In this document: one piece after another, positions 1 through 64,000 of the stretch
How positions within the stretch are numbered: position 1 is the stretch's first letter
Layout of the letters: every line of letters begins with the position of its first letter
Source of the DNA: Gallionella sp.
Lineage (GTDB): Bacteria > Pseudomonadota > Gammaproteobacteria > Burkholderiales > Gallionellaceae
Assembly (NCBI GenBank): GCA_028699065.1
Contig: JAQVVH010000004.1
Span: 1,589-65,588 of the forward strand
Reading direction: 5' to 3'
Length of the DNA stretch: 64,000 bases
Notes under the pieces: model-generated
Databases searched by the model: none
What the model saw: only the letters and a program-made list of their open reading frames with translations
What the model was told of the DNA's origin: nothing
Position numbers and translations under genes: made by a program

Positions 1-138
1 TATCATCGCAGCGGTCTGGATGAACTCGACGCGGTCGGGGTGGCCCTTCGGCGCGACGTTGGCGTGGTAGAACTGTTTGGGACACTCCATCCATGTTTTT
101 CTGCGGGAGTGGCTCCACGCGATGAAGTCGGCGCTCAT
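1..138 (-). CDS. PD-(D/E)XK (RecB/Cas4-like) exonuclease, 5' part only; runs off the window edge
   Basis: Manual translation MSADFIAWSHSRRKTWMECPKQFYH matches the WSxSR...CPxxF/Y N-terminal motif of phage PD-(D/E)XK nucleases; ATGA overlap with the DHH gene stop. Confidence 0.65.
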   Translation of the reverse strand, partial: MSADFIAWSHSRRKTWMECPKQFYHANVAPKGHPDRVEFIQTAAMI

Positions 139-1103
139 GCCATCCACTCCAGCAGCGTCGCGATCGGAACTTCGAACCCCGCGGCGTTCTTGTGGCCACC
201 GCCTCCGAACGCCTTGGCAATTGCCGACACGTCATAGCCACCGTTGCTGCGCAGTGAGCAGTTGGCGACGAGCTTGGTCTGGTTCAGTGTCCAGCACAGG
301 CCGAAGGTGCCTGACTGCACGGCGAGTTCGTGCCCGACATCGGAGGTCAGGTGCGGCGGGCAGTTGGCGGCGAGGCCGTGCGCCATGCAGGTATCAGTAA
401 CACGCCACCCGCCGTAGGGCGTCGGAAACCAGATCGTACATTTCCTCGCCGCCCCTTTCACCACAGCCTGCACGTTCTGATCGTGGGCGCGGAGGATGGC
501 GGCGCCTTCCCGGATGAAGGGCGCGGTGATGTGGTCACTGAGGTAGGGGCCATCGAGGTTGTGGTCAAGCTGGAATACCCAGTCGCGCCACTGCTCGAAC
601 GACCACGGCGCGTAGCTCCACAGCGCCTTGTTGAACTCCTTGGTGCCGTCGATCTTGAACTGCCAGCGGGCGTAGTCATCGATGTGTTTGACCAGCATCG
701 GGGCTTCGGCGTCGGGGTGGAAGTATTCCCACGCGAGCATGGCGCCGGACTTGTCGTTGTCGAGGGTGATGTGGCACGAGGTCGAGCACCCGCCCCCGAG
801 GTCGAACTCGGTCTCATGTAAATATGTTCGCTCCTGCCCACCGGCCCACATTTCAAATGCCGTCTTGTGGTGGTCCAGCCACACTACCCGCTCGGCGACA
901 GAGAAGAAGTAGTCCATCACTTCGCGAGGGAAGCTGAAGTCGAGAATGAAGACCTCACGGTCTGTAGCGTGAAACTCCTCTGCAGCATCGCCGTACCGCG
1001 TGGGGCGGTACTCGGCCTCGCCACCCAGCGCGAGCCAGGCTGCGAAGGCCGCACCGAATCCGTCGGCGCAGTTGTCGTGGTAAATCACTAGCGGTTTGGT
1101 CAT
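135..1103 (-). CDS. DHH/DHHA1 family phosphoesterase
   Basis: YHDNCADG, ILDFSF, WLDHHKT and C-terminal FGGGGHKNAAGF motifs. Confidence 0.9.
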   Translation of the reverse strand: MTKPLVIYHDNCADGFGAAFAAWLALGGEAEYRPTRYGDAAEEFHATDREVFILDFSFPREVMDYFFSVAERVVWLDHHKTAFEMWAGGQERTYLHETEFDLGGGCSTSCHITLDNDKSGAMLAWEYFHPDAEAPMLVKHIDDYARWQFKIDGTKEFNKALWSYAPWSFEQWRDWVFQLDHNLDGPYLSDHITAPFIREGAAILRAHDQNVQAVVKGAARKCTIWFPTPYGGWRVTDTCMAHGLAANCPPHLTSDVGHELAVQSGTFGLCWTLNQTKLVANCSLRSNGGYDVSAIAKAFGGGGHKNAAGFEVPIATLLEWMA

Positions 1104-1112
1104 TTGGATCTC

Positions 1113-1607
1113 CTATGTGTTCTTCCAGTTACGGCCATTCAGGATTTCCCGAATGCACGATTGAGTCACGCCGAATTCAGACGCAAGCGCCGTCGCCGTG
1201 ACGACGCGCGGTTGGTATCTCGCTTTGATGTCCTTAACCTGCGCCGAAGTCAGTTTCTTCATACTGCCCATATTGGCGCGACCTTTACGCATCATGTCCG
1301 CCACGTTCTCTGCCTGTGTGCCGGGGGTAAGATGCACAGGGTTCACGCACGATGGGTTGTCGCAGGAGTGAAGTAGTTTCATATCTGATGGGCAGGTGCC
1401 CCACGTCATCGCATAGGCGGCACGATGTGCGAGTGCCCGTCGATGCGACCGTGAGGTGCGCCCCTTCATCTCGACGCAGCCGTATCCTTTCACGCGCTCC
1501 GACCCGGTGAACTCCATACACCCGTTCGGGCGCAGTACCACCTTAGACCAGAAGTTTGCGATCTGGCCTGGCCCGAAGTCATCGGCAGTCAGTTCTTTCG
1601 CCTTCAT
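1113..1607 (-). CDS. Free-standing HNH homing endonuclease with C-terminal HTH
   Basis: AHRAAY...LLHSCDNPSCVNPVHL...N motif; start moved to the ATG at 1607 (ATGA overlap with the upstream gene); lower GC. Confidence 0.85.
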   Translation of the reverse strand: MKAKELTADDFGPGQIANFWSKVVLRPNGCMEFTGSERVKGYGCVEMKGRTSRSHRRALAHRAAYAMTWGTCPSDMKLLHSCDNPSCVNPVHLTPGTQAENVADMMRKGRANMGSMKKLTSAQVKDIKARYQPRVVTATALASEFGVTQSCIREILNGRNWKNT

Positions 1608-2827
1608 CCCGGTACGCTCACCCAGCTCGCCGCCGTTGCCGCCTGCTTCTCTCCGAGGAACACAGGCATCCGAAAAGTCTGGCCGTGCACAGGGTGGGTT
1701 ATCCAGAGGGCCTGCTGTGGGGGCTCGAAGCTGAAGTTGTTGGACCACGCGAATTCGTCGTACCCTTTCATCGACCCGTTCACGATGACGCGCCCGTGGT
1801 GGATGTAGGAATGGAAGTGACCAAGCAGCATGGTGTCATACTTCTGATCTACCTGCGCGTTGCGGCTTCGCTTCTTGTGGTCCCCCCTGATAATTGGGCC
1901 TAGACAACCAATCAGGCCATCTCCCCCTCTGAACTGGTCGCCGTGCGTGAGCAGGTAGGCATGATTGTAGACCTTATAGTAGGCATCCGAGCCGTCGGGA
2001 ATGTGGAACGTGATGCGCTTGTCGCCGTCGAAGTGCTTGGCCAGGAAGCGGTACAGCAGCCAGTCGAACGACGTGTGGTGGCGGTCCTTGTTCCATATCT
2101 TCTTGGTGTCGCGGCCATGATTGCCACTTACACAAGGGCAGAAGACGTGGCCGAACTGATCCGCCATCGCGCTGATGACGCCAACCAGCACGCCGTACAG
2201 GTCGAGCACGGCCGGCATCGAGTTGAGTTCGTTCGTAGCGGTGAGTTCGTCGTGGATATTTCCGGAGATACAGTCTCCACCAAGAGGGATCACGATGCCA
2301 GGGTAGTCCATCTCAGGGGAGATGATCTTGAGCAGGTGGACGGCTGAACTGACGAGGGTGTCCATGCGCTTGTGGGCGATCTTGACGCTGTACTCGTTGA
2401 CGTTGTTGATCTGGCTGGCGAACACCGTCTCGCCCCAGTGCAAGTCCGACAGGAACAGCGTCGGCACGCCGGGCGACTTGGCCTTGCCCTGGCCACGCAC
2501 CAGCCACGCGGGAGGATCGAGATCCTCGACTTGCCGCGCCATGGCCCCGATGACGGCCTTGATCTGCCGTGCCTGGTCGGACTGGCTCTCGTGCGACTTG
2601 AGCGAGACCTCCAACCGCTTGACTTTGGCTTTCAGGCCCTGCACGTCCTCGACTTCGAGCTTCGCGCCGTTTGGCGTGATGCCCCGTGCCCGGGCTTCGT
2701 CCAGCCGACCCTGCACTGTGGTACGGGGGAGGCCAAGCAGCTTCGCGGCCCCGCTTTGGGTCTTCCCGGCGGCGAACGCGTTCACCGTGGCTTGCAGCAG
2801 GGCGTCGCTAATGGTTCCTGATGGCAT
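1604..2827 (-). CDS. Calcineurin-like metallophosphoesterase with N-terminal HTH and coiled coil
   Basis: SDLHWG, GGDCISG, SGNHGR, THGD, GHFHS motifs. Confidence 0.85.
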   Translation of the reverse strand: MPSGTISDALLQATVNAFAAGKTQSGAAKLLGLPRTTVQGRLDEARARGITPNGAKLEVEDVQGLKAKVKRLEVSLKSHESQSDQARQIKAVIGAMARQVEDLDPPAWLVRGQGKAKSPGVPTLFLSDLHWGETVFASQINNVNEYSVKIAHKRMDTLVSSAVHLLKIISPEMDYPGIVIPLGGDCISGNIHDELTATNELNSMPAVLDLYGVLVGVISAMADQFGHVFCPCVSGNHGRDTKKIWNKDRHHTSFDWLLYRFLAKHFDGDKRITFHIPDGSDAYYKVYNHAYLLTHGDQFRGGDGLIGCLGPIIRGDHKKRSRNAQVDQKYDTMLLGHFHSYIHHGRVIVNGSMKGYDEFAWSNNFSFEPPQQALWITHPVHGQTFRMPVFLGEKQAATAASWVSVPG

Positions 2828-2838
2828 GGTCGGGCTCC

Positions 2839-3621
2839 TTATTCGTCTACGTCATCAAAGATGCTGCGCGTACCGTCGGCGTTGCAGAGCATGTTGTGAC
2901 CGTCAGCTTGCATGGCGTAATACTGGCCACCGGGAAGGGGCTCGGGCTCCACCATCGGAGCCGGCGGCTCCAGCCTGACGAACTTGGCGCCGGAGGTCAG
3001 CAACTGATCGACGCCCTTGTAGAGGTAGTCGAGGGTGTAGTTGTTGAAGATTTCGCGCTCGCCGTCGAGCACGGGCAGTGGGGTTTCGGAGACGTGACCG
3101 GCGACCGGCGCGGCGGCGTCGCGGCGCAGGTGCCAGATTCCGCCGTCCATCTCCTTCACCCACATGCGTTCGTTCTCGAAGCGGACGCTGTCATTGACGA
3201 ACAGGTTGCACCGATGCTCGGGGTACTGCGGGAAGGAGTACATGGCTTCCAGCCACTGCTCGGCTTGGTCGATCCAGTAGTTTGGGTTCTGTGCCCTCCT
3301 ATAGTCGCTGCCCCACCACTGAAGTATCTGGCGGGGGGAGTATGGAGTGCGGGCACTGTGGTCCTCGGGGGCGAACATATTACGCACCACATAATCGAAC
3401 TCGTCGTCGGCGCAGTTCTCCATCGCGAGCAGCGGGGTGGCGACCTCCTTCGTCGCCCGATCGTGCAGTACGTCTTCGCTCTCAAGCCCGAACGCTTCGG
3501 CGACCTGAGCGTACAGAAAATCCGAAAATGAAAAACGCATAAAGCCGTACCGCTGAACGAGGTACTCCGCGACCGCTGACTTACCTGAACCGGCAGCGCC
3601 GGCGAGACCGAGAACTAACAT
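2839..3621 (-). CDS. Deoxynucleoside monophosphate kinase (phage dNMP kinase)
   Basis: GLAGAAGSGKS P-loop, SPRQILQWWGSD, DSVRFENE, HVSE motifs; GGAGG RBS before ATG 3621. Confidence 0.85.
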   Translation of the reverse strand: MLVLGLAGAAGSGKSAVAEYLVQRYGFMRFSFSDFLYAQVAEAFGLESEDVLHDRATKEVATPLLAMENCADDEFDYVVRNMFAPEDHSARTPYSPRQILQWWGSDYRRAQNPNYWIDQAEQWLEAMYSFPQYPEHRCNLFVNDSVRFENERMWVKEMDGGIWHLRRDAAAPVAGHVSETPLPVLDGEREIFNNYTLDYLYKGVDQLLTSGAKFVRLEPPAPMVEPEPLPGGQYYAMQADGHNMLCNADGTRSIFDDVDE

Positions 3622-3640
3622 GGATTTACCTCCTTTTTGA

Positions 3641-5716
3641 TCATTTGCACTCCGCATACGTCACGCCGATGCCCCCCTCAGCAGAGAGCGGCAGCCCTGT
3701 TGCCCATGTAGGGGTGGTGGCAAGAACACTGTTCATGTACTGAAGCGCCACGTCAGCCGCGTTCTCCTCGACGACGCATACGATTTCATCGTGTGTCATC
3801 AGGACTACCGGCAGTTCTTTGGCAACCTCAATCATTTGTTCTCCGACAATGATGCGATGCAGGCACTGAATAATATTTTCCGTGGCAAGCGATCCGTAGA
3901 TTTTGGTACGCGAACGGCCATCCCAATAGGTAGCCGTTCCATCCTCTGACCGCTCAATCCCATGATAGTTCAATTTGAGGTTGTTCGGCATGAGGATATG
4001 ATCTTTCCCAGTGCGCATGATGCCGTGCGCGCCGAACACCATCTCCCTGCCCTCGATCATAGCAGTGATGACGTCCTCCATCATCTGCCAGCAGCCTTTC
4101 TGCCCCGGCGGTAGGCCCACCCCGGTGATCTGCGGGTACCGCTTGCGATACCGATCAACCAGTGCCTTGGTGACGCAGCAGTGGATCAGGCGGTCGTTGA
4201 GGTTCAGCCGGCTGGGCATCTCGGCCACGCGCTGCACATGCTTCGGGTTGTTCAGGAACGGGGAAGGGTCGACTTGCAAGGACTCCATGTCCGCTACCGT
4301 GAAGATGATCGGCTTGGCACCCAGCGCGCCTTTCAGGAATTCCGTGGCGGCCTTGAACCACCCACTGCCAAAGCCGAACGAAAGAATTCCGACTTTCCCG
4401 ACGTGGCCAGGAATCTTGTCGGCGGGGTTTTTCTTGCGATCAATGGGCCTGCCATACACTGTGCTTGCATGCTCGCTATACACGTCGCGCCCTTGTGCGA
4501 ACGCTTCAACCAAGTCATGCTGATTGGCAACCCATGCAAGCAAGCGCGCCTCGCCCTGCGCGCTGTCTGAACACACGATCCGATACCCGTCCGGTGCGTA
4601 GATCGACTGTTTGAGCACCGCGAGTTCTGGGCGGTTCGCATTGGCGTTGCTCATATTCTGGAAATTCGTGGCATCTCCGCCCGACCACCTGAATGTATGA
4701 GCGCCGCCATAGTTGAGGTACACGCAGAGCGGCCCACGCGAGGCCATGTCGGCGAACCGTTGCGCCCGCGTCTCGACGATCCCTGACCTGATGCTCACCC
4801 GAGCTTCGGCGAGCGCGCGGATCACATCATCTGGGTCTTCGAGCATTTCCTGCATCGCTGGATCTGTGCGCGCGAAGGCGAATATCTGCTCGCCCGTTGT
4901 GGGTGAGGGCTTCGTCTTCGGCTCGACGCCGATGGAACGCAGGATCGCAGCAAACTTGTCACTGGAGTTGAAGGGCTTCTTGTTGATGCCAAGACCATCG
5001 CACGCCTTGCATGGCGACACGCCATTGAACATATCCGGGGCTTGCCCACTGCCCCCGCATACCTTGCACTCGTAGCCCAGTTCAGTGAGCAAGTCACGCT
5101 TGCGCTTCTGCTCAGTGGTGACGGCCCCGCGCAGTTGCGCTTCGTTGCCCAGCAGCTTGGGCTCCGTAAACATGCGCACAGTGAGGTCAACCAGTTTCAA
5201 TTCATCCGCCGGCATCTGTTCCAAGAATATCTGCGCCAGGTCGTAGGTGCGCTCACAGTCGTTGACGCAGTACGCGCCGTACTCCGCGCGTTCTGCGGCG
5301 GTAAAGTCCGCAGCGCGCTTATTTTTTGCGAACGTGACGTAGTTCCCTTTGCGGCCGATGCCGTGGCGGATGCACAGTTCTTCGAGTGAGTTCCCGGCTT
5401 TCGGGCCGTCGAGGATGCGCGCCATGCTCAGGGTGTCAATGTGCATGGCAGGCCGGATGCCGTGATGGTGTGCGAGAATCAGCCCGTCGAAGTGGCTGTG
5501 GTGGCAGATCAGCGCCGTTTCCGACCAATTCACCTCTCGTTGCAAGAAAGTCGCGGCGCGATCTGGCATGATCCAGAATGCTGGGGTGTCGTTAACCTTG
5601 ACGCCGAGCAGGATCTCTTCGAAGCGCGGGTCGCGGACGTAGGCCTCTGTGGTCATCTTGGAGAGCGAGAATTCCTGGGAGTAAAAAGTTTCCCAGTCGA
5701 GAACGAGGGTGTCCAT
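3641..5716 (-). CDS. polA: Family A DNA polymerase with 3'-5' exonuclease domain
   Basis: LDWET ExoI, HHSHFDG ExoII, YCVND ExoIII, motif A DSAQGEAR, motif B KVGILSFGFG, motif C THDE; start at MDTLVLD (TGATG overlap). Confidence 0.95.
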   Translation of the reverse strand: MDTLVLDWETFYSQEFSLSKMTTEAYVRDPRFEEILLGVKVNDTPAFWIMPDRAATFLQREVNWSETALICHHSHFDGLILAHHHGIRPAMHIDTLSMARILDGPKAGNSLEELCIRHGIGRKGNYVTFAKNKRAADFTAAERAEYGAYCVNDCERTYDLAQIFLEQMPADELKLVDLTVRMFTEPKLLGNEAQLRGAVTTEQKRKRDLLTELGYECKVCGGSGQAPDMFNGVSPCKACDGLGINKKPFNSSDKFAAILRSIGVEPKTKPSPTTGEQIFAFARTDPAMQEMLEDPDDVIRALAEARVSIRSGIVETRAQRFADMASRGPLCVYLNYGGAHTFRWSGGDATNFQNMSNANANRPELAVLKQSIYAPDGYRIVCSDSAQGEARLLAWVANQHDLVEAFAQGRDVYSEHASTVYGRPIDRKKNPADKIPGHVGKVGILSFGFGSGWFKAATEFLKGALGAKPIIFTVADMESLQVDPSPFLNNPKHVQRVAEMPSRLNLNDRLIHCCVTKALVDRYRKRYPQITGVGLPPGQKGCWQMMEDVITAMIEGREMVFGAHGIMRTGKDHILMPNNLKLNYHGIERSEDGTATYWDGRSRTKIYGSLATENIIQCLHRIIVGEQMIEVAKELPVVLMTHDEIVCVVEENAADVALQYMNSVLATTPTWATGLPLSAEGGIGVTYAECK

Positions 5717-6069
5717 CAGGCGGGTTTCCAGTGAGTAGGCTTGCACTCGACCGAGAACCCGCAGGTCCACCATGTATTGCTGTATGCCGGGCATCCGTTC
5801 GGAGAGTGTGGCGTCTTGAGCAGTATCTTCTCGCGCCCCGTTGTCGGGGCTGTTGCGATCGGGAGCCAGCGATCAACCTCCGCGCATGCAATCGCTTTAT
5901 GAACTCGCCGCACTGTGCCCTCGGGCAGCCCCGTAGCGCGCAGGAACGTCACCACGGATTCATGATCCTCGCTCGCGCCGTCGCCTTCGAGTAGCCCCTT
6001 GATCTGCTCGTTGACGAGCCACAGGGGATGGTCGTCGTCCAGCCACCCTTCAAGTTTTGCTGTGGACAT
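5716..6069 (-). CDS. Hypothetical protein with DUF551-like C-terminus
   Basis: WLPIATAP...PTHWKP pattern; coupled to flanking genes. Confidence 0.55.
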   Translation of the reverse strand: MSTAKLEGWLDDDHPLWLVNEQIKGLLEGDGASEDHESVVTFLRATGLPEGTVRRVHKAIACAEVDRWLPIATAPTTGREKILLKTPHSPNGCPAYSNTWWTCGFSVECKPTHWKPA

Positions 6070-6071
6070 AT

Positions 6072-6506
6072 CTAACCCCCCAGCACCAGAACAGTCACAG
6101 GCCCGCCGGTGCCGGGGTCGATCTTGCTGGCAATCTCAACGGCGCGCTTCGGTGTCTTTCCGCACAGCATGGCAGCCATGGCGGGTCCGCCGCCGGTGCC
6201 GATGGCGTGAAAGTCGCGCTCGATCTTGTTCGCTATCCAGTCGTCCTCGAAGAAGAACAGCCCATCATGGGTCAGCAACAGGGCCTGGAACTCGTCGGGA
6301 TCCTTGAGTTCGTCGCGGTCGTTGATATCCATGCCGGTCTCGACCCATGCGATGAACTTCGCGCAGTCGACGCTTGACCCGGCGGCACCGACGAGGCCGT
6401 TGCAGGTCGTGAATATCTTCTTCGATGGGAACGACGTATCCCCGAAGTTGACCTGCGTGTCGGCAGCCATCTCGCCGTGCTGACGTGAGGCTACGATGGT
6501 GGTCAT
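6072..6506 (-). CDS. Proteasome-beta/HslV-like Ntn hydrolase (paralog 1)
   Basis: N-terminal MTTIV, AADTQ, SKKIF, GAAGS, AIGTGG line up with HslV T1/D17/K33/G47/S124 motifs; ATGA overlap at 6506. Confidence 0.7.
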   Translation of the reverse strand: MTTIVASRQHGEMAADTQVNFGDTSFPSKKIFTTCNGLVGAAGSSVDCAKFIAWVETGMDINDRDELKDPDEFQALLLTHDGLFFFEDDWIANKIERDFHAIGTGGGPAMAAMLCGKTPKRAVEIASKIDPGTGGPVTVLVLGG

Positions 6507-7117
6507 GCCATGCTCGCCCGGTAGAGGTAGTCCCACTTGAACACCCGGCCGACGTGCTCCGACGCCTCCAGACTGATCTTTGGCACCGGGTTCGGGGCCG
6601 TTTCGTTGTGGCGTTCAAGCGTAATGTCGAGCATCACTGCCAGTTTATGCAGGTCTTCGTACCGCCATATCTCGGTGCCGAGGTCCGGGCGCAGCGTCAG
6701 CCACTGGCTCTTCACGTTCTCCGGGATCGGGTGCCGCACACAGAACTGCGGCCAGAACCGCCCCAGCCCGGCGGAATCGTAGGGGCTCGTGAACACCTCC
6801 TTGTTGCGCAGTATCCACTCGTCGAATGGGCGATCTACGCTGTCCCGCTGCGCCTTCGTGTAGGCGTGCTCGTAGCGCCCGTGGTCGAGTCCGAACCTGC
6901 GAAGGAACTTATACAGGCTCCACAAACGATCGAGTGGGTTGCGAACGACGCCGAGTTTTTGCCAGCGGTCATACCCCTGCGGTACCCCGTCTGCCTCCAT
7001 GTGACGGTACACTTGCATTGCTTGGGGATACCGCGCCAGTATCGCGCGGCGCAATGCCCCGCTTCCGGTACGTGGAACGAGGAGGACTACCTTCTCGATT
7101 TCGGGGATCAGGATCAT
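6503..7117 (-). CDS. Sulfotransferase family 2-like protein
   Basis: 5'-PSB-like VPRTGSG and 3'-PB-like VRNPLDRLWSLY motifs. Confidence 0.65.
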   Translation of the reverse strand: MILIPEIEKVVLLVPRTGSGALRRAILARYPQAMQVYRHMEADGVPQGYDRWQKLGVVRNPLDRLWSLYKFLRRFGLDHGRYEHAYTKAQRDSVDRPFDEWILRNKEVFTSPYDSAGLGRFWPQFCVRHPIPENVKSQWLTLRPDLGTEIWRYEDLHKLAVMLDITLERHNETAPNPVPKISLEASEHVGRVFKWDYLYRASMA

Positions 7118-7470
7118 AAGTCCGCCGGGTCCAAGTGGACGATCGGGATGCCATGTTTCAGTGCGAACTTGATCTCCTGCTCGACGCCGTAGCTACGGTG
7201 CCACTGGTGGAGATGAAGCACGATCAGTTTGTCGGCCTTCTCCAACAGCGCGAAGTCCTGCGTCAGCCAGAACTGGTGGTTGCACCGCAGATCCGCCGGT
7301 AGATAGGCGGCGACGGGGTGCGAATGCGCGATCGGGCAGAAGATGTTCTCACCGCGGGCCATCAACTTCGCCGCCGCATGCACGGCCTCGGCGAACCGCT
7401 GCTCGCAGTACAGCCGGTCATCGGGGTTGTCGGGGTTGGTGTAGGGAGACGCGAGGTAGGAGTAGCTCAT
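7114..7470 (-). CDS. DUF1937 / nucleoside deoxyribosyltransferase-like protein
   Basis: YLASPY, FCPIAHSH, SYGVEQEI..A...GIPI motifs; start at ATG 7470. Confidence 0.75.
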   Translation of the reverse strand: MSYSYLASPYTNPDNPDDRLYCEQRFAEAVHAAAKLMARGENIFCPIAHSHPVAAYLPADLRCNHQFWLTQDFALLEKADKLIVLHLHQWHRSYGVEQEIKFALKHGIPIVHLDPADL

Positions 7471-7901
7471 AACCCGTGCCTCGCCAGCCTGGCCGCGATG
7501 TCTTCCCGCGTCTCGCCGGCGTCGAACATGTCGACCATAACTTTCCACAGGCTGACATGGATCTCGCGGCGATACTTGGTCTGCAGCGGAACAATACGCG
7601 GGATCAGGCGGTCGCGCTCCAGTTCTTCGGCGAGCCGGGGCCAGCAGCGAACGGACTGTCCGATGTGCGGCCACATCTGGTGGAGTTCGCGGAGCATGAA
7701 GACCGCCAGTTGCTCGGGGGTATAGCCGAATACCCGCGCCCAGAACGCTGCGACTGCGCTGTCAGGGAGTTGCCCCAGCACGGCGGCGCCCAGAACGTCG
7801 GACGCCGTAACCAGACCGCCGCCGGCAACGAAGTACCCCTTGATCGCCTCGCCGGGGGCGCGATCGACGCCGCGCAGGACGGCAGAACTGAGGGGGATCA
7901 C
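7467..7901 (-). CDS. Hypothetical protein
   Basis: GTG start overlapping the upstream stop (GTGA); stop overlaps the next ATG. Confidence 0.55.
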   Translation of the reverse strand: MIPLSSAVLRGVDRAPGEAIKGYFVAGGGLVTASDVLGAAVLGQLPDSAVAAFWARVFGYTPEQLAVFMLRELHQMWPHIGQSVRCWPRLAEELERDRLIPRIVPLQTKYRREIHVSLWKVMVDMFDAGETREDIAARLARHGL

Positions 7902-8335
7902 GGCGCACCCCCGAGGTCCGTCTCGGGCGTGACCATGGCGCTGATCTCGCCGAACAGGTCGACGCCGATACGGCGGGCAAAATCGCGGTCCTGCTTCGAC
8001 ATCGCCTGGAACACGCGACGCGCGCACTCGCTCTTGCCCTGGCTCGGGTAGCGCCCCGCATGGTTGCCGCCCTTGTAGTTGAAGTTGGTCCGACACATGC
8101 GCCGCGGCGTGCGGCCGTGGCCACGAGACTTGTACTCCGGCAGGCCGTTGATCAGCATCTGGAGCATGGTCAAGTTGTGCGCCCACTTCGTTTTCAGTTC
8201 CAGGCCTTGCATATACAGGGCTTTCGCCCGCTTGAACGCCTTGGGGTCTTGCGGCTTGCGGTCGCCGCTGCTGAGTTGGCGACGGGTGTTACGTGGCACG
8301 ACTTTGGCGTTCCACTGCTCGATTGATTCGGACAT
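7898..8335 (-). CDS. Hypothetical basic protein
   Basis: GGAGG RBS before ATG 8335; coupled to the downstream gene. Confidence 0.55.
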   Translation of the reverse strand: MSESIEQWNAKVVPRNTRRQLSSGDRKPQDPKAFKRAKALYMQGLELKTKWAHNLTMLQMLINGLPEYKSRGHGRTPRRMCRTNFNYKGGNHAGRYPSQGKSECARRVFQAMSKQDRDFARRIGVDLFGEISAMVTPETDLGGAP

Positions 8336-8383
8336 GTTTCCCTCCTGCACTACGCCGCTGCGAGCCCGCGCGGTACCGGGGTG

Positions 8384-8623
8384 CTACTCAAAACTATTCT
8401 GATCTTCTACCCCTTCGACAACGAGTTCGTCGGAAAGTTCCTTGAGGAGCCGATAGAATTCGGGGACGCTCTCGAACGTGTCGGGCAGAACCTCGCGGCC
8501 CCCTGGGTCGCCTATCCATACCGCAGCGACGGATACCCGCCTGCCGGCGTTGCCGTGGTAAAAGCTGTCGGGCTCGCTGCGGTCGACTTCTTCCGCCAGC
8601 AGGTAAGCTGAGATCATGGTCAT
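8384..8623 (-). CDS. Hypothetical acidic protein
   Basis: ATGA overlap with upstream stop at 8620. Confidence 0.5.
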   Translation of the reverse strand: MTMISAYLLAEEVDRSEPDSFYHGNAGRRVSVAAVWIGDPGGREVLPDTFESVPEFYRLLKELSDELVVEGVEDQNSFE

Positions 8624-8766
8624 TTGGGTTTCCTGTTCCATGAGAATAGCACACTTGCGGCCGTGACTTCGGGCGGCTTCGCGGCGGCTTCGCGGCGCAG
8701 TCGGTTGCGCGCCTGGATCAGCGCCAGGCGTTCGCGCTGCTCACGGGGTGGGAATTTGGGGTTCAT
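8620..8766 (-). CDS. Hypothetical small basic protein (48 aa)
   Basis: MNPKFPPREQ...; ATGA overlaps at both ends. Confidence 0.5.
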   Translation of the reverse strand: MNPKFPPREQRERLALIQARNRLRREAAAKPPEVTAASVLFSWNRKPK

Positions 8767-9107
8767 GCGCCGAACTTCGACGCCAGGCCGTAGTCTTCTG
8801 GGTAGCACTTCTCCAGGTCGTTGGCGATGTCGGCCTTGGCCGCGGCGATGTCTTCGATGCGCTCGGGCCGATATTCGTCTTCGGCACTGGCGAAGCACGG
8901 GGTATCGATGCGCTCGGGCCGATCGGCATCGAACACCCACGGCTCGGCCTCAGCCTGGTGCCGCGGCGCCGGGTCTTCAGCGGATCCGACTTCATAGATG
9001 GTGCCGTGGTGTGTCTTGGCGTAGGGCTTCAGATCCTTGGCGGTCGGCGAGATGGGGCCGGACCACGTGCCGTCGGGGTACTTCACGCCGAAGTGGTTGT
9101 GGCTCAT
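8763..9107 (-). CDS. Hypothetical protein
   Basis: ORF coupled by ATGA overlaps; phage-like codon use. Confidence 0.6.
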   Translation of the reverse strand: MSHNHFGVKYPDGTWSGPISPTAKDLKPYAKTHHGTIYEVGSAEDPAPRHQAEAEPWVFDADRPERIDTPCFASAEDEYRPERIEDIAAAKADIANDLEKCYPEDYGLASKFGA

Positions 9108-9433
9108 GATTTCAGGGCAGCTATCAGCGGGAAGTCGCGCGCCATGACTGCCATGACTTCCTCTTGGTCGATGTGCGGGAATAGGTTTTGCCGTGCCCGG
9201 ACGAGGCCGTTGTATAGGCGCACAGCGTTCTTTTCGAGGGCTTCAATTGTGCAAGCAAGGCACGGCTTACCCGTCTGCTTGTCCCGGTGGTCAGGGCAGA
9301 GATTATTTGCGAGGCTGTTCGTCGTCTTAACCACGAGAACCCGGTTCTCGGCCTCCAGCTCGGCGATGCGTGCCTTCATTGCGGCGTACATGTCGGCCTG
9401 GGTGGCGAACTTGCTCATTACGAACTGACTCAT
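9104..9433 (-). CDS. Hypothetical protein with CxxH...CxxC motif
   Basis: LCPDH...CLAC; coupled ORF. Confidence 0.55.
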   Translation of the reverse strand: MSQFVMSKFATQADMYAAMKARIAELEAENRVLVVKTTNSLANNLCPDHRDKQTGKPCLACTIEALEKNAVRLYNGLVRARQNLFPHIDQEEVMAVMARDFPLIAALKS

Positions 9434-9624
9434 GTGAACCTCTTCAGATTGATGCCGCGCGGCATGGGCGCGACAGGGGCGGGGCAGCCGGGCGGCTTGA
9501 CCTGGGTACGCAGGGCTAGGGCCTCACTGCGCCAGCCAACGGCGAGGGCTACGGCTGCCACGAGGGTGAGCACCAGCACTACGAGAGCGAAGTTGATGAG
9601 ACGGTCAGCGGTGCGGGGGCTCAT
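9430..9624 (-). CDS. Small membrane protein
   Basis: Hydrophobic stretch FALVVLVLTLVAAVALAVGW. Confidence 0.55.
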   Translation of the reverse strand: MSPRTADRLINFALVVLVLTLVAAVALAVGWRSEALALRTQVKPPGCPAPVAPMPRGINLKRFT

Positions 9625-9791
9625 AATGTTGACTCAGACACGGGGACTGCAACTAAGTTCCACCCACCGCAGTCGTTCTCTGCGAACCGGAACGATCGCC
9701 GATACTTCAGATCGGATAGCGGGCGGTGCTCGGCCAAGCACTCGGCGATGGCCTTGCCGTGACTGATAATGGCGTGATGGTAGGCGAGCAT
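9621..9791 (-). CDS. Hypothetical protein (56 aa, absent from ORF track)
   Basis: Manual translation MLAYHHAIISHGKAIAECL...; ATGA overlap with the next gene. Confidence 0.45.
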   Translation of the reverse strand: MLAYHHAIISHGKAIAECLAEHRPLSDLKYRRSFRFAENDCGGWNLVAVPVSESTL

Positions 9792-9795
9792 GGTT

Positions 9796-10098
9796 TTAGC
9801 GCGTGCGGGTGACTTTGACCAGGAACGCGATGTCCCCGGCCTTGCTCGCTGAGACGGCGGTGAACAGCGCGGTCTCGAACTGCCACTGCCGAATCATGTC
9901 GGGGCGCCTGCTGCGCGGCATGTTGACGCGGCGCTGCATATTGGCGTACCCCGGTAGCGTAGTCTCGACCCATCGGGTCTCGCCCGGCTGGAATGTGGTT
10001 AACCATTCGCTAGTGCTGTGGCGTGGCGGCTTCGGCTCACCAGCCTTCAACCGGCGCCGGCGCTCGACCTGATACGCACGCATTTCGTCTTTTGTCAT
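9796..10098 (-). CDS. Hypothetical protein
   Basis: AAGGAGG RBS before ATG 10098 (MTKDEMRAY). Confidence 0.55.
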   Translation of the reverse strand: MTKDEMRAYQVERRRRLKAGEPKPPRHSTSEWLTTFQPGETRWVETTLPGYANMQRRVNMPRSRRPDMIRQWQFETALFTAVSASKAGDIAFLVKVTRTR

Positions 10099-10115
10099 CT
10101 CTTCGGCCTCCTTCT

Positions 10116-10289
10116 TCAGTTGATGGTAACCCGCACGGCGCGGCGTTCGCGCAGCGCAGCAAGGTATGCAACAAGCCAGCGCACGGCATGCCGGCACCGC
10201 TGCGTGTTGATCCAGTCGACCTGTCGGAGGACAGCGTCCTCGCGGCAGGCGTTCCGGCGTTCGGGCCAGTGGGTGCGGGTCATGATCAT
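10116..10289 (-). CDS. Hypothetical protein (57 aa, absent from ORF track)
   Basis: Manual translation MIMTRTHWPERRNACRED...; ATGA overlap with upstream stop. Confidence 0.45.
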   Translation of the reverse strand: MIMTRTHWPERRNACREDAVLRQVDWINTQRCRHAVRWLVAYLAALRERRAVRVTIN

Positions 10290-10723
10290 GCCCTCATGAA
10301 ATACGACACGCCATCGAAGTCGACTTCCGTGTAATCCATCTTCAGCTCACGGCAGGCCTGCTCCCAATCGATGCAGGTGCAGGGCCAGGCGAGATCCTTC
10401 GGAATCATGCCGCAGTCTTCAGCCAGTTCCTGCGCGTAGTCTTGGAAGTAGGATTCCCGGATCAGGGTCTCGCCGTGCTCCCAGTCGCCATAGCCTTCAC
10501 CCTGGTCGGCTAGGGACTTCAGGGTCTTCAACTCTTCGGCCGCGTCCTGCAGGGTATGCGTGTCATTGGCAGCCGCCGCGTCTACCCACTCTTCGAAGGT
10601 GTTGGCGGGCTCCTCGCTTTCCGCCTCGTATTCATCCTGCAACTCACTTTCAAGCTCTTCAATCCGGGCTATCACGTCGCGCGAATCGATTACATCGTCG
10701 ATGTTGCTGGGTGCGTCTCTCAT
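10286..10723 (-). CDS. Acidic ArdA-like antirestriction protein (putative DNA mimic)
   Basis: Very acidic; C-terminal YAQELAEDCG...IDWEQACRELKMDY pattern resembles the ArdA C-terminal domain; early-region location. Confidence 0.5.
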   Translation of the reverse strand: MRDAPSNIDDVIDSRDVIARIEELESELQDEYEAESEEPANTFEEWVDAAAANDTHTLQDAAEELKTLKSLADQGEGYGDWEHGETLIRESYFQDYAQELAEDCGMIPKDLAWPCTCIDWEQACRELKMDYTEVDFDGVSYFMRA

Positions 10724-10727
10724 GATG

Positions 10728-10871
10728 TCAGACTCCAAAGTAAATTGACAAGGCAGCGGCTAGGACCGTGCCGAAAACTACCGCCGCATCCGGATTGATA
10801 TCCGGCAGGGCGGTCAGGTTGATGCGCCGCGCCGACTTCAGCGCGGTTTGGAACAAGGTGCGGGCGGTCAT
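10728..10871 (-). CDS. Small protein with C-terminal transmembrane segment
   Basis: AAVVFGTVLAAALSIYFGV; ATGA overlap. Confidence 0.45.
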   Translation of the reverse strand: MTARTLFQTALKSARRINLTALPDINPDAAVVFGTVLAAALSIYFGV

Positions 10872-11029
10872 AGTGGCGCCCTCTTGATGTCGATTTCCCA
10901 GATGGCACGCTCCCATCGATCAACGTCCGCGGATAGCTGGGCGATGCTGGAGGGCCGCCGGCCGGTTGACCGGGCTATGGCGAGCTCCAGTTTCGACAGG
11001 CGCAGCAGCAGGGTGTAGACGGCGCGCAT
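10868..11029 (-). CDS. Hypothetical protein (53 aa, absent from ORF track)
   Basis: Manual translation MRAVYTLLLRLSKLELAIARST...; GGAGGG RBS. Confidence 0.5.
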   Translation of the reverse strand: MRAVYTLLLRLSKLELAIARSTGRRPSSIAQLSADVDRWERAIWEIDIKRAPL

Positions 11030-11032
11030 GGT

Positions 11033-11437
11033 CTAGCCCTCCAATGAATAGTAGACTTCGCCATCCGTGGCGCGGAATATGTTGCCGCTGCACTGCCCGG
11101 CGTGCGCGCGCTCCTCGTATGCGATCCAGTCGTCGGCGGTAGACTCCGGGCCGATATCAGCCTCGCGCATGTCGCCTGCGATCAACTGCATAAATAGGGC
11201 GTTCAATTCGACTTCAGTCCAGGCGGCTATCTCTTCATCAGACCAGGCGCCGAAACCGCGGATATGTTCCTTGAATGCCTCGCGCTTGGCGTCGTCGTCC
11301 AGCAGCATATTGGCCGGGCTATCGTCGCACGCGGCCGCCCATGTTGCCGGGCCTGCATCGGCGCCAATCTCTGCCACTGACGCGCTGTAATCCATCGGCG
11401 CCGCGGTGTTGAAAAAGTGAGTGATGTTGATTTCCAT
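11033..11437 (-). CDS. Hypothetical acidic early protein
   Basis: AGGAGG RBS; clean ORF. Confidence 0.65.
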   Translation of the reverse strand: MEINITHFFNTAAPMDYSASVAEIGADAGPATWAAACDDSPANMLLDDDAKREAFKEHIRGFGAWSDEEIAAWTEVELNALFMQLIAGDMREADIGPESTADDWIAYEERAHAGQCSGNIFRATDGEVYYSLEG

Positions 11438-11545
11438 AATCCTGCCCTCCTAATTCAATTCGCGGTGCGGCCGCGCCCGGTTTGAAACTCTGCGAATTCA
11501 CATACTGCAGCGGGCCTCGTTCCCGCTGGGATATGTGGACTCGAT

Positions 11546-12265
11546 TCAGTACCCGGGCGCCGCGGTCCAGTAGTCCTCCTCTCTCGCCTTGATAATTTTG
11601 AATTGCTCGGCGCGATCGCGAAGCCCGGCTTTTATGGTGCTGGCCAGGGCGATGCAAACCGCGGGCGTGTACTTCTTGCCGTGCTGCTTGATCTCGCGGA
11701 TAAGCGATAGTGTAGTCTGGTTTATGCCGTGGATCTCTTCCCGCGCCTGCTCGATATCGGATTCTGCCAGGGATTTGGCGTTATCCTCGCGCGCCTCTTC
11801 AGCTTCGCGCTCGGCATAATGGTCTGCACTTCGCGCGGCCTCGCGGCATGCCCGGTCGTGTTCCTCTTCAGTCGCGCCCTTGGGCACTAGCTCTGCATCG
11901 CCGAGATAGTGCACCGTGCCATCCCATCCCGTGCAGAGTGTTGCCGGTATATACAGCGTGCCTCGCGGGCATCGCATGCGGCATACATGGCCGACAATGA
12001 GCGCGTCGTAATGGGTATCCGAATACCATCCATTATGGTCGATCATGCGCGGATACAGCTTCCCGACCGGGCCAAGATCATCGCCGTATTGGTCAATCGA
12101 ATCGGTGAAGACTTCACCCTTCTGGCCGCGTACATTGTTCGGCCGCGGCGCCCCCCATGCGGACGGGTGGAATTGCTTGGTATCCCGCCAGGTTAGCGGC
12201 CGGACCCAGCGCGGATTTAGGGCTTCGTCGCGGTATTGTTGCAGGCGCTGTGCTGCTGTTTTCAT
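11546..12265 (-). CDS. Hypothetical early protein with coiled-coil C-terminus
   Basis: 239-aa ORF coupled to the upstream gene. Confidence 0.65.
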   Translation of the reverse strand: MKTAAQRLQQYRDEALNPRWVRPLTWRDTKQFHPSAWGAPRPNNVRGQKGEVFTDSIDQYGDDLGPVGKLYPRMIDHNGWYSDTHYDALIVGHVCRMRCPRGTLYIPATLCTGWDGTVHYLGDAELVPKGATEEEHDRACREAARSADHYAEREAEEAREDNAKSLAESDIEQAREEIHGINQTTLSLIREIKQHGKKYTPAVCIALASTIKAGLRDRAEQFKIIKAREEDYWTAAPGY

Positions 12266-12447
12266 GATTGCCCTTTCTTATAGGCTTCAAGAATTCGCGC
12301 GGCCTCGCGGGCCAGGCGGTCAATTTCCCATTGTGGCAAGGGCGGCCGGTTGTCAGTCATAATGGCCGGGCTTTCGAGTAGCTTCCGGAGCTCGCGGCCC
12401 TTGCCAGGGAAGGCGCGCTCTAGGGTTTTGATGCTGGGTAGATTCAT
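12262..12447 (-). CDS. Hypothetical protein
   Basis: ATGA overlaps at both ends. Confidence 0.5.
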   Translation of the reverse strand: MNLPSIKTLERAFPGKGRELRKLLESPAIMTDNRPPLPQWEIDRLAREAARILEAYKKGQS

Positions 12448-12674
12448 TTGGCGCCCCCTTCAGTCAAGGCCGTGAACCAGTCCTGCGGTCGGGTTTCGAA
12501 GTCGCGCGCGCCCCATTGGCCAATATGCTTGGACGTGGTGACGCTGTGTCTTTCGGCCGTGCGATAGTTACCGGCCGGGCCGCGGCACGCGACGGGCGTG
12601 CTATAGCTGAAGAGGATAGTATTCTCGCCTACCTGCAGCTCTGTGCGGTTCGCACCTAGTGATTTGATTTTCAT
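12444..12674 (-). CDS. Conserved-looking phage early hypothetical protein
   Basis: ILFSYSTPVA...SVTTSKHI pattern common in phage early genes. Confidence 0.6.
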   Translation of the reverse strand: MKIKSLGANRTELQVGENTILFSYSTPVACRGPAGNYRTAERHSVTTSKHIGQWGARDFETRPQDWFTALTEGGAK

Positions 12675-12949
12675 GATGTATATATCCCGTAGTCAATATC
12701 CACGGTCAATTGTGGGTCAAAAGATTTGCCGATGTAGGCGGATCCGGCATTGCTGAAGCAAATAACCTTGACGCGGTACCAGCGGCCGTGCCATTGGATC
12801 TGATAGGGCGTAGGGAGGGCGCGACCGTAGCCACTAGCAGTCTGTCCTTTGCGCGGCCGCGCGGTTTCGCGCACGGGAACCGATACTGTGCAATAGCTAT
12901 CGTATGAGCCATCCGGCCGCCGGCATTTTGTGTTGACATAGGCGAGCAT
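12671..12949 (-). CDS. Hypothetical protein
   Basis: GYGRALPTPYQIQWHGRWYRV..CFSNAGS; start at ATG 12949. Confidence 0.55.
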   Translation of the reverse strand: MLAYVNTKCRRPDGSYDSYCTVSVPVRETARPRKGQTASGYGRALPTPYQIQWHGRWYRVKVICFSNAGSAYIGKSFDPQLTVDIDYGIYTS

Positions 12950-12951
12950 GA

Positions 12952-13437
12952 TTAGCCCCAATTCAATTCTGCTACTTGGTTGATAAGGTCGCGCGCACAC
13001 TCGCGCGAATTCGTTGCACGGTAGACGCGAGTGACACCCCAGTCGCGGCACCCATAGGCGCCGCCGGTGTAGCTATTGTCGCCGGTTTGCCAGGACCATT
13101 CACCTGTGAGAGTGTTGACGCCAATGGTCAAATCAATTCCGGGCTTATCATCCTCATCGGCGATGTAGTCGGGATCCGATTGTGGGACCTGCGCCTTAAC
13201 GTGTCGCACCAATGCCGCGACGTCCTTGATACTGGGGAGCTTGACCGGCGGCCGGTATTCTTTCACGATCTCACCGTCTACCACCATGGTTACCGGTTCG
13301 CCGGCCGCGTGCCCGCCGTCGTCGCGACTAAGCGCGCAGTATTCGCGGTAGGTCGCATGCGCGGCCGCAAGGGCGCCCGGGCCGGCACGATCGAGAACCG
13401 TGCCAATGTTACCGACTATCACTTGATAGCTTTTCAT
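12952..13437 (-). CDS. Hypothetical early protein
   Basis: MKSYQVIVGNIGTV start with ATGA overlap. Confidence 0.6.
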   Translation of the reverse strand: MKSYQVIVGNIGTVLDRAGPGALAAAHATYREYCALSRDDGGHAAGEPVTMVVDGEIVKEYRPPVKLPSIKDVAALVRHVKAQVPQSDPDYIADEDDKPGIDLTIGVNTLTGEWSWQTGDNSYTGGAYGCRDWGVTRVYRATNSRECARDLINQVAELNWG

Positions 13438-13643
13438 GATGCACCCCACTCGGCCGCATTGGCGCACTCGTCGCACTGGTAGCCTCGCATCTTATCGGCA
13501 TAGGTCAAGCGATCGGGCGCGCCGCAAGTCGGGCATGGCAGATTGCGCGGATTATCGCGCGTTGCGCGCCGCAAGGCGGATCCGGTATTGGCGAATTCGC
13601 GCGCATTGTGCGGCGCGCAGTCCTCTTGATAGTATCGACTCAT
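13434..13643 (-). CDS. Small zinc-ribbon protein
   Basis: CPTC...CDEC; GAGGAG RBS; first gene after the 13736 promoter. Confidence 0.6.
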   Translation of the reverse strand: MSRYYQEDCAPHNAREFANTGSALRRATRDNPRNLPCPTCGAPDRLTYADKMRGYQCDECANAAEWGAS

Positions 13644-13707
13644 GATTTGCTCCTCGTTGCTGCCAGGCTATAGCGGCGCCGGGCTTGCCGTGGTGCTGAT
13701 AGTTGTC

Positions 13708-13736
13708 ATGGTAGACGCAGGGCGTAGGGTAGTCAA
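13708..13736 (-). promoter_or_regulatory. Sigma70-like early promoter
   Basis: TTGACT-17 bp-TACCAT on the minus strand. Confidence 0.7.
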
Positions 13737-13784
13737 GGGCTTTACATATCACTTGTTCTGATACTGGCGCCCTTGACTATCAGG

Positions 13785-14210
13785 CTATCGCCCTATTGTG
13801 GACTGCGCTCTGAGCGCGTCGCGCACCACGTGCCAGGCTTTCAGGCCGCCGGAGCGCATTACAGCGACGCGCGTCTCATTGCAGCTGCGGCAAATAGGCT
13901 GCAGGCCATCGGGCGCCGGTGCGCACTTGTTGAAGGCTTCCGGCGGTTTCGGGGTATGGCATGCCGTGCAGCGCTTGCCCGATACCATATAGACGCCCAT
14001 TTTCGCTTCGATACGGGCGCGCTTTCGACCGTCCTTAGTGTAAGCCGCTATCGCATATTCGCGGCGCACGGTCTCACGGGTTAGCGTAACAATCTCACTG
14101 GCAGGTCGCGTCAGACACATCGAGCACGCTACGGCGCCGGCGTAAAAGTCTGACGCCGGGCGATCGCGGCCGCAGCATAGGCAATAGGTTGTAGGGTCAA
14201 TAGGCTTCAC
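13785..14210 (-). CDS. Double C4 zinc-binding protein, no nuclease domain
   Basis: CLCC...CSMC and CTAC...CRSC motifs. Confidence 0.6.
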   Translation of the reverse strand: MKPIDPTTYCLCCGRDRPASDFYAGAVACSMCLTRPASEIVTLTRETVRREYAIAAYTKDGRKRARIEAKMGVYMVSGKRCTACHTPKPPEAFNKCAPAPDGLQPICRSCNETRVAVMRSGGLKAWHVVRDALRAQSTIGR

Positions 14211-14250
14211 GGTATAAAATCCTCGCAGGTAGGTTGAATGATGCCCTTAC

Positions 14251-14278
14251 AGTATAGCGCGCGGCCGCGCATAGTCAA
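14251..14278 (-). promoter_or_regulatory. Sigma70-like early promoter
   Basis: TTGACT-16 bp-TATACT; spacer contains the 12-bp palindrome GCGCGGCCGCGC. Confidence 0.7.
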
Positions 14279-14280
14279 GG

Positions 14281-14700
14281 TATATCCCGACTTTATTTAG
14301 CGCATAGTGCAGTAGTTATGCGCGTAAATACCGCACTATGTGTTTTTATTGCGGCGCCGTGCGAGTGAGGATAAACGCAAGGCATTGATACCGCTAGGCT
14401 TTTCGGAGCGCTAATAACATACTACACCGGATAAGGCGCGCTAATGGTCTTTTTTTCTCTCAGTCGGGCGTTTACGCGCTCGAAACCTTAGGCCTAAACT
14501 ACCTGAGGTTCACGCGTAGCCTATCGAAAAAAGAGGCATTAGTGATACTAGTGATATCTGATACTATATATTTATAAGGTATTGAGTACTCGAAAGCCTT
14601 GTAAATCAATGGTTTAGCCGCGGCACGTGCTAGGGTACACTATTAGATTATTTTAATTAGTGGGGTATTTACGCGCATCATTGTTTGACTATCCCGACTA
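14281..14700. other. AT-rich non-coding region; candidate origin or packaging/terminus region
   Basis: No credible ORF, much more AT-rich than the rest, bounded by a 15-bp inverted repeat, lies between divergent promoters. Confidence 0.45.
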
Positions 14701-14734
14701 TCTTAACGCCCGGCGGCCGCGCCTCATGCTGCAG

Positions 14735-14845
14735 GGCGCCCGACATCGATGCGCCTGCCTGGCGCAGATCGCCCGGCCGTGAGGCGCCCGACATCGATTC
14801 ACCTACCTGGCGCAGCTCGCTCACCTGGCGCAGCTCGCTCACCTG
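14735..14845 (+). repeat. Nested direct repeats (48-bp spacing plus 18-bp tandem)
   Basis: GGCGCCCGACATCGAT at 14735 and 14783; ACCTGGCGCAGCTCGCTC at 14805 and 14823, partial at 14841, degenerate copy at 14757. Confidence 0.9.
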
Positions 14846-14995
14846 CCATGCGCATGCGCCCGTTACGCCAGGCTTTTCTGCCGCCCAGCGGTCGAGCGGC
14901 GAGGCGGCCTTGGGGGGCGCGGCTTCGCGGCCGGGCGGTGGTGTTCGGTACCGTGTGTACGACAACGCCAAAATCCAAGTACCCCCAAATAAAAC

Positions 14996-15024
14996 TTGAC
15001 AAGTCCCCCCTACGGTGCTATGAT
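14996..15024 (+). promoter_or_regulatory. Strong sigma70-like rightward promoter
   Basis: TTGACA-17 bp-TATGAT with extended -10 TG; AGGAGA RBS downstream. Confidence 0.8.
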
Positions 15025-15043
15025 GTAATTTTAGGAGATAAAA

Positions 15044-15625
15044 ATGCGCTACCAAAACGACCTCACCGGAAAAATTTTCGGGTTCCTGACAGCAGTGTGT
15101 CAAGCGCCCCCAACCGCCGGAAACCGAGGCCTAAAGTGGGTATGCAGATGTGAGTGCGGCGGCGAGGCTGTAGTGCGCAACGACCGGCTCGTATCAGGCA
15201 AGACGCGCTCCTGCGGGTGCCTGCAGCGGGCGCTGGCGCGATTGCCGCCTGCGGAGCGCACGGCGGTCGGGAAGCTGGGCAAGCAGCTCCAGGCTAAGAT
15301 CAATGAAGAAAATCCGAGGCTTCGCACGTTCTATGTGCCCAAGGTGGGGGCCGATATGTACCACGCGCTGCCACACGGGACATATCAACGCCTGTTAGAC
15401 GAGCAGCAGGGAGTGTGCGCAGTATGTCAGCGCACGCCAGAGGTAGCCGGGAAGCTGCACCTCGACCATGATCACGCCACCGAGCAGGTACGCGGTCTGC
15501 TATGTAGCGGGTGTAATACTGGGCTCGGCTTGTTCAGGGAAGACCCTGCTGCGCTGCGCCGTGCTGCTGAATATCTGGCCCTTGTGCGAGTGCCACTATT
15601 ACGCGGGGTAAGGAAATTGACATAG
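15044..15625 (+). CDS. Endonuclease VII-family nuclease with N-terminal Cys-rich DNA-binding module
   Basis: QQGVCAVC...LHLDHDH..EQVRGLLCSGCNTGLG..REDP..L.RA.EYL. Confidence 0.85.
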   Translation: MRYQNDLTGKIFGFLTAVCQAPPTAGNRGLKWVCRCECGGEAVVRNDRLVSGKTRSCGCLQRALARLPPAERTAVGKLGKQLQAKINEENPRLRTFYVPKVGADMYHALPHGTYQRLLDEQQGVCAVCQRTPEVAGKLHLDHDHATEQVRGLLCSGCNTGLGLFREDPAALRRAAEYLALVRVPLLRGVRKLT

Positions 15626-15659
15626 AAGCGAAGGATAAGGCTGTCAATCTCTTAACTGC

Positions 15660-15688
15660 TTGACAGCGCCGCCGTTCCATGCCATACT
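15660..15688 (+). promoter_or_regulatory. Sigma70-like promoter
   Basis: TTGACA-17 bp-CATACT with extended -10 TG. Confidence 0.7.
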
Positions 15689-15738
15689 ATCCTCACGGTC
15701 AGCAATTAAGCGGGCCTACTCACAGGAGCTAGAACCCT

Positions 15739-15894
15739 ATGAACACCACAGCCGTAAGTTCCGCACTCGACCGCGCCGCCGCGAAGTCCGCAGCCGCGAC
15801 AACGTCACTCGAAGCCCAGCAGTACGCCCAGGCAGCGCTCAGTCTGGCGCACGCCCTCGCGACGCTCGAAGGCATCAAGCAGGCCGCGAAGTAG
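15739..15894 (+). CDS. Small Ala-rich hypothetical protein (51 aa)
   Basis: AGGAG RBS; manual translation MNTTAVSSALDRAAAK... Confidence 0.55.
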   Translation: MNTTAVSSALDRAAAKSAAATTSLEAQQYAQAALSLAHALATLEGIKQAAK

Positions 15895-15896
15895 CT

Positions 15897-16070
15897 ATGA
15901 CAGCGCCATGGGTGGGCGTCAGGCTTCTGGAGTTCGACCGCCCATGGCGCCTGCCCTGGCTGTCCGTTGAACTCGCGGAGCGCGAGATGAAAATTCAGGA
16001 GTATGAAGAAGATGCTGTCACCATATTCACCGATTCACTAGAGGAGATGCCAGAATGCAACAAGTCCTGA
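15897..16070 (+). CDS. Hypothetical protein
   Basis: MTAPWVGVRLLEFDRPW...; 3' part of the track ORF 15660-16070. Confidence 0.4.
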   Translation: MTAPWVGVRLLEFDRPWRLPWLSVELAEREMKIQEYEEDAVTIFTDSLEEMPECNKS

Positions 16071-16255
16071 AAGACGCGCGGTACGAAATCCTAGCGCTTC
16101 GCCGCCAGAACGAAGTCCTGTCCGCGCAGATGGGGGTAGTTGAGGTCTTCGCCGCCGCGTTGGGCCTCCGTCGCGAGTCGAGTGGCGCAGCACCTGATGT
16201 CGTCCAGCAGATCGACCGGCAGTTGCGCTCCATGGACGAGCGGGGTGAGAAGTGA
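16055..16255 (+). CDS. Hypothetical coiled-coil protein
   Basis: GAGGAG RBS; coupled to the next gene. Confidence 0.55.
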   Translation: MQQVLKDARYEILALRRQNEVLSAQMGVVEVFAAALGLRRESSGAAPDVVQQIDRQLRSMDERGEK

Positions 16256-16437
16256 CCCAAGTCCCAACCATCCCCCACATCCAGCAGCGCGGCTACGACA
16301 GCATGCTCGCGGCCCGGTCGCTGCGCGGGCCGAACCACCCCGAGGGCTTCGTGTTCAACCCCTACCCGCTCGACACCGTTGAGCGCATCAACTTCAACGT
16401 CGGCTGCATCGTCGCCGCGTTCCCGAAACTGCAATGA
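16252..16437 (+). CDS. Hypothetical protein
   Basis: GTGA/ATGA overlaps. Confidence 0.5.
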   Translation: MTQVPTIPHIQQRGYDSMLAARSLRGPNHPEGFVFNPYPLDTVERINFNVGCIVAAFPKLQ

Positions 16438-16958
16438 GCGAACCCGTCGAGCCGACCGACTACGCGGCCGCACCGTCATCCCTGCGCCAAGCCGCGCGGC
16501 TGGAGGACGTGCCGGAGATATACCGCAAGAAGCTGGAACGCCTCGCTGTCGAACTGGCCCTGAACATCAACGACGCCGAGGACATATTCGACCAGTACGG
16601 CTACGACGCCGACGCCGCGGCTGAACTGGTGGAGAACCCGGCGTTCGTGCTGCTCATGCAGCAGGCGCAGAAAGAAGTCTTTGAAACCGGGCTGTCCTTC
16701 CGCACTAAAGCGAAGCTCATGGCAGGCGAGCTGTTGCCATACGCACACGACATCGCCACTGACCCGCTGCAGAGCGCGGCGGTTCGGGCAACCCTGATCC
16801 AGTGGGTAACGAAGGTGGCGAACCTGGAACCAAAAGAAGCCAAGGATGACAGCAAGTCTGGCAGCGGGCTGGTTCTCAGTATCACTTTCGCAGGGCAGGC
16901 CCCACAACAAGTTGTTGCAATACCGCAGTACCAAACCATTGACCAGGAGGCATCATGA
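16434..16958 (+). CDS. Putative terminase small subunit
   Basis: 174-aa helical protein with HTH-like N-terminus and C-terminal beta-strand (LVLSITF), upstream of terL; assignment inferred. Confidence 0.45.
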   Translation: MSEPVEPTDYAAAPSSLRQAARLEDVPEIYRKKLERLAVELALNINDAEDIFDQYGYDADAAAELVENPAFVLLMQQAQKEVFETGLSFRTKAKLMAGELLPYAHDIATDPLQSAAVRATLIQWVTKVANLEPKEAKDDSKSGSGLVLSITFAGQAPQQVVAIPQYQTIDQEAS

Positions 16959-17572
16959 CATCAACCGTTACCATCAGCGCCCACTGCGGCGACGCCAAAG
17001 AAGTCCATGTAGTCGTCACCGAAGCCGGATCGCTCGTCGAGGAGTTCAACATCGCCAACGGCGAGAAAGCCGAACGCTATGCCTATGACGACCGCGTCAT
17101 CGCCGTGCGGGAAGTCGTCAAGATCGACCGTCGCGCCAAGGAGATCGAGGACGCCGAGTTCTCGCTGCGGCAGGCCACGCTGCGCTACGAGGACGCCGCC
17201 AGTCGCAGGTTCCCGCTGGGCAACGAAGCCCTGCTGAAAGCCGATGTGGTAGCGAAGCACGGCGCGCTGGACGTGCTGACCGCCCCCGCTGTGAATCTGG
17301 CGCCGGCATTCGACCCCGCCGCGCACGCGCTGATGTCCGAACCCATCCTGGCCACGCCCAGCGACGCAGGATACGAAACCAAGACCTACGCCGACGGCAC
17401 CGTTGCGACCGGCATCGGCCCCCTGCCCGATCAGTCGCCTGCCGAACAGGATGCGCTGGAACTGACCGGAACCGGCGCAGGCGAGATGTCACCCGAAGCG
17501 AAGACCTTCCTCGATTCGTTGGAGCCTGCGCCGCTCGCCGACATGGCCAACCCCGGCATGAGCGAGCACTGA
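16955..17572 (+). CDS. Hypothetical protein
   Basis: AGGAGG RBS; strong GC3 codon bias. Confidence 0.65.
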   Translation: MTSTVTISAHCGDAKEVHVVVTEAGSLVEEFNIANGEKAERYAYDDRVIAVREVVKIDRRAKEIEDAEFSLRQATLRYEDAASRRFPLGNEALLKADVVAKHGALDVLTAPAVNLAPAFDPAAHALMSEPILATPSDAGYETKTYADGTVATGIGPLPDQSPAEQDALELTGTGAGEMSPEAKTFLDSLEPAPLADMANPGMSEH

Positions 17573-17574
17573 TC

Positions 17575-17760
17575 ATGCCATGGACCCCAAAGCAGTTCCA
17601 GCAGCGGCATAACAAGAAACTCTCCCTCCCGCAGGCCAAGGCCGCTGCCGCGCAAGCGACTGCCATGATCAAGGCCGGTGTACCGGAAGGCGAAGCCATC
17701 GCGACCGCTAACAAACACGCCAAGGGGTTCGGCGCCATGGTGGGGAGGAAGAAACCATGA
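17575..17760 (+). CDS. Small protein resembling DUF2188/YdaT
   Basis: MPWT...A.A..KAG.PEGEAIATA..HAK pattern. Confidence 0.4.
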   Translation: MPWTPKQFQQRHNKKLSLPQAKAAAAQATAMIKAGVPEGEAIATANKHAKGFGAMVGRKKP

Positions 17761-18185
17761 CAGTCGTCGCCTACGACGGGCACAGCCTCGCGGCCGACAA
17801 GCAGTCGGTCTGCGGCGGCAGGTGCTCTACCACGACCAAGATCCGCAGGCTAGCTACCGGCGAGGTAGCAGCGATAACCGGCATGCAGGCGATGGGCGAG
17901 ATGCTGGTGCAATGGTATGAGGCCGGCGCCGACCCGGCAGCGTGGCCTATACCTGACAACGACGAGAACGACTGCGTCCGCCTGATCGTTGCCGACAAGG
18001 ACGGATGCAAGTTCTACGAGCATGCGATGCCCATCGCGGTCGAGGATGCGTTCGGCGCGTGGGGGTCAGGCGCGGACTTCGCGGTCATGGCGATGCACCT
18101 TGGCAAGTCGGCTCGCGAGGCGGTCGATCTGACGAGCCTGTACGCAGTCGGCTGTGGCAACGGCGTGGATTCCTTCGACCTATGA
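17757..18185 (+). CDS. Proteasome-beta/HslV-like Ntn hydrolase (paralog 2)
   Basis: MTVVAY..AADKQ, TTKIRRL, AWGSGADFA..AM..GKSAREAV motifs. Confidence 0.65.
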   Translation: MTVVAYDGHSLAADKQSVCGGRCSTTTKIRRLATGEVAAITGMQAMGEMLVQWYEAGADPAAWPIPDNDENDCVRLIVADKDGCKFYEHAMPIAVEDAFGAWGSGADFAVMAMHLGKSAREAVDLTSLYAVGCGNGVDSFDL

Positions 18186-18436
18186 ACGCCCGCGTAATCA
18201 TCCACCCACGCTGCCTCAACGGCCCGGCCGCCGGCGCCCTGGAAGCTGTACTCCAGGCCAAGGGGTTCCAGCCCGGCGAACTTGCCATCGGCCCGGCCAA
18301 CACGAAGGGGCACTGCGACCTCGTGCGGCTGATCGACAACGAGAATGGGGTTCTGACGCTGGAGCGGATGGACGGTCACCGGTTCCAGCACCGCGGGCGC
18401 AACGTCGAACTTGATCCGACACCGGAGGTCGCATGA
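18182..18436 (+). CDS. Hypothetical protein
   Basis: ATGA overlaps; start at MNARVIIHP. Confidence 0.5.
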   Translation: MNARVIIHPRCLNGPAAGALEAVLQAKGFQPGELAIGPANTKGHCDLVRLIDNENGVLTLERMDGHRFQHRGRNVELDPTPEVA

Positions 18437-18720
18437 ACCTGCGTACATGCAACCGTTGCGGATGGGTTCACATGGGCGTAACGCGACAGTTCGCGGAGGA
18501 CGCCGTTGCCGAGTTCAACACATACTTCGCGGCGCAGGTACTGAGCGTCCGCGAGATGTTCGGCAACAAACCGGCGGGCATCCACGAGTACGAGCGGTGC
18601 AACCGCTGTGGCGGCCCCCACACCGACATGCGCGACTTCACGGCGGGCGACTGCCCTGACGGCTGCACGATTGGGCCGATTATTGTGGAACTTCCTGACG
18701 CGCCGAAGGTCAACTCATAA
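18433..18720 (+). CDS. Zinc-finger protein
   Basis: Two CNRCG motifs plus DCPDGC. Confidence 0.6.
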   Translation: MNLRTCNRCGWVHMGVTRQFAEDAVAEFNTYFAAQVLSVREMFGNKPAGIHEYERCNRCGGPHTDMRDFTAGDCPDGCTIGPIIVELPDAPKVNS

Positions 18721-19442
18721 TGGAGAATCAATCCGGCATCTACGAGATCGTCAATACCGTGAACGGGAAGCGGTATATTGGGTCGGCAGTTGATCTTCGT
18801 GCGCGGTGGTGGAAGCACTGCAAGCAGCTCAAGAAGGGGGACCACCACAGCCCCAAACTACAAGCCGCGTGGAACAAGCATGGCCGCGCGGCGTTCAAGT
18901 TCCTACCCATACTGACCTGCCAGAAAAGTATGCTCCTGTTCTATGAACAGCAATTGCTCGATAAGGTGAAGCCCGAGTACAACATTGCGCTGAACGCTAC
19001 TGCTCCTATGTTGGGGCGGAAAGCCTCGGATGAAACTCGTAAGAAAATGTCGGAAGCGCAGAAAGCGCGGGTACGCGATCCGGGGACGGGGGCGAAGATT
19101 TCTGCAGCGCTTAAAGGAAATACTAATGCAAAGGGGCGCGTCCCGACAGAGGCACACCGCGCCGCGCTGTCAAAAGCAAACATGGGCAACCCGGGCACGC
19201 CAGGCAACAAGAACGGGCTTGGATATCGGCATACACAGGAAGCGAGAGAAGCGATACGCGCAGCAAGTACCGGCCGCGTCATGTCAAAAGAAGTCCGTGC
19301 AAAAATAGCGGCTGCCCAGAAGGGCAATACGCACGGCGCAGGGCGTAAATTAACGCAGGAGCATATTGACAAATTAACTGCCGCGCGCCAGCCGTATTAC
19401 GAGGCGAAGCGAGCACTCCGGCGCAAGAAGGACCAAGCATAA
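18720..19442 (+). CDS. GIY-YIG homing endonuclease with NUMOD3 repeats
   Basis: GIYEI...KRYIGSA; HS/T.E.R.K.S.A repeats; lower GC. Confidence 0.9.
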   Translation: MENQSGIYEIVNTVNGKRYIGSAVDLRARWWKHCKQLKKGDHHSPKLQAAWNKHGRAAFKFLPILTCQKSMLLFYEQQLLDKVKPEYNIALNATAPMLGRKASDETRKKMSEAQKARVRDPGTGAKISAALKGNTNAKGRVPTEAHRAALSKANMGNPGTPGNKNGLGYRHTQEAREAIRAASTGRVMSKEVRAKIAAAQKGNTHGAGRKLTQEHIDKLTAARQPYYEAKRALRRKKDQA

Positions 19443-20899
19443 TGGATTTGTCAGCAGAGTTCCCGAAGACTGTGTCAGATTATATGATGTCTGATAGCAG
19501 GCATCGTTTTATCCTCGGCCCGTTCGGCTCCGGCAAGTCCGTCGGTAGTCAGTGGGAGATCCCGCGCCGCGCGAGCATGCAGCGCCCGTCGACGATAGAC
19601 GGCAAGCGCAAGACGCGGTTTGCCGTCGTCCGGAACACGATGCCGCAGCTCCGCGACACGACCATGAAGACGTTCTTCGACTGGTTCCCGAACGGCACGC
19701 TTGGCAACTACAAGGAAACCGGCAAGACCTACTACATCAAGCAAGGTGACATCGAGTGCGAGGTCATCTTCCGTGCCCTGGACGACGCCGCCGACGTTAA
19801 GAACCTGCTGTCGCTCGAACTCACCGGCGCCTACGTGAATGAGTTCCGCGACATCCATCGCGACATCATCGAGGCGCTGGACGGCCGCGTCGGCCGGTAC
19901 CCGCGGATGAATGAAGGCGGCCCGTCATGGGTGGGCATCTGGGGCGACTCGAACATGCCCGAGGAGCAGACGTACTGGTGGGCCATGGCCGAAGGCATGA
20001 AGCCCGACGACATGAAAGTCAAGCAGCCGAACGACTGGGAGTTCTTCGTCCAGCCCGCCGGCGCGATACGGCTGCTCGACGGCACCTACACCGAGAACCC
20101 CGCCGCGGAGAACCGCGAGAACCTGCCGCCTGGCTACTACACCAACCTGATCACTGGCAAGACGGATGAATACATCCGCACCTACGTCATGTGCGAGTAC
20201 GGCCGGTCGAAGGGCGGCAAGCCTGTCCACCCCATGTTCAACCGCGACGTGCACGTGGCGAAGTCAGTCCTGATCCCGAATAAGCAGCTTCTATTACTGA
20301 TCGGTGCTGACTTCGGGCGTACCCCAGCCATGGTACTGAAACAACAGGACGCATTCGGGCGAGTGCTCACACTTGACAACATATCCACCTTCGGGATGGC
20401 CATCGAGACAGCGATAGAGACGAAGCTGCTACCGCTGCTGCGGCAGAAGTACGACGGATTTGACATTGCTGTGACTGGGGATCCGAGTGGCAACGCTGGC
20501 GGACAGGCTGAGGAGGCCAGTTGCGCTGACATATTCCGAAGGTATAGACGCAAGGGCATCAGCAAAGTGAAATTAGCATGGAGCAACAGCCCAGTTCACA
20601 GACAGGGGGCGACTGACCACTTCCTATCCATGCTTGTGCAGCGGGGGATGCCTGCATACCTCATTGACCCGAACTGCACGGACCTTATACGTGCGCTCGG
20701 TGGGGGGTACCAATTCAAGAAGACAAAAGACGGACGGAACTCAGAAGATGTCGATAAAAATGACGATTCACACCTCGGCGAAGCGAACGAATATGCCGAT
20801 ATGTGGTTTCATCGCGGCGAACGGACAAAAGCCGACCTGAAAGAACGCGGTACAACCCCAACTCCACCGAATGTCAATCCATACGCGACGCCGCGTTGA
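19442..20899 (+). CDS. terL: Terminase large subunit
   Basis: Walker A GPFGSGKS, AVVRNT, Walker B LELTGAYVNE, nuclease DFG and SH.GEA..Y motifs; upstream of portal. Confidence 0.92.
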   Translation: MDLSAEFPKTVSDYMMSDSRHRFILGPFGSGKSVGSQWEIPRRASMQRPSTIDGKRKTRFAVVRNTMPQLRDTTMKTFFDWFPNGTLGNYKETGKTYYIKQGDIECEVIFRALDDAADVKNLLSLELTGAYVNEFRDIHRDIIEALDGRVGRYPRMNEGGPSWVGIWGDSNMPEEQTYWWAMAEGMKPDDMKVKQPNDWEFFVQPAGAIRLLDGTYTENPAAENRENLPPGYYTNLITGKTDEYIRTYVMCEYGRSKGGKPVHPMFNRDVHVAKSVLIPNKQLLLLIGADFGRTPAMVLKQQDAFGRVLTLDNISTFGMAIETAIETKLLPLLRQKYDGFDIAVTGDPSGNAGGQAEEASCADIFRRYRRKGISKVKLAWSNSPVHRQGATDHFLSMLVQRGMPAYLIDPNCTDLIRALGGGYQFKKTKDGRNSEDVDKNDDSHLGEANEYADMWFHRGERTKADLKERGTTPTPPNVNPYATPR

Positions 20900-20905
20900 A
20901 CTTTT

Positions 20906-21562
20906 ATGCACCGTTTAGGTCACAACACGATGGATACTAAGACATGCTCGAAGTGCAAAGAGGCAAAGCCGTTCAGCGAGTTTTATCGCGACGCCCGTGC
21001 TGCGGACAGGCATAGAGGGCAGTGCAAAGTATGTAGCAAGGCAGACGCCGCGGAGTGGGCAAGATCGCAGCCCGATAAAGCGAAAGCGTACCATGCTGCA
21101 TGGAGGGCGGCGAACAAAGCAAAAACACGCGTCGCCTCAGCCGCGTGGCGGAAGCGGAACCCAGAAGCAGTTGCGGCACAGGGGGTAAAATGGCGCGCTG
21201 CGGATCCAGAGGGGGTAGCCCGCGCCGTGACGGAGTGGAAGAAGAAAAACCCCGAAAAGAACGCTGCGCATACCGCGCGGTGGAAGCGCGCCCACCCATC
21301 GCAGGTCAACGCGAGCAATAATGCCCGGCGGGCGGCAGAGGCAGGAAAAACTCCTGCGTGGGCAAATCAGTTTTTCATCGCTGAAGCGTATGATCTCGCG
21401 CAGCGACGCACTAAGGCTACAGGCTTCAAGTGGCACGTCGACCATATTGTCCCGTTGAAATCGAAGCTGGTTTGCGGACTCCACACAGAACACAACCTTC
21501 AAGTAATACCGGCGGCGCAGAACTGCAGCAAGAGCAACAGATACTGGCCTGATATGCCATAA
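20906..21562 (+). CDS. HNH homing endonuclease (paralog A)
   Basis: N-terminal CxxC..CxxC; WHVDHIVPL..VCGLH..NLQVIPA..N. Confidence 0.88.
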   Translation: MHRLGHNTMDTKTCSKCKEAKPFSEFYRDARAADRHRGQCKVCSKADAAEWARSQPDKAKAYHAAWRAANKAKTRVASAAWRKRNPEAVAAQGVKWRAADPEGVARAVTEWKKKNPEKNAAHTARWKRAHPSQVNASNNARRAAEAGKTPAWANQFFIAEAYDLAQRRTKATGFKWHVDHIVPLKSKLVCGLHTEHNLQVIPAAQNCSKSNRYWPDMP

Positions 21563-21573
21563 AGGAGTTTGCT

Positions 21574-23670
21574 ATGACAGACGCATCTTACGTACCCACC
21601 ATCGACGCAGCCCAGTTAGATTCATTGGGGAGGCGCCTGAGTAGCACCTTCGAAATGTATGAGTCTGACCGAAGGCCAATCGAAGACCGGTGGATGAAGA
21701 ACCTGTTCCAGGTCAGGAAGATATACGACCCCGAAGTCGCGAACATGATTCCCGCCGACCGCAGCAAAGCATACCCAGGCATGACAGCTTGGATGGTACG
21801 CGGGACGATCGCGCGTCTGATGCAGATGCTGTTCCCACAGACCGAGAAGAACTACGGCGTGCGCCCGTCGCCGCTGCCCGACCTCTCGACCGAGCAGTTA
21901 CAGCAGGTGCTCGACCGGCTTGTTCAGATGCGGGCGGAAGGCGGCGACCCGTCGCGGGTTGAACTCACCAGCGACGACATCGAGAAGGGCATCCGCGAGT
22001 TCGCCAAGGGCAAGGCTGGTGCCATGGAGGTCAAGATCGACGACGACCTTCAGGAGATGGAGTTCATCACACTGGCGCGCAAGGTTGTGCGCTCGGCGAC
22101 GATATACAACATCGGCATACTCACCGGCCCGTTCCATGAGAAGGTCAAGGCCCGAACATGGCAGCGTGACGTCAACACTGGCGCTTACAAGGCAGTCGAG
22201 GTCGACAAGTACAAGCCGCTGTTCGAGTTCCTCCCTGTGTGGAACTACTACCCCGACCTGACCGCGACGGACCTGTACAAGCAGGACGGCGAGTTCGAGC
22301 GTCACATTATGACCCGCGCTGAAGTGGAAGGGCTGGCGTCTCGCGTCGATTTCATCGCTGATCGCGTTACCAAGTACCTCGAACGCAACACCAGCGGGAA
22401 TTACAGAGCGCGCCAATGGGAATCTGTAATGAAGGGCGAGCCCAAGAGCGCGCAGGCGGCGGTGCAGGGCAAGGAGAGTCGCAAATACGAAGTCCTGTCG
22501 TACTGGGGGCACGTCACCGGCCGCGAACTGCGCAGCGCCGGCGTGAGTATCCCCGACAGTCATCTCGGCAAGTCGTTCCACGGCAACGTGTGGACAATCG
22601 ACAACGTCGTGATCAAGGCGAAGCTGGCGCCACTAGGCGACGCCGTCCGACACCACCACATCTTCGTGTTTGAAGACGACGATCTGTCCATCCTCGGTAA
22701 CGGGCTGTGTGACACCCTGCGAGACTCGCAGATGAGTCTCAACGAGACCGTGCGCGCCGCGCTGGACAACGCCAGCGTCATCGGCCCCATGGTGGAGATC
22801 AACACCGACATGCTCACGCCGGGGCAGAACCACTCGATCGGCAAGCATAAGTCATGGATGCGCGAGAGCAACGGCGGGCAGTCCGACGCTATCCCGGCGG
22901 TGCGAAACATCAGTATCGACAGTCACCTGAACGAACTACTCCCGCTGGTGCAGTTGTTCCTCAGCTTCGGCGACAAGGAGTCCGGGTTGCCGCCGGCATC
23001 GCTCGGCGACACGTCGGGCGGCGGGAGCGAGGCGCTGCGCACCCAGCGCAACGCATCCATGTTCCTCGGCGCCGCCGCGCTGCCGGTTCGCGACACCGTG
23101 CGCAACTACGACACGTTCACCATCTCGCTGATCTCGGCGCTGGTGGCATGGAACAAGAAGTACGCGCCGGACGCCAGCCGCGACGGCGACCACAACATCA
23201 TTGCCCGCGGCTCCACCAGCCTGATCGCGAAGGAAGTGCTGGCGCAGTCGCTCGCCGAGTTCAAGTTGAGCCTGACGCCCGACGAACTGCCGTACATCAA
23301 GACGCGGGCGCTGCTGATCGAACGCGCCAAGGCCAACGACATCCCCGTCGACGACCTCATGGAAGACGAGGACAAGGCCGAGCAGACCATCAAGATGAAC
23401 GCCCAGGCGCAGCAACAGATGCAGCAGGGCCAGATGGACCTCGTCGCCGCGCAGGTCAAGGAGGTACTGACTCAGGCGCTCGCCAACGAAGCCAAGGCGT
23501 CGTCGGATCAGGCCGCCGTCGGTACAACCGTACTGCAGACCATCATCGCGGCCATCAACACCGGCAACAAGAACACCGCCGACCAGGCCAAGGTAATGGT
23601 CGCGGCACACGCCGCCGACACGGCACGGCAGATAGCAGAGAAACCGGCACCGACAGGAGGCGCGAAATGA
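21574..23670 (+). CDS. Portal (head-tail connector) protein
   Basis: 698 aa after terL; helical; features typical of podovirus portals; AAGGAG RBS. Confidence 0.85.
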   Translation: MTDASYVPTIDAAQLDSLGRRLSSTFEMYESDRRPIEDRWMKNLFQVRKIYDPEVANMIPADRSKAYPGMTAWMVRGTIARLMQMLFPQTEKNYGVRPSPLPDLSTEQLQQVLDRLVQMRAEGGDPSRVELTSDDIEKGIREFAKGKAGAMEVKIDDDLQEMEFITLARKVVRSATIYNIGILTGPFHEKVKARTWQRDVNTGAYKAVEVDKYKPLFEFLPVWNYYPDLTATDLYKQDGEFERHIMTRAEVEGLASRVDFIADRVTKYLERNTSGNYRARQWESVMKGEPKSAQAAVQGKESRKYEVLSYWGHVTGRELRSAGVSIPDSHLGKSFHGNVWTIDNVVIKAKLAPLGDAVRHHHIFVFEDDDLSILGNGLCDTLRDSQMSLNETVRAALDNASVIGPMVEINTDMLTPGQNHSIGKHKSWMRESNGGQSDAIPAVRNISIDSHLNELLPLVQLFLSFGDKESGLPPASLGDTSGGGSEALRTQRNASMFLGAAALPVRDTVRNYDTFTISLISALVAWNKKYAPDASRDGDHNIIARGSTSLIAKEVLAQSLAEFKLSLTPDELPYIKTRALLIERAKANDIPVDDLMEDEDKAEQTIKMNAQAQQQMQQGQMDLVAAQVKEVLTQALANEAKASSDQAAVGTTVLQTIIAAINTGNKNTADQAKVMVAAHAADTARQIAEKPAPTGGAK

Positions 23671-23909
23671 GCATCATCAAGGCAGAACAGCACAAGACGG
23701 AACTGGACATATTCCTCTGTCGGAACGAAGGTGGGGTCCAGGCCATGAGGTCGTGGCTGTACGCGCGTCGTGACCGCATCAACACCGAATGGATCGGGAT
23801 GGTAGGTGACGACCTGATCCGCGAACAAGGCGAAGCCCGAGCCGTGGCCAAGATGATCAAACTCATCGATGACGGCCCGGCGATCAAATCAACCCAAGGA
23901 GGCAACTGA
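23667..23909 (+). CDS. Small head-module protein
   Basis: 80 aa between portal and scaffold; AGGAGG RBS; ATGA overlap. Confidence 0.6.
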   Translation: MSIIKAEQHKTELDIFLCRNEGGVQAMRSWLYARRDRINTEWIGMVGDDLIREQGEARAVAKMIKLIDDGPAIKSTQGGN

Positions 23910-23910
23910 A

Positions 23911-24654
23911 ATGCCAATCGAAAACACTGATGACGGCTTTGACGCCGCGTTCGCCGAGATCGTAACCACGATGGGGGCGGAACCTGCTGCACCCGCGACC
24001 CCACCGGAAACGCCGCCCGCGACCCCGCCTGCTGCGCCTGTCGAAACCCCCGAAGCCAAAGCCGCACGGGAGCAGTTCGAGCAGAGCATCAGCCCCTACA
24101 CTCCGACTGAGGACGAAGTCAAGGCGCTGGCGCAGTTCAAGATCGACTTCCCCAACGAAGCCCTGGCGGTCGAGGCCCGGCTGAAGTCGGTCGATCGCGA
24201 CATCAACGCCCGCGTGTATCAGGCCGTGCAGAACTACGCGACCCTCGTGGAAGGCCGCCTGGCCCCCGTCGAGAAGACAGTCACGGCGACGGCGATCGAG
24301 GCTCACGTCACTGCACTCCACGCCGCGCACGCCGACTACGACGCCGTGATCACGAAGGTACCCGACTGGATCAAGACGCTGCCTTCCTACGCGCAGGCCG
24401 GCGCACAGGCGGTGTATGACCAGGGCTCGACGCAGGACGTGATCGCGCTGGTGAATGACTACAAGAAGGCGAACCCTGTCGCGGCACCCACTGCACCTGC
24501 CGCGCCAGCAGCGCCTGCGGCCAAACCGACACCCTCCGGCGCCGACGATCTGACTCCGGTCAGCTCCCGCCGCGTCGCCGTGACGCCGACTGGCACCCCC
24601 GATCCTAATGATTTTGACGCCGCGTGGGCCGAGGTGTCTGCTTCCCTGAAGTGA
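23911..24654 (+). CDS. Putative capsid scaffolding protein
   Basis: Pro/Ala-rich linkers, coiled coil, F DAA(F/W)AE motif at both ends; position before the MCP. Confidence 0.65.
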   Translation: MPIENTDDGFDAAFAEIVTTMGAEPAAPATPPETPPATPPAAPVETPEAKAAREQFEQSISPYTPTEDEVKALAQFKIDFPNEALAVEARLKSVDRDINARVYQAVQNYATLVEGRLAPVEKTVTATAIEAHVTALHAAHADYDAVITKVPDWIKTLPSYAQAGAQAVYDQGSTQDVIALVNDYKKANPVAAPTAPAAPAAPAAKPTPSGADDLTPVSSRRVAVTPTGTPDPNDFDAAWAEVSASLK

Positions 24655-24659
24655 ACAAC

Positions 24660-24688
24660 TTGCACAATAATCAAAGATGTGCCAGAAT
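24660..24688 (+). promoter_or_regulatory. Possible promoter
   Basis: TTGCAC-17 bp-CAGAAT with extended -10 TG in an AT-rich gap. Confidence 0.4.
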
Positions 24689-24746
24689 AATTCTATGGGT
24701 AGCCATACGTCGACGCACAACCTAACCTGAATTCAAGGGGAACACC

Positions 24747-25718
24747 ATGAGCATGCTGAACCGAATTGCCGTTGCCGCGTCGATCGCTGACTTCGCCGTC
24801 AAAAAGTTTTTCTTCGACCTGTTGAAGGTCGATACCGTCGCCGCCACTGGCTCGCTGATCAGCGACGCCGCGGTTCTGAGCAACGGCCGCAACGTCGTTA
24901 CCGCCGCCAACGGCACGAAGGCGGTCCGCCTGCCGAAGGCCGACCCGGACAGCAAAGTCGAGGTCGTCAATACCTCGGCGACCCAGGCGCTGATCGTGTT
25001 CCCTGAACTCGCCGCCGACCAGATCAACGCGATCACCGCCGGCTCGGCACTCACCCTGCCGGGCGGAGCCAGCGCGTCGTTCTATTGCGACACCAACGGC
25101 CACTGGTATGCAGCGGTCGCGACAGCCTCCACGGCTGACACCGCCGAACTGGCGTACATCGACATCGCCACCTTGGGGACATTGGCGGCCAGCAAGGCCT
25201 GGACTTCTGACGCGAATTTGGACACCGTCATGCCGACCGGTGGCCTGCTGACGGTGCAGTCGGGCGGCGGCATCACTTTGAGTTCCGGAAGCACGGCGAC
25301 CCTCAGTGGCGCTGTCGTACAGGCCCCTGTCTTCGTCGCTGACGCCACCCCCTACACTGTCCTGGCGGCCAACAGCGGCAAGCTCCACGTCATTCTCGAA
25401 CAGACGAGCAGCATCACCCTCAACCTCCCGGTTATCGCCGCAGGCCTGAGCTACAAGTTCATCATGGGCGGCGTCGCTACCGAAGCCCAGAACTGGGTCA
25501 TTGTCGCAACGACTCCGTCATTCTTCAACGGCGGCGTGACGTGGGATGACTCGAACGCCGTAGCCTCGCCGGTCCCTGTTTATGGCAACGGTACGTCGCA
25601 TCTGACGCTGACCGTCACCACACCTGAAGCCGGCACCGAGATCGAAATTTACAGTAACGGCACCGAATGGTTCGTCCATGGCCCGGTCTTTTCCGCCGCC
25701 ACGCCGGCCTTCTCGTAA
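24747..25718 (+). CDS. Putative head decoration/fibre protein
   Basis: Beta-rich, Ala/Thr-rich; two T.LP.A..G-type units; lies between scaffold and MCP. Confidence 0.5.
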   Translation: MSMLNRIAVAASIADFAVKKFFFDLLKVDTVAATGSLISDAAVLSNGRNVVTAANGTKAVRLPKADPDSKVEVVNTSATQALIVFPELAADQINAITAGSALTLPGGASASFYCDTNGHWYAAVATASTADTAELAYIDIATLGTLAASKAWTSDANLDTVMPTGGLLTVQSGGGITLSSGSTATLSGAVVQAPVFVADATPYTVLAANSGKLHVILEQTSSITLNLPVIAAGLSYKFIMGGVATEAQNWVIVATTPSFFNGGVTWDDSNAVASPVPVYGNGTSHLTLTVTTPEAGTEIEIYSNGTEWFVHGPVFSAATPAFS

Positions 25719-25804
25719 GAACGCACGACAAGATTGACATCGATTCCAAAGGTGAGTCGATACTAGAAACATGAAGAATAACTAACTCACCGAAAGGAAA
25801 TATC

Positions 25805-26806
25805 ATGACTGTCAGTGTACAAACTTATGGCGATATAAGCCCAAGAACCGCAGCGTATGCGATTGCCCCGCTGCTGAAACGCCACGACGCCGAAATGATT
25901 CTGGAGAAGTTCGGCCAAACCTTCCCGCTGCCCACCAAGTCGTCCATCGTCGCCAAGTTCCGCCGGTATGAAGCCCTGCCGCTAGCCACCACGGCCCTCG
26001 TTGAAGGCGTGACGCCGTCTGGCACCAAGCCGACCATCACCGACTACACCGCCACCCTGGAAGAGTTCGGCGACTTCATCCCGTACTCCGGCTTCATGCT
26101 GGATACCCACGAAGACCCGATCCTCAAGGAGTACGGCTCCCTGTGCGTGCAGCAGGCCGCGGAAACCATTGAGACCCTGCGCTGGAACAAGATCAAGGCC
26201 GGCTCGCAGGTCGGCTACGCCAACGGCGGCATCACCACGGTTAACACGGTGATCACCCTGGCCGCGCAGCGCACCGCAACCGCCGCCCTGCTCCGCCAGC
26301 GCGCGCACTACCTCAACGAGGTCGTGTCGTCCAGCCCGGACTTCCGCACGGAACCCGTCGAGGCCGGATTCGTTGCCATCCATCACCCCGACGTGACCAA
26401 CGACATCCGCAACATGCAAGGCTTCATTCCGGCCAAGCAGTACGCGGGTCAGACCAAGCTGTTCCCCGGCGAGGTCGGAGCTGTCGAGGACGTGCGGTAC
26501 TGCCGTAGCGTGCTCTTCACCCCATATCTGGGTGCCAGCGGCACGTATGGCGGCGCCTCGACCACGATGCGCAACACCGGCGGCTACGCGGACGTGTATC
26601 CGGTCATCTACATCTCGAAGGACGCCTACGGCATCGTGCCGCTCAAGGGCTCCAACGCGATGTCGCTGATCGCCCACAACCCGGGCTCGTCCGGCACCAG
26701 CGACCCGCTGAACCAGCGCGGCACGCTTGGCTGGAAGGCCGCGCAGACTTCGTTGATTCTTAACGACTTGTGGCTCTACAGGCTTATGTGCGCAGTCACG
26801 CTGTAA
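25805..26806 (+). CDS. Major capsid protein, N4-gp56 family
   Basis: YGDISPRTAAYA N-terminus, L.EGVTP, GEVG.VEDVR, DPLNQRGT.GWK motifs. Confidence 0.9.
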   Translation: MTVSVQTYGDISPRTAAYAIAPLLKRHDAEMILEKFGQTFPLPTKSSIVAKFRRYEALPLATTALVEGVTPSGTKPTITDYTATLEEFGDFIPYSGFMLDTHEDPILKEYGSLCVQQAAETIETLRWNKIKAGSQVGYANGGITTVNTVITLAAQRTATAALLRQRAHYLNEVVSSSPDFRTEPVEAGFVAIHHPDVTNDIRNMQGFIPAKQYAGQTKLFPGEVGAVEDVRYCRSVLFTPYLGASGTYGGASTTMRNTGGYADVYPVIYISKDAYGIVPLKGSNAMSLIAHNPGSSGTSDPLNQRGTLGWKAAQTSLILNDLWLYRLMCAVTL

Positions 26807-26814
26807 TCAACCCG

Positions 26815-26836
26815 ACGGGGGGCTCCGGCCCCCTGT
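26815..26836 (+). terminator. Possible terminator hairpin after the MCP gene
   Basis: ACGGGGGG-CTCCGG-CCCCCTGT stem; weak U tract. Confidence 0.4.
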
Positions 26837-26862
26837 TCTGAACCAACTTTTAGGAGACTCAA

Positions 26863-27294
26863 ATGACTGCACCTACCAACCTGTCCAATGTCAACTGCGG
26901 CCCGGTCCAGCGCACCCAAGGCTCGATCAGCGGCACCTACACCGCCGCGACCGACGTATCCACCACGACCAACGCCTCGATCGCCGCCGGCGTCATGACC
27001 CTGACCCTCGGCTTCGTCCCGACGCGGTTCATGATCATGAACGTTACCGACCGAGTCAAGCAGGAGTGGTTCAAGGGGATGAACTCCGGCGACTACCTGG
27101 AGACGGCTGCCGATGGTACTGTGACGCTGGAAACCGATGACAAGGTCGTCGTGGCCATCCGCACCGGCGCCGGCGGCTCCGCCAGCCAGTCGGGCGGCTC
27201 TGCTGACACTTCAGCCAGTGGTGTCGTGACCGTCACGTTTGACTCCGGTATCGCCACGGACAACGACACTGTTGTTTGGGTCGCCGAAGGCTAA
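26863..27294 (+). CDS. Putative capsid decoration protein
   Basis: AGGAG RBS; beta-rich; follows the MCP. Confidence 0.55.
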   Translation: MTAPTNLSNVNCGPVQRTQGSISGTYTAATDVSTTTNASIAAGVMTLTLGFVPTRFMIMNVTDRVKQEWFKGMNSGDYLETAADGTVTLETDDKVVVAIRTGAGGSASQSGGSADTSASGVVTVTFDSGIATDNDTVVWVAEG

Positions 27295-27297
27295 GCC

Positions 27298-27573
27298 GTG
27301 GCCATGAAGTTCCGCATCGAAATTGAAGTCCTCGAAAATGGGTACGAAGTAGAAATCCCGGATATCGAGGCCTACAACAAGGCCGATGCGGCGGCCAAGA
27401 AAGACAAGAAGTCGTCCAGTATGGGGTGCTGCTCTCCGTACATGGGCGACTTCATGAAGGCCTACGCGGCCAAGACTGTCGAGGAGGTTCTCGCCTTGGT
27501 CAAGCCCGCGTTGAAGAACCTGCCACAGACGACCTTTGACGAGGCGTTCGCGGAAGCCGCGAAAATGAAGTAG
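27298..27573 (+). CDS. Hypothetical protein
   Basis: Clean ORF in the structural operon. Confidence 0.55.
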   Translation: MAMKFRIEIEVLENGYEVEIPDIEAYNKADAAAKKDKKSSSMGCCSPYMGDFMKAYAAKTVEEVLALVKPALKNLPQTTFDEAFAEAAKMK

Positions 27574-27609
27574 CATCTGACTCCACACACCTAATAACAG
27601 GAGCTTATC

Positions 27610-28155
27610 ATGACCCAAGCAAACGACGCCTTCGCCACACCCCAGACTGACGAGACCGACGCCCAGCGCCTCGCGCGCCTGCGCGCTCGCGCCGAACTGC
27701 AGGCCTCGCAGGAGTTCGACGAGGACGCCGTCTTCGCCAAGCTGCTTGCCGAGGCGCGCGACAAGCGCATGAAGGTGATCTCGGGCGACGAAGTCGTCCT
27801 CCCGACCGACACCAGCCAGCTCGCAGCCGACTACGACAGGATCAACATCTTCCGCGGCGGCAACAAGCAAGACCTGAACTACGTCCCGCTGGGCCTCGAC
27901 GGCCTGGTCATCAAGGTGCCACGCGGCGTCGACGTGATCCTGCCCCACGCCTTCGTGGCTGACTGCCTGGACCTGTGCGTCGAAGACACCACGACCCCCG
28001 CATTCGACGCCCGCGGGAACCTCTCTGGCGTCGAGATCCGGCCTGCCCACCGGTTCCCCTACAGCTTCAAGGGTAAGGCCACGCCGGAAGAGTACAGGGC
28101 ATTCCAGGCACAGCAGAAGGACAAGGCGCAGCGCGAGATCGCTCAGGCGGCGTAA
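27610..28155 (+). CDS. Hypothetical protein (head module)
   Basis: AGGAG RBS; strong GC3 bias. Confidence 0.65.
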   Translation: MTQANDAFATPQTDETDAQRLARLRARAELQASQEFDEDAVFAKLLAEARDKRMKVISGDEVVLPTDTSQLAADYDRINIFRGGNKQDLNYVPLGLDGLVIKVPRGVDVILPHAFVADCLDLCVEDTTTPAFDARGNLSGVEIRPAHRFPYSFKGKATPEEYRAFQAQQKDKAQREIAQAA

Positions 28156-28178
28156 GCTGTCAGGGCTAGGGGAACAGC

Positions 28179-28949
28179 ATGACGCTCGACGACATGCTCA
28201 CATACACGGCGTCAGAACTGCTTGACGACCGTACCGAGTTGGTCACCGGCGACAACGACGATTTGTGGTCGGATAGTTACCTTGTGCGCCAGTTTAACGA
28301 AGCCCAAAAAATCCTCTGCCGCCGTGCATGGGTCATCGTCGAGTACGGCAGCATCCCTGCTGGCAGCATCACGCTTCGCACGGGTGTCTCCGTCTATCCG
28401 CTGCATAAGTCAGTGCTCAGGGTGTATGACGGCACACCCACAACCCAAACTGCCCCCCTCGGCCGCACGGAAGACATAAACCTCCGCGACACCAGCGTCG
28501 TAACCCCCTACCCTGCCGACGCCTTTAACGCCGTCGAACTGGGTCAGGCCGCGAGCTTGGCCGGTGGGTTGGCGACATTATCCGGCGCCCCGCTCGCCTT
28601 TGCATCGGATGCCGCGTCGCGCACGCTGCGCGTGTTCCCGCCCCCGACCTCGACCCAGAACGGGGTAAAGGTTTACATGAAAGTCGCGCGGCTGCCGATC
28701 AAGGAACTCAGCCTCGACGACATGGACGCCGAGCCGGAAGTTCCCGCCGAATTCCACCTCCAGATCTGCGAGTACGCCGCAGGCAAGGCCCTGACGCTAC
28801 CCAACGTGGATGCCGACCAGAAGCCGGAGGGTCGGCGCCTGCTCGCCGCATTCGACCAGGTCGTGAAAGAAGCCAGGCAGGAACGCCAGCGCGCCGAAGC
28901 CAGTGCCTACCGCTGGAACTTCAGCAGCACGACCGCGGTACTGCGATAA
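28179..28949 (+). CDS. Putative head-tail adaptor protein
   Basis: WSD..L...NEAQ..LCRR N-terminus and P.EFH..I.EYA..KAL C-terminus typical of adaptor proteins. Confidence 0.6.
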   Translation: MTLDDMLTYTASELLDDRTELVTGDNDDLWSDSYLVRQFNEAQKILCRRAWVIVEYGSIPAGSITLRTGVSVYPLHKSVLRVYDGTPTTQTAPLGRTEDINLRDTSVVTPYPADAFNAVELGQAASLAGGLATLSGAPLAFASDAASRTLRVFPPPTSTQNGVKVYMKVARLPIKELSLDDMDAEPEVPAEFHLQICEYAAGKALTLPNVDADQKPEGRRLLAAFDQVVKEARQERQRAEASAYRWNFSSTTAVLR

Positions 28950-29563
28950 TGACGAAAGCCAACGACCCCTTTGCCGCAGAAAAGGCGTGTTCGAAGTGTG
29001 GCACAGTCAAAGCAATGCAACTATTTCCGAAAGCCGCGAACCGCGTAGATGGGCACGCGGCGCAATGTAAGATGTGTGCCGCGGAATGGGCTGCGCAGAA
29101 CTACATACGCAACACCAAGAAGATTCTGTCGCAGAATCTCGCATGGGCGGAAGCACACCCCGAAGCTCGCCGTAGAATCGGCCGGGAGTGGCGTAAAGAC
29201 AATCCCGAAGCCGCAAAAGCGTGGGTAGCGGAGAACGTAGAAAAACTTGCAGTGATTCGGGCGAGATGGAACAAAAAACACGCGCATAAGGTGGCAGCCT
29301 TCAGTAGTCGCCGTCGAGCCAGCAGGGTGCAGGCAACACCCGCATGGGCGAATCGTGACGCAATTAGCAGGATATATGCGACGGCCGCAGAGATGACTAT
29401 GCAGACAGGTGTTCAGTATCATGTCGACCATGTAATCCCACTGCGTTCTAAATTAGTATGTGGGCTACACGTCGAAACTAATTTCCAAATCCTTCCTGCG
29501 ACTGAAAACGCGAAGAAGGGCAATCGGCACTGGCCAGATATGCCGGGGGCGCCACATGAGTGA
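28949..29563 (+). CDS. HNH homing endonuclease (paralog B)
   Basis: CSKC..CKMC; YHVDHVIPL..VCGLHVETN. Confidence 0.88.
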   Translation: MTKANDPFAAEKACSKCGTVKAMQLFPKAANRVDGHAAQCKMCAAEWAAQNYIRNTKKILSQNLAWAEAHPEARRRIGREWRKDNPEAAKAWVAENVEKLAVIRARWNKKHAHKVAAFSSRRRASRVQATPAWANRDAISRIYATAAEMTMQTGVQYHVDHVIPLRSKLVCGLHVETNFQILPATENAKKGNRHWPDMPGAPHE

Positions 29564-30803
29564 GTATGCGGCAACAGTCGACGAACGTGAAGGACTCGAA
29601 GAATTTAGCTCATTCATGGGGCTCAGAAACAACGTTGACGCGGCTTCAATGGGGCGTGGTGACTTGGTCGATTGTATTAACTGCGACATTTTGGACGACC
29701 TCGGCGTCAGCCGCCGCAAAGGCTTCTCCTCCGCTCTGACCACCGCGATCGACCGATCCCTGTGGGCCTCGGGCGATGTCTGCCTCGGCGTCGGCTCGAA
29801 CAGCCTCAAACTTGTCAACCCTGACTATACAACCAAGACGCTGCTCACCGGACTCACCGCCGAACGGCCCCTCAGCTATACCGCCGTCGGCGACCGCGTG
29901 TTCTGGTCGAACGGCGCACAGAAGGGCGTCGTGCAGGATGGCGCGAACCGCTCGTGGGGTATCGACGTGCCCGACCTGGCAGCAGTCACCGCGGGGCCTG
30001 GATCGCTGCTACCGGGGCTCTACCAATACGCGGTGACGTATCTTCGCAGCGACGGGCAGGAAAGCGGCGCCAGCCTCGCCGGCACCATCACCCTGACCGC
30101 CGCTGGCGGCATCGAACTGACAGCAATAGCCGTATCGACCGACCCTTCCGTGAGTTATAAGGCCATCTACGCCTCTTCAGTCGGCGGTGAGACCCTGTAC
30201 CAGGCCGGCGTGATCGCCAATGCAGCAACGGCATTCGCTATTCGCGAACCGCGAATGGGCGCGTCGCCACTGCTCACCCAGTTCCTTCAGCCGCCGCCCG
30301 CCGGCGAGCACATCGCCTACCAGAATGGCTACATGCTGGTAGCCAACGGGGTGCGGCTCTACCCGAGCGAGCCCTACGCGCCCGAACTGTTCGACTACCG
30401 CAAGGCCCTGCCGTTCCTCGGCCGCGTCACCATGGTCGCACCCGTCAAGGGCGGCGTGTGGATCGGGCTCGACAACCAGGTCGGGTGGCTCTCCGGCGAC
30501 ACCCCCGAGGCGTGGGACTTCAAGGTTGTAGCCGACTACGGCGTGATCCCCGGAACGCTCTGGTTCGCAGATGCTGGCGTGATCGGCGACGGGCAGGCTA
30601 CCGGTGAGATGGTCGCGCTGTTCGCGTCGAAGCGCGGGCTGTGCACCGGGTTCCCCGGCGGCCGGCTCGTGAATTTAACGGAGTCGCGCTTCGCCTACCC
30701 TGTGATGGATGTTGGCGCCGGCATCGTGCGGCGCCACCGCGGCACGAATCAATTCCTAGTGACCCTGCAAGGCACTGAGACGGCGGGCAACATTGCAACA
30801 TGA
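29556..30803 (+). CDS. Putative tail nozzle/tubular protein
   Basis: Beta-rich 415 aa after the adaptor; start at MSEYAATV. Confidence 0.5.
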   Translation: MSEYAATVDEREGLEEFSSFMGLRNNVDAASMGRGDLVDCINCDILDDLGVSRRKGFSSALTTAIDRSLWASGDVCLGVGSNSLKLVNPDYTTKTLLTGLTAERPLSYTAVGDRVFWSNGAQKGVVQDGANRSWGIDVPDLAAVTAGPGSLLPGLYQYAVTYLRSDGQESGASLAGTITLTAAGGIELTAIAVSTDPSVSYKAIYASSVGGETLYQAGVIANAATAFAIREPRMGASPLLTQFLQPPPAGEHIAYQNGYMLVANGVRLYPSEPYAPELFDYRKALPFLGRVTMVAPVKGGVWIGLDNQVGWLSGDTPEAWDFKVVADYGVIPGTLWFADAGVIGDGQATGEMVALFASKRGLCTGFPGGRLVNLTESRFAYPVMDVGAGIVRRHRGTNQFLVTLQGTETAGNIAT

Positions 30804-30812
30804 TACAATAGA
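30801..30812 (+). promoter_or_regulatory. TGATACAATAGA extended -10 motif, copy 1
   Basis: TGnTACAAT; identical 12-mer at 35554 and 46965. Confidence 0.6.
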
Positions 30813-30848
30813 GCAGTACCCCTCAACACATCTAAAAGGAGCACTACC

Positions 30849-31673
30849 ATGGCGCTACGTTTCTCTTCTGCAATGCAGAATTTCATCGCCGAAAACGGTT
30901 CGTGGAAAGACGCCATGGACAACGGCTCGATCGAAATCTACACCGGCACGCAGCCGGCCACCCCTGACCTCGCACCGACCGGAACCCTGCTTGTCACGCT
31001 GACCTCCAGCGCTGGCGCCAAGACGAACGAAGTCCGCCCGGTCGGTGTCGTAACCCTGGCCGGTGGAACGACTACCGGCGACGATGTGACTGCCCTCACC
31101 ATCAAGACTGTCGACGTTCTAGGCGGCACGGTTGCTTGGAACAGTTCGCTGACGCAGACGGCAACCGACTGCGCTCTGGCGATCAACCGCAACCCGAAAA
31201 ACAAGTGGGTTGTGGCGACATCATCCGGTGCCGTTATCACCCTCACTGGCCTCCCCGGCGTTGGCGCGCTGCTGAACAGCGCTGCTCTTGCCTGCACTGG
31301 CGCAGGCAGCATGTCTCCGACTATCACCAGCACCACGTTCGGCTCCAGCACTGGCGGCGGCGTGGTTGGTGTGGACGCCATCAACGGCCTGCGGATCGAC
31401 TACAACGCCGCGGCTGGTGTCGTGACCAAGGATGTCACGCAGACGTGGTCTGGCACTGCAGTCGGTGCCGGTACTCAGACGGCCGGGTGGTTTCGCTTCA
31501 AAGGGGCTGTGGTCGACGCTGGCGCGCTGGATAATGCAACACCGCCTGTGTTTCTGCGTTTTGATGGCGCGATTGCAACCTCTGGGTCGCAGATGAACAT
31601 GAGTTCGACCTCCATCACCAACGGGGCGCTACAGACGCTTTCTACTTTTTCGTTCACGGTGCCTGCGGCCTAG
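30849..31673 (+). CDS. Virion structural protein
   Basis: MALRFS...IEIYTGTQPA.PD.A.TGTLL pattern seen in phage structural proteins; AAGGAG RBS. Confidence 0.6.
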   Translation: MALRFSSAMQNFIAENGSWKDAMDNGSIEIYTGTQPATPDLAPTGTLLVTLTSSAGAKTNEVRPVGVVTLAGGTTTGDDVTALTIKTVDVLGGTVAWNSSLTQTATDCALAINRNPKNKWVVATSSGAVITLTGLPGVGALLNSAALACTGAGSMSPTITSTTFGSSTGGGVVGVDAINGLRIDYNAAAGVVTKDVTQTWSGTAVGAGTQTAGWFRFKGAVVDAGALDNATPPVFLRFDGAIATSGSQMNMSSTSITNGALQTLSTFSFTVPAA

Positions 31674-31701
31674 TAATAGCTAATCTGATTCGGGGTGATA
31701 T

Positions 31702-32274
31702 ATGGACACGCGAGTGTGCATAGAGTGCGGTATCGTAAAGCCGCTGGATGAGTTTTATCCTCGCCCCGACACGAAGGCTGGGTATCGCCCTGCCTGTAAG
31801 CGGTGTTGGAATATTAAGCGGGCCGCAAGTGAAAAGGCGCGTGGGGTATACAAAACACGCCGGGAGTATTATGCCAGGCGGTTTGTAGAGAATAGAGAAC
31901 GACTTACGGCTTTGGATACTCTATGGAAGAGGGCCAACCGGACGAAAGCCGTTACATACGCGAACAATTGGAGGCTCGCGAATAAAGCAAAAGCTAATGC
32001 CATCACCAGTAGTAGGCGAGCCAAAAAGAAGAACGCTACCCCCGCATGGGCGAATAAGTTCTTCATTGAGGAAATTTATGAACTCGCCCGGTTGCGTACT
32101 GAGCAGAAGACTGGTGGAGTGAATGATTGGCATGTTGACCACATTGTTCCGTTGAAGAGCGATATAGTATGTGGGCTCCATTGCGAAGCGAATCTCCAAG
32201 TAATTCCGGCGAAAATGAACCAGAGTAAAAAGAACTATTGGTGGCCCGACATGCCCGGAGTAGCAAATGGCTGA
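31702..32274 (+). CDS. HNH homing endonuclease (paralog C)
   Basis: CIEC..CKRC; WHVDHIVPL..VCGLHCEANLQVIPA..N. Confidence 0.88.
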   Translation: MDTRVCIECGIVKPLDEFYPRPDTKAGYRPACKRCWNIKRAASEKARGVYKTRREYYARRFVENRERLTALDTLWKRANRTKAVTYANNWRLANKAKANAITSSRRAKKKNATPAWANKFFIEEIYELARLRTEQKTGGVNDWHVDHIVPLKSDIVCGLHCEANLQVIPAKMNQSKKNYWWPDMPGVANG

Positions 32275-33607
32275 TAACACCCTATGGGCTGATGGCCTAG
32301 TTCTCCCGACGCCTACACTGGTGTCGGGAGATAATTGGACCGTTGCGCTTACCGCACCGGCAATTACCACCAGCACAACCACGATCGACGCGATTCTCAC
32401 TGCGCCGACTGCTACACTCACGTCCAATTTCGGTCTGGAATCAGAACTAAGTGCACCGGCCCCAATCCTTGCATCTAGCTTTGGGGATATGGCGATACTC
32501 AGCGCGCCGGCCCCAATCTTGTCATCCGGCTTCGGCCTGGAATCGGAACTCAGCGCGCCGCCCATAACTCTGGCATCGGGGTCAAACGGAGCTACCGGCC
32601 TCGCTGCCGCACCGACCCTCATATCGACGTGCGTCGCCAGTTGGCCGATGTTCCTGGATATGCCCATCCCGGTGCCATTGCTTGTAGCGAGCGGAGTCTG
32701 CGGTGAGGTTCTCACCTTCGTCAATTCCGCGCCAGTGCCCACCATCGTTCTGGGGGTAACGCAGTGCGACAACGCCATACCGGTGCCAGTCCTAGCGGCT
32801 ACCGTCCTGTCTGGCACGATCATCACGGTTTCCGCCGCATCGCCTACCCCCATACTCGCTGCTACGCTCAGTAATCCTGCGATCATCACGGCGGCCAACA
32901 GCGCAGCCGTGCCGCAGCTCGCTGCTGCGATGGCGGCAGGCAACATCATCACGGCAGCGCTACTGGCCCGCATGCCACGGCTCGCCGCGCAGGGGCTGAC
33001 CGGTCGCGTCGGCACAGCACTACTCACGGCGGCAACGCCTATCATGGAAGCCGCCGGGTATCCGGCCTACACCATCACGTTCGCCGGCACCGCGCCGCTG
33101 CCGCAGATGGGCGCCGCCCTGGGCGCCACCATCGCAGCCGCGTACCGGACATGGTGCCTGAATCTCCGGCGCGGCGCACTCACCGAGTACGACGGATTCG
33201 CATTCAACAGCTTCGCCGTGTTCAACGGGGTGGTGTTGGCCGCAGGCCCTGCCGGCGTGTTCTCGCTCGGCACCCAAGGCACCGACGCCGGAACCGCCAT
33301 CACCGGCCGCGTCAAGACCGGGCAGGACGCCTTCGGCGAATCGGTGCACAAGCGCGTGCCGCGTCTCTACGTGGGGTACGACACCGACGGCGACATGCTG
33401 TTCCGCGTCATCACGACGGAAGGCGGGTCGCGTACATACTCGCTCCCCGACAACCATGTTCGTGGTATCCAGCAGCGCCGTGTCCCTATTGGCAAGGGCG
33501 TGAAAAGCCGGTACTTCCAGTTCGAACTGGAGAACGTCGCCGGCGCCGACTTCTCCATATCCGACGTCCTCGCGTACCCGACCCGTCTCCGCCGCCGGGT
33601 GATATAG
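32267..33607 (+). CDS. Putative tail protein with N-terminal SAPAP repeats
   Basis: ESELSAPAPIL-like repeats; beta-rich C-terminal domain. Confidence 0.55.
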   Translation: MADNTLWADGLVLPTPTLVSGDNWTVALTAPAITTSTTTIDAILTAPTATLTSNFGLESELSAPAPILASSFGDMAILSAPAPILSSGFGLESELSAPPITLASGSNGATGLAAAPTLISTCVASWPMFLDMPIPVPLLVASGVCGEVLTFVNSAPVPTIVLGVTQCDNAIPVPVLAATVLSGTIITVSAASPTPILAATLSNPAIITAANSAAVPQLAAAMAAGNIITAALLARMPRLAAQGLTGRVGTALLTAATPIMEAAGYPAYTITFAGTAPLPQMGAALGATIAAAYRTWCLNLRRGALTEYDGFAFNSFAVFNGVVLAAGPAGVFSLGTQGTDAGTAITGRVKTGQDAFGESVHKRVPRLYVGYDTDGDMLFRVITTEGGSRTYSLPDNHVRGIQQRRVPIGKGVKSRYFQFELENVAGADFSISDVLAYPTRLRRRVI

Positions 33608-35556
33608 TGCCCACCCTCCAGTTCCTGTCCTCAGAGGCCGACGATGCCAAGTGGCTCATCTGGGGCAAGATATTGCATGCCAAGGGTACGCGCGGAAATA
33701 AGTTCCCCGATCCGAATGTGCTGGTCAAGATCACCGATCATAGCGTACTCGTGAAGCGGTTCCCGCAGGCGTTCTACTACACCGGTAACGTCGCTGCGCC
33801 GTGTCAGTGCCGGCGTTTGGCTATTATCATACAAGCGCCATCTATCCCGACGGCCGTCCTGACCGTCGAGAACAGCGTTACGTCAGCCGTCGATGGAGGC
33901 ATCATCAATACATACGATGCAGTGGCTCGTGTAGGTGGAGTGGAAGTAGGACGGGTCAGCGGGGCTGCAACGACCCTGTGGGGGAACGCAAGTGACCCTG
34001 ACGGCGTGGTGGCTGTGCGCACGATGACTAATCGGCCAGGCATGTCAGCAACTGCGCATTCCGGCCCCAAACCGTCGGTGTATGCGCTTCTATCGTCAGA
34101 GCCTACATACGCTCGCTTTGGGACGTGGCCAGGCAGTTTTTATTACGACGTGGTCGCGTACAACGATTACTGGACTACACCTTTCGACGCAGCAATAGAA
34201 GCGCTACTACTCTCCGTGCAAGATGGCCAGCGCACCTTAATCCTCCTCTCCGACGGCACCCAGCTCGCCAGCATCCCCTACACCGACGATGGTGCGGGGA
34301 ACAAGACGAACTATCCGCAGATTACAACATGGAGCGGAGACGGCTGGATTCAGTTGTTCAACACGTCGGATAACGGGGCGCACTGGACGGCGGGGGATCG
34401 AGTAAATTTTACGGTTCCTACCGATGCTTGTCTTTCCATTAGTTCAGCACCTTCATTGCCAACTGGCGCAGCCACATCACTTCCGACATGGGCCGCAGAT
34501 TGGGCGGCAGCGCAAGCCGTCGCTACAACTCGCGAACGCGCCAGAGTCAAACTATGCGCTGATAACCTGAAAGCCAACCTCAAGGCCGGCGCGCTGCAAG
34601 ACCAGATCAAGTCGGTGATGCGATCCAATCACCCAATTTCAGCAAACACCTACCAGAAAGCCTTGATGACAGCAGTGGTCGTTAATGGCAGTTCGGGTTC
34701 CGGCGACGACATCACGAATACCAAGACGGTCACACTGAGCTATCAGAGCACAGACGGCGATGGAAACCCAATCACATTACAGGAAGTAGTTACCGGCACG
34801 CAGCACGTCGTCACCACCCGCTGCGCGAACAGTTCTGGCGCGCCGAACGCTGTCAGCTATGTCACAACGACCTACACGAACTGGCTACCAACGAGTACGA
34901 CTGGCGATACCGGCACCGCGCTTGACTACACATATCAACTCGACAACACGCACGGCCTGGCGCAGATGTGGAATGGCGTCGTAGTTACGGGGGCAGCAAC
35001 TATCGCGGCGACGTTCGACAGTCTAGGGGGTCTTTACTCGCCGCCCTATCCACAGTCGTCTGACAGCCGAACCTACTCGTACCCGCAGCTCTACATTGAC
35101 TACCGCGCGGCGACTGCTCGCTTGTACAAAGTCGGAAGTTGGAACACGAACTGGCTCGATTCTTGTTTCAAGAACGGAGAAACAATCGATCTGTTCCCCC
35201 TCTCAGTGATCCATGATGACCTCGGCGACCTCGGCATGTTCCCGCAGGCGGCGGACATTACGGACACATCGAAGCTGGCGCTGCAAGCCGACATGAAGGC
35301 GACGTTCAAGTACGACTATAAGACTGGGGGCTGGACGGGTAGTGGTGCGAACCTGAAGGACACGAACCAGAACGACACGACGATTTCAATCCCATATCAA
35401 GCCGGTGCCAACATGGTGTTCCGCTCGCGAACAACCCCATGGGCTGACGTGGCTACAGACTCCCCGCTCACCGACGCTTCATACAAAGGCCAAGCCGCAG
35501 CGATCAAGGCGACCCCAGGCGACTATCCGCTCTTCGTCCCGTTACTAACTTCGTGA
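33607..35556 (+). CDS. Hypothetical virion-associated protein (649 aa)
   Basis: GTG start overlapping upstream TAG; Thr/Ser/Asp-rich, lower GC; the track ORF extension to 33151 overlaps the previous gene. Confidence 0.55.
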   Translation: MPTLQFLSSEADDAKWLIWGKILHAKGTRGNKFPDPNVLVKITDHSVLVKRFPQAFYYTGNVAAPCQCRRLAIIIQAPSIPTAVLTVENSVTSAVDGGIINTYDAVARVGGVEVGRVSGAATTLWGNASDPDGVVAVRTMTNRPGMSATAHSGPKPSVYALLSSEPTYARFGTWPGSFYYDVVAYNDYWTTPFDAAIEALLLSVQDGQRTLILLSDGTQLASIPYTDDGAGNKTNYPQITTWSGDGWIQLFNTSDNGAHWTAGDRVNFTVPTDACLSISSAPSLPTGAATSLPTWAADWAAAQAVATTRERARVKLCADNLKANLKAGALQDQIKSVMRSNHPISANTYQKALMTAVVVNGSSGSGDDITNTKTVTLSYQSTDGDGNPITLQEVVTGTQHVVTTRCANSSGAPNAVSYVTTTYTNWLPTSTTGDTGTALDYTYQLDNTHGLAQMWNGVVVTGAATIAATFDSLGGLYSPPYPQSSDSRTYSYPQLYIDYRAATARLYKVGSWNTNWLDSCFKNGETIDLFPLSVIHDDLGDLGMFPQAADITDTSKLALQADMKATFKYDYKTGGWTGSGANLKDTNQNDTTISIPYQAGANMVFRSRTTPWADVATDSPLTDASYKGQAAAIKATPGDYPLFVPLLTS

Positions 35557-35565
35557 TACAATAGA
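35554..35565 (+). promoter_or_regulatory. TGATACAATAGA extended -10 motif, copy 2
   Basis: Identical 12-mer; TGA is the stop of the upstream gene. Confidence 0.6.
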
Positions 35566-35590
35566 ACAATAGGCCAAAGGAGCCTTCAGG

Positions 35591-37396
35591 ATGACATTCG
35601 CCACTGACCAAGCTGCACAAGTCGCTCTCCGAAACGATGTGTTCGCAGAGGCACAGGGGTATCTGGATCAGATGCTGGCGATCACGGACGTCAGCTTCTC
35701 CAACAGTTTCAACATCGACTCCATCCTGCCCGACTCGTACAACTACGCATCGGTCCCGCAAGTAGGATTTCGGTTGCAGGGGCCGGGATTCGCCCCCAGC
35801 ATATCGATAGTTTCAGCCGCACCCCCAACAGCCCCGACCGCCTCGTTCTCCACCATCACGGATGTCGTGGTGCCCGATCTGACCGCAGTGGCCCCGACGC
35901 TCGCGTTCCCCACTGTTCCGAGCAACACGCTGCCGACGGCACCCGGCGCGTCGCCGTCGTTCACTTCGCCAGCGATACCGACCGCCCCGCTCATCACCCT
36001 TCCGACAGTGCCAACGCTAGCCGCGCTGTCGCTCCCCACAGCGCCGTCGATCGACCTGCCCGTGTTTGCCGCACTGGCGCCGGACGACGATCTAGTGGCC
36101 CCCACGACCGAATTCCAGTTCGCCGAGGCCGCCTACGAATCGACCCTGCTGGATCCGCTGAAGGCCATCCTGCTGGACAATCTTGTCAATGGCGGCTACG
36201 GTATCGAGACGGCTGACGAGGTCGCGCTGTTCAACCGCGCCCGTGACCGCGAGGTCGAGGCAATGTCGGCACGCATCGCCGACGCTGGCCGCGCCATGGC
36301 GGCACGCGGGTTCCCGCTACCGCCCGGCGAACTGAGCGTCCACATCGACCGCGCCTACCAGGAGATGCAGGACAAGGTCTCCGTCGTCTCGCGTGACATC
36401 ACGCTGGAGCGCAGCAAGTTGTTCGTGGAGAACCGCCAGTTCACCATCCGCGAGGTCAGGGATGTGGAACAAATGCTGCTCAACTTCCACAATGCAGTGC
36501 AGGAACGCGCACTGAATGTGGCACGGCTGACCGTGGAGTTTTCTGTCGCCATCTTCAAAGCGTTGGTAGAGCGCTACAACGCACGCTTGGGGGCCTACCG
36601 CGTCGAAGCCGAGGTGTTCAACGACCGCATTCGCGCCGAGTTGGCCAAGGCCGAGATATACCGTACGCAGGTTGAGGCGGTGAAGGTCTCGTCAGAACTA
36701 CAGCGCACTCAGGTCGAGACGTACCTCGCGCAGTTGAGGGGCATCGAGACTTCCGTCAGCGTCTTCCGCGTCCAGATGGACGCTGCCAAGGTGCAGGCCG
36801 AGATCGAGCGCATCAGGCTCGAAGCCTACCGCTCACAGGTGGATGCCTACACCGCACAGGTGCAAGCCAAGGTCGCCGAGTTCGGCATGTACCGCTCGCA
36901 GATCGAAGGCGAGACCTCCAAGGTGCAGGCATTTGAAGCTCAAGTCCGTGCATTCACCGGTCAGGTCGGAGCCGCAGAGATCAAGTCCAAGATTCAACTC
37001 GGTAGACTCCAACAAGAAACCGAGCAGGCGCGCATCCAGTTGCTCACCTACCAAGGGCAACTCGACCAGTACAAGGCCGACGTGGAGCGCCAAGTCGCGT
37101 CTGGACAACTTCAGGTTCAATACTACAGCGCGGCGACCGCAGCCGCCAAGATGCTGAACGACGGCGCACTGGGTCAAGCAGGTTTGCAGCAGGAAGTCAT
37201 CAAGTCGACCACGCAGCAGAACATCCAGATCAGTGAGATGACCATCGCCGACGCCCGCGCGAAGCTGGAAGCCACGGTCGCCGCGCTCAAGTTCAGGACG
37301 GAAGGCACGCACTTCGCGAGCCAGCAGTTCTTCGCGGTACTGACTCAACTGATGAGCACGGTCAACACGTTGGCGGTTTCGACAACGACTGCATAA
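35591..37396 (+). CDS. Putative internal virion/ejection protein
   Basis: Pro-rich linker followed by a long coiled coil; precedes the giant protein. Confidence 0.55.
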   Translation: MTFATDQAAQVALRNDVFAEAQGYLDQMLAITDVSFSNSFNIDSILPDSYNYASVPQVGFRLQGPGFAPSISIVSAAPPTAPTASFSTITDVVVPDLTAVAPTLAFPTVPSNTLPTAPGASPSFTSPAIPTAPLITLPTVPTLAALSLPTAPSIDLPVFAALAPDDDLVAPTTEFQFAEAAYESTLLDPLKAILLDNLVNGGYGIETADEVALFNRARDREVEAMSARIADAGRAMAARGFPLPPGELSVHIDRAYQEMQDKVSVVSRDITLERSKLFVENRQFTIREVRDVEQMLLNFHNAVQERALNVARLTVEFSVAIFKALVERYNARLGAYRVEAEVFNDRIRAELAKAEIYRTQVEAVKVSSELQRTQVETYLAQLRGIETSVSVFRVQMDAAKVQAEIERIRLEAYRSQVDAYTAQVQAKVAEFGMYRSQIEGETSKVQAFEAQVRAFTGQVGAAEIKSKIQLGRLQQETEQARIQLLTYQGQLDQYKADVERQVASGQLQVQYYSAATAAAKMLNDGALGQAGLQQEVIKSTTQQNIQISEMTIADARAKLEATVAALKFRTEGTHFASQQFFAVLTQLMSTVNTLAVSTTTA

Positions 37397-37400
37397 AGGA

Positions 37401-38429
37401 ATGACCATGGCAGATACCTACGGCGCGAAGCCCTACGACTACAAGGACTACTACAAGCCCCTCCGCGGCAGCCAACTGGAGGACACGACGCCAATCGTGG
37501 ATAAACTCCGGGCGATGTTCTCCGTGTTCGGCGTGGATCAGACGCCGGTGGACTTGAACGACCCGAACGCAGGCATCGGCGAGAAGCTGCGCGGCGGCCT
37601 GGGCCTGGCGCCGGCGCTCCAACCGCGTGCCGTGCAGGCCGACGTGCGCAAGTCGGACAACGCCATGGCGAGTCCCGCCATGCCAAACTTCGGTGCAGTT
37701 CCGCCCGCGCCCACCCCAGCACAATTCGCGCCTGTCGCCACCGGCGCCTCGCAGTCGCAGGTCCGCGCTTCGGACAACATGATCGCCGCGAACTCCATGC
37801 CTGTCGTCGACGGCGCGTGGGCGGCACCGCACGGCGCCTCTCCCGGCATCGGCTCGCAGCTTGAAGCCGGCCCGGCGACGACCGCCGTATCCTCCAGCCG
37901 CGACGCGAACGGGAACCTCGTACTCACCAACGCGCCGCCCGGCCCTATCGGCCCCGGCGCAGCGCCGCAGCGAGTGGCCCCCCGGAAGTATCTTGATTTC
38001 GGTGGTGCTTACGGTGCGGCGATGAATCAGGCCCGCGCCGCCGGACAGGATAAGGCTGCCCGCGAAACCGCGCTGAAGCTGCCGGAGATATCGAAGCAGG
38101 GCGCCGAAGCTACCATCCTGAGCGAGCGCATGAAACTCGCCGCTGCCGAACCTGATCCGGCACGCAAGGCCGCGATACTGGCAGGTCACGTGATGTCGGA
38201 CCCCAAGCTCCAAGCCCCGCCCAACATGCAGCCGCTGCCCGGCGACAAGGACCAGAGCGGCGTCGTGTTCGATCCCGCGAAGGGCGCGTTCCGGAAGGTG
38301 CCAATCACTCAGGCCGCGACGACAGCCAACATCGACGCCGCGTTGGCGGGATCGATGAAGGGCAAGACACGCGCGCAAGTCATCCAGGCGTACAAGGACA
38401 AAGGCTACGATGTAAGTGGCGTGAAATAA
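37401..38429 (+). CDS. Putative internal virion/ejection protein
   Basis: Ala/Pro-rich; AAGGA RBS; position in the ejection cluster. Confidence 0.55.
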   Translation: MTMADTYGAKPYDYKDYYKPLRGSQLEDTTPIVDKLRAMFSVFGVDQTPVDLNDPNAGIGEKLRGGLGLAPALQPRAVQADVRKSDNAMASPAMPNFGAVPPAPTPAQFAPVATGASQSQVRASDNMIAANSMPVVDGAWAAPHGASPGIGSQLEAGPATTAVSSSRDANGNLVLTNAPPGPIGPGAAPQRVAPRKYLDFGGAYGAAMNQARAAGQDKAARETALKLPEISKQGAEATILSERMKLAAAEPDPARKAAILAGHVMSDPKLQAPPNMQPLPGDKDQSGVVFDPAKGAFRKVPITQAATTANIDAALAGSMKGKTRAQVIQAYKDKGYDVSGVK

Positions 38430-38432
38430 GAC

Positions 38433-41400
38433 ATGGCTGATCCGCTCGACCTGCTGGCCGGAGATGCTGGCCTCGACGTAACACAACCGGTAGCGGGAGC
38501 TGACCTCCTCGCTGACCCCAACGCGCCCGGCCCCTTCGCGCGTGGCGTGAAGTCCGGCGTCGCCGGCGTCAAGGGGTCACTCTATGGCATGGGCGCCCTC
38601 GCCGCACGCGGCGCCGCGAACGTGCTGCCGGCGGCCGCTGCCCCCGTCGCCACAGGTCTCGAACAGGCGGCACTGGAGAACGTCGCTGCGCAGAACGAGA
38701 TCGCCTCACAGGGCGCCATGTCGTTCGAGGATGTCGTCGCCGACCCGTCGCGTGCCGGTGAATACTTCAAGTTCCTGCTGGGCAACGCCGTGCCATCGCT
38801 CGCTGCCATGGCAACTGGCGGTGGCATCGGTGCCGGCATCGGCGCGCTGGCGGCTCGCGGCAGCGCGGCAGCCCTCACCGCGCGAGCGCTGGGTGCCGTC
38901 GCCCCCGCCGTTCGCACCGGCGCCCTCGTTGGCGCCGTCGCCCCTGACTTCGCACTGGAAGCCGGCAGCATCTACCCCGAAGCCCTCAAGACGGGCGTGG
39001 AGAACCCCGCCCTGCGCTCCGTCGCCGGCGGCGCAGCAGCCGCAGCACTTGACTTCATCCCCCTGCTGGCGGCCGAGAAGTATCTCAAACCCATCGGTGC
39101 CGGCGGCATCGGCGCGCTGGCCAAGGGCGCACTCAAGGGTGCTCCCGTCGGCGCTGCATTGGAAGGCACCCAAGAGGCGCTGCAGTCCGTTGTCGAACGC
39201 GGGGCTGCCGGTAACTCGCTGACCGATCCGGCGGCCGTCAGCGACTACATCAACTCATTCGCCGGCGGCGCAGCGCCTGGTGCCATGTTTGGTGCCGGCA
39301 TCGGTGCCCGCCGTCAATCTGTGGCACCGGCAGCAGTCCCGCCTGTAGCAGAAACTGCTCCAATCGTTCCAGATTCCGGCATGATCGTACCCGATTCGGG
39401 AACGCCTGCGCCAGCGAGTATCACTCCCGAAGCCCTGCATGCCGACCTCACAGCGCAGCACGCCGCCGCGACGCAGCAGGTCACGGATCACACTGCCCTG
39501 CTCGGAACCCTCCAGCAGGCGCAGGCAGAGGGCGAAGCGAAGATCAAAGCACTGGCAGCCGAGGCCAAGCTGCCGCCCGGTGAGCGCCGTATCAAGAGCG
39601 AGATCCTCGCCGAGAAGAAAGACATGGCCGCCCAGGTCAAGGAAGTCAAGGCCAAGATCGAGGAAGTCGGTGGCCAGTTGAACGCCGCGCGCACCACGAT
39701 TGGCACCCTGACCCCCCAACTCGAAGCCGCGCGGCAGGCGTTGCCGCCCGCGCCCCTACCCGAAGGCACGGTACCCGACCTAGTCCAGCCCGAGATCACC
39801 CCCCGCGCCGCGCCGGTGGTATCCGACATCATCGCCGACCCGAACCTGCCGCCGCCAACCCCCGCCGAGCAGACCGACCGCGCCGTGAAGGGTGTCCACG
39901 CCCTGTTCCGCGAGCAGGGCATGCCGCTGACCACAACCGAGGAGAGCCTCGCTACGCCGCCGCAGACCCCTCGTGAGGTCGCGCTGGCCAAGGTTGAGCA
40001 ACGCCAGCCCCGCGAGTCCGTACCGCAGGCCAGCCCTGCCCAGATGCAGGCCATCGAGGCCAACGCCATGTCGGTGATCGAGCCGCTGGCCAAGACGATG
40101 GCGGCAACCAAGACGAAGACGCCCGAGGCGCAGGCCAAGGTCGCGGCCAAGCTGGCCAAGGCAATGCGCGGCGTGGTGCAGGAGGCCGCCAAGCAGGGGT
40201 CAATCGAAGCCGCGCAGCAGTACGTTACCGACAAGTTACCCAACGCTCTGAAGGGCCACGGCGTAACTGCCGACGCCACCGACATGGCCAAGGCCGTGAA
40301 CGCCGGCGTCGGGCTGGCGCGGACGCTGTACTCGAAGGGGGCGACTAAGCCAGCTACGGAGGTATCAAAAGAACAACTAGGAGCCGCGTTCGGATACTTT
40401 GACCCCAGCACAGGGAATACATATGTGCGCGAGGATTTACCGCCAGCAGTGAAGCGGTTCGTCTCCGCGCACGAGGCGCACCATGCCACGCAAGATCCGG
40501 AGTTCATGAAGAAACACCCCGCGCTGGCTGAGATAGCGGCATCGGTGTTCCCTGGATTCAAAGACCCCATTGGGCTGATGGCGACAATGAAGGCGTCGCT
40601 GACTCCTGAACGGCTGAAATTCTATTTGGATCGGGTTCGCGGTGAACAGAACTCCCGCGCCGCCCTAACGCAAGACGAGTTCGACGCCCTGCCCGAACCC
40701 GCGCAGTTCGCCGCCGTCGACGCCTACAACCGCGTCATGCGCGCCAAGGGTACCGCGCTCCGGCAGCGCATGGCCCAGCTCATCGGTGACCGGCCAGAAC
40801 TCAAGATCATGACGTTCTCGGCGACGCCCGACAGCCCGATCGGTTCCTACACTCGCACCGGCCCACTGAAGGCTGCCATCTCTATGGCGCTGAACGCCAA
40901 GGAAGGCCTGAGCGTCGCCGACCACGAGGGCTACCACTTCGCTGAGGACTGGCTACTCACCCCCGGTGAGCGTCGCGTCGCCGCCAACGCACTGAAGGCC
41001 GGCAAGCCGCTCTACACCCAACTGGTCGCCCGGCTCCAGCAGTACGACCGCGAGAACGGCACCAGCCTAACCGACGAAGTCACAGCGATCCCGGCAGAAG
41101 CGCGGGCCTACGCCTTCGAGTTCTGGCGGCGTGGCGAGTTCAAGGCTGACGGCGCACTGGCGAAGGCCTGGCAGAAGATCAAGACGTTCTTCGAGAGGAT
41201 TGTCAACGCCGTCAACGGTTTGGGTTTCCAATCGATCGAGGACGTGTTCGTCGCGCTGGATCGCGGTCAGATGGCGGAGCGGGAGATGGTGGCGGGCGAC
41301 GGTGGTGCGTTTCAGTCGGTGGCCGGCGGGCAGTCATGGTACCGCTCCGCACTGACCGAAGCCGTCGCCGGCATCCAGAGCCGGCAGGCCACCGCGCAGG

Positions 41401-44400
41401 GCTGGAAGGATCAGATCAAGGGGCTGATCGCCAACGGCAAGGCGAAGCAGGTCGAACTCGACGCCGTGGGGCTGAACGAGTGGCTGGACCTCCAGCAGGG
41501 GAAGGTCACCAAGGATCAGGTGATGGCGTTCCTCGGTGAGAACGGCGTCCAGGTTCGCGAGACAATCCTGGGCAGCGCGATGCCGCAGGCGCGGCAGGAC
41601 GAGTATCAGCAGCGACTGCGAGACATCGAGGACATGCGCGACCTCGGTGGGCGGATATCTCACGACGAAGCCCGACGGCAGATCGACGCCCTGCAGCAGG
41701 AGTTCAAGGTTGGCGAGTATGGCGACCCCTTCGACAGTACCAAGTTCGCCGCCTACCAACTGCCGGGCGGCGAGAACTACCGCGAGTTGCTGCTGACATT
41801 GCCGGCGAAACAAGCTACGCAGTTCTTCATCGCGTACAAAGGCGACTCCACCATGGGTACAGGGTTCGCTACTAGGCAGGAGGCCGAAGCGGAACTGGCG
41901 GACACCTTCCCCGGCCGCAATGATCTGGAAGTCCGTGAGGGCACGGGGGATCGCAGCACGACGACGCGCACGCCTGAGAACTTCCGCTCCTCCCACTTCG
42001 ACCAGCCCAACATCCTCGCCCACATCCGCTTCAACGAGCGCACCGGCGCCGAAGGCAAGCGTGTGCTGTTCATCGAGGAGATTCAGAGCGACTGGGCGCA
42101 GAAAGGGCGGAAGGAGGGGTTCGCCAGCGCCGCGAAGCCGCTCAAGGATATAACTACAGAAGAACTGCGCGGCATACTGGCATCGCTGCCGCAGCCGACT
42201 GCACAAGAACGTGCGGAGAACTACGCTTCCGACTACGAGGCCTCGGCGGACGCTATTTTTGAACTGATCACTGCGAACCGTACTGGCGAACTGGAGGGAT
42301 ATGATCGCATAGATAGGACTTCCATTTTGCGCGATGTTCTGGTTGGCGATCATAACTGGACCGAGCAGGCAGCGAACACTCTTCAGCAGAAACTGGACGG
42401 CTACGGCGCCATCCGTGCGGGCACCCCCTCCGCCCCCTTCGTCACCAAAACCGAAGCCTGGACAGCCCTCGCCCTCAAGCGGATGATCCGCTACGCCGCC
42501 GAGAACGGCTTCGACTCGATCGCCTGGACAACGGGTGAACAACAGGCGGCGCGGTACGACTTGAGTAAGCAGGTCGACCACGTCGCGCACTACAAAGATG
42601 GCAGCGGGCATCTGCGAGTCGCTGTTCAGGGAATGAATGGCGAGGAGGTGTGGAACGCCTACGACCCCACACCGAAAGAACTTGAAGATACACTTGGCAA
42701 AGAGATAGCAGGGAAGATCGCGAACGACGAGGGTGCCGACTCAGGTGCGGGGGTCAAGATTCTTCGCGGGCTCGACCTCAAAGTCGGCGGCGAAGGCATG
42801 AAGGGCTACTACGACAAGATCGTGGTAGGCGTGGCCAACGACATCCTCAAGAAGCTGGGCGGCGGGAAGGTGGGGGAGGTCACGATCAACCAAGACCACG
42901 ACGCCAGCCAGAACACCGAGAAGGAGTGGGACGAAGGCGTAGCGCGCTGGCACCTGAAGCGCGGCGGTGAGATTTATGTCGTCGATAAGAACGGCATGGA
43001 AACGCGCATCAAGAACGAACTCACCCTGAACGCCGAACTCGATGAGAACGGGGCGCCGCGTGGGTACGTTCTGGGCGACACACAGGGTAGCAGCACCCAA
43101 CCCGGCTTCACCATCACCCCCCGCCTCGCCGAGAACGCTGCCAACGGCCTGCCGCTGTTCTCCAAGGCTGCCGTCGCCAAGGCCAACCGCATGGCTGCCG
43201 GCGAGCTGGAAGCCATGCAGTCCGGCGAGCAGTACGCGCACCTGATCGAGAACGCGAATCTATCCAATGATCTGTTCACGCGGGCCTTCGGCGTCGTCAA
43301 GGAAGACATCGTCGGCGGCCTCGGCCGGTGGTGGACGAACACCATGTCCACGCCGAACTACATCAGCGCGGCGTCGGCGGGCTTCAAGAACGTCTATCAG
43401 GCATTCAACACGTATAGCCGCTACCGCAAGATACTCGCCGAGCAACTGGTGCGCGAGCGGCTGCCGAGTTGGTATCAGGCGTCCGATGCCGACCGCAAGG
43501 CCGCCTTCGATGTCATGCTCAAACGCACCGTCGGCAAGTTCTCAACGAACTCACTGGAACTGGCTGACCTGCTGCGCACCCTGACCCCTCAACAGCGCAC
43601 GCTGTACGACCAGGCGACGGGAATGATCGCCGGCGTCCTGCAGCGCCAGTTCGAAAGCCAGAAGGTAGAGCGCCAGCGCCAGCTCACCAGCCCCGGTGCC
43701 TACGACAAGTGGCTCGCCCACCGGCAGGAACAGATGGCCAGCCTGCTCGACACCGGCTACGTGCCACTGCGCCGCTACGGCGACTACAGCGTGTCGGTGT
43801 ACATGGAGGCGCCCGACGGCTCGCGCGTGCAGGCCGGGCTGGAATTCTTCGCGTCACCCAGCGCGGCCAAGGCGGCATCCATCGCCTACGCCCGCGAGAT
43901 CGAACGCTCCGGCGTCGCCCTGAAAGTCGAGATGGGCCGCCGCAGCAAGAACGAACGCGATACCGGCGTGTCGCTGGAACAGTTCCTCGGCACCCTGCGT
44001 CGGCAGGGCGTCGATATCTCGCAGGCCGAACGCGAGCGGCTGGTCGTCGCCATGACCAACGCCGACTCGCTGGTGCGCACCCAGATGATGCGCCGCGAAG
44101 GCCTGGCCGGGTACTCGACCGACGGCATGCGTGTCCTGCATGAGTTCGGCGTCAACACGACGAGCGAGATCGCCTACGCGCGCTTCGCGCCGGTGCTGGA
44201 CGCCGCGCTGGACGGCGCCGAGGTCACGGCGGACGTCAACTCGGTGACGAGCGAGCCCGTCATCCAGATCGGTGAGGCATTCGGTCGCCGCGAGGACGGC
44301 GTCGAGAACAACCTGTGGAAGCGCGACGGCCCCATGTCCGGTTTCTATAAGGACCGCGCCAACGCCATGGCTGACACCACGCTGTCGCCCGACCGGCAGA

Positions 44401-46967
44401 GCGAGTGGGCGACCAAGCTGCGCACCGCCGGCGTGATGTACTTCATCGGCGGCTCGATCAGCGGCGCCGCCGTGAACACGCTGTCGATCCCCATGGTACT
44501 GGTGCCGCGCCTGTCGCTGCACACCGACTACCTGAACGCCTCAATGACCTCGCTCAAGGCGTGGAAGGACTCGTGGCAGCACTACAACGTCCTGCGCGAC
44601 ATGGACAGGATGAAGAACCCCGACGCCGAGACCGCGGCGAAGCTGGACGCCGCCGGCATTACTAAGGAGATGCGCGCCTCCATCGTCGCCGCCGCCGATC
44701 ACATCTTCGACACCGAGATCCACCAGATGCTCGGCATCAGCCAGGGCTCGCTGTACTCCAAGAGCCGCAACGTGCAGCGCGCCGCCGAGGCGTGGATGGC
44801 ACCGTTCCGCGTGGCAGAACAGACCAACCGCTTGGCGTCGTTCATCGCCGCCTACAAGGTCGCCACCACTGGCGACGGTGTGAAGCAGGCCGATGGCACG
44901 TTCAAGCGACTCAGCGGGCAGGAACTGTTCCGCTTCGCAGGCGAAATGGTCGACGCTACGCAGAACAACTACAACGCCTGTGTAGACACCGACACAGAGT
45001 GTCTGACTGAAAAAGGCTGGCGCCGGTATGATGGGGTCAAAGCAGGCGACACGTTGTATGGAGTAGATCACGAAGGCGGGCTGGTCGAGACTATAGCGCG
45101 CCAAGTGAATGTGTTCCCCGGCGCACAACCCATATTGCGGTTCCGAAACGGGCGGAAGTTCGAGATGGTAGTGACGGAGAACCATGACTGCGTAGTTCAA
45201 AACTACAACAGCCGCGATAAGAAGTGGCAGAAGGTGCGGAAAGTTCCTGCAGGACATATTAAGCATAGCCACCACATGCTTCGGTCCCCGCTGCATGGGG
45301 AACTCGCTCGCGCAGAGACATATAGCGACGCCTTTGTGGAACTTCTAGGGTGGGTAGCGTCTGAAGGGTCATATGGAAAACTGACTACCCCAGGGCAGAT
45401 TGGCGATGTGAAAATATCACAGAGCCGAAGCCACAATCCGCAATATGTGATAGCGATAGAGTCCCTGTTGCAAGTGTTGGGCATGAAATATCGGAGGTAT
45501 GACAATCCGCATAAGGAGCACCCGAGCGGGCGCCCGCACGACATGGTCACTTTCACCATACAGGCGCCGGACTCGTGGAGAATACGAGAAGCGCTTCCGG
45601 ATAAGCGCGTAACCCCTGCGTTCGTGCGGAATCTCACAACCCCGCAGATGGCGTTGTTCTTGGCGTCGTTCACGCAGGGGGATGGGCACATCCCGCTCGT
45701 TGCCGGCAGTGGGCCGGTAATTACACAGAAATCACAGGAGACAATTGACGCGTTGCAGATGATGGCCACGCTGGCTGGGGTCACGTCTACGACGCATAAG
45801 GCGGCCGGGTTGGATTGGCACACCTTGTATTTGGGGGTAGCATCCAAACGCAGTCATATGCGTGCTATGCAAGTGACCAAGGGGGAAGTCGATACTGTGT
45901 GGTGCCCGACTACTGGTTGTGGCACATGGATCGCGCGGCGTAACGGGCGGGTGTTCGTGACTGGGAATTCAAATCGCCCGGGCATCATGAACAACCCGGT
46001 CGGTGCCCTGATGTTCCAGTTCAAGTCGTTCCCGCTGTTCATTATCGAAGCCGCGGCGCTGATGTATAAGCAGAGCCCGAAGTCCGCCGTCTACATGCTG
46101 CTGGGCCTCGTCGCGATGTCCGGCGTGCAGGGTCTGCCGTTCGCCGAGGAGATACTGAACCTCGTCGACGTCATCTCGCAGCGCCTGTTCGGATCGCCGT
46201 TCAACAGTCGCCGCGCCATGCGCAACGCCATCAAGACGGCATCCGACGCCGTTGGCGTCATGGACCTGTCCAACGCCGTCATGCGCGGCATGGTCAATGA
46301 GATCACCGGAGTCAACATCGCTACCCGGGTGTCGGGCGGCCTCCTGCCGGGAACGCGCATCGGCGCCGCCGACGCCACCGAAGGCCGTGTGCTGTCCGAG
46401 ATCGCCGGCGCCCCGTTCTCGATGGTGCAGGACACGATGAGCAACGTCGGCGGGTTCGTCAGCGGCGTCGCCACGGGCGACTGGCAGAAGGCGGCAGACG
46501 CCCTGCGCGCCGGCGGCCCGATCGCTGTGCGCAACGCCGTCAAGGGTGCCGAGCAGCTCAGTCAGGGCTACGCCAGCGACTCCAAGGGGCGGAAGGTCGC
46601 CGACGTGTCGACGGTGGACGGCCTGCTGCAACTGACGGGGCTGTCGTCCGCCGCCGTGCAGAAGATGAACGACATGCAGAGCATCATCATCCAGACCAAG
46701 GCGTTCCACACGCAGGTCAATCAGGACATGCAGAACCGCCTGGTCAAGGCCTACCGCGACGGCGACCAGGAGCGCATCCGCGAGACCCTCGACTTCGCCG
46801 CCAAGTGGAACGAGCAGAACCCGGCCATGCCGATCCTGCCCAACCCGTCGGCGCTGCGCCGCCAGATCGCGCTGGCCGGCATGCCGCTGAACCGTCGCGA
46901 GCAAGTGATGCTAGGGCGCCGGCTGGGCGGCGCGTTCGCCGATGTGACAGACCAGATGGCGGAATGA
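38433..46967 (+). CDS. Giant polyvalent virion/ejection protein with two HExxH modules, a PLxRFG-like motif and an intein
   Basis: 2844-aa ORF; HEAHH, HEGYH, FIEEIQSDW and YVPLRRYGDY motifs; intein at codon 2183. Confidence 0.75.
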   Translation: MADPLDLLAGDAGLDVTQPVAGADLLADPNAPGPFARGVKSGVAGVKGSLYGMGALAARGAANVLPAAAAPVATGLEQAALENVAAQNEIASQGAMSFEDVVADPSRAGEYFKFLLGNAVPSLAAMATGGGIGAGIGALAARGSAAALTARALGAVAPAVRTGALVGAVAPDFALEAGSIYPEALKTGVENPALRSVAGGAAAAALDFIPLLAAEKYLKPIGAGGIGALAKGALKGAPVGAALEGTQEALQSVVERGAAGNSLTDPAAVSDYINSFAGGAAPGAMFGAGIGARRQSVAPAAVPPVAETAPIVPDSGMIVPDSGTPAPASITPEALHADLTAQHAAATQQVTDHTALLGTLQQAQAEGEAKIKALAAEAKLPPGERRIKSEILAEKKDMAAQVKEVKAKIEEVGGQLNAARTTIGTLTPQLEAARQALPPAPLPEGTVPDLVQPEITPRAAPVVSDIIADPNLPPPTPAEQTDRAVKGVHALFREQGMPLTTTEESLATPPQTPREVALAKVEQRQPRESVPQASPAQMQAIEANAMSVIEPLAKTMAATKTKTPEAQAKVAAKLAKAMRGVVQEAAKQGSIEAAQQYVTDKLPNALKGHGVTADATDMAKAVNAGVGLARTLYSKGATKPATEVSKEQLGAAFGYFDPSTGNTYVREDLPPAVKRFVSAHEAHHATQDPEFMKKHPALAEIAASVFPGFKDPIGLMATMKASLTPERLKFYLDRVRGEQNSRAALTQDEFDALPEPAQFAAVDAYNRVMRAKGTALRQRMAQLIGDRPELKIMTFSATPDSPIGSYTRTGPLKAAISMALNAKEGLSVADHEGYHFAEDWLLTPGERRVAANALKAGKPLYTQLVARLQQYDRENGTSLTDEVTAIPAEARAYAFEFWRRGEFKADGALAKAWQKIKTFFERIVNAVNGLGFQSIEDVFVALDRGQMAEREMVAGDGGAFQSVAGGQSWYRSALTEAVAGIQSRQATAQGWKDQIKGLIANGKAKQVELDAVGLNEWLDLQQGKVTKDQVMAFLGENGVQVRETILGSAMPQARQDEYQQRLRDIEDMRDLGGRISHDEARRQIDALQQEFKVGEYGDPFDSTKFAAYQLPGGENYRELLLTLPAKQATQFFIAYKGDSTMGTGFATRQEAEAELADTFPGRNDLEVREGTGDRSTTTRTPENFRSSHFDQPNILAHIRFNERTGAEGKRVLFIEEIQSDWAQKGRKEGFASAAKPLKDITTEELRGILASLPQPTAQERAENYASDYEASADAIFELITANRTGELEGYDRIDRTSILRDVLVGDHNWTEQAANTLQQKLDGYGAIRAGTPSAPFVTKTEAWTALALKRMIRYAAENGFDSIAWTTGEQQAARYDLSKQVDHVAHYKDGSGHLRVAVQGMNGEEVWNAYDPTPKELEDTLGKEIAGKIANDEGADSGAGVKILRGLDLKVGGEGMKGYYDKIVVGVANDILKKLGGGKVGEVTINQDHDASQNTEKEWDEGVARWHLKRGGEIYVVDKNGMETRIKNELTLNAELDENGAPRGYVLGDTQGSSTQPGFTITPRLAENAANGLPLFSKAAVAKANRMAAGELEAMQSGEQYAHLIENANLSNDLFTRAFGVVKEDIVGGLGRWWTNTMSTPNYISAASAGFKNVYQAFNTYSRYRKILAEQLVRERLPSWYQASDADRKAAFDVMLKRTVGKFSTNSLELADLLRTLTPQQRTLYDQATGMIAGVLQRQFESQKVERQRQLTSPGAYDKWLAHRQEQMASLLDTGYVPLRRYGDYSVSVYMEAPDGSRVQAGLEFFASPSAAKAASIAYAREIERSGVALKVEMGRRSKNERDTGVSLEQFLGTLRRQGVDISQAERERLVVAMTNADSLVRTQMMRREGLAGYSTDGMRVLHEFGVNTTSEIAYARFAPVLDAALDGAEVTADVNSVTSEPVIQIGEAFGRREDGVENNLWKRDGPMSGFYKDRANAMADTTLSPDRQSEWATKLRTAGVMYFIGGSISGAAVNTLSIPMVLVPRLSLHTDYLNASMTSLKAWKDSWQHYNVLRDMDRMKNPDAETAAKLDAAGITKEMRASIVAAADHIFDTEIHQMLGISQGSLYSKSRNVQRAAEAWMAPFRVAEQTNRLASFIAAYKVATTGDGVKQADGTFKRLSGQELFRFAGEMVDATQNNYNACVDTDTECLTEKGWRRYDGVKAGDTLYGVDHEGGLVETIARQVNVFPGAQPILRFRNGRKFEMVVTENHDCVVQNYNSRDKKWQKVRKVPAGHIKHSHHMLRSPLHGELARAETYSDAFVELLGWVASEGSYGKLTTPGQIGDVKISQSRSHNPQYVIAIESLLQVLGMKYRRYDNPHKEHPSGRPHDMVTFTIQAPDSWRIREALPDKRVTPAFVRNLTTPQMALFLASFTQGDGHIPLVAGSGPVITQKSQETIDALQMMATLAGVTSTTHKAAGLDWHTLYLGVASKRSHMRAMQVTKGEVDTVWCPTTGCGTWIARRNGRVFVTGNSNRPGIMNNPVGALMFQFKSFPLFIIEAAALMYKQSPKSAVYMLLGLVAMSGVQGLPFAEEILNLVDVISQRLFGSPFNSRRAMRNAIKTASDAVGVMDLSNAVMRGMVNEITGVNIATRVSGGLLPGTRIGAADATEGRVLSEIAGAPFSMVQDTMSNVGGFVSGVATGDWQKAADALRAGGPIAVRNAVKGAEQLSQGYASDSKGRKVADVSTVDGLLQLTGLSSAAVQKMNDMQSIIIQTKAFHTQVNQDMQNRLVKAYRDGDQERIRETLDFAAKWNEQNPAMPILPNPSALRRQIALAGMPLNRREQVMLGRRLGGAFADVTDQMAE
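44979..45968 (+). mobile_element. Intein (330 aa) with in-frame LAGLIDADG endonuclease
   Basis: C1 CVDTDTECLT..GW, block B VTENHDC, LLGWVASEG and FLASFTQGDG, terminal WCP...VTGN followed by Ser; codon usage differs from the flanks. Confidence 0.92.
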
Positions 46968-46976
46968 TACAATAGA
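46965..46976 (+). promoter_or_regulatory. TGATACAATAGA extended -10 motif, copy 3
   Basis: Identical 12-mer; TGA is the stop of the upstream gene. Confidence 0.6.
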
Positions 46977-46990
46977 ATGAAAGGCCTACC

Positions 46991-47578
46991 ATGAGCTGCG
47001 ACACCACCATTGACTTCTGTGTGCGAACCGGCGCGACGTTCGAGGCGGTGTTTCAGTGTGCCACCGACGAGCTCACGACAGTCGCGATCACGGCCATCAC
47101 CAAGGCGGCACCGCCAGTCATCACGGCAGCCGCGCATGGCATGCCCGACGCCTGGGAAGCCGCGGTCGTGTCCGCTGGTGGCATGACCCGCATCAACGCC
47201 GAGAACTACCCGCCCCGCGGCCGGGACTGGAAGCGCGCCCGCGCGGCATCCATCAACACGGTCGAGCTGTCCGACTGCAACTCGGCAGGGTACTCTGCCT
47301 ACACCTCGGGCGGGTTTCTGGTGTACAGCACGCCGAAGTCGCTGGCCGGCGCGACGGCGCGAATGGTCATACGCGATGCCCCGATCGACGGCACCGTGCT
47401 GGCGACACTGACCAGCAGCCCGGCGGCAGGCCTGACCGTCAACGACTCAGCCAAGACAATCACGGCGGCGCTGGCAACCGCTGCGCTGACGTGGAGCACC
47501 GGGTACTACGATCTCGAAGTGACGGACTCGGCAGGCGTCATCACGCAGCCGGCGACCGGCACGATAACCATCACTTAG
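46991..47578 (+). CDS. Putative tail-associated protein
   Basis: R.GATF N-terminus, AITAITKAAPPVITAAAHG segment, YYDLEV C-terminus typical of tail accessory proteins. Confidence 0.55.
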   Translation: MSCDTTIDFCVRTGATFEAVFQCATDELTTVAITAITKAAPPVITAAAHGMPDAWEAAVVSAGGMTRINAENYPPRGRDWKRARAASINTVELSDCNSAGYSAYTSGGFLVYSTPKSLAGATARMVIRDAPIDGTVLATLTSSPAAGLTVNDSAKTITAALATAALTWSTGYYDLEVTDSAGVITQPATGTITIT

Positions 47579-47587
47579 GAGGGCATC

Positions 47588-47635
47588 ATGGCACTGACCG
47601 GATACAAACCCGCGCGAGATAAGCAATGGGCATGA
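47588..47635 (+). CDS. 15-codon mini-ORF coupled to the fibre gene
   Basis: AGGAGG RBS, MALTGYKPARDKQWA; stop forms an ATGA overlap with ATG 47632. Confidence 0.35.
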   Translation: MALTGYKPARDKQWA

Positions 47636-49200
47636 TGACAGTTTGGAGAGGTAGCACAGCGAGCCCCACCACCCTCGACGACGCAGTGCTGTACGCCCCC
47701 CGCACATCCTCAATCACTCAATCCCGAGGCTCCGGCACGCCTACAATTACCCGAGCTACTGTGGCGACGGTCACGAACAATGACGGCTATCTGGTCACTG
47801 CGCTGTCAGGAGAGTTGAGACAGCAGGGGGCGATGCGGATTGCAAGTCGGATATTTGGCACCAGCGAAGATTTAAGCAATGCCACGTATTGGAAAGGTGC
47901 TGGCGCGGCGACACTATCAGCCTCTAAAACGGTTACAGCCCCGAATGGCGCGGCTAACGATGCTTGGGCTATAACCGTGACGGGCGGAGCAGCGACTCGC
48001 GGATTCGGAAATAACAACAACACAAACTGGGCCGCTGGCGCAATAGCCCAAGCAAGCATCTGGTTGAAAGTTCCATCCGGGACGGTTGCAACCAATTTGT
48101 CAGCACAAGGATCAGATGTCGCAGGGAACGCAGCTATAACAATAACTACCACGTGGCAACAATTTTCTGTTGGGGCGCAATCAGTCGGCGGAAAGCTGAA
48201 GTGGCCGGTCTTAGTAAACGGTGGAATTACAGACGGCCAAATCATCCATGCGTGGCATCCGATGTGCGTCGACATCACCGGCGAAAGCGACCAGAGCACG
48301 ATCAGGCCGTATGTCAGCGTAGGCGTTCTCTCAGCCCCTTATCACGGCGCAGGTGTTGATGGCGTCAAGTACTTCAACACTGACATATCCGGCAATCCCA
48401 TCCCCGCTGCAACGCTTGATGGCAGTGTGGTAGAAGCAGCGGCGACACAGTATCTCGGCGTGACAGGAACCCCAGCTACGCAGACTACAGCAAGCCTTGG
48501 AACTGGAACCTACACGCTCTGGTGCGAAGGAACAGGAAGCTGTATCGCCTCTGCTGGAACTGCGACGATCACAGGCGCTGCGGCGGCTTCTGCAGGCGCT
48601 CCAGATCAATTCGAGGTCACTGTCGCCGGTACTGTAACGGTTACGGTCACTGGTAGTCTGACCACGTTCAACCTGACCAATACCCCCTATCAGACAAGCT
48701 ACATCCTGAACGCCGGAGCGGCAGGAACAAGCACGACCCGCAACAAAGATGTCCTCGACGACCAAGTATCCGGCAACCTGACAGCCGCAGCCGGTAGCGT
48801 AGCTTTCCAATGGACGCCATCACACGCACCGAGTGGGACTATTGCTCTTGCTGGCAGTTATGTGGATGCGAGCAACTACACCGCACTGCTGCATGACGCC
48901 ACGAAGTACATATTCCGCAAGCGTATCGCAGGAACGAATTACGACGCTGAACTGACTGCTGCTTTCGTCTCCGGCACAACCTACAGCATCGCTCTGACGT
49001 GGGGGGCATCCGGTTCTAACCTCGTTGTAGATGGCGTGCTAGGAACTCCTCACGCGAACACTACCGCTGCTCAACTCGGCACCCGCTGGCAATGGGGTGC
49101 TGATGGTAATGGCGGACAGCAGGCAGGGGCGTGCTTCAAGGAGAAGTATCTCTGGGCGCGCGCATTGAGTGATTCCGAAATGCAGGCGATTACTTCGTGA
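47626..49200 (+). CDS. Fibre/spike protein with lectin (LamG-like) C-terminus
   Basis: TITRATVAT, TSYI...TTRNKD motifs of phage spike-fibre domains; likely start at 47632. Confidence 0.6.
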   Translation: MGMMTVWRGSTASPTTLDDAVLYAPRTSSITQSRGSGTPTITRATVATVTNNDGYLVTALSGELRQQGAMRIASRIFGTSEDLSNATYWKGAGAATLSASKTVTAPNGAANDAWAITVTGGAATRGFGNNNNTNWAAGAIAQASIWLKVPSGTVATNLSAQGSDVAGNAAITITTTWQQFSVGAQSVGGKLKWPVLVNGGITDGQIIHAWHPMCVDITGESDQSTIRPYVSVGVLSAPYHGAGVDGVKYFNTDISGNPIPAATLDGSVVEAAATQYLGVTGTPATQTTASLGTGTYTLWCEGTGSCIASAGTATITGAAAASAGAPDQFEVTVAGTVTVTVTGSLTTFNLTNTPYQTSYILNAGAAGTSTTRNKDVLDDQVSGNLTAAAGSVAFQWTPSHAPSGTIALAGSYVDASNYTALLHDATKYIFRKRIAGTNYDAELTAAFVSGTTYSIALTWGASGSNLVVDGVLGTPHANTTAAQLGTRWQWGADGNGGQQAGACFKEKYLWARALSDSEMQAITS

Positions 49201-49568
49201 AAGCCTTCACCCCAATCGCGGCAATAGCCGCTGCCCTGCTGCTCAGTGGATGCGCTACTCCGCAGATCCGCATGTCGTCCGTCGAGGGCATTCAATTCGT
49301 GGAACACTTGGACGAGCGCGAGAATCCCTGCGGGGCGTATCCCGGCTGTTATCAGATGGTCCGCGGCGCCCATCATGTCTGGTATTCCTCTGTCGCGCCG
49401 TACCAGGTTGTCAAGCATGAACGCGACCATGTTCTCGGGATGTGGCACACGCCTTGGGTAAGCAACATGTTCGGGCGTTGGTGCTCAACCGTGACGATCA
49501 CCGGGACTGCAAAGTACCAAGCAGGGCAGACGATCTGCCACGATGGGGAACAAGAGATCGTTTTTTAG
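49197..49568 (+). CDS. Small lipoprotein with HExxHxxGxxH zinc motif
   Basis: Lipobox LLSGC; HERDHVLGMWH at 49416-49448. Confidence 0.6.
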   Translation: MKAFTPIAAIAAALLLSGCATPQIRMSSVEGIQFVEHLDERENPCGAYPGCYQMVRGAHHVWYSSVAPYQVVKHERDHVLGMWHTPWVSNMFGRWCSTVTITGTAKYQAGQTICHDGEQEIVF

Positions 49569-49579
49569 GAGTAATAATA

Positions 49580-50605
49580 ATGTCCGAGCCGAAGAAAAAC
49601 ACAGCGTTCACTTTCGCGATTGGGCTGGGGAGTCGGCTGGCGAGGCCGGCATTCCAAGCTGCGCCGACGCTTGCTGCCGGGGATTTCAAGGTGTCGATCG
49701 ACGGCGGCGCGTTCACCAACCTCGCAACGCTGCCGACCGTAACGCCAGCAGGCGGGACGCGAGTGCAGATTGCGATGTCTGCCGCCGAAATGAACGGCGA
49801 CAACATTATGGTGCAGTGCATCGATGCAGCGGGGGGCGAGTGGGATGACGTGATTATCACGTTCGACTTGTCGGTGAGGAATGCTGACGACCTCGCCACT
49901 CCAACCAACATCACGGCGGGGGTCATCACGACAGTCACCAACCTGACCAACGCACCCACTGCCGGCGACCTCACGGCCACCATGAAGACCAGCGTGACCA
50001 CGGCGGCAACGGCAGCAACACCTACGGCTGCGGCAGTGACAGGGGCGGTAGGTAGCGTCACTGGCGCTGTCGGCTCAGTGACAGGGGCGGTAGGTAGCGT
50101 CACTGGCGCTGTCGGCTCTGTGACCGCTGGCGTTACCGTGACCACCAACAACGACAAGACCGGCTACGGCCTGTCCTCTGCCGCAGTGCAAGCGATCTGG
50201 GACGCGCTGACCTCGGCATTGACCACAGTTGGAAGTATCGGCAAATGGATCGTCGACAAACTGGACATAGCTGTTTCAACGAGGCTGGCGACAGTAGGAT
50301 ATACCGCCCCGCTTGATGCGGCGGGAACTCGCACGGCCGTCGGGCTGGCGACCGCCAACCTGGACACGCAGCTTGGCGACCTCCCCACCAACGCCGAACT
50401 GACCACAGCCCTCGGAACCGCTGACGACGCGGTGTTGGCACAGGTGGCGCTGGTGAAGGCCAAGACCGACCTGATACCAGCTTCGTTCCCGACGAACTTC
50501 TCCGCGACCGTTATCTCTGCGACGGGTGATGTGTCTGTGGATGTCAACAAGATCAACGGGGTGACTATCATCGGTGACGGCAGCGCAACGCCGTTCAATG
50601 TATGA
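49580..50605 (+). CDS. Putative tail fibre/structural protein
   Basis: AGGAG RBS; GDFKVSIDGGAF motif; VTGAVGS repeats. Confidence 0.55.
   Translation: MSEPKKNTAFTFAIGLGSRLARPAFQAAPTLAAGDFKVSIDGGAFTNLATLPTVTPAGGTRVQIAMSAAEMNGDNIMVQCIDAAGGEWDDVIITFDLSVRNADDLATPTNITAGVITTVTNLTNAPTAGDLTATMKTSVTTAATAATPTAAAVTGAVGSVTGAVGSVTGAVGSVTGAVGSVTAGVTVTTNNDKTGYGLSSAAVQAIWDALTSALTTVGSIGKWIVDKLDIAVSTRLATVGYTAPLDAAGTRTAVGLATANLDTQLGDLPTNAELTTALGTADDAVLAQVALVKAKTDLIPASFPTNFSATVISATGDVSVDVNKINGVTIIGDGSATPFNV
50036..50119 (+). repeat. 42-bp tandem duplication encoding (VTGAVGS)x4
   Basis: Two 42-bp units differing only at the last base. Confidence 0.9.
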
Positions 50606-50778
50606 GCCTGACCGGCGGTGGCGTTTGGAAAGCGGGAGTGTGGGCACCGCCTGTGTGGGCAAGGGGCGTATGGTTCGAGTTCGCCGTCAGAAAGGGCATC
50701 CTGATTCGCGAAGAGTCGAACACCGTGATGCTGCGGTCCCGGACCGAACGAGTGATGCTGCGATCGTCGTCTGTATAG
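50602..50778 (+). CDS. Small Trp-repeat protein (58 aa, absent from ORF track)
   Basis: MSLTGGGVWKAGVWAPPVWARGVWFE; ATGA overlap. Confidence 0.5.
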   Translation: MSLTGGGVWKAGVWAPPVWARGVWFEFAVRKGILIREESNTVMLRSRTERVMLRSSSV

Positions 50779-50796
50779 CCAACAAGGAGAATAAAA

Positions 50797-51084
50797 ATGA
50801 CACACGGCCAGCGGAAATATGACGGACTCACCCTCGAAGAAAAGGTCGATGAGGCGCTGGCGATACTGGCCACGATCGCCTATGCGTTCCCCGACGGCCC
50901 GGAAGCCCACCGCTACGCGCACGAGGCCATGATCAAGGCGTCGGCTGCGCAGGAGCAGTTCTGGAATGAACTGAAACTCGACGTCGCCAAGAAAGGGCTG
51001 TGGGGTCTTCTCGTTATTATCGTTGGCCTCGTGTTGGCCGGGGCGGCGACTAAATTGGGCGTGCTGGCGGCGCTCGTCAAATGA
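50797..51084 (+). CDS. Membrane protein, putative holin/antiholin
   Basis: C-terminal TM segment; AAGGAG RBS; head of the lysis cassette. Confidence 0.5.
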   Translation: MTHGQRKYDGLTLEEKVDEALAILATIAYAFPDGPEAHRYAHEAMIKASAAQEQFWNELKLDVAKKGLWGLLVIIVGLVLAGAATKLGVLAALVK

Positions 51085-51338
51085 ACCTGATCGCCGAGTG
51101 GAAGCATGTCCTCAAGCACGCATGGAGTTTCCGGCTGATCGTACTATCCGGGCTGCTGGGCGGCGCAGAGGTCGTGCTGCCTATGTTCGTTGACGTGTTC
51201 CCGCGCAACGTGTTCGCCCTGCTCTCCATGACCGCTGCGATCGGGGGTGCCGTTGCCCGTGTGATTGATCAGCCGAAGATGGAGCGCCGCAAGTCGCCGC
51301 GCCCCTGGCCGGATTACCATCGAGCCGACTATGATTGA
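51081..51338 (+). CDS. Putative holin
   Basis: Two TM segments and basic C-terminus; directly before the endolysin. Confidence 0.65.
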   Translation: MNLIAEWKHVLKHAWSFRLIVLSGLLGGAEVVLPMFVDVFPRNVFALLSMTAAIGGAVARVIDQPKMERRKSPRPWPDYHRADYD

Positions 51339-51801
51339 TCGTCGCCGCGCCGGCGTCGCCGGCCTTGCCGCCAGCGCTACTGTCTTCGTGGCCATCCTCA
51401 TGCACGAGGGGTACAGCGGCACTGCATACGAGCCTGTCCCCGGCGACGTGCCTACGATCGGGTTCGGCACCACGGCGGGCGTCAAGCCGGGGGATCACAT
51501 CACGCCGCCACGCGCAGTCGCTCGTGCGCTGACGGATGTGCAGAAGTTCGAGGGCGCGCTCAAGACGTGCATCACGGTTCCGCTGGCGCAAGGAGAGTAT
51601 GATGCCTTCGTGAGCCTGTCCTATAACATTGGCCCGAGCGCGTTCTGTGGCAGTACACTGGTCAAGAAACTGAACAGCGGTGACTACACCGGCGCGTGTC
51701 TGGGGATCTTGGACTGGGATAAGTTCAAGGGCAAGCCGCTCAAAGGCTTGACGGTCCGGCGCCAGGCTGAGTACAAACTGTGCATGGGAGATCCATCATG
51801 A
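51331..51801 (+). CDS. GH24 lysozyme, SAR-type endolysin
   Basis: E-x8-D-x5-T triad (HEG..GDVPTIGFGTT); Ala/Gly-rich hydrophobic N-terminus; start at 51331. Confidence 0.9.
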   Translation: MIDRRRAGVAGLAASATVFVAILMHEGYSGTAYEPVPGDVPTIGFGTTAGVKPGDHITPPRAVARALTDVQKFEGALKTCITVPLAQGEYDAFVSLSYNIGPSAFCGSTLVKKLNSGDYTGACLGILDWDKFKGKPLKGLTVRRQAEYKLCMGDPS

Positions 51802-51875
51802 TCACCGTCCTGCTCGTCGTGCTGGCGGTCTGGGTAGCACAATTCCTGTACGTTATGTGGGAGAATAGGCAATGA
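51798..51875 (+). CDS. 25-aa single-TM peptide in the lysis cassette
   Basis: MITVLLVVLAVWVAQFLYVMWENRQ; ATGA overlaps at both ends. Confidence 0.45.
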   Translation: MITVLLVVLAVWVAQFLYVMWENRQ

Positions 51876-52393
51876 ACTTCTTACTTGGCCTCTTCACCAA
51901 GAACCCCATGGTGATCCTATGGGTCATGCTGGCCGCCTTTATCGCGGGTGGCGTGTCGGGCGGCGGCGCGGCCTGGACGGTGCAGGGGTGGCGGCTGGAT
52001 GCGGTGCAGGCCAAGTTCGATGGCTTCGTCGCGACGGCCAAGGCCGAAGGCGAAGCCGCGCAGACGCTGAAAGCCGCACAGGAGAAGAAGGACAAACTCA
52101 ACAAGGAGCAGACTGATGCTGAAACCAAACTTTCTCTCGATACTCTGCGCGCTGACAATAAGCGCCTGCGCAACGAATCCCGTGCCCGTGGCAATTTCGT
52201 GCCCAGTACCGCCTCCAATCCCAGCGACATTACTAGAGCCTGTTTCGATCGGCCCCAGCTTGAGTCAGCAATACAACGTTTGGATTCAGGAGTTTCGGGA
52301 CTCGTTGACAAAGGCAGCGAAGCCGTAGTCAAGTTGAACGCCGCGAAGGTCTGGGCACTGCGCATGTCCGATACCCTCACCCCTCGTAAATAA
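51872..52393 (+). CDS. Rz: Inner-membrane spanin
   Basis: N-terminal TM plus coiled coil; embedded lipoprotein ORF. Confidence 0.8.
   Translation: MNFLLGLFTKNPMVILWVMLAAFIAGGVSGGGAAWTVQGWRLDAVQAKFDGFVATAKAEGEAAQTLKAAQEKKDKLNKEQTDAETKLSLDTLRADNKRLRNESRARGNFVPSTASNPSDITRACFDRPQLESAIQRLDSGVSGLVDKGSEAVVKLNAAKVWALRMSDTLTPRK
52116..52328 (+). CDS. Rz1: Outer-membrane spanin lipoprotein embedded in Rz
   Basis: Lipobox ISAC, Pro-rich CPVPPPIP; different frame inside Rz. Confidence 0.8.
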   Translation: MLKPNFLSILCALTISACATNPVPVAISCPVPPPIPATLLEPVSIGPSLSQQYNVWIQEFRDSLTKAAKP

Positions 52394-52405
52394 AGGAGCT
52401 CCACC

Positions 52406-52819
52406 ATGTCCATGACCCAATCCACCCAGCCCGTCGGCGCCCAAGTCGGGCCGCTGTTGTTCGCCGAAGCCACGGGGACCATCCCTGCTGGTAGCACGAC
52501 CACGATCCTCGAAGTCCCGACGCTTGGTCTCAAGAACATCGGCGTCGAAGTTGTCGTCGGCGTGAACAACCTCGACGCCTTCGTCGTGTCGGCGCAGTTC
52601 CATCCCGACGGCGAGTTCGTGACCCTCTACAGCGCGATCGATGCGACACCCACCGAGAGCCCGCTGATCATCGCGGCGTCAGGCACCCTGGCGTCCCTGG
52701 CCGTGGGCACCGGCTGGTTCCTCATGGACGTTCGTGGCATCTACAAGGTGCGGGTCAGCGCCAGTGGCACGGTCGCGGATACTACGACCGTCACGGCCAG
52801 GTGTTCAGGTTCGCGGTAA
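52406..52819 (+). CDS. Hypothetical beta-rich protein
   Basis: AAGGAG RBS; last plus-strand gene. Confidence 0.65.
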   Translation: MSMTQSTQPVGAQVGPLLFAEATGTIPAGSTTTILEVPTLGLKNIGVEVVVGVNNLDAFVVSAQFHPDGEFVTLYSAIDATPTESPLIIAASGTLASLAVGTGWFLMDVRGIYKVRVSASGTVADTTTVTARCSGSR

Positions 52820-52981
52820 GTTCACGCGGCGTGAACTTTCAGGAAAAGTGTACAGTTTTCCTGAACGCGGCCTACTAATTTATAACTGGATTGGTAGGCT
52901 TTAGTACCCCTGGCCGGCGCTGTAACATCGGGGATGTTACAAACCCTCGTCAGATGTTACGAACTGATGAGGTAATGGAAC

Positions 52982-53023
52982 AAAAGAACCCCGGCGCGGT
53001 GGAGGAGGGGGCACCGGCCGGGG
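52982..53023 (-). terminator. Rho-independent terminator for the minus-strand block
   Basis: GC-rich stem CCCCGGC/CGGTG with GCCGGGG/CACCG, followed by TTCTTTT on the minus strand. Confidence 0.6.
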
Positions 53024-53051
53024 GTAGGGCCACACAGGGCTGACTACCCTT

Positions 53052-55187
53052 TCATTCTACCGCAGATCGGATGCGGGCGAGGGCGATGTCGAAGTAGCCG
53101 TGTTCCTCGTCTGAGTCGATCCCCACAAACCCGAAGCCCTCCTTGAGCGCAGCCTTGCCAGTCGAGCCTGAGCCCATGAAGGGGTCGAGGACCGTGCCGC
53201 CTGGCGGCGTGACGAGGCGGCAGAGGTAGCGCATGAGTTCGGTCGGCTTCACGGTGGGGTGGTTATTCTTGACCTCGCGGGCCTTGTTGAACGCGCCGCC
53301 CTCTGCCGCGACAGTGTTGCCCCGCGCCGCCTCGGCTGCGGCTTGGCATGATCGTGCCAGAATCTTGTTGGGCTCCGCGTCCATCCCCTCGTTCCGATCC
53401 TTCTTACTTGTCTTGGCGCAGTAAAAGAACCGCGCGGCGCTGCCCGAACCCGAGTCGTGCGGCGTCCGTGGCCCGCCGAAGTATTCGCTCTTGCCCGTGC
53501 CGACGGCGCCGTCGCCATACCCTGTGATCTTGACCTGTGGCAGCGACCCACCTGACCCGTTGCTGTCGGGGAACAGGGCGAGCACCTCGTCGCTGCCGTC
53601 GTGGCAGAAATTTGCCGGCCATCTACCCTTGCTGCTGTCGAAGTCGGCGTCGGTACTCGGCTCGCCGAAGGTACTGCCTTGGGTCCGCTGCGCGGTGGCG
53701 AGCCCATACTCCGTGCGTTCGCGGCCCTCGACCCTGCACCCGTCAATATTGATCGCCCCCGTGCCATGCTGCTGCACGTTCGCTGCCACCGTACCAATCA
53801 GAGGCTTGCGGGCTACGATGACGGGCTCGAAGGCAGGTTTGAGTGCGGTACCCCAGCCTTCCCACTGCTTCGCGGCTTCGGTTGCTGGGGCGGTTAAGTC
53901 CGCTGACGTGCCTGCGAATTTACCGAGTGAAGTCGCGTCGTTCTTTGGGGTTTGTTGTGCGGCGCGGGGGTTGATGCCTACCGCCTCCCGCTCCACCCCC
54001 GCCGCCTTGTCGATCGCCTTGCTCACATCCAGCGACTTCGGAAACCCGGAGTTGCCAGTGAGAAACACCTTCCCGTTCCGGCGGGCGACGAACGCGCCGG
54101 TGCTGACGGTAGGGCAGAAGATCAGGCCAGTGTATTCGATGGGGGTAACAGTTGCCAGAGTGGTTTGATAGCTTGGCCGTGTTCGTACCGCTTGTGGCCT
54201 GCGTTCGACGCAAACAGCATCAGGTTCTCCAGCCGGTTGTCCGTCGCGTCGTGGTTGATGTGATGTACACACTCGCTGCGCGACAGCGGTCGCCCCATCT
54301 CCATCGCCACAATCAGGCGATGCTCCATGACGTAGCCATCCTTGCGGGCCATGTCCATGAACGCTACAGGACAACGAACGTACTTGATGGACTGGTTCGC
54401 GTACTTGCCCTTCCGTTTGAAGTAGGTCAGCCCGCCCTTCCATGCCGGGTTCTTCGGGCCAGCCATCCCCTTGCCGGGGCACTTCTTGCCCCTGCCGTTC
54501 GCCGAGTGCAGTTTCAGCCAGTCCTTCGCCTTGCCGCTGCACTTCCTCGAACAGTAGCGCCCCACGTCCTTGCGATAGTGCAGAAAGATCGCCTTGCAAA
54601 TACGGCACGTACTCCACGCCAGCGCATTCTTCTGCCGCCACGAATGCAAGGATTCCGCTTCGTTCAACAAGGCAACGATGGTTTCGACTGACGATCTGGT
54701 CCGTCGTATCTGACTCAATGTGATAGGCGGTATCTTGCTCGACACGATATTCAGACCACCGCTCGGGGTTCTCCCATTGGTAAACGTCGGTTTGAGGATC
54801 ATACGCCAGAATCTCCTTTGTTCTGGCTACATGGTAGCGTTCCCACCCATCTCTTGTCAACATCTCGGTGTCCTCGCTCAGGCACCCATACACCCACATG
54901 ATCGTGTCGCGGATCTCCCACCCGGCGTCCTCAATCGCTACCATCAGCCGGTGGAACGTGCGGGTGCCGCCGAACGCCAGAAGGTGAGCGCCTGGCTTGG
55001 CAACGCGCAGCGCCTCGACCCAGAACTCCTTGCCCGGCACGCCGTGGTCCCACCCTTTGCTCATGAAGTTCAAGCCGTATGGCGGGTCGGTCACGACGGC
55101 GTCGACGCTGTCAGCATCCATGGCACGCATGGCGTCGCGGCAGTCGGCGTTGATCAACAGCGCGGGTCCGGCTTCTTCGATTCTCAC
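53052..55187 (-). CDS. N4-cytosine/N6-adenine DNA methyltransferase (beta class) containing an intein
   Basis: TDPPYG, HPTVKP, LDPFMGSGSTG; extein junction WVYG/SGFPKS. Confidence 0.92.
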   Translation of the reverse strand: MRIEEAGPALLINADCRDAMRAMDADSVDAVVTDPPYGLNFMSKGWDHGVPGKEFWVEALRVAKPGAHLLAFGGTRTFHRLMVAIEDAGWEIRDTIMWVYGCLSEDTEMLTRDGWERYHVARTKEILAYDPQTDVYQWENPERWSEYRVEQDTAYHIESDTTDQIVSRNHRCLVERSGILAFVAAEECAGVEYVPYLQGDLSALSQGRGALLFEEVQRQGEGLAETALGERQGQEVPRQGDGWPEEPGMEGRADLLQTEGQVREPVHQVRSLSCSVHGHGPQGWLRHGASPDCGDGDGATAVAQRVCTSHQPRRDGQPAGEPDAVCVERRPQAVRTRPSYQTTLATVTPIEYTGLIFCPTVSTGAFVARRNGKVFLTGNSGFPKSLDVSKAIDKAAGVEREAVGINPRAAQQTPKNDATSLGKFAGTSADLTAPATEAAKQWEGWGTALKPAFEPVIVARKPLIGTVAANVQQHGTGAINIDGCRVEGRERTEYGLATAQRTQGSTFGEPSTDADFDSSKGRWPANFCHDGSDEVLALFPDSNGSGGSLPQVKITGYGDGAVGTGKSEYFGGPRTPHDSGSGSAARFFYCAKTSKKDRNEGMDAEPNKILARSCQAAAEAARGNTVAAEGGAFNKAREVKNNHPTVKPTELMRYLCRLVTPPGGTVLDPFMGSGSTGKAALKEGFGFVGIDSDEEHGYFDIALARIRSAVE
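54051..54884 (-). mobile_element. Intein (278 aa) in the methyltransferase
   Basis: C1 CLSEDTEMLT..GW, block B SRNHRC, terminal FCPTV...LTGN followed by Ser. Confidence 0.92.
54122..54802 (-). CDS. HNH endonuclease nested out of frame inside the intein
   Basis: CRIC..YCSRKC, KNPAWKGG, YVMEHR..MGRPL..E.VHHINH...DNRLENL; AAGGAG 10 nt before ATG 54802; true start uncertain. Confidence 0.85.
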   Translation of the reverse strand: MILKPTFTNGRTPSGGLNIVSSKIPPITLSQIRRTRSSVETIVALLNEAESLHSWRQKNALAWSTCRICKAIFLHYRKDVGRYCSRKCSGKAKDWLKLHSANGRGKKCPGKGMAGPKNPAWKGGLTYFKRKGKYANQSIKYVRCPVAFMDMARKDGYVMEHRLIVAMEMGRPLSRSECVHHINHDATDNRLENLMLFASNAGHKRYEHGQAIKPLWQLLPPSNTLA

Positions 55188-57991
55188 ACCGCCACCCCAC
55201 TCATCTCGTCATGCCCGACGTTGATCCGCCAGCACGGCGTCGGCCCGCTGGCGTAGTTCGTGCCGGCACCCAGTGTCCGGTTGACCTTGTTCTCGATCAG
55301 CACGCCCATCTGCATCAACTCGGCCTCGGTGTCGGCGAAACTGAAGTGGTTCTTGTCCGTGTAGAACTTGACGCGCTTGCGGCTGATCCACAGCGTCTTG
55401 GTTGCCGGCTCGTATCGCTGGCTGATCTCGTGGTAGGGCTTGTCCTGAACGGCTGACATGCCGGCGTTCAGCGCGTTCACCACCAGCCGCTCGCCGACGT
55501 GCTCATTGAGGAAGTTCGACAGGATGGCCACCGGGCCGACCATGCTGTCATCCAGCGTGTTACGCATGCGGCGCGTCTCGCCCAGCAGCCACGGACGCAG
55601 CCGGTTGGCGTCGAAGTTGATCACACCCGCCGCCCGCGCCAGCTCGCCACCGTACAGCGCCAGCGCCGTGATCTGGGACCAGAAGCGTTCCTTGTCGTTC
55701 ATCTCGAAGCCGCGCTCGGCCTGCGCGACGACGCCATTCTCCAGGTCCATCAGGCGGTCCCGGATGGCGTCGCGATTCTTGACGAGGTACTGCACATACA
55801 CCGGTCCGGCGACGCCGTAGTTCTCCTGGATGACTGACGGGATGATCTTGGCGATCTCGGCGAACGCCGGCACCCGGGGGAACTTGAACTCGAACAGCCG
55901 CAGGCTCTCGGCTTCCGCGTTCTGGTTCTCCATCTGGAGCTTCGCCTGCAGGGAGTTGTTGGTCGACGTGACGAACAGCGTGACCCACTCGGCGCCCTTG
56001 CGCAGCGTGTAGTCCTGCTTCATGCTGCTGCGGTTCTTGCCGGTGGGGATCGAGTAGATGAGGTCGCGCAAGTCCTTGTTGGGGATGGTCGTGGCCTCGT
56101 CCATGTAGACGGGAAGGTTATAGTGCGCGCCGAGCCGTTGCATACGCGCGAGTTCGGTATCCTTGCGGCCGACCCATGCGCCCTTGGGTGACCCATAGAC
56201 GGACGACATGAACTGCGCCATGGTGCTCTTGCCGACGCCCGACTCGCCCAGCGCATTGATGGTACAGCCTTCGCGCCCCGCGAGTTTGAGCAGCGGTGCG
56301 GCGAAGGCGAGCAGCAGCATGAAGGCGTGGGGTTCGAAGCCGGGCTCGTCGAACACCTCCGTCACGGTGCGCCACGGCTCCAGCGTGCCCTTCGAGTGAA
56401 AGGGCGCCAGGAACTCCGCCATACCGTGACTGAAGCCCGCCTGCACGACTTCGTCAGGGCGGTAGAGGTGGTCGCCCAGCACGAACTCGGTGTCGTCGGA
56501 CTTCCAGCCCTGGCACTTGAACAGTTGTCGCAGCTTGGTCTCGTTGCGCAGCCGGCGGATGTAGGCGTCTCCGTACATGATGAACTTTCCTTTAATCAAC
56601 GGCTGGATGTGGTTGTCGATCAGCGCCACCATGAAGTCGGCGGGCTTGGCCACCAGTGATGAGCGCAGCGTGCACTCCTTCCAGCCTTCCTTCGGCAGCC
56701 AGTGCCGCCACCGCATCGTCTCGTAACCGAGCTGCTCGTCGTGGGCCAGCTCCACCGGGAAACAATCGTACTCGTAAATCTTGTGGGTGATGCCGTCCTC
56801 CTCCACGTAGATGCCGCCGTCCTCGCCGCGCGTGAAGCCGTTGGGCGGCGGCGGCAGGGTGACGGTGGTGACGACTTCGGCGACCTTGACCTGGACGGTA
56901 GGCGCCGGCGCACTGACGATGTAGGTGCCTAGCTGCGCGGGTGAGCTGATCTTGCCTTTGAACGGGCAGCCGTCGCAGCCGCCGGGTACGCGACTTTCAA
57001 ACGTGGTACATAGGGCGGGTCCAAGAGATTGGCCGCGGATCTGAGTAATCTTGCGAGTCGTTTCCTCAGCGGAATATGAGGCATGGCCGTTACTCCATTC
57101 GTGGATGAGGGCGTCGCCCTCGGTTGAGTGGCAGAGTAACTGGATGGCTGCATACCAGTGCGGTTCTGATACTCTGCCTTTGGTATCCCTGACCTTGGCG
57201 AGCTGGGGGCAGCGGTCGGCTACCTTAATGCCCGAACATGGCGGGAAGTCGTGCTTGATTGCGAAGGCTTGGTTGAGGGCTTCGGTCGGGGCTTCGACGG
57301 CGCGGATGCCTTCGGGGGGTTTGATGCCAACGGAATCGAGCGCGTGAACGACTCGTCTTTGGAAAGTTTCGTAAGCGATCGCTTCAGAATCCGCAATAAG
57401 TTCAACGGGTCTGGGTGTGCCGGGAGTTTTACGATTATACGTTCCGACAGGCCGCAGTACACGCGCAAGGTCAGCGGTACAGGCAGGGTCTGCGTAGAAC
57501 TTGTGGTGGGCGGCGAGGCGTTTGAGGGCTTCGGCGGTTTGCTTCCAAGCTTCAGGTTGGATGTCATTTGCCATGCTCCAGTAGATGTGGATGCCACCGC
57601 CGCTCGACACCACCATTGGCATCGGCAGGTTAGTGGCGTCGCAGAATGTCATGAGCCCCTCGCACGCGGCTTCCTGCGACGGGAACTTCTTGTCGTTGCC
57701 CGGCTCGACATCGAGGTCCATGAAGAAGGACTTGAGGGCGCGGACGTTCTTGTGAGTGCGGACTTGATGCCATGTCGTGCCATCCGGCTTGACGGTATCG
57801 ACGCTTCGCTCGCGGTAGGCGCCGCAGGCGTGGTAGGCGTGCACGCCGGCGGCGTCATAGGCCAGCACCTGCTGCGCCAACTCCTCGATCGAGTCGCAGA
57901 CCTGGTTCTTGAACTTGTTGTTGATCAGCCGCGCCGCGACGTACAGGCCCTGGGCGGGGAGGATACGGTGGAGGAAGGCTGTGGTGTCCAT
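55184..57991 (-). CDS. Primase-helicase (AEP/RepB-like primase, Cys-rich domain, DUF927, P-loop ATPase)
   Basis: SSGGGIHIYW, ARVLRPVGT.N.K, C..CPFKG, GESGVGKST, MDEAT motifs. Confidence 0.85.
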   Translation of the reverse strand: MDTTAFLHRILPAQGLYVAARLINNKFKNQVCDSIEELAQQVLAYDAAGVHAYHACGAYRERSVDTVKPDGTTWHQVRTHKNVRALKSFFMDLDVEPGNDKKFPSQEAACEGLMTFCDATNLPMPMVVSSGGGIHIYWSMANDIQPEAWKQTAEALKRLAAHHKFYADPACTADLARVLRPVGTYNRKTPGTPRPVELIADSEAIAYETFQRRVVHALDSVGIKPPEGIRAVEAPTEALNQAFAIKHDFPPCSGIKVADRCPQLAKVRDTKGRVSEPHWYAAIQLLCHSTEGDALIHEWSNGHASYSAEETTRKITQIRGQSLGPALCTTFESRVPGGCDGCPFKGKISSPAQLGTYIVSAPAPTVQVKVAEVVTTVTLPPPPNGFTRGEDGGIYVEEDGITHKIYEYDCFPVELAHDEQLGYETMRWRHWLPKEGWKECTLRSSLVAKPADFMVALIDNHIQPLIKGKFIMYGDAYIRRLRNETKLRQLFKCQGWKSDDTEFVLGDHLYRPDEVVQAGFSHGMAEFLAPFHSKGTLEPWRTVTEVFDEPGFEPHAFMLLLAFAAPLLKLAGREGCTINALGESGVGKSTMAQFMSSVYGSPKGAWVGRKDTELARMQRLGAHYNLPVYMDEATTIPNKDLRDLIYSIPTGKNRSSMKQDYTLRKGAEWVTLFVTSTNNSLQAKLQMENQNAEAESLRLFEFKFPRVPAFAEIAKIIPSVIQENYGVAGPVYVQYLVKNRDAIRDRLMDLENGVVAQAERGFEMNDKERFWSQITALALYGGELARAAGVINFDANRLRPWLLGETRRMRNTLDDSMVGPVAILSNFLNEHVGERLVVNALNAGMSAVQDKPYHEISQRYEPATKTLWISRKRVKFYTDKNHFSFADTEAELMQMGVLIENKVNRTLGAGTNYASGPTPCWRINVGHDEMSGVAV

Positions 57992-58581
57992 CAGTCTATG
58001 AACCACTGCTGCGCAATTGCGTTGGCGATGCCAGGATAGGTACGGCTTCGCAGGCTCTCTCTCTCAGCACTCGGCCCCATCAACCAGCACTCCTGTTCCA
58101 GTACGGTGCCTTCGGGGTAGTCGATCGGGTAGTGCGTGCGCACAAGTTTCGGCAGCCCTTCGAGATGGAACCCCGTGGCTTTCTTGAACGGGTCGCCGAA
58201 CCAGTGCGGCTGCACGAACTGGTCCGCGCGCCGGCCGATGAGGGCAGCGGCGTACTTGTGCATGATTGGGTTCTCGATCCCGCGGCGGGGGATGTGCTTC
58301 GCGTTCAGGAATAGCTTGAAGAAGTCGGCGCCTTCGCACATGAGTTCCCACCTTGACGGATCGGTGTGCAGCCAGCGGACTCCCGAGTTCGTGAGATATC
58401 GGCACGTCGGATGCGCAACCATACCATCCCACGGCTCGCTCAGAACGTCGCGCACATCGCCTTGGTAGTGCGGGCCGGGAACCTCCGTGGGTTCCAAGTC
58501 ACAACTCATGGCGTCGTGCCCGGCAGCAATCAGCGCGTCACGAACGCGCCCCCACTTCTCGCACGCTACAAGAACCTTCAT
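57991..58581 (-). CDS. Short phage-type C5 cytosine methyltransferase
   Basis: VLVACE motif I, SCDL, AHPTC catalytic motif, IENP, RSRTYPGIA.A.A.QW. Confidence 0.7.
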   Translation of the reverse strand: MKVLVACEKWGRVRDALIAAGHDAMSCDLEPTEVPGPHYQGDVRDVLSEPWDGMVAHPTCRYLTNSGVRWLHTDPSRWELMCEGADFFKLFLNAKHIPRRGIENPIMHKYAAALIGRRADQFVQPHWFGDPFKKATGFHLEGLPKLVRTHYPIDYPEGTVLEQECWLMGPSAERESLRSRTYPGIANAIAQQWFID

Positions 58582-58605
58582 CCCGCCCCCTTCAGTAACG
58601 CCCTC

Positions 58606-58890
58606 CTACCGAACAGGGGCGGGTTTCAGTCCTTGCAGGCGAGCCGCCATTTTCGTTACGCGCTCGCGCCGTGCTGTCTTGTCCATCGCTTCGAGGGGGA
58701 GTAACCCCCGCTCGACCGCGACAATCAGCGCCTGTGTGATGACTTCGGCTTGTCGGGCCAGCAGGCTGTTCGCCCGCGGGGGGCCGACGAAGGCCCACCC
58801 GTGGACAGACTGCCGGCTGACGCCGTACATGCTCGCGAGTTCGATCTTGGTCAGACCGGACTCAGCGAGTACGCGGGCGAAGTCCATCAC
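58606..58890 (-). CDS. Cro-like HTH protein
   Basis: LTKIELASMYGVSRQSVHGW. Confidence 0.65.
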   Translation of the reverse strand: MMDFARVLAESGLTKIELASMYGVSRQSVHGWAFVGPPRANSLLARQAEVITQALIVAVERGLLPLEAMDKTARRERVTKMAARLQGLKPAPVR

Positions 58891-60452
58891 GCCCCCGCGG
58901 CGAGGCCGAGCTTGGCGCGGAGCTTCTCAGCCAGGCTGGCACCCGACGCCACGACCTGAGCGGTCGGGGCTTGCTGGATCGGAGCAGCCGGAGCGGCACC
59001 GAAGCCAGTAGTGGTGGCCACAGCCGCCGGAGGTGCAGCGGGGGAGGGTGGGGCCGCGGCCGGCGTAGCTTGTGGCGTCGCCGAGGTTACCGGGGCTGTG
59101 GCTTGAGGGGGCGGGTAGGCGGCGATCAGCGCCTGACCGGCGGCTGACGTGGCACCCACGGCGTTGATGGTCGCCATGATGTCGGCCGGGATGTGACTGA
59201 GGTTCGGCACGATCGACTCGGGGTGTGGGTCGGCGGCCGGCGCCTTCGCAGCTTCCATCTCGGCGCGGGTGCGACGCGAGCGTTTCGGCGGTTCCGCAGG
59301 CGCGGGTGTCGCAGCCGGTGCGGCGGCGGTCGTCGGAGGCATGGCAGCGATCAACGCCATGAAGTCGACGCCAGTGAGGGCCTGGTAGGTACGCTGTCCG
59401 GCGTGCGTTTCCAGCCCACCGACAGCAGCGACGGCCATCTGAACGTGGGGCTCCAAGCCGGCGAACGGGTCGGTAGCGGAGGGCGCGGCAGGAGCGATGT
59501 TGGCGGCAGCGGCTTGTGCAGCTACGGTAGCATTCGCCGCCGCCTGCCCCGCTTGGTAGGCAGGTGCAGTAGTGACGCCGGCACCGAAACCGGTAGCAGG
59601 GGCAGTGGCGGATGCCGGCGGGGCCATGTGCGTCGGGGGCGCGACCTCGGGAGCCGGCAAGCCGAGATTCACGGGGGCCGCGAGCGCAGCAGCCGGAGCC
59701 AGAGCGCGCGACTGCGCGATGATGAGCTTGACGTCGTCACCGGTCTTGCGCTCGTTAACCTTGATGTACTCGGCCTCGGACAGGAAGCGGTTGAAGCTGA
59801 ACTGCAGGACGCCGTTGGCCGACTGGTCGAAGGTGATGTTGGTGACCAGTGTCGAGACGCCGTAGCCGCGACCGGACAGCGCCTGGATGTAGGTGCCCCA
59901 GTTCTTGAGCGAGCCGGCCTTGATCTGGAGGCCCAGCATCTTGTAGGCCAGATCGTTGGCTGGCACGACGGCGAGCTGCTTCGAGTCGCCGCAGGCGCGA
60001 ACTGGCTTGCCGGTCAGCTTGCTGATCTTGCTACCCCATGCGTACTGCGGGCAGGTCGCACAGGCGACGGACTGCTTCGCCGCCACGTCGGCGTCCGGCG
60101 TGATGCCGTTGCCCGAGCGGCACGACGGCTCGACATTCTCGCCTTCGACGTACTCGCCTTCGAAGAACGTATGCGACAGCGCCGGATTGGCGTCGACGAT
60201 CACGACTTCGAGGCACATCATCGGGAGGGCCGGCTGGCCGGGCGCCGACGGCGGCACCATCAGGGTCACGGTCTCGTCGCCGTCCTTGATATGGAAGTGG
60301 TTCGACTTGATGCTGATGGTCGGGAAGCCACCGGCGCGGACACCACCGGCCGCCGCCGCGTTGGCTGCGGCGATCGATGCGGCGATGTCGGGGGACTGCA
60401 AGTGGGCAGGCAGTTGCAGGTTGCTGGGGACGACGGATACGGCTGTGCTCAT
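58887..60452 (-). CDS. Putative ssDNA-binding/annealing protein with long Ala/Pro-rich tail
   Basis: FPTISIK, EVVIV, C.S.NG.TPD, CATCP..AWGS, C.DS motifs; location in the replication module. Confidence 0.5.
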   Translation of the reverse strand: MSTAVSVVPSNLQLPAHLQSPDIAASIAAANAAAAGGVRAGGFPTISIKSNHFHIKDGDETVTLMVPPSAPGQPALPMMCLEVVIVDANPALSHTFFEGEYVEGENVEPSCRSGNGITPDADVAAKQSVACATCPQYAWGSKISKLTGKPVRACGDSKQLAVVPANDLAYKMLGLQIKAGSLKNWGTYIQALSGRGYGVSTLVTNITFDQSANGVLQFSFNRFLSEAEYIKVNERKTGDDVKLIIAQSRALAPAAALAAPVNLGLPAPEVAPPTHMAPPASATAPATGFGAGVTTAPAYQAGQAAANATVAAQAAAANIAPAAPSATDPFAGLEPHVQMAVAAVGGLETHAGQRTYQALTGVDFMALIAAMPPTTAAAPAATPAPAEPPKRSRRTRAEMEAAKAPAADPHPESIVPNLSHIPADIMATINAVGATSAAGQALIAAYPPPQATAPVTSATPQATPAAAPPSPAAPPAAVATTTGFGAAPAAPIQQAPTAQVVASGASLAEKLRAKLGLAAGA

Positions 60453-60474
60453 GGCTAGTTCTCCTGGGTTGAAA

Positions 60475-60864
60475 TTAGGTTGCGATGCTGGCGATCTTGT
60501 TGAGGCGAGCCTGCATCGCGTTGATGAAAGTGTTGCCATTACTTATCTTCGCGGTGGTCAGCATGGTGTGGCAGGGCAGGCAGAGGTCACCGACGAACTT
60601 TCCCTGGCTGGAGTGATTCTCGCACCCCTTGACTAGGCAGCATTTAGGCGGCGGTGCAGGAGGTGGCGGCATGGGCGGCGTCGGGGGCGTCCATCCAAGT
60701 TCAATCAGCGCTGCGCGGGTGAGGTTGTCGCAGCAGTCGATAACTTGGCGCATGAGCTCGGTGCGCTGCGGCAGCCCCGTTACCCCCGGCTCGACAAATG
60801 TAACTTGTCGGATAATCTTCCCGCCGGGCACCACGTTCACGTCGTACTCGTAGCCGTGGTTCAT
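60475..60864 (-). CDS. Hypothetical protein with Pro linker and Cys-rich C-terminus
   Basis: CLVKGC...LCLPC; GGGAG RBS before ATG 60864. Confidence 0.5.
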   Translation of the reverse strand: MNHGYEYDVNVVPGGKIIRQVTFVEPGVTGLPQRTELMRQVIDCCDNLTRAALIELGWTPPTPPMPPPPAPPPKCCLVKGCENHSSQGKFVGDLCLPCHTMLTTAKISNGNTFINAMQARLNKIASIAT

Positions 60865-61010
60865 ATCTCCCACCTCCGCCAGATATGAAAGTGAAAAAGG
60901 TTCGGGTGGCGCAGGTTACCCCAATACCTCGGGTACACCAGCGATAGTTCGAACCAGCCAATCTGGAACCCGAGCGAAGTCGCGCCGCGTTGGAAGAGGA
61001 TGCAGGTCAT
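60861..61010 (-). CDS. Small aromatic-rich protein (49 aa, absent from ORF track)
   Basis: MTCILFQRGATSLGFQIGW...; TGATG and ATGA overlaps fill the gap exactly. Confidence 0.45.
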   Translation of the reverse strand: MTCILFQRGATSLGFQIGWFELSLVYPRYWGNLRHPNLFHFHIWRRWEI

Positions 61011-61504
61011 CACGCGCCTGCCTTTCCGCGACGCCACGCGAGATCCTTGAACGCGACAAACTTGATCCCCGGCGGCTGGTCACCGGCCTCGATCAGTTCC
61101 TTCGCTACGGTCTTGTTGACGGCCTTGTTCAGCAGCGCCCACAGCCCCGTCGCTTGGATGTGTCGGAGTATCCGCGTCCAGCCGTCGTCGCTCATGAAGT
61201 AGGTTGAATCCTCGTCCTTCGGGGGCAGCGGAGACTCGACCAGGATGCGATGAATCACGGCATCCATGTCCTCGACCGTGACGCTGTCCTTGGTCATGAA
61301 GTGGGTGTGGTGCCCTGTCCTGGAACTCGTCCAGTTCTGCGCGCCCATCTTGAGCAGCTCAGCCTTGACGAAGGACTCGCACAACTGCATCTCTTCGACC
61401 AGCGGTAGAAGCTCTGCCTTGTGCGCGAGTTGCCGCGCCGTGATCTGTTCGTCCAGTTCGAAACGACGACTCATTACCTCGTCGAGGTTGACTTCTTCAC
61501 TCAT
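61010..61504 (-). CDS. Conserved-looking replication-module protein
   Basis: Coiled-coil N-terminus; LLNKAVNKT..KELIE.G..PPG C-terminus; GGAGGG RBS. Confidence 0.6.
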   Translation of the reverse strand: MSEEVNLDEVMSRRFELDEQITARQLAHKAELLPLVEEMQLCESFVKAELLKMGAQNWTSSRTGHHTHFMTKDSVTVEDMDAVIHRILVESPLPPKDEDSTYFMSDDGWTRILRHIQATGLWALLNKAVNKTVAKELIEAGDQPPGIKFVAFKDLAWRRGKAGA

Positions 61505-61526
61505 GGTTCCCTCCATCAGGTTGGCG

Positions 61527-61535
61527 ATTGTAGCA
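61527..61535 (-). promoter_or_regulatory. Extended -10 element TGcTACAAT
   Basis: In an AT-rich gap; no canonical -35 at 17 bp; CAAGTTC direct repeats upstream. Confidence 0.4.
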
Positions 61536-61567
61536 GGTATGACTGGCAAGTTCTTAACAAGTTCAAT

Positions 61568-61792
61568 TTATTTCTGCCCAAACTCCACAACACTGATCCC
61601 CGCCAGCATCATAGGTCCGAGTCGCTGCTGCACGATGTCCACCGGTGCGACCCAGGCGAACTCGTTCTTGCACATGAGGACGGCGAATGTCTTGGTCTCG
61701 GGCTGCGCGAGGGCGGCGTCCTTGGCCTTCTGCGCGGTGTAGAAGCCGCGCTGTCCGGCGGCGTTGGTGGGGGCGTTGCCGAAGGGGTTCAT
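61568..61792 (-). CDS. Hypothetical protein
   Basis: MNPFGNAP start with ATGA overlap. Confidence 0.5.
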   Translation of the reverse strand: MNPFGNAPTNAAGQRGFYTAQKAKDAALAQPETKTFAVLMCKNEFAWVAPVDIVQQRLGPMMLAGISVVEFGQK

Positions 61793-62418
61793 CGCGGATG
61801 CGCTTTTTGAGATTGGTAGGGGGTCTCGATCGCACGCTCGACACTCCACCCATTCTTTACCCGACCATAGATGACCTCTTTCGGGAGCCCTAAATCATCT
61901 TCCCAATCGCGCAAACTTTTTCGTACTCCGTTATATTCCAAGTAGATAGTGTTCTGTTTGTTTCGGGCCTGTTGCAGGGTGGTAGCCCACCGGCAGTTGG
62001 ATGGTTTATACCCCCCGTTGACGTTGGGGTGCCTGTCTAGGGACATGCCTTCTGGGCAGACCCCCATGTCCGCTAGAAAGCCCTCGAATTTGTGCCATCG
62101 TTTACAGACTGCGATACCCCGCGCTCCGTAGTTGCGGTACTGCTGTGCGTTAGGATTCCTACATCTACTGAGCATCGCTGCCCACACGCGGTAGGTCGCC
62201 GTGTTCTTCATTCCATGGGTGGTAGCCGCAAGCGTCGCCCGTGCGGCGGACTCGGTACGGAGACAACCGCATGAACGAGTCTTGCCTATTCGCAAGTGGC
62301 TGGCGGAGGTCAATGTAGTCTCCCCGCAATCACACTGGCAGTGGTACATTATGTTTCCCGACGCTGCGCGAGGGGCAGAGGACACTACTTTCAATTTACC
62401 GAATCTCTGGCCAATCAT
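61789..62418 (-). CDS. HNH-type homing endonuclease with N-terminal Cys-rich module
   Basis: GQRFGKL..CQCDCG..TRSCGC; YGARGI.VC.RW..F..FLADMG..SLDR..VNG.Y.PSNCRWAT. Confidence 0.85.
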   Translation of the reverse strand: MIGQRFGKLKVVSSAPRAASGNIMYHCQCDCGETTLTSASHLRIGKTRSCGCLRTESAARATLAATTHGMKNTATYRVWAAMLSRCRNPNAQQYRNYGARGIAVCKRWHKFEGFLADMGVCPEGMSLDRHPNVNGGYKPSNCRWATTLQQARNKQNTIYLEYNGVRKSLRDWEDDLGLPKEVIYGRVKNGWSVERAIETPYQSQKAHPR

Positions 62419-63992
62419 AGTAAGCTCTCCCCATTTGCAATCATGTCCAGAAGCAGTCCTTGGTGCGCCTGTCTATCTTGCAGCCGCTTGAACACTTTTC
62501 GCTCGACCGCAGATCCGCTCAGATTGATGACACAAGTCGTTCGCTTCTGACCCGATCTTAAAATTCTACCACACGCTTGCTCATAAATGTCGTTACTGTT
62601 CACGCCTGTCCACCACACCACCACCGACGCCTGAACCAGCGTGAGACCGTGGCTCATCGTGCCTGGATGCGCGACGATGACCTCCAGATCGGACTTTTCA
62701 TCCTCGAACTTGAGGAATACTTCGTTGCGCTCCTTGATCGGCGTGTCGCCCGTGATGATGGCCGTGTTCCAGTGCTTGTTCAGCTCGCGCGCAATCATGG
62801 CAGTCATGGCGGTGAAGGGTACGAACACGAGGATCTTGCCACCGGCTTCCTCGATCACCTCCATCAGGGTTTCCAGTCGGTTGCCGGTGTCGATTTCGTG
62901 CGGCGTGCTGTCGACGTCATAGACGCAGCCGCCGGCGATCTGCAGGGCCTTGCTCAACTTCACGCCCTCATTGACGGCGGTGATGCGGGCGCCCTCGACC
63001 TCGGTAACCAGCTCGCGCATGAGTTCTTTCATGTGCTTGGTCTGGTCGGCGGACAACTGAACGTCGCGGGTCTGGTAGATGGTGGGCGGTAGGTCGATAC
63101 ACTCGTCGCGCTTGAACCGGATGGCGGGGCGCATGACTTGGTGAACGATCTTGGTGGCTTCGTCGCGTGGCGTCCAGACGTAGTTCGACTGGTGGTTCAT
63201 GACCATGGCGCGGAACTGCCCGAAGAACTTCGGCACGGTCGTCGGCGTGATGAGGCGGCACTGGCCGTAGGCGTCCTCCGGGCTGTTCGGCGTCGGCGTA
63301 CCCGTCATGCCCCACACCCATGGCTTCGGCTTGCCACCGGTGGGGTACAGGAACTCCTCGACGACTTTCCAGCGGCCGGTCTGTTTGTTCCGATATGTCG
63401 CCACTTCGTCAATAATGACGATATCGATGTCAGGCCGCTTGGCGAGTTCCTTGGCGATCACGGCGATGCCGTCGTGGTTGATGATATAGAAGTCGGACGG
63501 CTGGGCCAGCAGGCGGCGACGCCGCTCGGCGCTGCCGTGCAGGATGGCGAAGCTGCGATGCGTGAAGTGGACGAACAGCGTGTCGCCCCACACCCGTTCG
63601 AGGGTGGAGAGCGGTGCGATGATCAGGGCGCGGTGCCCGTAGCCGGCGGCCATGAGGTAGTCGGCAGCCCACGCCGCGGTGAGTGACTTGCCCGTGCCGA
63701 TGTCGTTCAGGACATAGCCGTGCGGATTCGCTGCCATGAATGCAGCCGTCGCGCGCTGGTGGTTAAACGGCTGCGGGATGGTCATGCGGTCGCGCGGCCA
63801 GTCGTAGTAGTGCTCGATCGGGCTCGGCGCGTCGATGCCCAGCAGCGCCAAGCGGATGCCAGTGTCGATGTCGTGTGGCATGCACACGAAGCCCGGCGCG
63901 AGCACCTCTGCTGTGGGGATGGTCGACAGCACGCGTGGGTCGCTGGTCTCGATCACCAGCGCGCGTTCGTCGGGGAGGACTGTGACTGTCAC
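62415..63992 (-). CDS. SNF2-family helicase
   Basis: DIGTGKS, IIDE, MTGTP, SHGLTL, QACGRILRSGQ motifs. Confidence 0.9.
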   Translation of the reverse strand: MTVTVLPDERALVIETSDPRVLSTIPTAEVLAPGFVCMPHDIDTGIRLALLGIDAPSPIEHYYDWPRDRMTIPQPFNHQRATAAFMAANPHGYVLNDIGTGKSLTAAWAADYLMAAGYGHRALIIAPLSTLERVWGDTLFVHFTHRSFAILHGSAERRRRLLAQPSDFYIINHDGIAVIAKELAKRPDIDIVIIDEVATYRNKQTGRWKVVEEFLYPTGGKPKPWVWGMTGTPTPNSPEDAYGQCRLITPTTVPKFFGQFRAMVMNHQSNYVWTPRDEATKIVHQVMRPAIRFKRDECIDLPPTIYQTRDVQLSADQTKHMKELMRELVTEVEGARITAVNEGVKLSKALQIAGGCVYDVDSTPHEIDTGNRLETLMEVIEEAGGKILVFVPFTAMTAMIARELNKHWNTAIITGDTPIKERNEVFLKFEDEKSDLEVIVAHPGTMSHGLTLVQASVVVWWTGVNSNDIYEQACGRILRSGQKRTTCVINLSGSAVERKVFKRLQDRQAHQGLLLDMIANGESLL

Positions 63993-64000
63993 CTACCTGA

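What the first reader, a model, noticed from the sequence alone, without database searches (positions are those of the whole stretch)
6072..6506. Proteasome/HslV-like Ntn hydrolase in the replication operon, with a second paralog in the late block
Seen in sequence: 6072-6506 and 17757-18185 both begin with Met-Thr and keep the HslV-like D, K and G(S/T)G motifs. No HslU-type ATPase is recognisable in the window. Established: Thr1 Ntn hydrolases are proteasome/HslV proteases or related isopeptide-acting enzymes. Inference: two copies in different expression classes could act ATP-independently, for example degrading host factors or reversing protein conjugation by ubiquitin-like antiphage systems.
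Basis: partly seen in the sequence, partly recalled or inferred. Interest (0 to 1): 0.62.

Follow-up and report, generated by a model that had tools for sequence, protein, structure and literature searches.

The report
Two phage mini-proteasome (PPH) genes
A complete 65.7-kb phage genome carries two distantly related genes for stripped-down proteasome/HslV-type threonine peptidases; both look real and active, but they belong to a phage family (PPH) described in 2021 whose function is untested, and close relatives of this phage carry only one of the two.

Summary
Gene A (6072-6506, minus strand, 144 aa) and gene B (17757-18185, plus strand, 142 aa) both start Met-Thr. Both keep the Thr/Asp/Lys/Gly and G-[ST]-G catalytic set, which is near-invariant in 151 homologs. 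Both give confident AlphaFold models (pLDDT about 95) whose best PDB matches are HslV, BPH and 20S beta subunits.

They are not HslV: they score 17 bits or less against cut-offs of 137-158, they lack helix H2, and no HslU or HslV exists in the phage or the co-assembled genome. [quoted passage not shown] 2021; phrog_1040). This scan has met that family many times on other DNA.

New here: A and B are 31% identical and come from separate PPH subclades, so they are not a recent duplication. Both are optional cargo. One close relative has B only, with a weak SprT-like ORF at A's slot. In another relative, the half of the record I hold has A and no B. Both genes are under purifying selection (dN/dS 0.06-0.12).

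Action without an ATPase is plausible but untested. The proposed anti-ubiquitin-like or anti-CBASS role has no support. This is a new member of a known kind, of modest interest.

The parts
6072..6506 (-). PPH-A: 144-aa stand-alone proteasome-like Thr1 peptidase (T2, D16, K30, G43, G103-T-G105)
   Evidence: AF2 pLDDT 94.7. dN/dS 0.06 against the 94.6%-identical copy in L057.
17757..18185 (+). PPH-B: 142-aa stand-alone proteasome-like Thr1 peptidase (T2, D14, K28, G42, G103-S-G105)
   Evidence: AF2 pLDDT 95.5. dN/dS 0.12 against the 85%-identical copy in L013.
5795..7113 (-). Variable cassette between the deoxyribosyltransferase-like gene and DNA polymerase. It holds o204 (6503-7117, weak sulfotransferase-like), PPH-A and o117 (5716-6069, which overlaps the annotated polymerase start).
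   Evidence: tblastx against relative G001 jumps from window 7104 to 5735 across only about 320 bp of G001. In L057 the slot holds PPH-A plus a GIY-YIG homolog, without o204 or o117. Pfam on o204: Sulfotransfer_1 E 0.028.
3641..5794 (-). DNA polymerase A (context, replication operon). The true start is probably the internal Met near 5716, as in the relative.
   Evidence: phrog_17 E 1e-56. The G001 homolog starts MDTLVLDWETF.
7114..7674 (-). Nucleoside 2-deoxyribosyltransferase / DUF1937-like gene (context). Homologs are 118 aa, so the true start is probably internal.
   Evidence: phrog_355 E 2.2e-12. PF09152 is recorded on the homolog in L057.
17575..17760 (+). 61-aa ORF overlapping the start of PPH-B by ATGA. 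It is not conserved in relatives, so it is not a fixed partner.
18182..18436 (+). 84-aa ORF overlapping the stop of PPH-B by ATGA. It is conserved in relatives with and without PPH-B.
   Evidence: 92% identical in L062, which lacks B; 75% in L013, which has B.
18720..19442 (+). GIY-YIG homing endonuclease inserted just before the terminase gene
   Evidence: phrog_314 E 1.6e-34. Absent at this site in both relatives. A 41% homolog lies next to PPH-A in L057.
19442..20899 (+). Terminase large subunit (context)
   Evidence: phrog_2 E 3.1e-23
14996..15688 (+). Two sigma-70-like promoter matches (14996-15024, 11 of 12 with TG; 15660-15688, 10 of 12 with TG) upstream of the operon that holds PPH-B
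   Evidence: consensus matches only

Best explanation
[quoted passage not shown] These are about 140-residue, propeptide-free, helix-H2-less relatives of HslV and the proteasome beta subunit.

Shown here: the fold; the conserved Thr/Asp/Lys/Gly/G-[ST]-G active site; purifying selection; and that each gene is optional cargo at its own gene-flux site. Among close relatives of this phage, one whole record carries B only, and the held half of another carries A and no B. So each enzyme works alone and neither is needed for replication or virion assembly.

Inferred:
- The host methionine aminopeptidase removes Met1 and exposes Thr as the N-terminal nucleophile, as in HslV.
- The enzyme works without an HslU-type unfoldase, because the apical helix H2 is deleted and neither the phage nor the co-assembled genome encodes HslU.
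- It therefore cleaves peptides or unfolded, loosely structured proteins rather than folded ones, probably as a small homo-oligomer.
- Its biological role is accessory, such as host takeover, phage-host conflict or proteome remodelling. The substrate is unknown.
For: Family and fold: phrog_1040 E 2.8e-32 and 1.4e-24. Profile against PDB: HslV 4e-12, BPH 4e-9, beta5 about 1e-6. AF2 pLDDT 94.7 and 95.5, with H1 present, no H2, H3/H4 present and no C-terminal extension. Foldseek top hits are HslV, BPH and 20S beta and phage 'proteasome subunit beta' / 'Ntn hydrolase' proteins. The PPH definition comes from PMC8665760.

Active site in 151 homologs: Met then T (120) or S (28); D 151/151; K 150/151; G 149/151; both glycines of G-[ST]-G 150/151, middle residue S/T in 139.

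Not HslV: 17 bits against cut-offs of 137 and 158. No HslU or HslV in the 99.94%-complete assembly.

Accessory status: the whole G001 record has B only. The k127_240166 phage has A only in the 30 kb held, and other genes sit in B's syntenic slot. A 78%-identical A homolog sits after a holin in an unrelated contig that carries integrases.

Selection: dN/dS 0.06, 0.17 and 0.12. A-type and B-type homologs form separate clades, support 99.
Against: No biochemical datum exists for any PPH; I found none in the paper library. The oligomeric state could not be predicted with the tools at hand. That the co-assembled 1.96-Mb genome is the host is only an assumption: there is no sequence link between C8 and the other contigs, and GC is 61% against about 56%. 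Only about 30 of 64 kb of the A-only relative was readable, so a B copy elsewhere in it is not excluded. Loss of H2 does not prove independence from every unfoldase.
Confidence: 0.78

Rival explanations
1. The proteins are protease cores that dock onto a host AAA+ unfoldase (HslU, or another such as ClpX), either re-targeting it to chosen substrates or titrating it away from phage proteins.
For: HslV is the closest solved relative, and many database records name these proteins 'ATP-dependent protease'. The co-assembled genome encodes a ClpX-like 416-aa protein.
Against: Helix H2 lies on the apical face where HslU docks in HslV (my own knowledge of the HslUV structures). It is deleted in both models and in PPH generally (PMC8665760). 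No HslU is found in the phage or the assembly, and the host's family mostly lacks HslV-like genes. ClpX is only known to partner ClpP, which has a different fold.
Confidence: 0.08
2. They are sequence-specific processing enzymes or transpeptidases, like connectase, rather than degradative peptidases. They would act as monomers or dimers on one defined phage or host protein.
For: Connectase is the precedent for a proteasome homolog that lost apical helices and became a specific ligase (PMC8665760). PPH has lost one of the two helices. Fuchs et al. note that several new homologs may not form rings.
Against: [quoted passage not shown] H1 is retained. I found no conserved neighbouring gene that could be a fixed substrate.
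Confidence: 0.08
3. One reading: the enzymes reverse protein conjugation by ubiquitin-like antiphage systems (Bil, type II CBASS) or degrade defence proteins.
For: The patchy, accessory distribution at hot spots and horizontal spread between unrelated phages are typical of counter-defence genes.
Against: I know of no isopeptidase in the proteasome-like family. The co-assembled genome has no SMODS cyclase and no Prok-JAB above cut-off. PPH also occurs in a plainly chromosomal, non-defence context in Acetobacteraceae. No literature links PPH to defence.
Confidence: 0.05
4. PPH-A is a replication-associated protease that removes proteins trapped on DNA. It would fill the same role as the SprT-like ORF that occupies the same slot in relative G001.
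For: In G001, A's slot between the deoxyribosyltransferase-like gene and DNA polymerase holds a 117-aa ORF with an HEMIH motif and a weak SprT-like hit (E 1.8e-4). A is translationally coupled within the replication operon.
Against: The SprT hit is below Pfam's cut-off (21.8 against 25.6 bits). There is only one case of positional replacement, and it is at a hot spot that also takes homing endonucleases. A's 78% homolog sits after a holin, not near replication genes. A has no DNA-binding domain.
Confidence: 0.05
5. PPH-B is the capsid maturation (prohead) protease, given its place upstream of the terminase, portal and capsid genes.
For: No prohead protease was recognised among the head genes. 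B lies about 1.3 kb upstream of TerL. The phiM5 homolog abuts the terminase gene.
Against: The relative k127_240166 has a 97%-identical major capsid protein and a 93%-identical portal but no B at that position. The B clade also sits far from head genes in other phages and in bacterial chromosomes.
Confidence: 0.02

Closest known systems
[quoted passage not shown] 2021, Bioinformatics; PMC8665760); equals PHROG phrog_1040 'peptidase HslV family'
   Same: About 140 residues. No propeptide (Met-Thr start). Proteasome-like beta-sandwich with Thr/Asp/Lys triad and oxyanion Gly. Helix H2 missing and no C-terminal S12/H5. Encoded by tailed phages of Proteobacteria-type hosts.
   Different: Nothing in the proteins themselves. 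What is unusual is two divergent PPH genes (31% identical, different subclades) in one lytic-type phage genome, and the one-or-both presence pattern among its close relatives.
HslV (ClpQ), the peptidase of the HslUV ATP-dependent protease
   Same: Closest solved fold and sequence (profile E 4e-12; TM 0.7-0.8). Thr1 nucleophile exposed by Met removal. Same Asp, Lys and G-S/T-G positions.
   Different: About 30 residues shorter, with helix H2 deleted. Fails the HslV equivalog models (17 bits against 137/158). No HslU partner in the phage or the co-assembled genome.
BPH (beta-proteobacterial proteasome homolog; PDB 5ovs/5ovt/5ovu)
   Same: Stand-alone group I proteasome homolog with no known ATPase partner. 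Second-best structural match (Foldseek E about 1e-8).
   Different: BPH chains are 197-201 residues and keep both apical helices. It forms double heptameric rings (my own knowledge). The oligomer of PPH is unknown.
Connectase (archaeal proteasome-like protein ligase)
   Same: A proteasome homolog that lost apical helices and acts without an ATPase.
   Different: Connectase lacks both H1 and H2 and belongs to the other sequence group. PPH keeps H1 and clusters with HslV and BPH.

Membership tests
PPH (Fuchs et al. 2021) | About 140 residues, no propeptide: the nucleophile directly follows the initiator Met | tested here: met
   144 and 142 aa. Both have ATGA-coupled Met-Thr starts. 148/151 homologs read Met-[T/S]. 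The best 150 library representatives are 134-217 aa, and 144 of them match from residue 1 or 2.
PPH (Fuchs et al. 2021) | Proteasome-like core with the catalytic triad Thr1/Asp17/Lys33 and oxyanion Gly47 equivalents | tested here: met
   A: T2, D16, K30, G43. B: T2, D14, K28, G42. These are invariant or near-invariant. Thr aligns to HslV Thr1.
PPH (Fuchs et al. 2021) | Second apical helix (H2) absent; no C-terminal S12/H5 elements | tested here: met
   AF2 models: H1 at 45-56 (A) and 44-55 (B), then only short turns before the next strand; H3 at 106-114; H4 at 119-129; the chain ends after the last strand. The profile alignment shows a 16-residue gap against HslV at this point.
PPH (Fuchs et al. 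2021) | Clusters in sequence space with the PPH reference set (for example WP_042125023.1) rather than with AAH, CPH or RPC | not tested
The proxy is a strong match to phrog_1040, whose named members are the phage 'peptidase HslV family' proteins.
PPH (Fuchs et al. 2021) | Encoded by tailed phages or prophages | tested here: met
   Contig C8 is a complete phage genome (127-bp terminal overlap) with TerL, portal, MCP and DNA polymerase.
HslV proper | Scores above the curated HslV equivalog models (NF003964, TIGR03692) | tested here: not met
   A: 17.3 and 15.9 bits against cut-offs of 137 and 157.75. B: no hit. TIGR03692 finds nothing in the whole assembly.
HslV proper | Works with an HslU AAA+ partner, usually encoded next to it | tested here: not met
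   No HslU match on C8. The best hit in the assembly is a ClpX-like protein, below cut-off.
HslV proper | About 175 residues with both apical helices H1 and H2 | tested here: not met
   142-144 residues with H2 absent.
BPH | About 200-residue subunit with both apical helices; double heptameric ring | tested here: not met
   Length and H2 are not met. The oligomer is not testable with these tools.
Pfam PF00227 Proteasome | Score above the gathering threshold (22.4 bits) | tested here: not met
   B 12.9 bits, E 0.086; A no hit. 19 of 48 B-clade homologs reach E <= 0.01. This shows superfamily-level kinship only.

The most novel reading that the evidence does not exclude
The slot next to the phage DNA polymerase is a 'protease slot' filled either by an SprT-like metalloprotease (relative G001) or by PPH-A (this phage and k127_240166). 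PPH-A would then clear proteins trapped on replicating DNA. That would be a phage-scale parallel to the eukaryotic use of both SPRTN and the proteasome on DNA-protein crosslinks, and it would give the first function for a PPH. PPH-B, in a different operon, would then serve a different substrate set.
Probability: 0.06. Interest if true: 0.7.

Novelty: new member of a known kind. Interest (0 to 1): 0.28.

Why it matters
PPH is a large protein family with no experimental data: thousands of 50%-identity clusters match the A1 profile, which also picks up HslV and other homologs. The proteins here add nothing new in kind.

The locus does offer a clean natural experiment. There are three near-isogenic phages (capsid protein 93-97% identical): one with A plus B, one with B only, and one in whose held half only A is found. 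This suggests that each enzyme is self-sufficient and dispensable for replication and assembly, which argues against a prohead-protease or obligate hetero-oligomer reading and narrows the search to accessory, host-directed roles. It also gives ready-made genotypes for comparison if hosts are found.

The apparent absence of HslUV from the presumed host lineage makes an HslU-dependent mechanism unlikely for this pair.

Tried and rejected
1. Megablast of the region against named phages found no match. Single-sequence PDB searches gave only noise; a profile was needed.
2. The search for related loci with the mixed alignment A1 failed because it has no conserved 7-10-column stretch. A genome-contig scan with A alone found nothing.
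3. Whole-record search of the ENA and JGI assembly loci was not possible. I therefore reached the second half of relative k127_240166 by looking up a neighbouring 61-aa protein.
4. I looked for a conserved small partner gene, a lead from earlier scan note e1-3513448. The ORFs just upstream of A and B differ between relatives, and no neighbour family is shared across 28 bacterial loci. Rejected.
5. The prohead-protease idea for B is rejected by the B-less relative.
6. Naming the host failed: the ClpX cluster carries no name.
7. phrog_1040 as a genome-wide PPH counter is not specific. It also picks up HslV in most genomes, so I drew no PPH prevalence figure from it.
8. My ungapped dN/dS for TerL is unreliable because of an indel and is not used.
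9. Literature searches for any experimental work on phage HslV-like or PPH proteins found only the 2021 bioinformatics paper and genome announcements.

Full report
WHAT IS THERE

The window is almost all of contig C8 (65,804 bp) of a 10-contig, 1.96-Mb assembly. C8 has 61.3% GC against about 56% for the large contigs. Its two ends share an exact 127-bp repeat, the usual sign of a circularly closed assembly. It encodes DNA polymerase A, an exonuclease, a dNMP kinase, a DHH phosphoesterase, a primase/helicase, TerL, a portal, a major head protein and adaptor proteins. It is therefore a complete phage genome of about 65.7 kb. It shares no short exact matches with the rest of the assembly, so the host link rests only on co-assembly.

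Gene A is 6072-6506 on the minus strand (144 aa, MTTIVASR...). Gene B is 17757-18185 on the plus strand (142 aa, MTVVAYDG...). Both start codons lie in ATGA overlaps with the preceding gene. B's stop overlaps the start of the next gene in the same way.

IS IT AN NTN HYDROLASE?

Yes, for both genes.
- Both match phrog_1040 'peptidase HslV family' (E 2.8e-32 and 1.4e-24). Pfam's Proteasome model is only grazed.
- A and B are 31% identical (E 4e-10).
- A 29-sequence alignment has invariant T2, D16, K30, G103 and G105, and near-invariant G43.
- Its profile hits HslV structures at E 4e-12, BPH at 4e-9 and beta5 subunits at about 1e-6, with the N-terminal Thr on Thr1.
- Across 151 homologs the residue after Met is Thr (120) or Ser (28). 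Asp is 151/151, Lys 150/151, the oxyanion Gly 149/151, and both glycines of G-[ST]-G 150/151 with S or T between them in 139. The few exceptions are mis-called starts.
- AlphaFold models built on alignments are confident (pLDDT 94.7 and 95.5).
- Foldseek ranks HslV, BPH and 20S beta subunits first with probability 1.0 and TM 0.7-0.8.
- In the viral structure library the model matches phage proteins named 'proteasome subunit beta' and 'Ntn hydrolase domain protein'.

WHICH FAMILY?

They are not HslV. The curated HslV equivalog models give A 17 bits against cut-offs of 137 and 158, and give B nothing. Both models lack the second apical helix (H2). The profile alignment shows a 16-residue gap against HslV at that point.

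[quoted passage not shown] 2021 (PMC8665760). PPH has about 140 residues, no propeptide, no H2 and no C-terminal S12/H5. It belongs to group I with HslV and BPH and is found in tailed phages and their hosts.

I found no experimental paper on PPH. Named phages with homologs include the phAPEC8 group, roseophages, Xp10/OP1, Kagunavirus, phiM5 and Siara. Every listed record showed one match per query. A profile search of 1.84 billion representatives gives 14,314 clusters at E <= 1e-3 and 9,225 at E <= 1e-10 (these counts include HslV-like proteins). The best 150 are all 134-217 aa, and 144 of them match from residue 1 or 2. Earlier notes of this scan had reached the same PPH assignment on other genomes many times.

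WHAT IS NEW AT THIS LOCUS?

First, A and B are not a recent duplication. A-type and B-type homologs fall on opposite sides of a branch with 99% support.

Second, both are optional within one phage lineage.
- Relative G001 (IMG/VR, 56.7 kb; TerL 92%, portal 86%, capsid 93% identical) has B at 85% identity. The A1 profile finds no other match in the whole record.
- tblastx shows that window 5795-7113 (o204, PPH-A, o117) corresponds to only about 320 bp in G001. That stretch holds a 117-aa ORF with an HEMIH motif and a sub-threshold SprT-like hit.
- Relative k127_240166 (ENA, 64.2 kb; capsid 97%, portal 93%, TerL 88%) has A at 94.6% identity in the same slot. There A directly follows the DUF1937/deoxyribosyltransferase-like gene and is followed by a GIY-YIG endonuclease homolog.
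- At B's syntenic position, between the o205 and o84 homologs, that relative has unrelated 98-aa and 116-aa genes. An HMM scan of all six frames of the 30 kb I hold finds no second PPH.
- A 78%-identical A-type gene lies after a holin in an unrelated contig that carries integrases.

Third, both genes are under purifying selection. dN/dS is 0.06 (A against L057), 0.17 (A against L024) and 0.12 (B against L013).

No neighbouring gene is consistently linked to either PPH.

PARTNERS AND HOST

The HslU model finds nothing on the phage contig. In the assembly (99.94% complete) it finds only a ClpX-like protein below cut-off. The HslV model finds nothing at all. A1 finds only the two phage genes. In a sample of the same order, 169 of 201 genomes have an HslV-like match. 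In the assembly's own family only 1 of 4 do, and in its genus 0 of 1. No SMODS (CBASS) cyclase and no Prok-JAB above cut-off are present.

HOW IT MOST LIKELY WORKS

Shown: there are two intact, selected, stand-alone Thr1 peptidase genes, each dispensable in close relatives.

Inferred, in order:
1. Host methionine aminopeptidase removes Met1, because Thr is a permissive second residue, as in E. coli HslV (my own knowledge).
2. The free amino group of Thr1, with the Lys and Asp, forms the proteasome-type active site.
3. H2 lies on the apical face where HslU or alpha rings dock in the larger relatives. It is missing here, and no HslU is available. So the enzyme probably acts without an unfoldase on peptides or unfolded proteins. 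H3/H4, which form ring-ring contacts in HslV and the proteasome, are retained, so it may act as a small ring.
4. The patchy, mobile distribution points to an accessory, host-directed role.

A is co-transcribed with the replication genes. B lies in the plus-strand operon that runs into the terminase gene, behind two strong sigma-70-like promoter matches, so calling it 'late' is not justified.

RIVALS

The rivals are an HslU- or other AAA+-dependent core, a connectase-like specific processing enzyme, an anti-Ubl/CBASS enzyme, a replication-associated (SprT-like) role for A, and a prohead protease role for B. They are weighed in their own sections. The last is essentially refuted by the B-less relative.

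VERDICT

These are new members of a known, uncharacterised family. The useful extra is the natural presence/absence series (A only in the half held, B only, A+B) among near-identical phages.

Noticed in passing
L037 6001-6450 (Falsiroseomonas stagni DSM 19981), and L036, L038, L039, L041, L042, L048, L053, L054: B-type PPH homologs (33-39% identical) are present in many Acetobacteraceae genomes. In L037 the gene lies between pyrB (aspartate carbamoyltransferase) and an amidohydrolase (pyrC-like), with ruvX and gatB upstream. The pyrB-like neighbour is shared by five loci (L036-L039, L042). This is a non-phage setting beyond the two exceptions (Pseudoalteromonas, Mesorhizobium) named in the 2021 paper, and it hints at a cellular role for PPH.
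   Followed up: partly
L026 1162-1515 (relative phage G001): At the exact slot where this phage has the PPH-A cassette, the relative has a 117-aa ORF with an HEMIH zinc-protease motif and a weak SprT-like Pfam hit (E 1.8e-4, below cut-off). So two different small protease types alternate next to the DNA polymerase gene.
   Followed up: partly
window 18720-19442; L057 10432-11130: A GIY-YIG homing endonuclease sits between o95 and the terminase gene here but is absent at that site in both relatives. A 41%-identical homolog lies directly downstream of PPH-A in relative k127_240166. Homing endonucleases may drive the gene flux at both PPH sites.
   Followed up: partly
contig C8 ends (window is C8:1589-65588): There is an exact 127-bp direct repeat at the two contig ends. 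GC is 61.3% against about 56% for the main contigs, and there is no short-match link to the rest of the assembly. This is a complete phage genome co-assembled with a 1.96-Mb bacterial genome, and the host link is unproven.
   Followed up: yes
window 38433-46967 (+): This is a 2,844-aa protein. Only its last ~320 residues match any PHROG, and those families (phrog_11358, phrog_21376) have unknown function. It is probably a giant virion or tail protein of this podovirus-like phage.
   Followed up: no
window 6503-7117 (-): This 204-aa gene is translationally coupled to PPH-A and present only in this phage's version of the cassette. It has only sub-threshold sulfotransferase similarity (PF00685, E 0.028) and a P-loop-like PRTGSG motif.
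   Followed up: partly
G000 and relatives: HslV-like genes are found in 169 of 201 sampled genomes of the assembly's order, but in only 1 of 4 genomes of its family and none of its genus. HslU is also absent from G000. The lineage seems to have lost HslUV.
   Followed up: partly
window 53052-55187 (-): This is a 711-aa protein with DNA methyltransferase matches at both ends (phrog_67, phrog_6025). It may be a fused or double methyltransferase, next to the primase/helicase gene.
   Followed up: no

What the first reader, a model, noticed from the sequence alone, without database searches (positions are those of the whole stretch)
44979..45968. Intein inside a giant virion/ejection protein
Seen in sequence: a 330-aa intein with LAGLIDADG motifs interrupts QNNYNA/SNRPGI near the C-terminus of the 2844-aa protein. 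Established: inteins are concentrated in nucleotide-binding replication, repair and packaging enzymes. Inference: an intein in a probable ejected structural protein is unusual. It marks this site as a conserved, functionally critical motif and may tie virion maturation to splicing.
Basis: partly seen in the sequence, partly recalled or inferred. Interest (0 to 1): 0.7.

Follow-up and report, generated by a model that had tools for sequence, protein, structure and literature searches.

The report
Mobile intein in phage ejection protein
A real self-splicing, mobile protein insert (an intein) sits in the most conserved loop of the tail-end domain of a giant phage protein that relatives carry in the virus particle; this is a new host protein for a known kind of selfish element, and nothing suggests it controls virus assembly.

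Summary
Window 44979-45968 encodes a 330-aa LAGLIDADG intein (Cys1, TENH, two endonuclease motifs, ...FVTGN|Ser+1) inside the 2844-aa ORF 38433-46967.

- **Empty site:** a 93-95% identical metagenomic relative lacks exactly these 990 nt.
- **Host domain:** removing the intein in silico turns a split PLxRFG (NF032893) match into one continuous match.
- **Fold:** an AlphaFold model (pLDDT 89) matches solved intein/homing-endonuclease structures (E 4e-15).
- **Foreign origin:** the insert has GC3 of 63% against 91% in its flanks.

The host is a giant "polyvalent" protein. Its C-terminal domain is shared with Pseudomonas phage H66 gp60, which is annotated as mass-spectrometry-verified and was placed by others in the T7 gp16 (IVP-D) ejection-protein family. 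The domain has no recognisable NTPase.

The intein splits the near-invariant motif TQxxY-xxx-NRP. The same intein family sits in this motif in at least 28 further 50%-identity protein clusters. Its insertion point is staggered over four adjacent codons.

Inteins are already reported in phage portal, tape-measure and minor-capsid proteins, so "unusual" is only partly right. A role in virion maturation has no support. I file it as a new member of a known kind, of moderate interest.

The parts
38433..46967 (+). Gene for the 2844-aa precursor (2514 aa after splicing). It is a giant polyvalent virion/ejection-type protein with an Ala/Gly-rich N-terminus, two HExxH motifs and a C-terminal PLxRFG domain.
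   Evidence: Single ORF. NF032893 scores 210 bits against a cut-off of 100. The gene sits in the late block after terminase, portal/adaptor and major head protein genes. It is syntenic with the intein-free relative L001.
40470..40937 (+). Two zincin-type HExxH motifs: HEAHH at 40470-40484 and HEGYH at 40923-40937. They are candidate polyvalent-protein metallopeptidase modules.
   Evidence: Positions. Pfam DUF6782 (putative metallopeptidase) gives E=2.7e-4 at 20.7 bits, below its 27-bit cut-off. The architecture matches that described by Iyer et al. 2017 (PMC5512222).
43755..44978 (+). N-extein part of the PLxRFG (tail-700) domain. It holds the name-giving motif PLRRYG (43764-43781), the EQTNR motif (44817-44831) and the N-side half of the split motif, TQNNYNA (44958-44978).
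   Evidence: NCBIfam match on the in-silico spliced protein. Motif positions. Invariant columns.
44979..45968 (+). The 330-aa intein, made of a HINT splicing domain plus a LAGLIDADG homing endonuclease. Block A Cys1 is at 44979-44981. Block B TENH is at 45174-45185. LAGLIDADG motif 1 (LLGWVASEG) is at 45342-45368. LAGLIDADG motif 2 (FTQGDGH) is at 45669-45689. Block F VWCPTT is at 45897-45914. Block G FVTGN is at 45954-45968.
   Evidence: (invariant C1, H69, E129, G130, D235, C309, T328, N330). GC is 55.7% and GC3 is 63%, against 65.2% GC for the rest of the gene and 91% GC3 in the flanks.
45969..45971 (+). The +1 Ser codon (TCA), first residue of the C-extein and the nucleophile for transesterification. 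The closest intein-free relatives have AAC (Asn) here.
45969..46841 (+). C-extein part of the PLxRFG domain. It holds SNRPG (45969-45983), the near-invariant FK of FQFKSF (46014-46031), a hydrophobic helical pair, and GVQGLPF (46122-46142).

Best explanation
**What it is.** A mobile class-1 intein with its own LAGLIDADG homing endonuclease has recently invaded the gene for the phage's giant polyvalent virion protein. It sits between the Ala and the Ser/Asn position of the conserved loop TQxxY-xxx-NRP. That loop lies in the C-terminal PLxRFG (IVP-D-like) domain.

**How it most likely works (inferred).**
- After translation the intein splices itself out. Cys1 makes the thioester, Ser+1 takes over the N-extein, and Asn330 cyclises. 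The result is the continuous 2514-aa protein reading ...TQNNYNA-SNRPG....
- Only that spliced protein is expected to be packed into the capsid and ejected with the DNA.
- At the DNA level the endonuclease part would cut intein-free alleles of related phages during co-infection. The intein would then be copied in by repair, dragging a few flanking bases with it.

**Shown here:** intein anatomy, intein fold, the exact empty allele, foreign base composition, the conserved target motif, and the spread of the same intein family through this motif in many divergent phages.

**Inferred, not shown:** that it splices, that the endonuclease is active, and that the mature protein is in virions (this last rests on homology to H66 gp60).
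For: **1. Anatomy**
- All catalytic positions are present and invariant across six homologues that are 28-44% identical: C1, block B (T/S)xxH, the LAGLIDADG acidic residues E129 and D235, terminal N330, and +1 S/T.
- The penultimate Gly is typical of phage class-1 inteins. A phage intein with penultimate Gly splices completely (PMC5050341).

**2. Fold**
- The model has pLDDT 89.3. Its Foldseek top hits are endonuclease-containing inteins.

**3. Precise empty allele**
- L001/P0003 is 93-95% identical in DNA and lacks the 990 nt.
- About 110 other relatives, 25-98% identical, read straight through the motif.
- H66 gp60 is also uninterrupted there.

**4. Recent horizontal origin**
- GC3 is 63% in the intein against 91% in both flanks.
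- 8 of the 15 nt at the junction differ from the empty allele, against about 6% divergence elsewhere. One of these is a whole-codon change, AAC to TCA, that creates the Ser+1 nucleophile. This fits co-conversion from a donor.

**5. Host domain restored by removal**
- With the intein removed, the domain gives one NF032893 stretch of 228.8 bits.

**6. Family-wide pattern**
- The 28 best of 3726 phmmer hits (38-53% identical) are all inteins in this same motif of PLxRFG-type proteins.
- Four more were found by word search.

**7. Virion context**
- The gene lies in the late block.
- H66 gp60 is annotated as verified by mass spectrometry and was assigned to the IVP-D family (PMC4819975).
Against: - No experimental or read-level evidence of splicing or homing exists.
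- Pfam's Hint/intein splicing models did not reach E of 0.01 or better. The PDB sequence search found nothing. Recognition therefore rests on homologues, the predicted fold and the empty allele.
- The canonical penultimate His and the usual block F Asp are absent. A Cys (C309) stands near the block F nucleophile position instead, so the exact chemistry could differ from textbook class 1.
- The junction substitution cluster was noticed after the fact, and the window used to count it was chosen post hoc.
- Virion location is by homology at about 25% identity, not measured for this phage.
- The extein model is only moderately confident (pLDDT 68.5) and matched no solved structure, including T7 gp16.
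Confidence: 0.85

Rival explanations
1. Conditional splicing as a maturation switch. The intein delays or gates production of functional ejection protein, for example through redox-sensitive cysteines, so that virion assembly or ejectosome competence depends on splicing.
For: - The intein sits 10 residues upstream of the most hydrophobic helical pair of the domain, in a near-invariant loop. An unspliced precursor would therefore very likely be non-functional.
- The intein has five cysteines, including C1 and C8.
- Phage inteins with non-His penultimate residues have been proposed to tune splicing rate (PMC5050341).
Against: - Relatives 96-98% identical do without the intein, so it is dispensable.
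- C8 is not conserved among the homologues; it is Cys in 3 of 6.
- The foreign composition, the intact endonuclease and the patchy distribution are the signature of a selfish element.
- The one tested penultimate-Gly phage intein splices fast and completely.
Confidence: 0.06
2. Decayed or non-splicing intein. The insert no longer splices and persists as a tolerated internal domain or has inactivated the gene, or only the endonuclease has decayed so that the element is fixed.
For: - It lacks the penultimate His and the usual block F Asp.
- Pfam's splicing-domain models do not reach threshold.
- The phage is known only as a metagenomic contig, so viability is unproven.
Against: - All essential splicing residues and both endonuclease acidic residues are intact and invariant in the family.
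- The reading frame is open over 990 nt.
- The insert breaks a motif that is invariant in more than 60 relatives, so a non-splicing insert should be lethal for the domain.
- The contig is a complete circular genome with an otherwise intact late block.
Confidence: 0.06
3. A Hint/BIL-type autoproteolytic module of the polyvalent protein. The domain cleaves the giant protein into two pieces, as zincin modules are proposed to do, rather than splicing.
For: - Polyvalent proteins are thought to be processed (PMC5512222).
- In F116 itself the homologue is split into two genes (PMC4819975).
- The HINT fold also serves for cleavage in hedgehog and BIL domains; a hedgehog structure was among the fold hits.
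Against: - The cut would fall inside a single conserved domain that is continuous in all intein-free relatives.
- A +1 Ser was specifically created at the junction.
- A terminal Asn and a full homing endonuclease are present.
- The Iyer et al. survey of polyvalent proteins does not contain the word 'intein'.
Confidence: 0.03

Closest known systems
Class-1 LAGLIDADG inteins of actinobacteriophages with a '...ARRNGxxF(V/I/L)TGN|S' C-terminus. Examples are the N6/N4 DNA methyltransferase intein of Mycobacterium phage ShiLan gp65 and the portal-protein intein of Gordonia phages Hail2Pitt and Woes (Kelley et al. 2016, PMC5050341; bioRxiv 10.1101/2025.01.02.630785).
   Same: - Same signature: C(V/L)DxxTE.LT..GW at the start, (T/S)xxH in block B, and two LAGLIDADG motifs.
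- Same (V/I)WC(P/V) in block F, penultimate Gly, terminal Asn and Ser+1.
- 27-29% identical over the full length.
- These inteins also sit in phage genes, including a structural one (portal).
   Different: - The host protein and insertion site differ: the PLxRFG/IVP-D-like domain of a giant polyvalent protein.
- The phage lineage differs: an F116-like podovirus at about 61% GC with proteobacterial-type relatives.
- I found no report of an intein in this extein.
PI-SceI (Sce VMA1), PI-PfuI and the Tli/Pho VMA inteins, which are solved intein plus homing-endonuclease structures.
   Same: The two-domain fold (HINT plus LAGLIDADG) matches at Foldseek E 4e-15 to 1e-9, with TM-score about 0.6 normalised to the query.
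   Different: - Only 10-17% sequence identity.
- Those inteins sit in ATPase or polymerase-type hosts and keep the penultimate His.
- This one is smaller (330 aa) and lacks the penultimate His.
Pseudomonas phage H66 gp60 (AGC34669.1, 3787 aa) and the other giant 'PLxRFG domain-containing' or 'DarB-like' virion proteins of F116-like phages. These belong to the extended T7 IVP-D (gp16) family of Hardies et al. 2016.
   Same: - Same C-terminal domain: NF032893 at 229 bits and tblastn E=2e-24.
- Same gene position at the end of the virion block.
- Same giant multi-module build.
   Different: - H66 gp60 and all 47 matching phage records in the searched phage collection (INPHARED/GenBank) read through the motif without an intein.
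- The middle modules differ. No methyltransferase or ART domain is detectable here.
Polyvalent proteins of phages and conjugative elements (Iyer, Burroughs, Anand, de Souza and Aravind 2017, PMC5512222).
   Same: - Giant late-gene protein with HExxH zincin-like motifs.
- Relatives carry ART-PolyVal, LPD, ddrB-ParB, RadC and MuF_C domains.
   Different: - That survey does not mention inteins.
- This member is enzyme-poor, and its only above-threshold Pfam hit is the intein's endonuclease.

Membership tests
Intein (class 1, endonuclease-containing) | N-terminal nucleophile (Cys/Ser) as the first residue | tested here: met
   Cys1 at 44979-44981. It is invariant in 6 aligned homologues and present in all 29 family members inspected.
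Intein (class 1, endonuclease-containing) | Block B TxxH motif | tested here: met
   TENH at residues 66-69. His69 is invariant and T/S66 is conserved.
Intein (class 1, endonuclease-containing) | C-terminal Asn followed by Ser/Thr/Cys at +1 | tested here: met
   ...FVTGN|S. N330 is invariant, and +1 is S or T in every family member.
Intein (class 1, endonuclease-containing) | Penultimate His (block G). This is common but not obligatory. | tested here: not met
   The penultimate residue is Gly in this intein and in its whole sub-family. Kelley et al. found Gly, Lys or Ser here in many phage class-1 inteins and showed that a penultimate-Gly intein splices completely (PMC5050341). This does not exclude membership.
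Intein (class 1, endonuclease-containing) | HINT fold with an inserted LAGLIDADG endonuclease domain | tested here: met
   AlphaFold2 pLDDT is 89.3. Foldseek PDB hits are Tli/Pho VMA, PI-SceI and PI-PfuI (E 4e-15 to 1e-9), I-DmoI (2e-7) and the hedgehog Hint domain (4e-5). Pfam LAGLIDADG_3 scores 35 bits against a cut-off of 22.5.
Intein (class 1, endonuclease-containing) | In-frame insertion in a conserved host protein, with homologues that lack it and are colinear across the site | tested here: met
   The 93-95% identical empty allele L001 shows an exact 990-nt difference. About 110 intein-free relatives exist. NF032893 becomes one stretch after in-silico removal.
Intein (class 1, endonuclease-containing) | Actual protein splicing (ligated exteins) and endonuclease cleavage of the empty site | not testable with these tools
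   This needs a reporter assay, virion mass spectrometry or a cleavage assay.
Class 3 inteins (Tori and Perler) | No position-1 nucleophile, and a WCT triplet (Trp at B:12, Cys at F:4, Thr at G:5) | tested here: not met
   Cys1 is present and invariant. The residue two after the block B His is Cys or Ala, not Trp. An invariant Cys309 in block F (VWCP) and Thr328 at G:5 are nevertheless present. The block F numbering was aligned by eye only.
PLxRFG domain (NCBIfam NF032893, 'tail-700') | Score above the curated cut-off (100 bits) over most of the 681-position profile | tested here: met
   210 bits in two stretches with the intein, and 228.8 bits in one stretch (profile positions 2-652) without it. 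The motif PLRRYG lies at residues 1778-1783.
Extended T7 IVP-D (gp16) internal virion / ejection protein family (Hardies et al. 2016) | Detectable homology to T7 gp16, phiRIO-1 gp37, epsilon15 gp17 or the N4 gp50 C-terminus, and presence in virions | tested here: inconclusive
   Direct homology was shown only to H66 gp60, which that paper places in the family and whose record says it was verified by mass spectrometry. Foldseek of the extein model found no solved structure at E of 0.001 or better. The C-terminus of JC1 gp69, a virion protein by mass spectrometry, does not match NF032893.
Phage polyvalent proteins (Iyer et al. 2017) | Giant multi-domain late-gene protein with zincin-like MPTase and/or effector enzyme domains | tested here: inconclusive
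   Size, gene position and two HExxH motifs fit. The only peptidase-like hit (DUF6782) is below its cut-off, at 20.7 against 27 bits. Close relatives carry ART-PolyVal and other polyvalent domains.

The most novel reading that the evidence does not exclude
**The reading.** This is one member of an undescribed intein lineage specialised on the ejection-protein motif TQxxY-xxx-NRP. The lineage has repeatedly moved its insertion point within a four-codon window, which I call 'intein sliding'.

**Evidence.**
- Homologous inteins (38-53% identical) sit directly after the Tyr, or one, two or three residues later.
- The Tyr-to-NRP spacing stays constant at three residues, so the shift is real and not an alignment effect.
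- The +1 Ser is created at whichever position follows the intein.
- On the intein tree the positions are intermixed. Well-supported branches force at least 3-4 changes for each of the two commonest positions.

**What it would mean.** It would be a protein-level counterpart of intron sliding. It would imply that homing into diverged targets re-sites the element. It would also mark these three loop residues as the only freely substitutable positions in an otherwise invariant functional loop of the ejection protein.
Probability: 0.45. Interest if true: 0.55.

Novelty: new member of a known kind. Interest (0 to 1): 0.45.

Why it matters
**For annotation.** Giant PLxRFG/"DarB-like" genes that look split, or that carry a puzzling "endonuclease domain", can be read correctly. 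At least 33 protein clusters in public metagenomes carry this intein.

**For intein biology.** It adds a host protein with no recognisable nucleotide-binding or catalytic fold. Kelley et al. found that all mycobacteriophage intein hosts bind nucleic acid. This host is at best a DNA-conduit protein.

**For phage biology.** Three facts together mark the loop TQxxY-xxx-NRP and the adjacent hydrophobic helices as the functional core of a widespread ejection-protein domain whose function is uncharacterised:
- the intein's insertion site;
- a second, unrelated intein 16 residues downstream;
- the invariant residues around both.

This gives mutagenesis a precise target.

**For protein engineering.** Fast-splicing Ser+1 inteins with penultimate Gly are also of practical interest as tools.

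Tried and rejected
- **Pfam Hint/intein splicing models.** No hit at E of 0.01 or better; only LAGLIDADG_3 matched. The NCBIfam scan of the intein alone found nothing.
- **PDB sequence search.** Nothing for the intein or for the whole protein.
- **Megablast of 43000-47000 against phage records.** No match.
- **Apparent extein overlap in tblastn hits.** The hits to Mycobacterium phage Pinkcreek gp135 and Synechococcus phage B23 gp289 seemed to extend into the exteins. On inspection the hosts are unrelated (a tail-region hypothetical protein and a T4 gp55-like protein), so the extension is spurious.
- **Burkholderia phage JC1 gp69.** I tested whether this mass-spectrometry-verified virion protein carries the same domain. 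Its last 1022 aa do not match NF032893, so that link rests only on the distant homology claimed in the literature.
- **Extein structure.**
  - The first alignment was too large for the tool.
  - The second gave a mostly helical model at pLDDT 68.5, with no Foldseek hit at E of 0.001 or better.
  - So there is no fold-level link to T7 gp16 or to any NTPase.
- **Class 3 intein mechanism.** Considered because of the invariant block F Cys and the G:5 Thr. Rejected as a filing because Cys1 is invariant and the B:12 Trp is missing.
- **Literature.** No paper joins inteins with PLxRFG, polyvalent or DarB-like proteins. There is no hit for "intein sliding".

Full report
**1. The observation**

ORF 38433..46967 (+) is a single 2844-aa reading frame. 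Residues 2183-2512 (window 44979-45968) read CVDTDTECLT ... VWCPTTGCGTWIARRNGRVFVTGN. They are flanked by ...VDATQNNYNA and SNRPGIMNNPVGALMFQFK....

The expected intein landmarks are all present (positions):
- Cys1.
- Block B TENH.
- Two LAGLIDADG motifs, LLGWVASEG and FTQGDGH.
- Terminal Asn.
- Ser at +1.

Pfam recognises only the endonuclease part (LAGLIDADG_3, E=1.7e-8). The splicing-domain models and a PDB sequence search were silent, so I looked for independent support.

**2. Independent support that it is an intein**

- **Homologues.** phmmer against 1.84 billion representative proteins gave 3726 hits. The best reached E=9e-93. All are internal segments that begin with C and end with N followed by S/T/C.
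- **Fold.** An AlphaFold2 model built on six homologues has pLDDT 89.3 and pTM 0.88. Foldseek places it with solved endonuclease-containing inteins: TliVMA, PhoVMA, PI-SceI and PI-PfuI at E 4e-15 to 1e-9. The endonuclease half alone matches I-DmoI, and the splicing half matches the hedgehog autoprocessing domain.
- **Empty allele.** Metagenomic contig L001 (protein P0003) is syntenic. It is 94.7% identical in DNA upstream (window 43098-44976) and 92.5% identical downstream (45972-47759). It lacks exactly the 990 nt, and its bases 10539 and 10540 are adjacent there.
- **Host domain restored.** With the intein, NCBIfam NF032893 (PLxRFG domain, "tail-700") matches in two stretches at 210 bits. 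After in-silico removal it matches in one stretch covering profile positions 2-652 of 681, at 228.8 bits.

**3. Is it likely to be active and mobile?**

*Conserved residues.* In an alignment of six homologues (28-44% identical) the invariant residues include C1, H69 of block B, E129/G130 and G234/D235/G236 of the two LAGLIDADG motifs, C309, T328 and N330.

*Penultimate Gly.* This departs from the textbook His but is shared by the whole sub-family. Kelley et al. (PMC5050341) reported that mycobacteriophage class-1 inteins often have Gly, Lys or Ser here. They also showed that the penultimate-Gly RDF intein splices completely, and faster than its Gly-to-His mutant.

*Composition.* The insert is compositionally foreign. 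Its GC is 55.7% against 65.2% for the rest of the gene. Its GC3 is 63% against 91% in the 990 nt on either side.

*Junction substitutions.* At the junction, 8 of 15 nt differ from the empty allele (GTG AAC AAC CGG CCC against GCC|TCA AAT CGC CCG), while the flanks differ at about 6%. The Asn-to-Ser change that supplies the +1 nucleophile is a three-base codon replacement. This looks like co-conversion of donor flanks during homing, and it would also destroy the endonuclease target. The counting window was chosen after seeing the data, so I treat this as supportive only.

*Genome.* The contig is 65,804 bp with a 127-bp terminal overlap. That indicates a complete circular assembly of a phage genome, binned with a 1.96-Mb MAG.

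**4. What the host protein is**

*Gene context.* The gene follows genes for terminase, portal/adaptor, major head protein and head-closure-like proteins.

*Relatives.* Word-based searching found about 120 relatives of 1600-4900 aa. Many carry ART-PolyVal, LPD, ddrB-ParB, RadC or MuF_C domains. These are the "polyvalent proteins" of Iyer et al. 2017 (PMC5512222).

*This member.* It is enzyme-poor. It has two HExxH motifs (HEAHH and HEGYH) and a sub-threshold DUF6782 metallopeptidase hit. A 500-aa region is shared with a Dolichospermum phage protein.

*Virion evidence by homology.*
- The spliced C-terminal domain matches the giant proteins of F116-like Pseudomonas phages in one continuous piece. 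For H66 the tblastn E-value is 2e-24.
- The H66 record calls gp60 (3787 aa) a "structural protein ... verified by mass spectrometry".
- Hardies et al. 2016 (PMC4819975) placed the gp60 C-terminus in an extended T7 IVP-D (gp16) family. That family also includes the N4 gp50 C-terminus and epsilon15 gp17.

*What I could not confirm.* I could not reproduce the link to T7 gp16 by structure. The extein model is mostly helical at pLDDT 68.5 and matched nothing in the PDB. The C-terminus of Bcep22-like JC1 gp69 does not match NF032893.

That refutation criterion is therefore not triggered. Virion location is supported by homology only.

**5. The insertion site**

- Across 43-62 diverse PLxRFG domains there are only about 30 invariant columns. 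Four of them (Q, N, R, P), plus T and Y at 90% or more, make up TQxxY-xxx-NRP.
- A smoothed conservation profile puts this block among the eight best-conserved of the 800 C-terminal residues.
- In the model the motif lies in a loop between two long helices.
- The loop is about 10 residues upstream of the domain's most hydrophobic helical pair.
- Intein-free relatives read TQNNYNVNNRPG, TQNNYNESNRPG or TQFRYDEANRPA.
- H66 reads TQFVYSKASKMRW.

**6. The intein is not a one-off**

- Four proteins from the first search (P0087, P0090, P0091, P0092; exteins about 30% identical) carry 42-43% identical inteins in the same motif.
- One of them lies in a prophage with siphovirus-type tail genes and an integrase.
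- P0093 carries a different intein (28% identical, ending ...ITHN|T) 16 residues downstream, just before the invariant FK.
- In the exhaustive search, the 28 best hits (each representing a 50%-identity cluster) are all in this motif. Their C-exteins are 306-346 aa long.

So this is a lineage of inteins specialised on this domain. Neither the PLxRFG literature nor the polyvalent-protein survey nor the actinophage intein surveys mention it.

**7. An unexpected detail: staggered insertion points**

The insertion point varies among family members:
- directly after the Tyr: 14 members;
- one residue later: 2-3 members;
- two residues later: 6-8 members, including this one;
- three residues later: 3 members, where Ser replaces the Asn of NRP;
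- before the TQ: 1 member.

The three-residue spacing between Tyr and NRP is constant, so the shift is real.

On a maximum-likelihood tree of 29 inteins the positions are intermixed. Well-supported branches force at least 3 changes for the first position and at least 4 for the third. Only the fourth position forms a clade.

I found no paper using the term "intein sliding". I lack the DNA of these alleles, so I cannot say how the shifts arose.

**8. Comparison with what is known**

- The intein belongs to a recognisable phage family (C.D..TE.LT..GW ... WC(P/V) ... ARRNG..F.TGN|S). Other members sit in mycobacteriophage DNA methyltransferases, Gordonia phage portal proteins, a T4 gp55-like protein of a cyanophage, and a tail-region protein of Pinkcreek.
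- The same phage carries a second member in its DNA methyltransferase gene (53052-55187, minus strand). It sits at the same site as in ShiLan gp65.
- Inteins in phage structural proteins are already on record: portal, minor capsid, tape measure and baseplate-like proteins.
- The kind is therefore known. What is new is the extein (PLxRFG/IVP-D-like domain of polyvalent proteins), the insertion site and the size of the lineage.

**9. Verdict**

- The best explanation is an ordinary selfish homing intein, recently acquired, that must splice out to restore an essential loop of the ejection-protein domain (confidence 0.85).
- A regulatory role in virion maturation is possible but unsupported (about 0.06).
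- Novelty: a new member of a known kind. Interest is moderate, at 0.45.
- The most useful by-products are the pinpointing of a functional loop in an uncharacterised, widespread domain and the staggered-site pattern.

Noticed in passing
window 53052-55187 (- strand): There is a second intein of the same family in the phage's N6/N4-type DNA methyltransferase gene: WVYG|CLSEDTEMLTRDGW ... IFCPTVSTGAFVARRNGKVFLTGN|SGFPKSLDVSKAIDKAAG. Its extein site is the same as in Mycobacterium phage ShiLan gp65 (AWLYG|CLTADTE...FITGN|SGFPKSMDVSKAIDKAAG). Its middle has no LAGLIDADG motifs and reads as low-complexity sequence. Another first-reader note says an HNH endonuclease is encoded there in an overlapping frame; I did not check that.
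   Followed up: partly
proteins P0124-P0148, P0087, P0090-P0092, P0161 and P0173 (metagenomic relatives; no window coordinates): Homologous inteins occupy four adjacent positions between the Tyr and the NRP of TQxxY-xxx-NRP, and one position before TQ. The positions are intermixed on the intein tree. An unrelated intein sits 16 residues downstream in P0093. Together these make an intein hot spot with apparent 'sliding'.
   Followed up: partly
whole contig (genome.fa C8, 65,804 bp; the window is C8:1589-65588): The contig has a 127-bp terminal direct overlap, so it is a complete circular assembly of a phage genome. Its GC is 61.3%, while the rest of the 1.96-Mb bin is 51-57% GC. The binning with that MAG may therefore not reflect the host.
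   Followed up: partly
window 41330-42880 against L001 5994-8460: The middle of the giant gene is mosaic relative to its 93-95% identical relative. Only short islands align (63-165 nt at 90-95%). The relative carries an ART-PolyVal domain that this protein lacks, and it reaches nearly the same total length (2845 against 2844 aa) without the intein. This is module swapping between conserved ends.
   Followed up: no
window 41328-42824 (protein residues 966-1464): About 500 aa of the giant protein has no family hit but is 26-29% identical (E=6e-43) to hypothetical proteins of Dolichospermum phage Dfl-JY45 and a Manatee Spring Caudoviricetes contig. It is a shared module of unknown function.
   Followed up: no
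intein residues 308-310 and 328 (window 45900-45908 and 45960-45962): Cys309 (in VWCP, near the block F position used as the nucleophile by class 3 inteins) and Thr328 (block G position 5) are invariant, and Cys1 is invariant too. This is two-thirds of the class 3 'WCT' signature in an intein that keeps its position-1 nucleophile. The actual splicing route is open.
   Followed up: partly

What the first reader, a model, noticed from the sequence alone, without database searches (positions are those of the whole stretch)
54051..54884. Intein whose homing endonuclease is encoded in an overlapping, different reading frame
Seen in sequence: the methyltransferase frame has intact intein splicing blocks (C1, block B SRNH, terminal TGN/S), but its middle ~165 codons read as featureless sequence. 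The +1 frame over the same bases encodes a complete HNH endonuclease (Zn ribbon, KNPAWKGG, EHR..VHH..DNRLENL) with the phage's normal GC3 codon bias and a candidate RBS (AAGGAG, ATG 54802). The intein frame stays open throughout: by hand count about 19 T-ending HNH codons occur and none is followed by AA/AG/GA, which would create a stop. Established: canonical inteins carry the endonuclease in frame. Inference: this is a dual-coding selfish element in which splicing and homing are separate polypeptides, allowing independent expression of the nuclease by internal initiation or frameshifting. Similar architectures may already be reported for some phage inteins, which I cannot check here.
Basis: partly seen in the sequence, partly recalled or inferred. 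Interest (0 to 1): 0.88.

Follow-up and report, generated by a model that had tools for sequence, protein, structure and literature searches.

The report
Intein with overlapping out-of-frame HNH gene
A phage DNA-methyltransferase gene carries a self-splicing intein, and the intein's homing nuclease is a separate gene written one base out of step in the same DNA; this is real and selected in hundreds of relatives, but the general design was first published in 2025-2026.

Summary
An N6/N4 DNA methyltransferase gene lies on the minus strand at 53052-55187. At YG|SGFPKS it holds a 278-codon intein (54884-54051). A 226-codon HNH endonuclease ORF (54802-54122) lies in the +1 frame.

- **Both frames are kept open.** All 66 distinct relatives tested (35-62% GC) keep both frames open; the third frame has 7-32 stops. 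Shuffling synonymous HNH codons predicts 2.4-12 stops in the intein frame. None is seen.
- **Selection switches frame.** dN/dS is 0.21-0.26 in the intein frame over codons 1-80. It is 0.13 in the HNH frame over codons 86-245, and 0.04 in the intein frame over codons 254-278.
- **The HNH start codon is fixed.** The ATG is made by a Tyr-Asp pair, and the Tyr codon is TAT in 65 of 65.
- **Part of the overlap is truly dual-coding.** Over intein codons 28-85 (block B), synonymous codon choice is frozen (relative entropy 0.38, against 0.86-0.89 elsewhere).
- **Predicted structures agree.** The intein frame gives a Hint fold plus a 128-residue disordered linker. The +1 frame gives a folded zinc-ribbon HNH nuclease.

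Out-of-frame nucleases in inteins were published in 2025-2026, and a related "hidden" HNH is known in the same methylase family. This is therefore a new variant of a known kind. Splicing, translation start and cleavage are inferred, not shown.

The parts
53052..55187 (-). N6/N4 DNA methyltransferase precursor ORF (711 aa), read straight through the intein
   Evidence: ORF list. PF01555 E=4e-27 and phrog_67 E=1.6e-62.
54885..55187 (-). N-extein (aa 1-101, ending ...IMWVYG)
   Evidence: Aligns with the intein-less Pseudomonas phage PotUPM1 methyltransferase up to WVFG.
54051..54884 (-). Intein, 278 codons (Cys1 ... Thr-Gly-Asn278, followed by Ser+1)
   Evidence: At least 116 homologous inteins of 157-351 aa, mostly 278-291, at the same site. 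C1, T61, H69, N278 and S+1 are invariant.
54570..54884 (-). N-terminal splicing (Hint) domain, intein codons 1-105, including blocks A and B
   Evidence: AF2 pLDDT 88-97. Foldseek matches inteins. Profile match to the AceL NrdHF intein 6zgq, E=2.2e-7. dN/dS 0.21-0.26 in this frame.
54813..54818 (-). Shine-Dalgarno-like AAGGAG, 10 nt upstream of the HNH ATG
   Evidence: An SD-core match is present in 23 of 64 relatives, mostly the GC-rich clade.
54122..54802 (-). HNH endonuclease ORF, 226 codons plus stop, +1 frame relative to the methyltransferase/intein
   Evidence: A +1 ORF of at least 212 codons in 72 of 72 complete relatives. dN/dS 0.13. AF2 mean pLDDT 80. BFVD HNH and homing-endonuclease matches, E down to 2e-7.
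54800..54802 (-). ATG start of the HNH ORF, formed by tATGat of intein Tyr28-Asp29
   Evidence: ATG in 64 of 64 relatives. Tyr28 is TAT in 65 of 65, never TAC, although Tyr35 is TAC in 56 of 58.
54629..54802 (-). Truly dual-coding stretch: HNH codons 1-58 (predicted hairpin plus two helices) over intein codons 28-85 (block B)
   Evidence: Relative synonymous-codon entropy 0.38, against 0.86-0.89 in the non-overlapped splicing parts; Mann-Whitney p=3e-10. Codons fixed where no stop is at stake: T52 ACC 63/63, G77 GGA 64/64. AF2 pLDDT 85-92 for HNH residues 1-50.
54539..54607 (-). Zinc ribbon of the HNH protein (C66, C69 ... C84, C88)
   Evidence: All four Cys are invariant in 49 sequences.
54182..54451 (-). 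HNH catalytic core (NPAWKGG ... EHR ... VHHINHDATDNRLENLMLF ... HK..E)
   Evidence: PF13392 hit in 49 of 49 members. H180, H181, N200 and H203 invariant. pLDDT 88-96.
54183..54566 (-). Intein-frame reading of the HNH gene (intein codons 107-234): a stop-free, predicted disordered linker
   Evidence: pLDDT below 50 and no secondary structure. dN/dS 1.58 in this frame. No stops in 66 of 66 where 2.4-12 are expected.
54051..54173 (-). C-terminal splicing domain (intein codons 238-278, blocks F and G; Cys257, Thr276, Gly277, Asn278)
   Evidence: pLDDT 93-97. dN/dS 0.04. Synonymous-codon entropy 0.89.
53052..54050 (-). C-extein (SGFPKS ... catalytic and SAM-binding part of the methyltransferase)

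Best explanation
This is a composite selfish element in a phage DNA methyltransferase gene.

**Two products from one stretch of DNA.** Ribosomes reading the methyltransferase frame make one precursor. In it, a mini-intein-like Hint domain is interrupted by about 130-160 residues of meaningless, disordered peptide. That peptide is simply the HNH gene read one base out of frame. The intein then splices out, linker included, and restores the methyltransferase. Separately, ribosomes start at a strictly conserved internal ATG in the +1 frame, 27 codons into the intein. From there they make a free-standing 226-aa nuclease with three parts: a short N-terminal module, a zinc ribbon and an HNH core. 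This nuclease most likely cuts intein-less methyltransferase alleles near YG|SGFPKS. Repair from the occupied allele then copies the whole element (homing).

**What selection maintains.** Selection keeps three things at once: the splicing residues, the HNH protein, and the absence of stop codons in the intein frame across the HNH gene. The first 58 HNH codons overlap intein block B, and both frames are selected there at the amino-acid level.

**Likely origin.** A free-standing HNH gene probably invaded a mini-intein. It is related at 33% identity to the hidden HNH of the mycobacteriophage "ShiLan domain".

**Shown here:** the anatomy, the conservation, frame-specific selection, the predicted folds, empty alleles, and the mosaic pattern of transfer.

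**Inferred:** splicing, internal initiation, and cleavage of the empty site.
For: - **Anatomy and domains:**
- **Family size:** 989 protein matches at E<=0.001 to the window methyltransferase's residues 95-400 (intein plus short flanks); the top 120 read through as one ORF and 116 of them carry a recognisable intein. 270 metagenome stretches encode a relative. 636 called HNH ORFs, many exactly 226 aa.
- **Both frames open:** true in 72 of 72 complete loci at 35-62% GC, while the third frame has 7-32 stops. Also true in MAG contigs and in long variants.
- **Recoded example:** two contigs with TGA in the intein frame also use TGA at conserved extein Trp positions, so they are recoded and not broken.
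- **Stop avoidance:** none observed against 2.4-12 expected in each of 66 sequences.
- **Third-position variability** switches phase at about codons 76 and 241.
- **dN/dS by frame and region:**
- **ATG and TAT invariance:**
- **Frozen synonymous sites over codons 28-85:**, p=3e-10.
- **Predicted folds:** the intein frame gives a Hint fold plus a disordered stretch at 107-234. The HNH frame is folded and matches viral HNH and homing endonucleases.
- **Empty allele:** Pseudomonas phage PotUPM1 reads WVFG|SGFPKS.
- **Transfer signature:** L076 and L077 share 99% intein nucleotide identity, but the downstream extein is about 35% identical.
- **Deletion derivatives:** mini-inteins of 157-214 aa that have lost the HNH exist.
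- **Internal control:** a canonical in-frame LAGLIDADG intein in this same phage has 22 and 14 stops in its other two frames.
Against: - There is no direct evidence for splicing, for translation from the ATG, or for nuclease activity or target.
- A Shine-Dalgarno-like motif is absent in 41 of 64 relatives.
- Pairwise dN/dS of the +1 frame over the overlap is 0.90. The case for selection on the N-terminal extension therefore rests on the codon-level analysis.
- The whole HNH model found nothing significant in the PDB by Foldseek or by sequence profile.
- Pfam does not recognise the intein.
- The intein lacks the penultimate His, and its mechanistic class is ambiguous.
- For this window alone, an open shifted frame of this length occurs in 5% of comparable windows.
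- The relatives share ancestry, so counts of sequences are not counts of independent events.
Confidence: 0.85

Rival explanations
1. The HNH gene is an independent free-standing homing or exclusion nuclease that uses the intein only as a safe harbour. It does not cut the methyltransferase insertion site. It may cut elsewhere in competing phage genomes, or serve the phage in some other way.
For: It is translated as a separate protein. Its relatives include intron-encoded and free-standing phage HNH enzymes. A 33%-identical HNH sits at a different site of the same methylase family with no intein around it (PMC11855218).
Against: Every relative whose context was examined sits in this one intein, at this one methyltransferase site. 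No free-standing close relative was found. The intein and HNH move together as a unit between divergent exteins.
Confidence: 0.1
2. The nuclease is made by programmed ribosomal frameshifting from the intein frame into the +1 frame. The product would be a fusion of N-extein, the N-terminal intein part and the HNH, not a protein from internal initiation.
For: The +1 frame is open from upstream of the ATG in some relatives: the nearest upstream stop is 19-38 codons away in 24 of 64. Many relatives lack an SD.
Against: The ATG is invariant, and its Tyr codon is TAT in 65 of 65; a frameshift mechanism does not need this. In 33 of 64 relatives a +1-frame stop lies only 2-3 codons before the ATG. No conserved slippery motif was noticed, but none was searched for systematically.
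Confidence: 0.04
3. This is an artefact or decay: a canonical in-frame HNH intein thrown out of frame by two sequencing errors or mutations, with the intein frame open by chance in GC-rich DNA.
For: In this phage, 5% of 168-codon windows are stop-free in the equivalent shifted frame. One relative (L098) really is frameshifted.
Against: The same +1 arrangement is present in more than 80 independent assemblies down to 35% GC, with no stops where 2.4-12 are expected. The HNH frame has dN/dS 0.13. No in-frame version was seen except the broken L098.
Confidence: 0.01

Closest known systems
Non-canonical actinobacteriophage inteins with an endonuclease VII-like homing endonuclease in 'frame 3' (Gosselin, Arsenault & Gogarten, bioRxiv 10.1101/2025.01.02.630785)
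   Same: The nuclease ORF is on the same strand, inside the intein, in a different frame. The intein frame stays open. The proposed origin is invasion of an intein by a free-standing nuclease gene.
   Different: The nuclease family differs (HNH, not EndoVII-like). The host gene differs (DNA methyltransferase, not DNA polymerase, minor capsid, TerL or thymidylate synthase). The hosts are broad environmental phages, not actinophages. [quoted passage not shown] Here 58 codons overlap block B, with selection on both frames.
Cyanobacterial dnaX intein with an out-of-frame (+2) LAGLIDADG homing endonuclease (Phillips, DeSimone & Gogarten, bioRxiv 10.64898/2026.09.14.751524; first noted by Gorbalenya 1998)
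   Same: An overlapping-frame nuclease inside an intein. dN/dS is low in the nuclease frame and inflated in the intein frame. Mini-intein alleles coexist with full ones.
   Different: That nuclease is LAGLIDADG, not HNH. That gene is chromosomal and cellular, not phage. The frame offset differs.
ShiLan domain: hidden out-of-frame HNH insertion in mycobacteriophage DNA methylases (Arsenault, Gosselin & Gogarten, Genes 2025, PMC11855218; PMC9957025)
   Same: It is the same methyltransferase family. The HNH is homologous (33% identity, tblastn E=2e-8). The HNH is out of frame and the host frame stays open.
   Different: The ShiLan domain has no splicing domain, sits at another site (EPxVVARKP) and presumably stays in the mature methylase. 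Its frame offset is +2 and its proposed start is GTG. Here the HNH lies inside the intein at YG|SGFPKS. In ShiLan gp65 that same site holds an allelic intein with an in-frame LAGLIDADG domain.
Fractured genes / AceL NrdHF split class 3 intein with an intervening free-standing GIY-YIG gene (Dassa et al. 2009, PMC2677866; Hoffmann et al. 2020, PMC7891396)
   Same: AceL NrdHF is the closest solved relative of this splicing domain (6zgq: Foldseek E=6e-6, target-normalised TM-score 0.72; profile E=2.2e-7). It also lacks the penultimate His. It also results from a free-standing nuclease gene sitting at the endonuclease insertion point of an intein.
   Different: There the host gene and the intein are split into two ORFs and splice in trans. 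Here the intein frame reads through the nuclease gene, so splicing can occur in cis.

Membership tests
Intein (Hint-domain protein-splicing element) | Nucleophile at position 1, block B TxxH, C-terminal Asn, and Ser/Thr/Cys at +1 | tested here: met
   C1, T61, H69, N278 and S+1 are invariant in 16-66 sequences.
Intein (Hint-domain protein-splicing element) | Hint fold | tested here: met
   AF2 pLDDT 88-97 for residues 1-100 and 241-278. Foldseek probability 1.00 to many solved inteins and to the Hedgehog Hint domain. Profile hit to 6zgq, E=2.2e-7. Pfam models do not detect it.
Intein (Hint-domain protein-splicing element) | In-frame insertion at a conserved site of a host protein, with intein-less alleles existing | tested here: met
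   The insertion lies between YG and SGFPKS. PotUPM1 reads WVFG|SGFPKS with no insert. Mantra gp64 reads WLYG|SGFPKS.
Intein (Hint-domain protein-splicing element) | Actual protein splicing | not testable with these tools
   Inferred only, from purifying selection on the splicing parts (dN/dS 0.04-0.26).
HNH (His-Me finger) endonuclease, Pfam HNH_3 | Profile match above the curated threshold | tested here: met
   35.1 bits against a cut-off of 24.8. 49 of 49 family members match. 15 PHROG HNH families match.
HNH (His-Me finger) endonuclease, Pfam HNH_3 | Conserved catalytic His/Asn/His and zinc ligands | tested here: met
   H180, H181, N200, H203 and C66, C69, C84, C88 are invariant.
HNH (His-Me finger) endonuclease, Pfam HNH_3 | Site-specific DNA cleavage of the empty allele (homing endonuclease function) | not testable with these tools
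   Supported only indirectly, by discordance between intein and extein divergence.
Non-canonical inteins with an out-of-frame, same-strand homing endonuclease | A complete nuclease ORF inside the intein in another frame, while the intein frame has no stops | tested here: met
Non-canonical inteins with an out-of-frame, same-strand homing endonuclease | Nuclease frame under purifying selection | tested here: met
   dN/dS 0.13 in the HNH frame against 1.58 in the intein frame over codons 86-245. Third-position phase switch.
Non-canonical inteins with an out-of-frame, same-strand homing endonuclease | Secondary ORF lies outside the splicing domain (typical of the published cases, not defining) | tested here: not met
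   HNH codons 1-58 overlap intein codons 28-85, including block B.
ShiLan domain | Out-of-frame HNH insertion with no splicing domain, at the EPxVVARKP site | tested here: not met
   In the window, that site (FEPVIVARKPL) is uninterrupted. Here the HNH lies inside an intein at another site.
Split intein / fractured gene | N- and C-terminal intein halves encoded on separate ORFs | tested here: not met
   A single uninterrupted ORF in the window and in all intact relatives.
Class 3 intein | No nucleophile at position 1; Trp at N3:12, Cys at C2:4 and Thr at C1:5 (the WCT triplet) | tested here: inconclusive
   Cys257 and Thr276 are invariant and the penultimate His is absent, as in AceL NrdHF. 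However, Cys1 is invariant and position N3:12 is Cys71, not Trp. Class 1 or class 3 cannot be decided from sequence.

The most novel reading that the evidence does not exclude
About 170 nt (54629-54802) would encode two folded, functional protein parts at once. In the intein frame they encode the block B strands of the Hint fold. In the +1 frame they encode an N-terminal hairpin plus a helix-turn-helix-like module of the nuclease (IPxTELNQIxQTKSSAExIVALLNE). On this reading, that module arose by overprinting on a pre-existing intein sequence and is needed for target recognition or nuclease function. The layout would then be an old, stable alternative design for mobile inteins, not a short-lived accident of invasion.
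Probability: 0.45. Interest if true: 0.7.

Novelty: new variant of a known kind. Interest (0 to 1): 0.5.

Why it matters
- **Origin of inteins.** It supports the "splicing domain first, nuclease later" view. A free-standing homing-endonuclease gene can settle in an intein without fusing to it. The outcome can be stable for long periods if the host frame is kept free of stops.
- **A clean test case for overlapping genes.** Three kinds of constraint sit side by side in 834 nt: one frame only, the other frame only plus stop avoidance, and both frames at once. The family is large, spans 35-62% GC and includes a TGA-recoded lineage.
- **Annotation.** Gene callers either hide the nuclease or split the methyltransferase. 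Such elements are therefore undercounted.
- **Protein engineering.** The family shows that this intein tolerates a roughly 130-residue disordered insert.

Tried and rejected
- **HNH model against the PDB:** Foldseek with the whole HNH model gave nothing significant; I-HmuI ranked 21st at E=6.5. The HNH profile against PDB sequences gave only a BED zinc finger at E=0.12.
- **Pfam on the intein frame:** at most weak Hint_2 hits, in 5 of 49 members.
- **N-terminal 55 residues of the nuclease:** no Pfam family matches.
- **Free-standing or in-frame relatives of the HNH:** three longer called proteins were looked up. P0234 and P0220 have the same nested layout, split by the gene caller. P0210 (L098) is a frameshifted, decayed copy. 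The best phage-database hit (LR756508) is again the same layout.
- **Simple pairwise dN/dS for the +1 frame in the overlap:** uninformative at 0.90. It was replaced by the synonymous-codon analysis.
- **Explanations considered and rejected:** sequencing error, chance openness, split intein, and membership of the ShiLan domain.
Full report
**1. What is there**

The finding lies on the minus strand. ORF 53052-55187 (711 aa) is an N6/N4 DNA methyltransferase (PF01555, E=4e-27; phrog_67, E=1.6e-62). Between ...IMWVYG and SGFPKS... it carries 278 codons, CLSEDTEML...GKVFLTGN (54884-54051).

In the +1 frame, a 226-codon ORF (54802-54122) encodes an HNH endonuclease. It scores 35.1 bits on PF13392 (cut-off 24.8) and matches 15 PHROG HNH families. 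AAGGAG lies 10 nt before its ATG.

HNH-frame GC3 is 0.79, like the exteins (0.78-0.84). The intein frame over the same bases has GC3 0.44. The 20 T-ending HNH codons in the HNH-proper part are never followed by AA, AG or GA.

The window is a 65.8-kb contig at 61% GC. Its two ends are an identical 127 bp, so it is probably a complete circular or circularly permuted phage-like replicon. It was assembled alongside a 1.96-Mb genome whose large contigs are at about 57% GC. The neighbouring gene is a primase/helicase.

**2. Is it more than chance?**

For the window alone the evidence is moderate.
- Shuffling synonymous codons of the HNH gene gives on average 5 stops in the intein frame, and no stop in only 0.2% of shuffles.
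- However, 5% of 168-codon windows in this phage's own genes are stop-free in the equivalent shifted frame.

The relatives settle it.
- A protein search found 989 matches (E<=0.001) to residues 95-400 of the window methyltransferase. The 120 best are all read as one ORF, and 116 of them carry a recognisable intein, mostly 278-291 aa.
- I fetched DNA for 4 viral, 80 metagenomic and 9 MAG loci.
- In all 72 complete loci, at 35-62% GC, the intein frame is open. The +1 frame holds an ORF of at least 212 codons, and the third frame has 7-32 stops.
- Thirteen loci failed my pattern filter. Ten are merely cut by contig ends and one ends in TGN|N.
- The other two (L050, L052; identical over this region) have TGA codons in the intein frame. 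They also have TGA at conserved Trp positions of the extein, so this is a TGA=Trp recoded lineage.
- Synonymous shuffling of each of 66 distinct sequences predicts 2.4-12 stops in the intein frame. None is observed.
- A canonical in-frame LAGLIDADG intein elsewhere in this window (44979-45968) has 22 and 14 stops in its other two frames.

**3. Which frame is selected where**

In 13 distinct gap-free relatives, the most variable codon position changes along the element.
- Codons 1-75: the intein-frame third position.
- Codons 76-240: the HNH-frame third position.
- Codons 241-278: the intein-frame third position again.

Nei-Gojobori dN/dS gives the same picture:

| Intein codons | Intein frame | HNH frame |
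|---|---|---|
| 1-27 | 0.21 | 0.61 |
| 28-80 | 0.26 | 0.90 |
| 86-245 | 1.58 | 0.13 |
| 254-278 | 0.04 | 4.35 |

So the splicing parts are selected in the methyltransferase frame and the middle is selected as an HNH protein.

**4. The start codon and a truly dual-coding stretch**

The HNH ATG is the tATGat of intein Tyr28-Asp29. It is present in 64 of 64 relatives. The Tyr codon is TAT in 65 of 65, although Tyr35 is TAC in 56 of 58.

I measured synonymous codon diversity at conserved intein residues:
- 0.86 of its maximum in codons 1-27;
- 0.89 in codons 246-278;
- only 0.38 in codons 28-85, the part overlapped by the first 58 HNH codons (Mann-Whitney p=3e-10).

Several codons in the overlap are fixed although no alternative would create a stop. 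T52 is ACC in 63 of 63, which gives Pro25 in the nuclease. G77 is GGA in 64 of 64, which gives Glu50. V73 is GTT in 62 of 62, which gives Leu46.

This is amino-acid-level selection on the +1 frame on top of intein block B. AF2 predicts a hairpin and two helices for this N-terminal part at pLDDT 85-92. High conservation imposed by the other frame could inflate that confidence.

A Shine-Dalgarno core is present in only 23 of 64 relatives, mostly the window's GC-rich clade.

**5. Predicted structures**

The intein frame was modelled with 49 aligned sequences. Mean pLDDT per ten-residue block is 88-97 over residues 1-100 and 93-97 over 241-278; both parts are all-beta. Residues 107-234 have pLDDT below 50 and no secondary structure.
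- Foldseek finds solved inteins and the Hedgehog Hint domain at probability 1.00. The best is the AceL NrdHF split intein 6zgq (E=6e-6, target-normalised TM-score 0.72).
- A sequence profile also hits 6zgq at E=2.2e-7.

The HNH frame gives mean pLDDT 80, with block means of 88-96 over the catalytic core (residues 141-210).
- It matches viral HNH, intron-encoded and homing endonucleases in BFVD, with E down to 2e-7.
- It gives nothing significant against the PDB.

**6. Mobility and life cycle**

- **Empty alleles.** Intein-less alleles read WVFG|SGFPKS in Pseudomonas phage PotUPM1 and WLYG|SGFPKS in mycobacteriophage Mantra.
- **Discordant divergence.** L076 and L077 share 99% intein nucleotide identity and 85-98% over about 300 nt upstream. 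Identity is only about 35% immediately downstream. This mosaic is what homing or recombination at the element would produce.
- **Decay products.** In-frame deletion derivatives that lost the HNH exist (mini-inteins of 157-214 aa). One copy is frameshifted and decayed (L098).
- **Long variants.** Variants with extra zinc-ribbon modules (inteins of about 320-390 aa) keep the same +1 layout. They occur in MAG bins labelled Bacteroidetes, Kiritimatiellae, Methanospirillum and Liptonbacteria, and in a 484-kb uncultured phage.

**7. Comparison with what is known**

The literature search shows the architecture is published:
- an EndoVII-like nuclease in frame 3 of actinophage inteins (bioRxiv 10.1101/2025.01.02.630785);
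- an out-of-frame LAGLIDADG in the cyanobacterial dnaX intein (bioRxiv 10.64898/2026.09.14.751524);
- a hidden out-of-frame HNH, the ShiLan domain, in the same methylase family but without an intein and at another site (PMC11855218).

I reproduced the ShiLan layout in ShiLan gp65 and Mantra gp64. Their HNH is 33% identical to the window's. ShiLan gp65 also holds an allelic intein at YG|SGFPKS, with an in-frame LAGLIDADG (PMC9957025).

None of the papers I read describes an out-of-frame HNH inside an intein, a methyltransferase intein of this type, or a selected overlap with the splicing domain. [quoted passage not shown]

Earlier notes of this scan report the same methyltransferase-intein/HNH layout in other genomes. 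They agree with this reading, but they are not independent evidence.

**8. Verdict**

The element is best described as a mini-intein invaded by a free-standing HNH gene. It has since been stabilised as an overlapping two-gene unit: a separately translated nuclease, and a read-through linker kept free of stops. It is a new variant of a recently described kind.

Three steps remain inferred:
- splicing;
- internal initiation at 54802;
- cleavage of the empty allele.

Noticed in passing
L050:411-1250 and L052:64-903: A low-GC metagenomic contig with the same intein/HNH unit has TGA codons in the intein frame. It also has TGA at conserved Trp positions of the methyltransferase extein (MW*VYG). It therefore appears to use TGA=Trp (code 4-like). 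Under that code both frames are open.
   Followed up: partly
window 44979-45968 (+): This phage has a second intein, with a canonical in-frame LAGLIDADG domain, inside a very large (2845-codon) ORF. Its terminal splicing blocks resemble those of the methyltransferase intein (58% over 24 aa at the C-terminus, also ending TGN). Its two other frames have 22 and 14 stops.
   Followed up: partly
window 54051-54884 (-): intein residues C1, C71, C257, T276, G277: The intein combines an invariant Cys1 (class 1 hallmark) with an invariant Cys at C2:4 and Thr at C1:5, and it has no penultimate His. This resembles its closest solved relative, the class 3 AceL NrdHF intein, which has an MCT triplet; here the triplet would be CCT. 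The splicing pathway cannot be assigned from sequence.
   Followed up: partly
L076 and L077 (intein at L076:1501-2307 and L077:1058-1864): The inteins are 99% identical in nucleotides, and about 300 nt upstream is 85-98% identical. Identity falls to about 35% right after the intein. This is a sharp mosaic boundary at the C-terminal splice junction.
   Followed up: partly
L053, L054, L056, L063, L064, L066, L076-L081 and others, 20 nt upstream of the HNH ATG: In the AT-rich clade, many members have a tiny +1-frame ORF (ATG ATA GAA/AAA TAA/TAG) ending 2-3 codons before the HNH ATG. It arises from a second Tyr-Asp pair in the intein frame. It could be a termination-reinitiation device or a by-product.
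   Followed up: no
L098:3001-4092: This is a decayed copy. An indel inside the zinc ribbon fuses the N-extein and the N-terminal intein part in frame to the rest of the HNH. The C-terminal intein part and C-extein are then in another frame, and the methyltransferase has an internal deletion.
   Followed up: partly
P0118, P0087, P0092, P0082 (proteins): These are in-frame deletion derivatives of the same intein (157-214 aa) that have lost all or most of the HNH gene. They are mini-inteins, as expected late in a homing cycle.
   Followed up: partly
L003:2256-4607, L093-L096, L099, L100: In these long variants of the family, the +1 ORF has one or two extra zinc-ribbon modules and the intein frame is 320-390 codons. 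The intein frame is still stop-free. One is in a 484-kb uncultured jumbo phage (LR756508). Others are in MAG bins of very different phyla, including a bin labelled as an archaeon.
   Followed up: partly
genome contig C8 (the window is C8:1589-65588): The first and last 127 bp of the 65,804-bp contig are identical, and its GC (61.3%) is higher than that of the large contigs (56-57%). It is probably a complete circular or terminally redundant phage-like replicon co-assembled with its host.
   Followed up: partly
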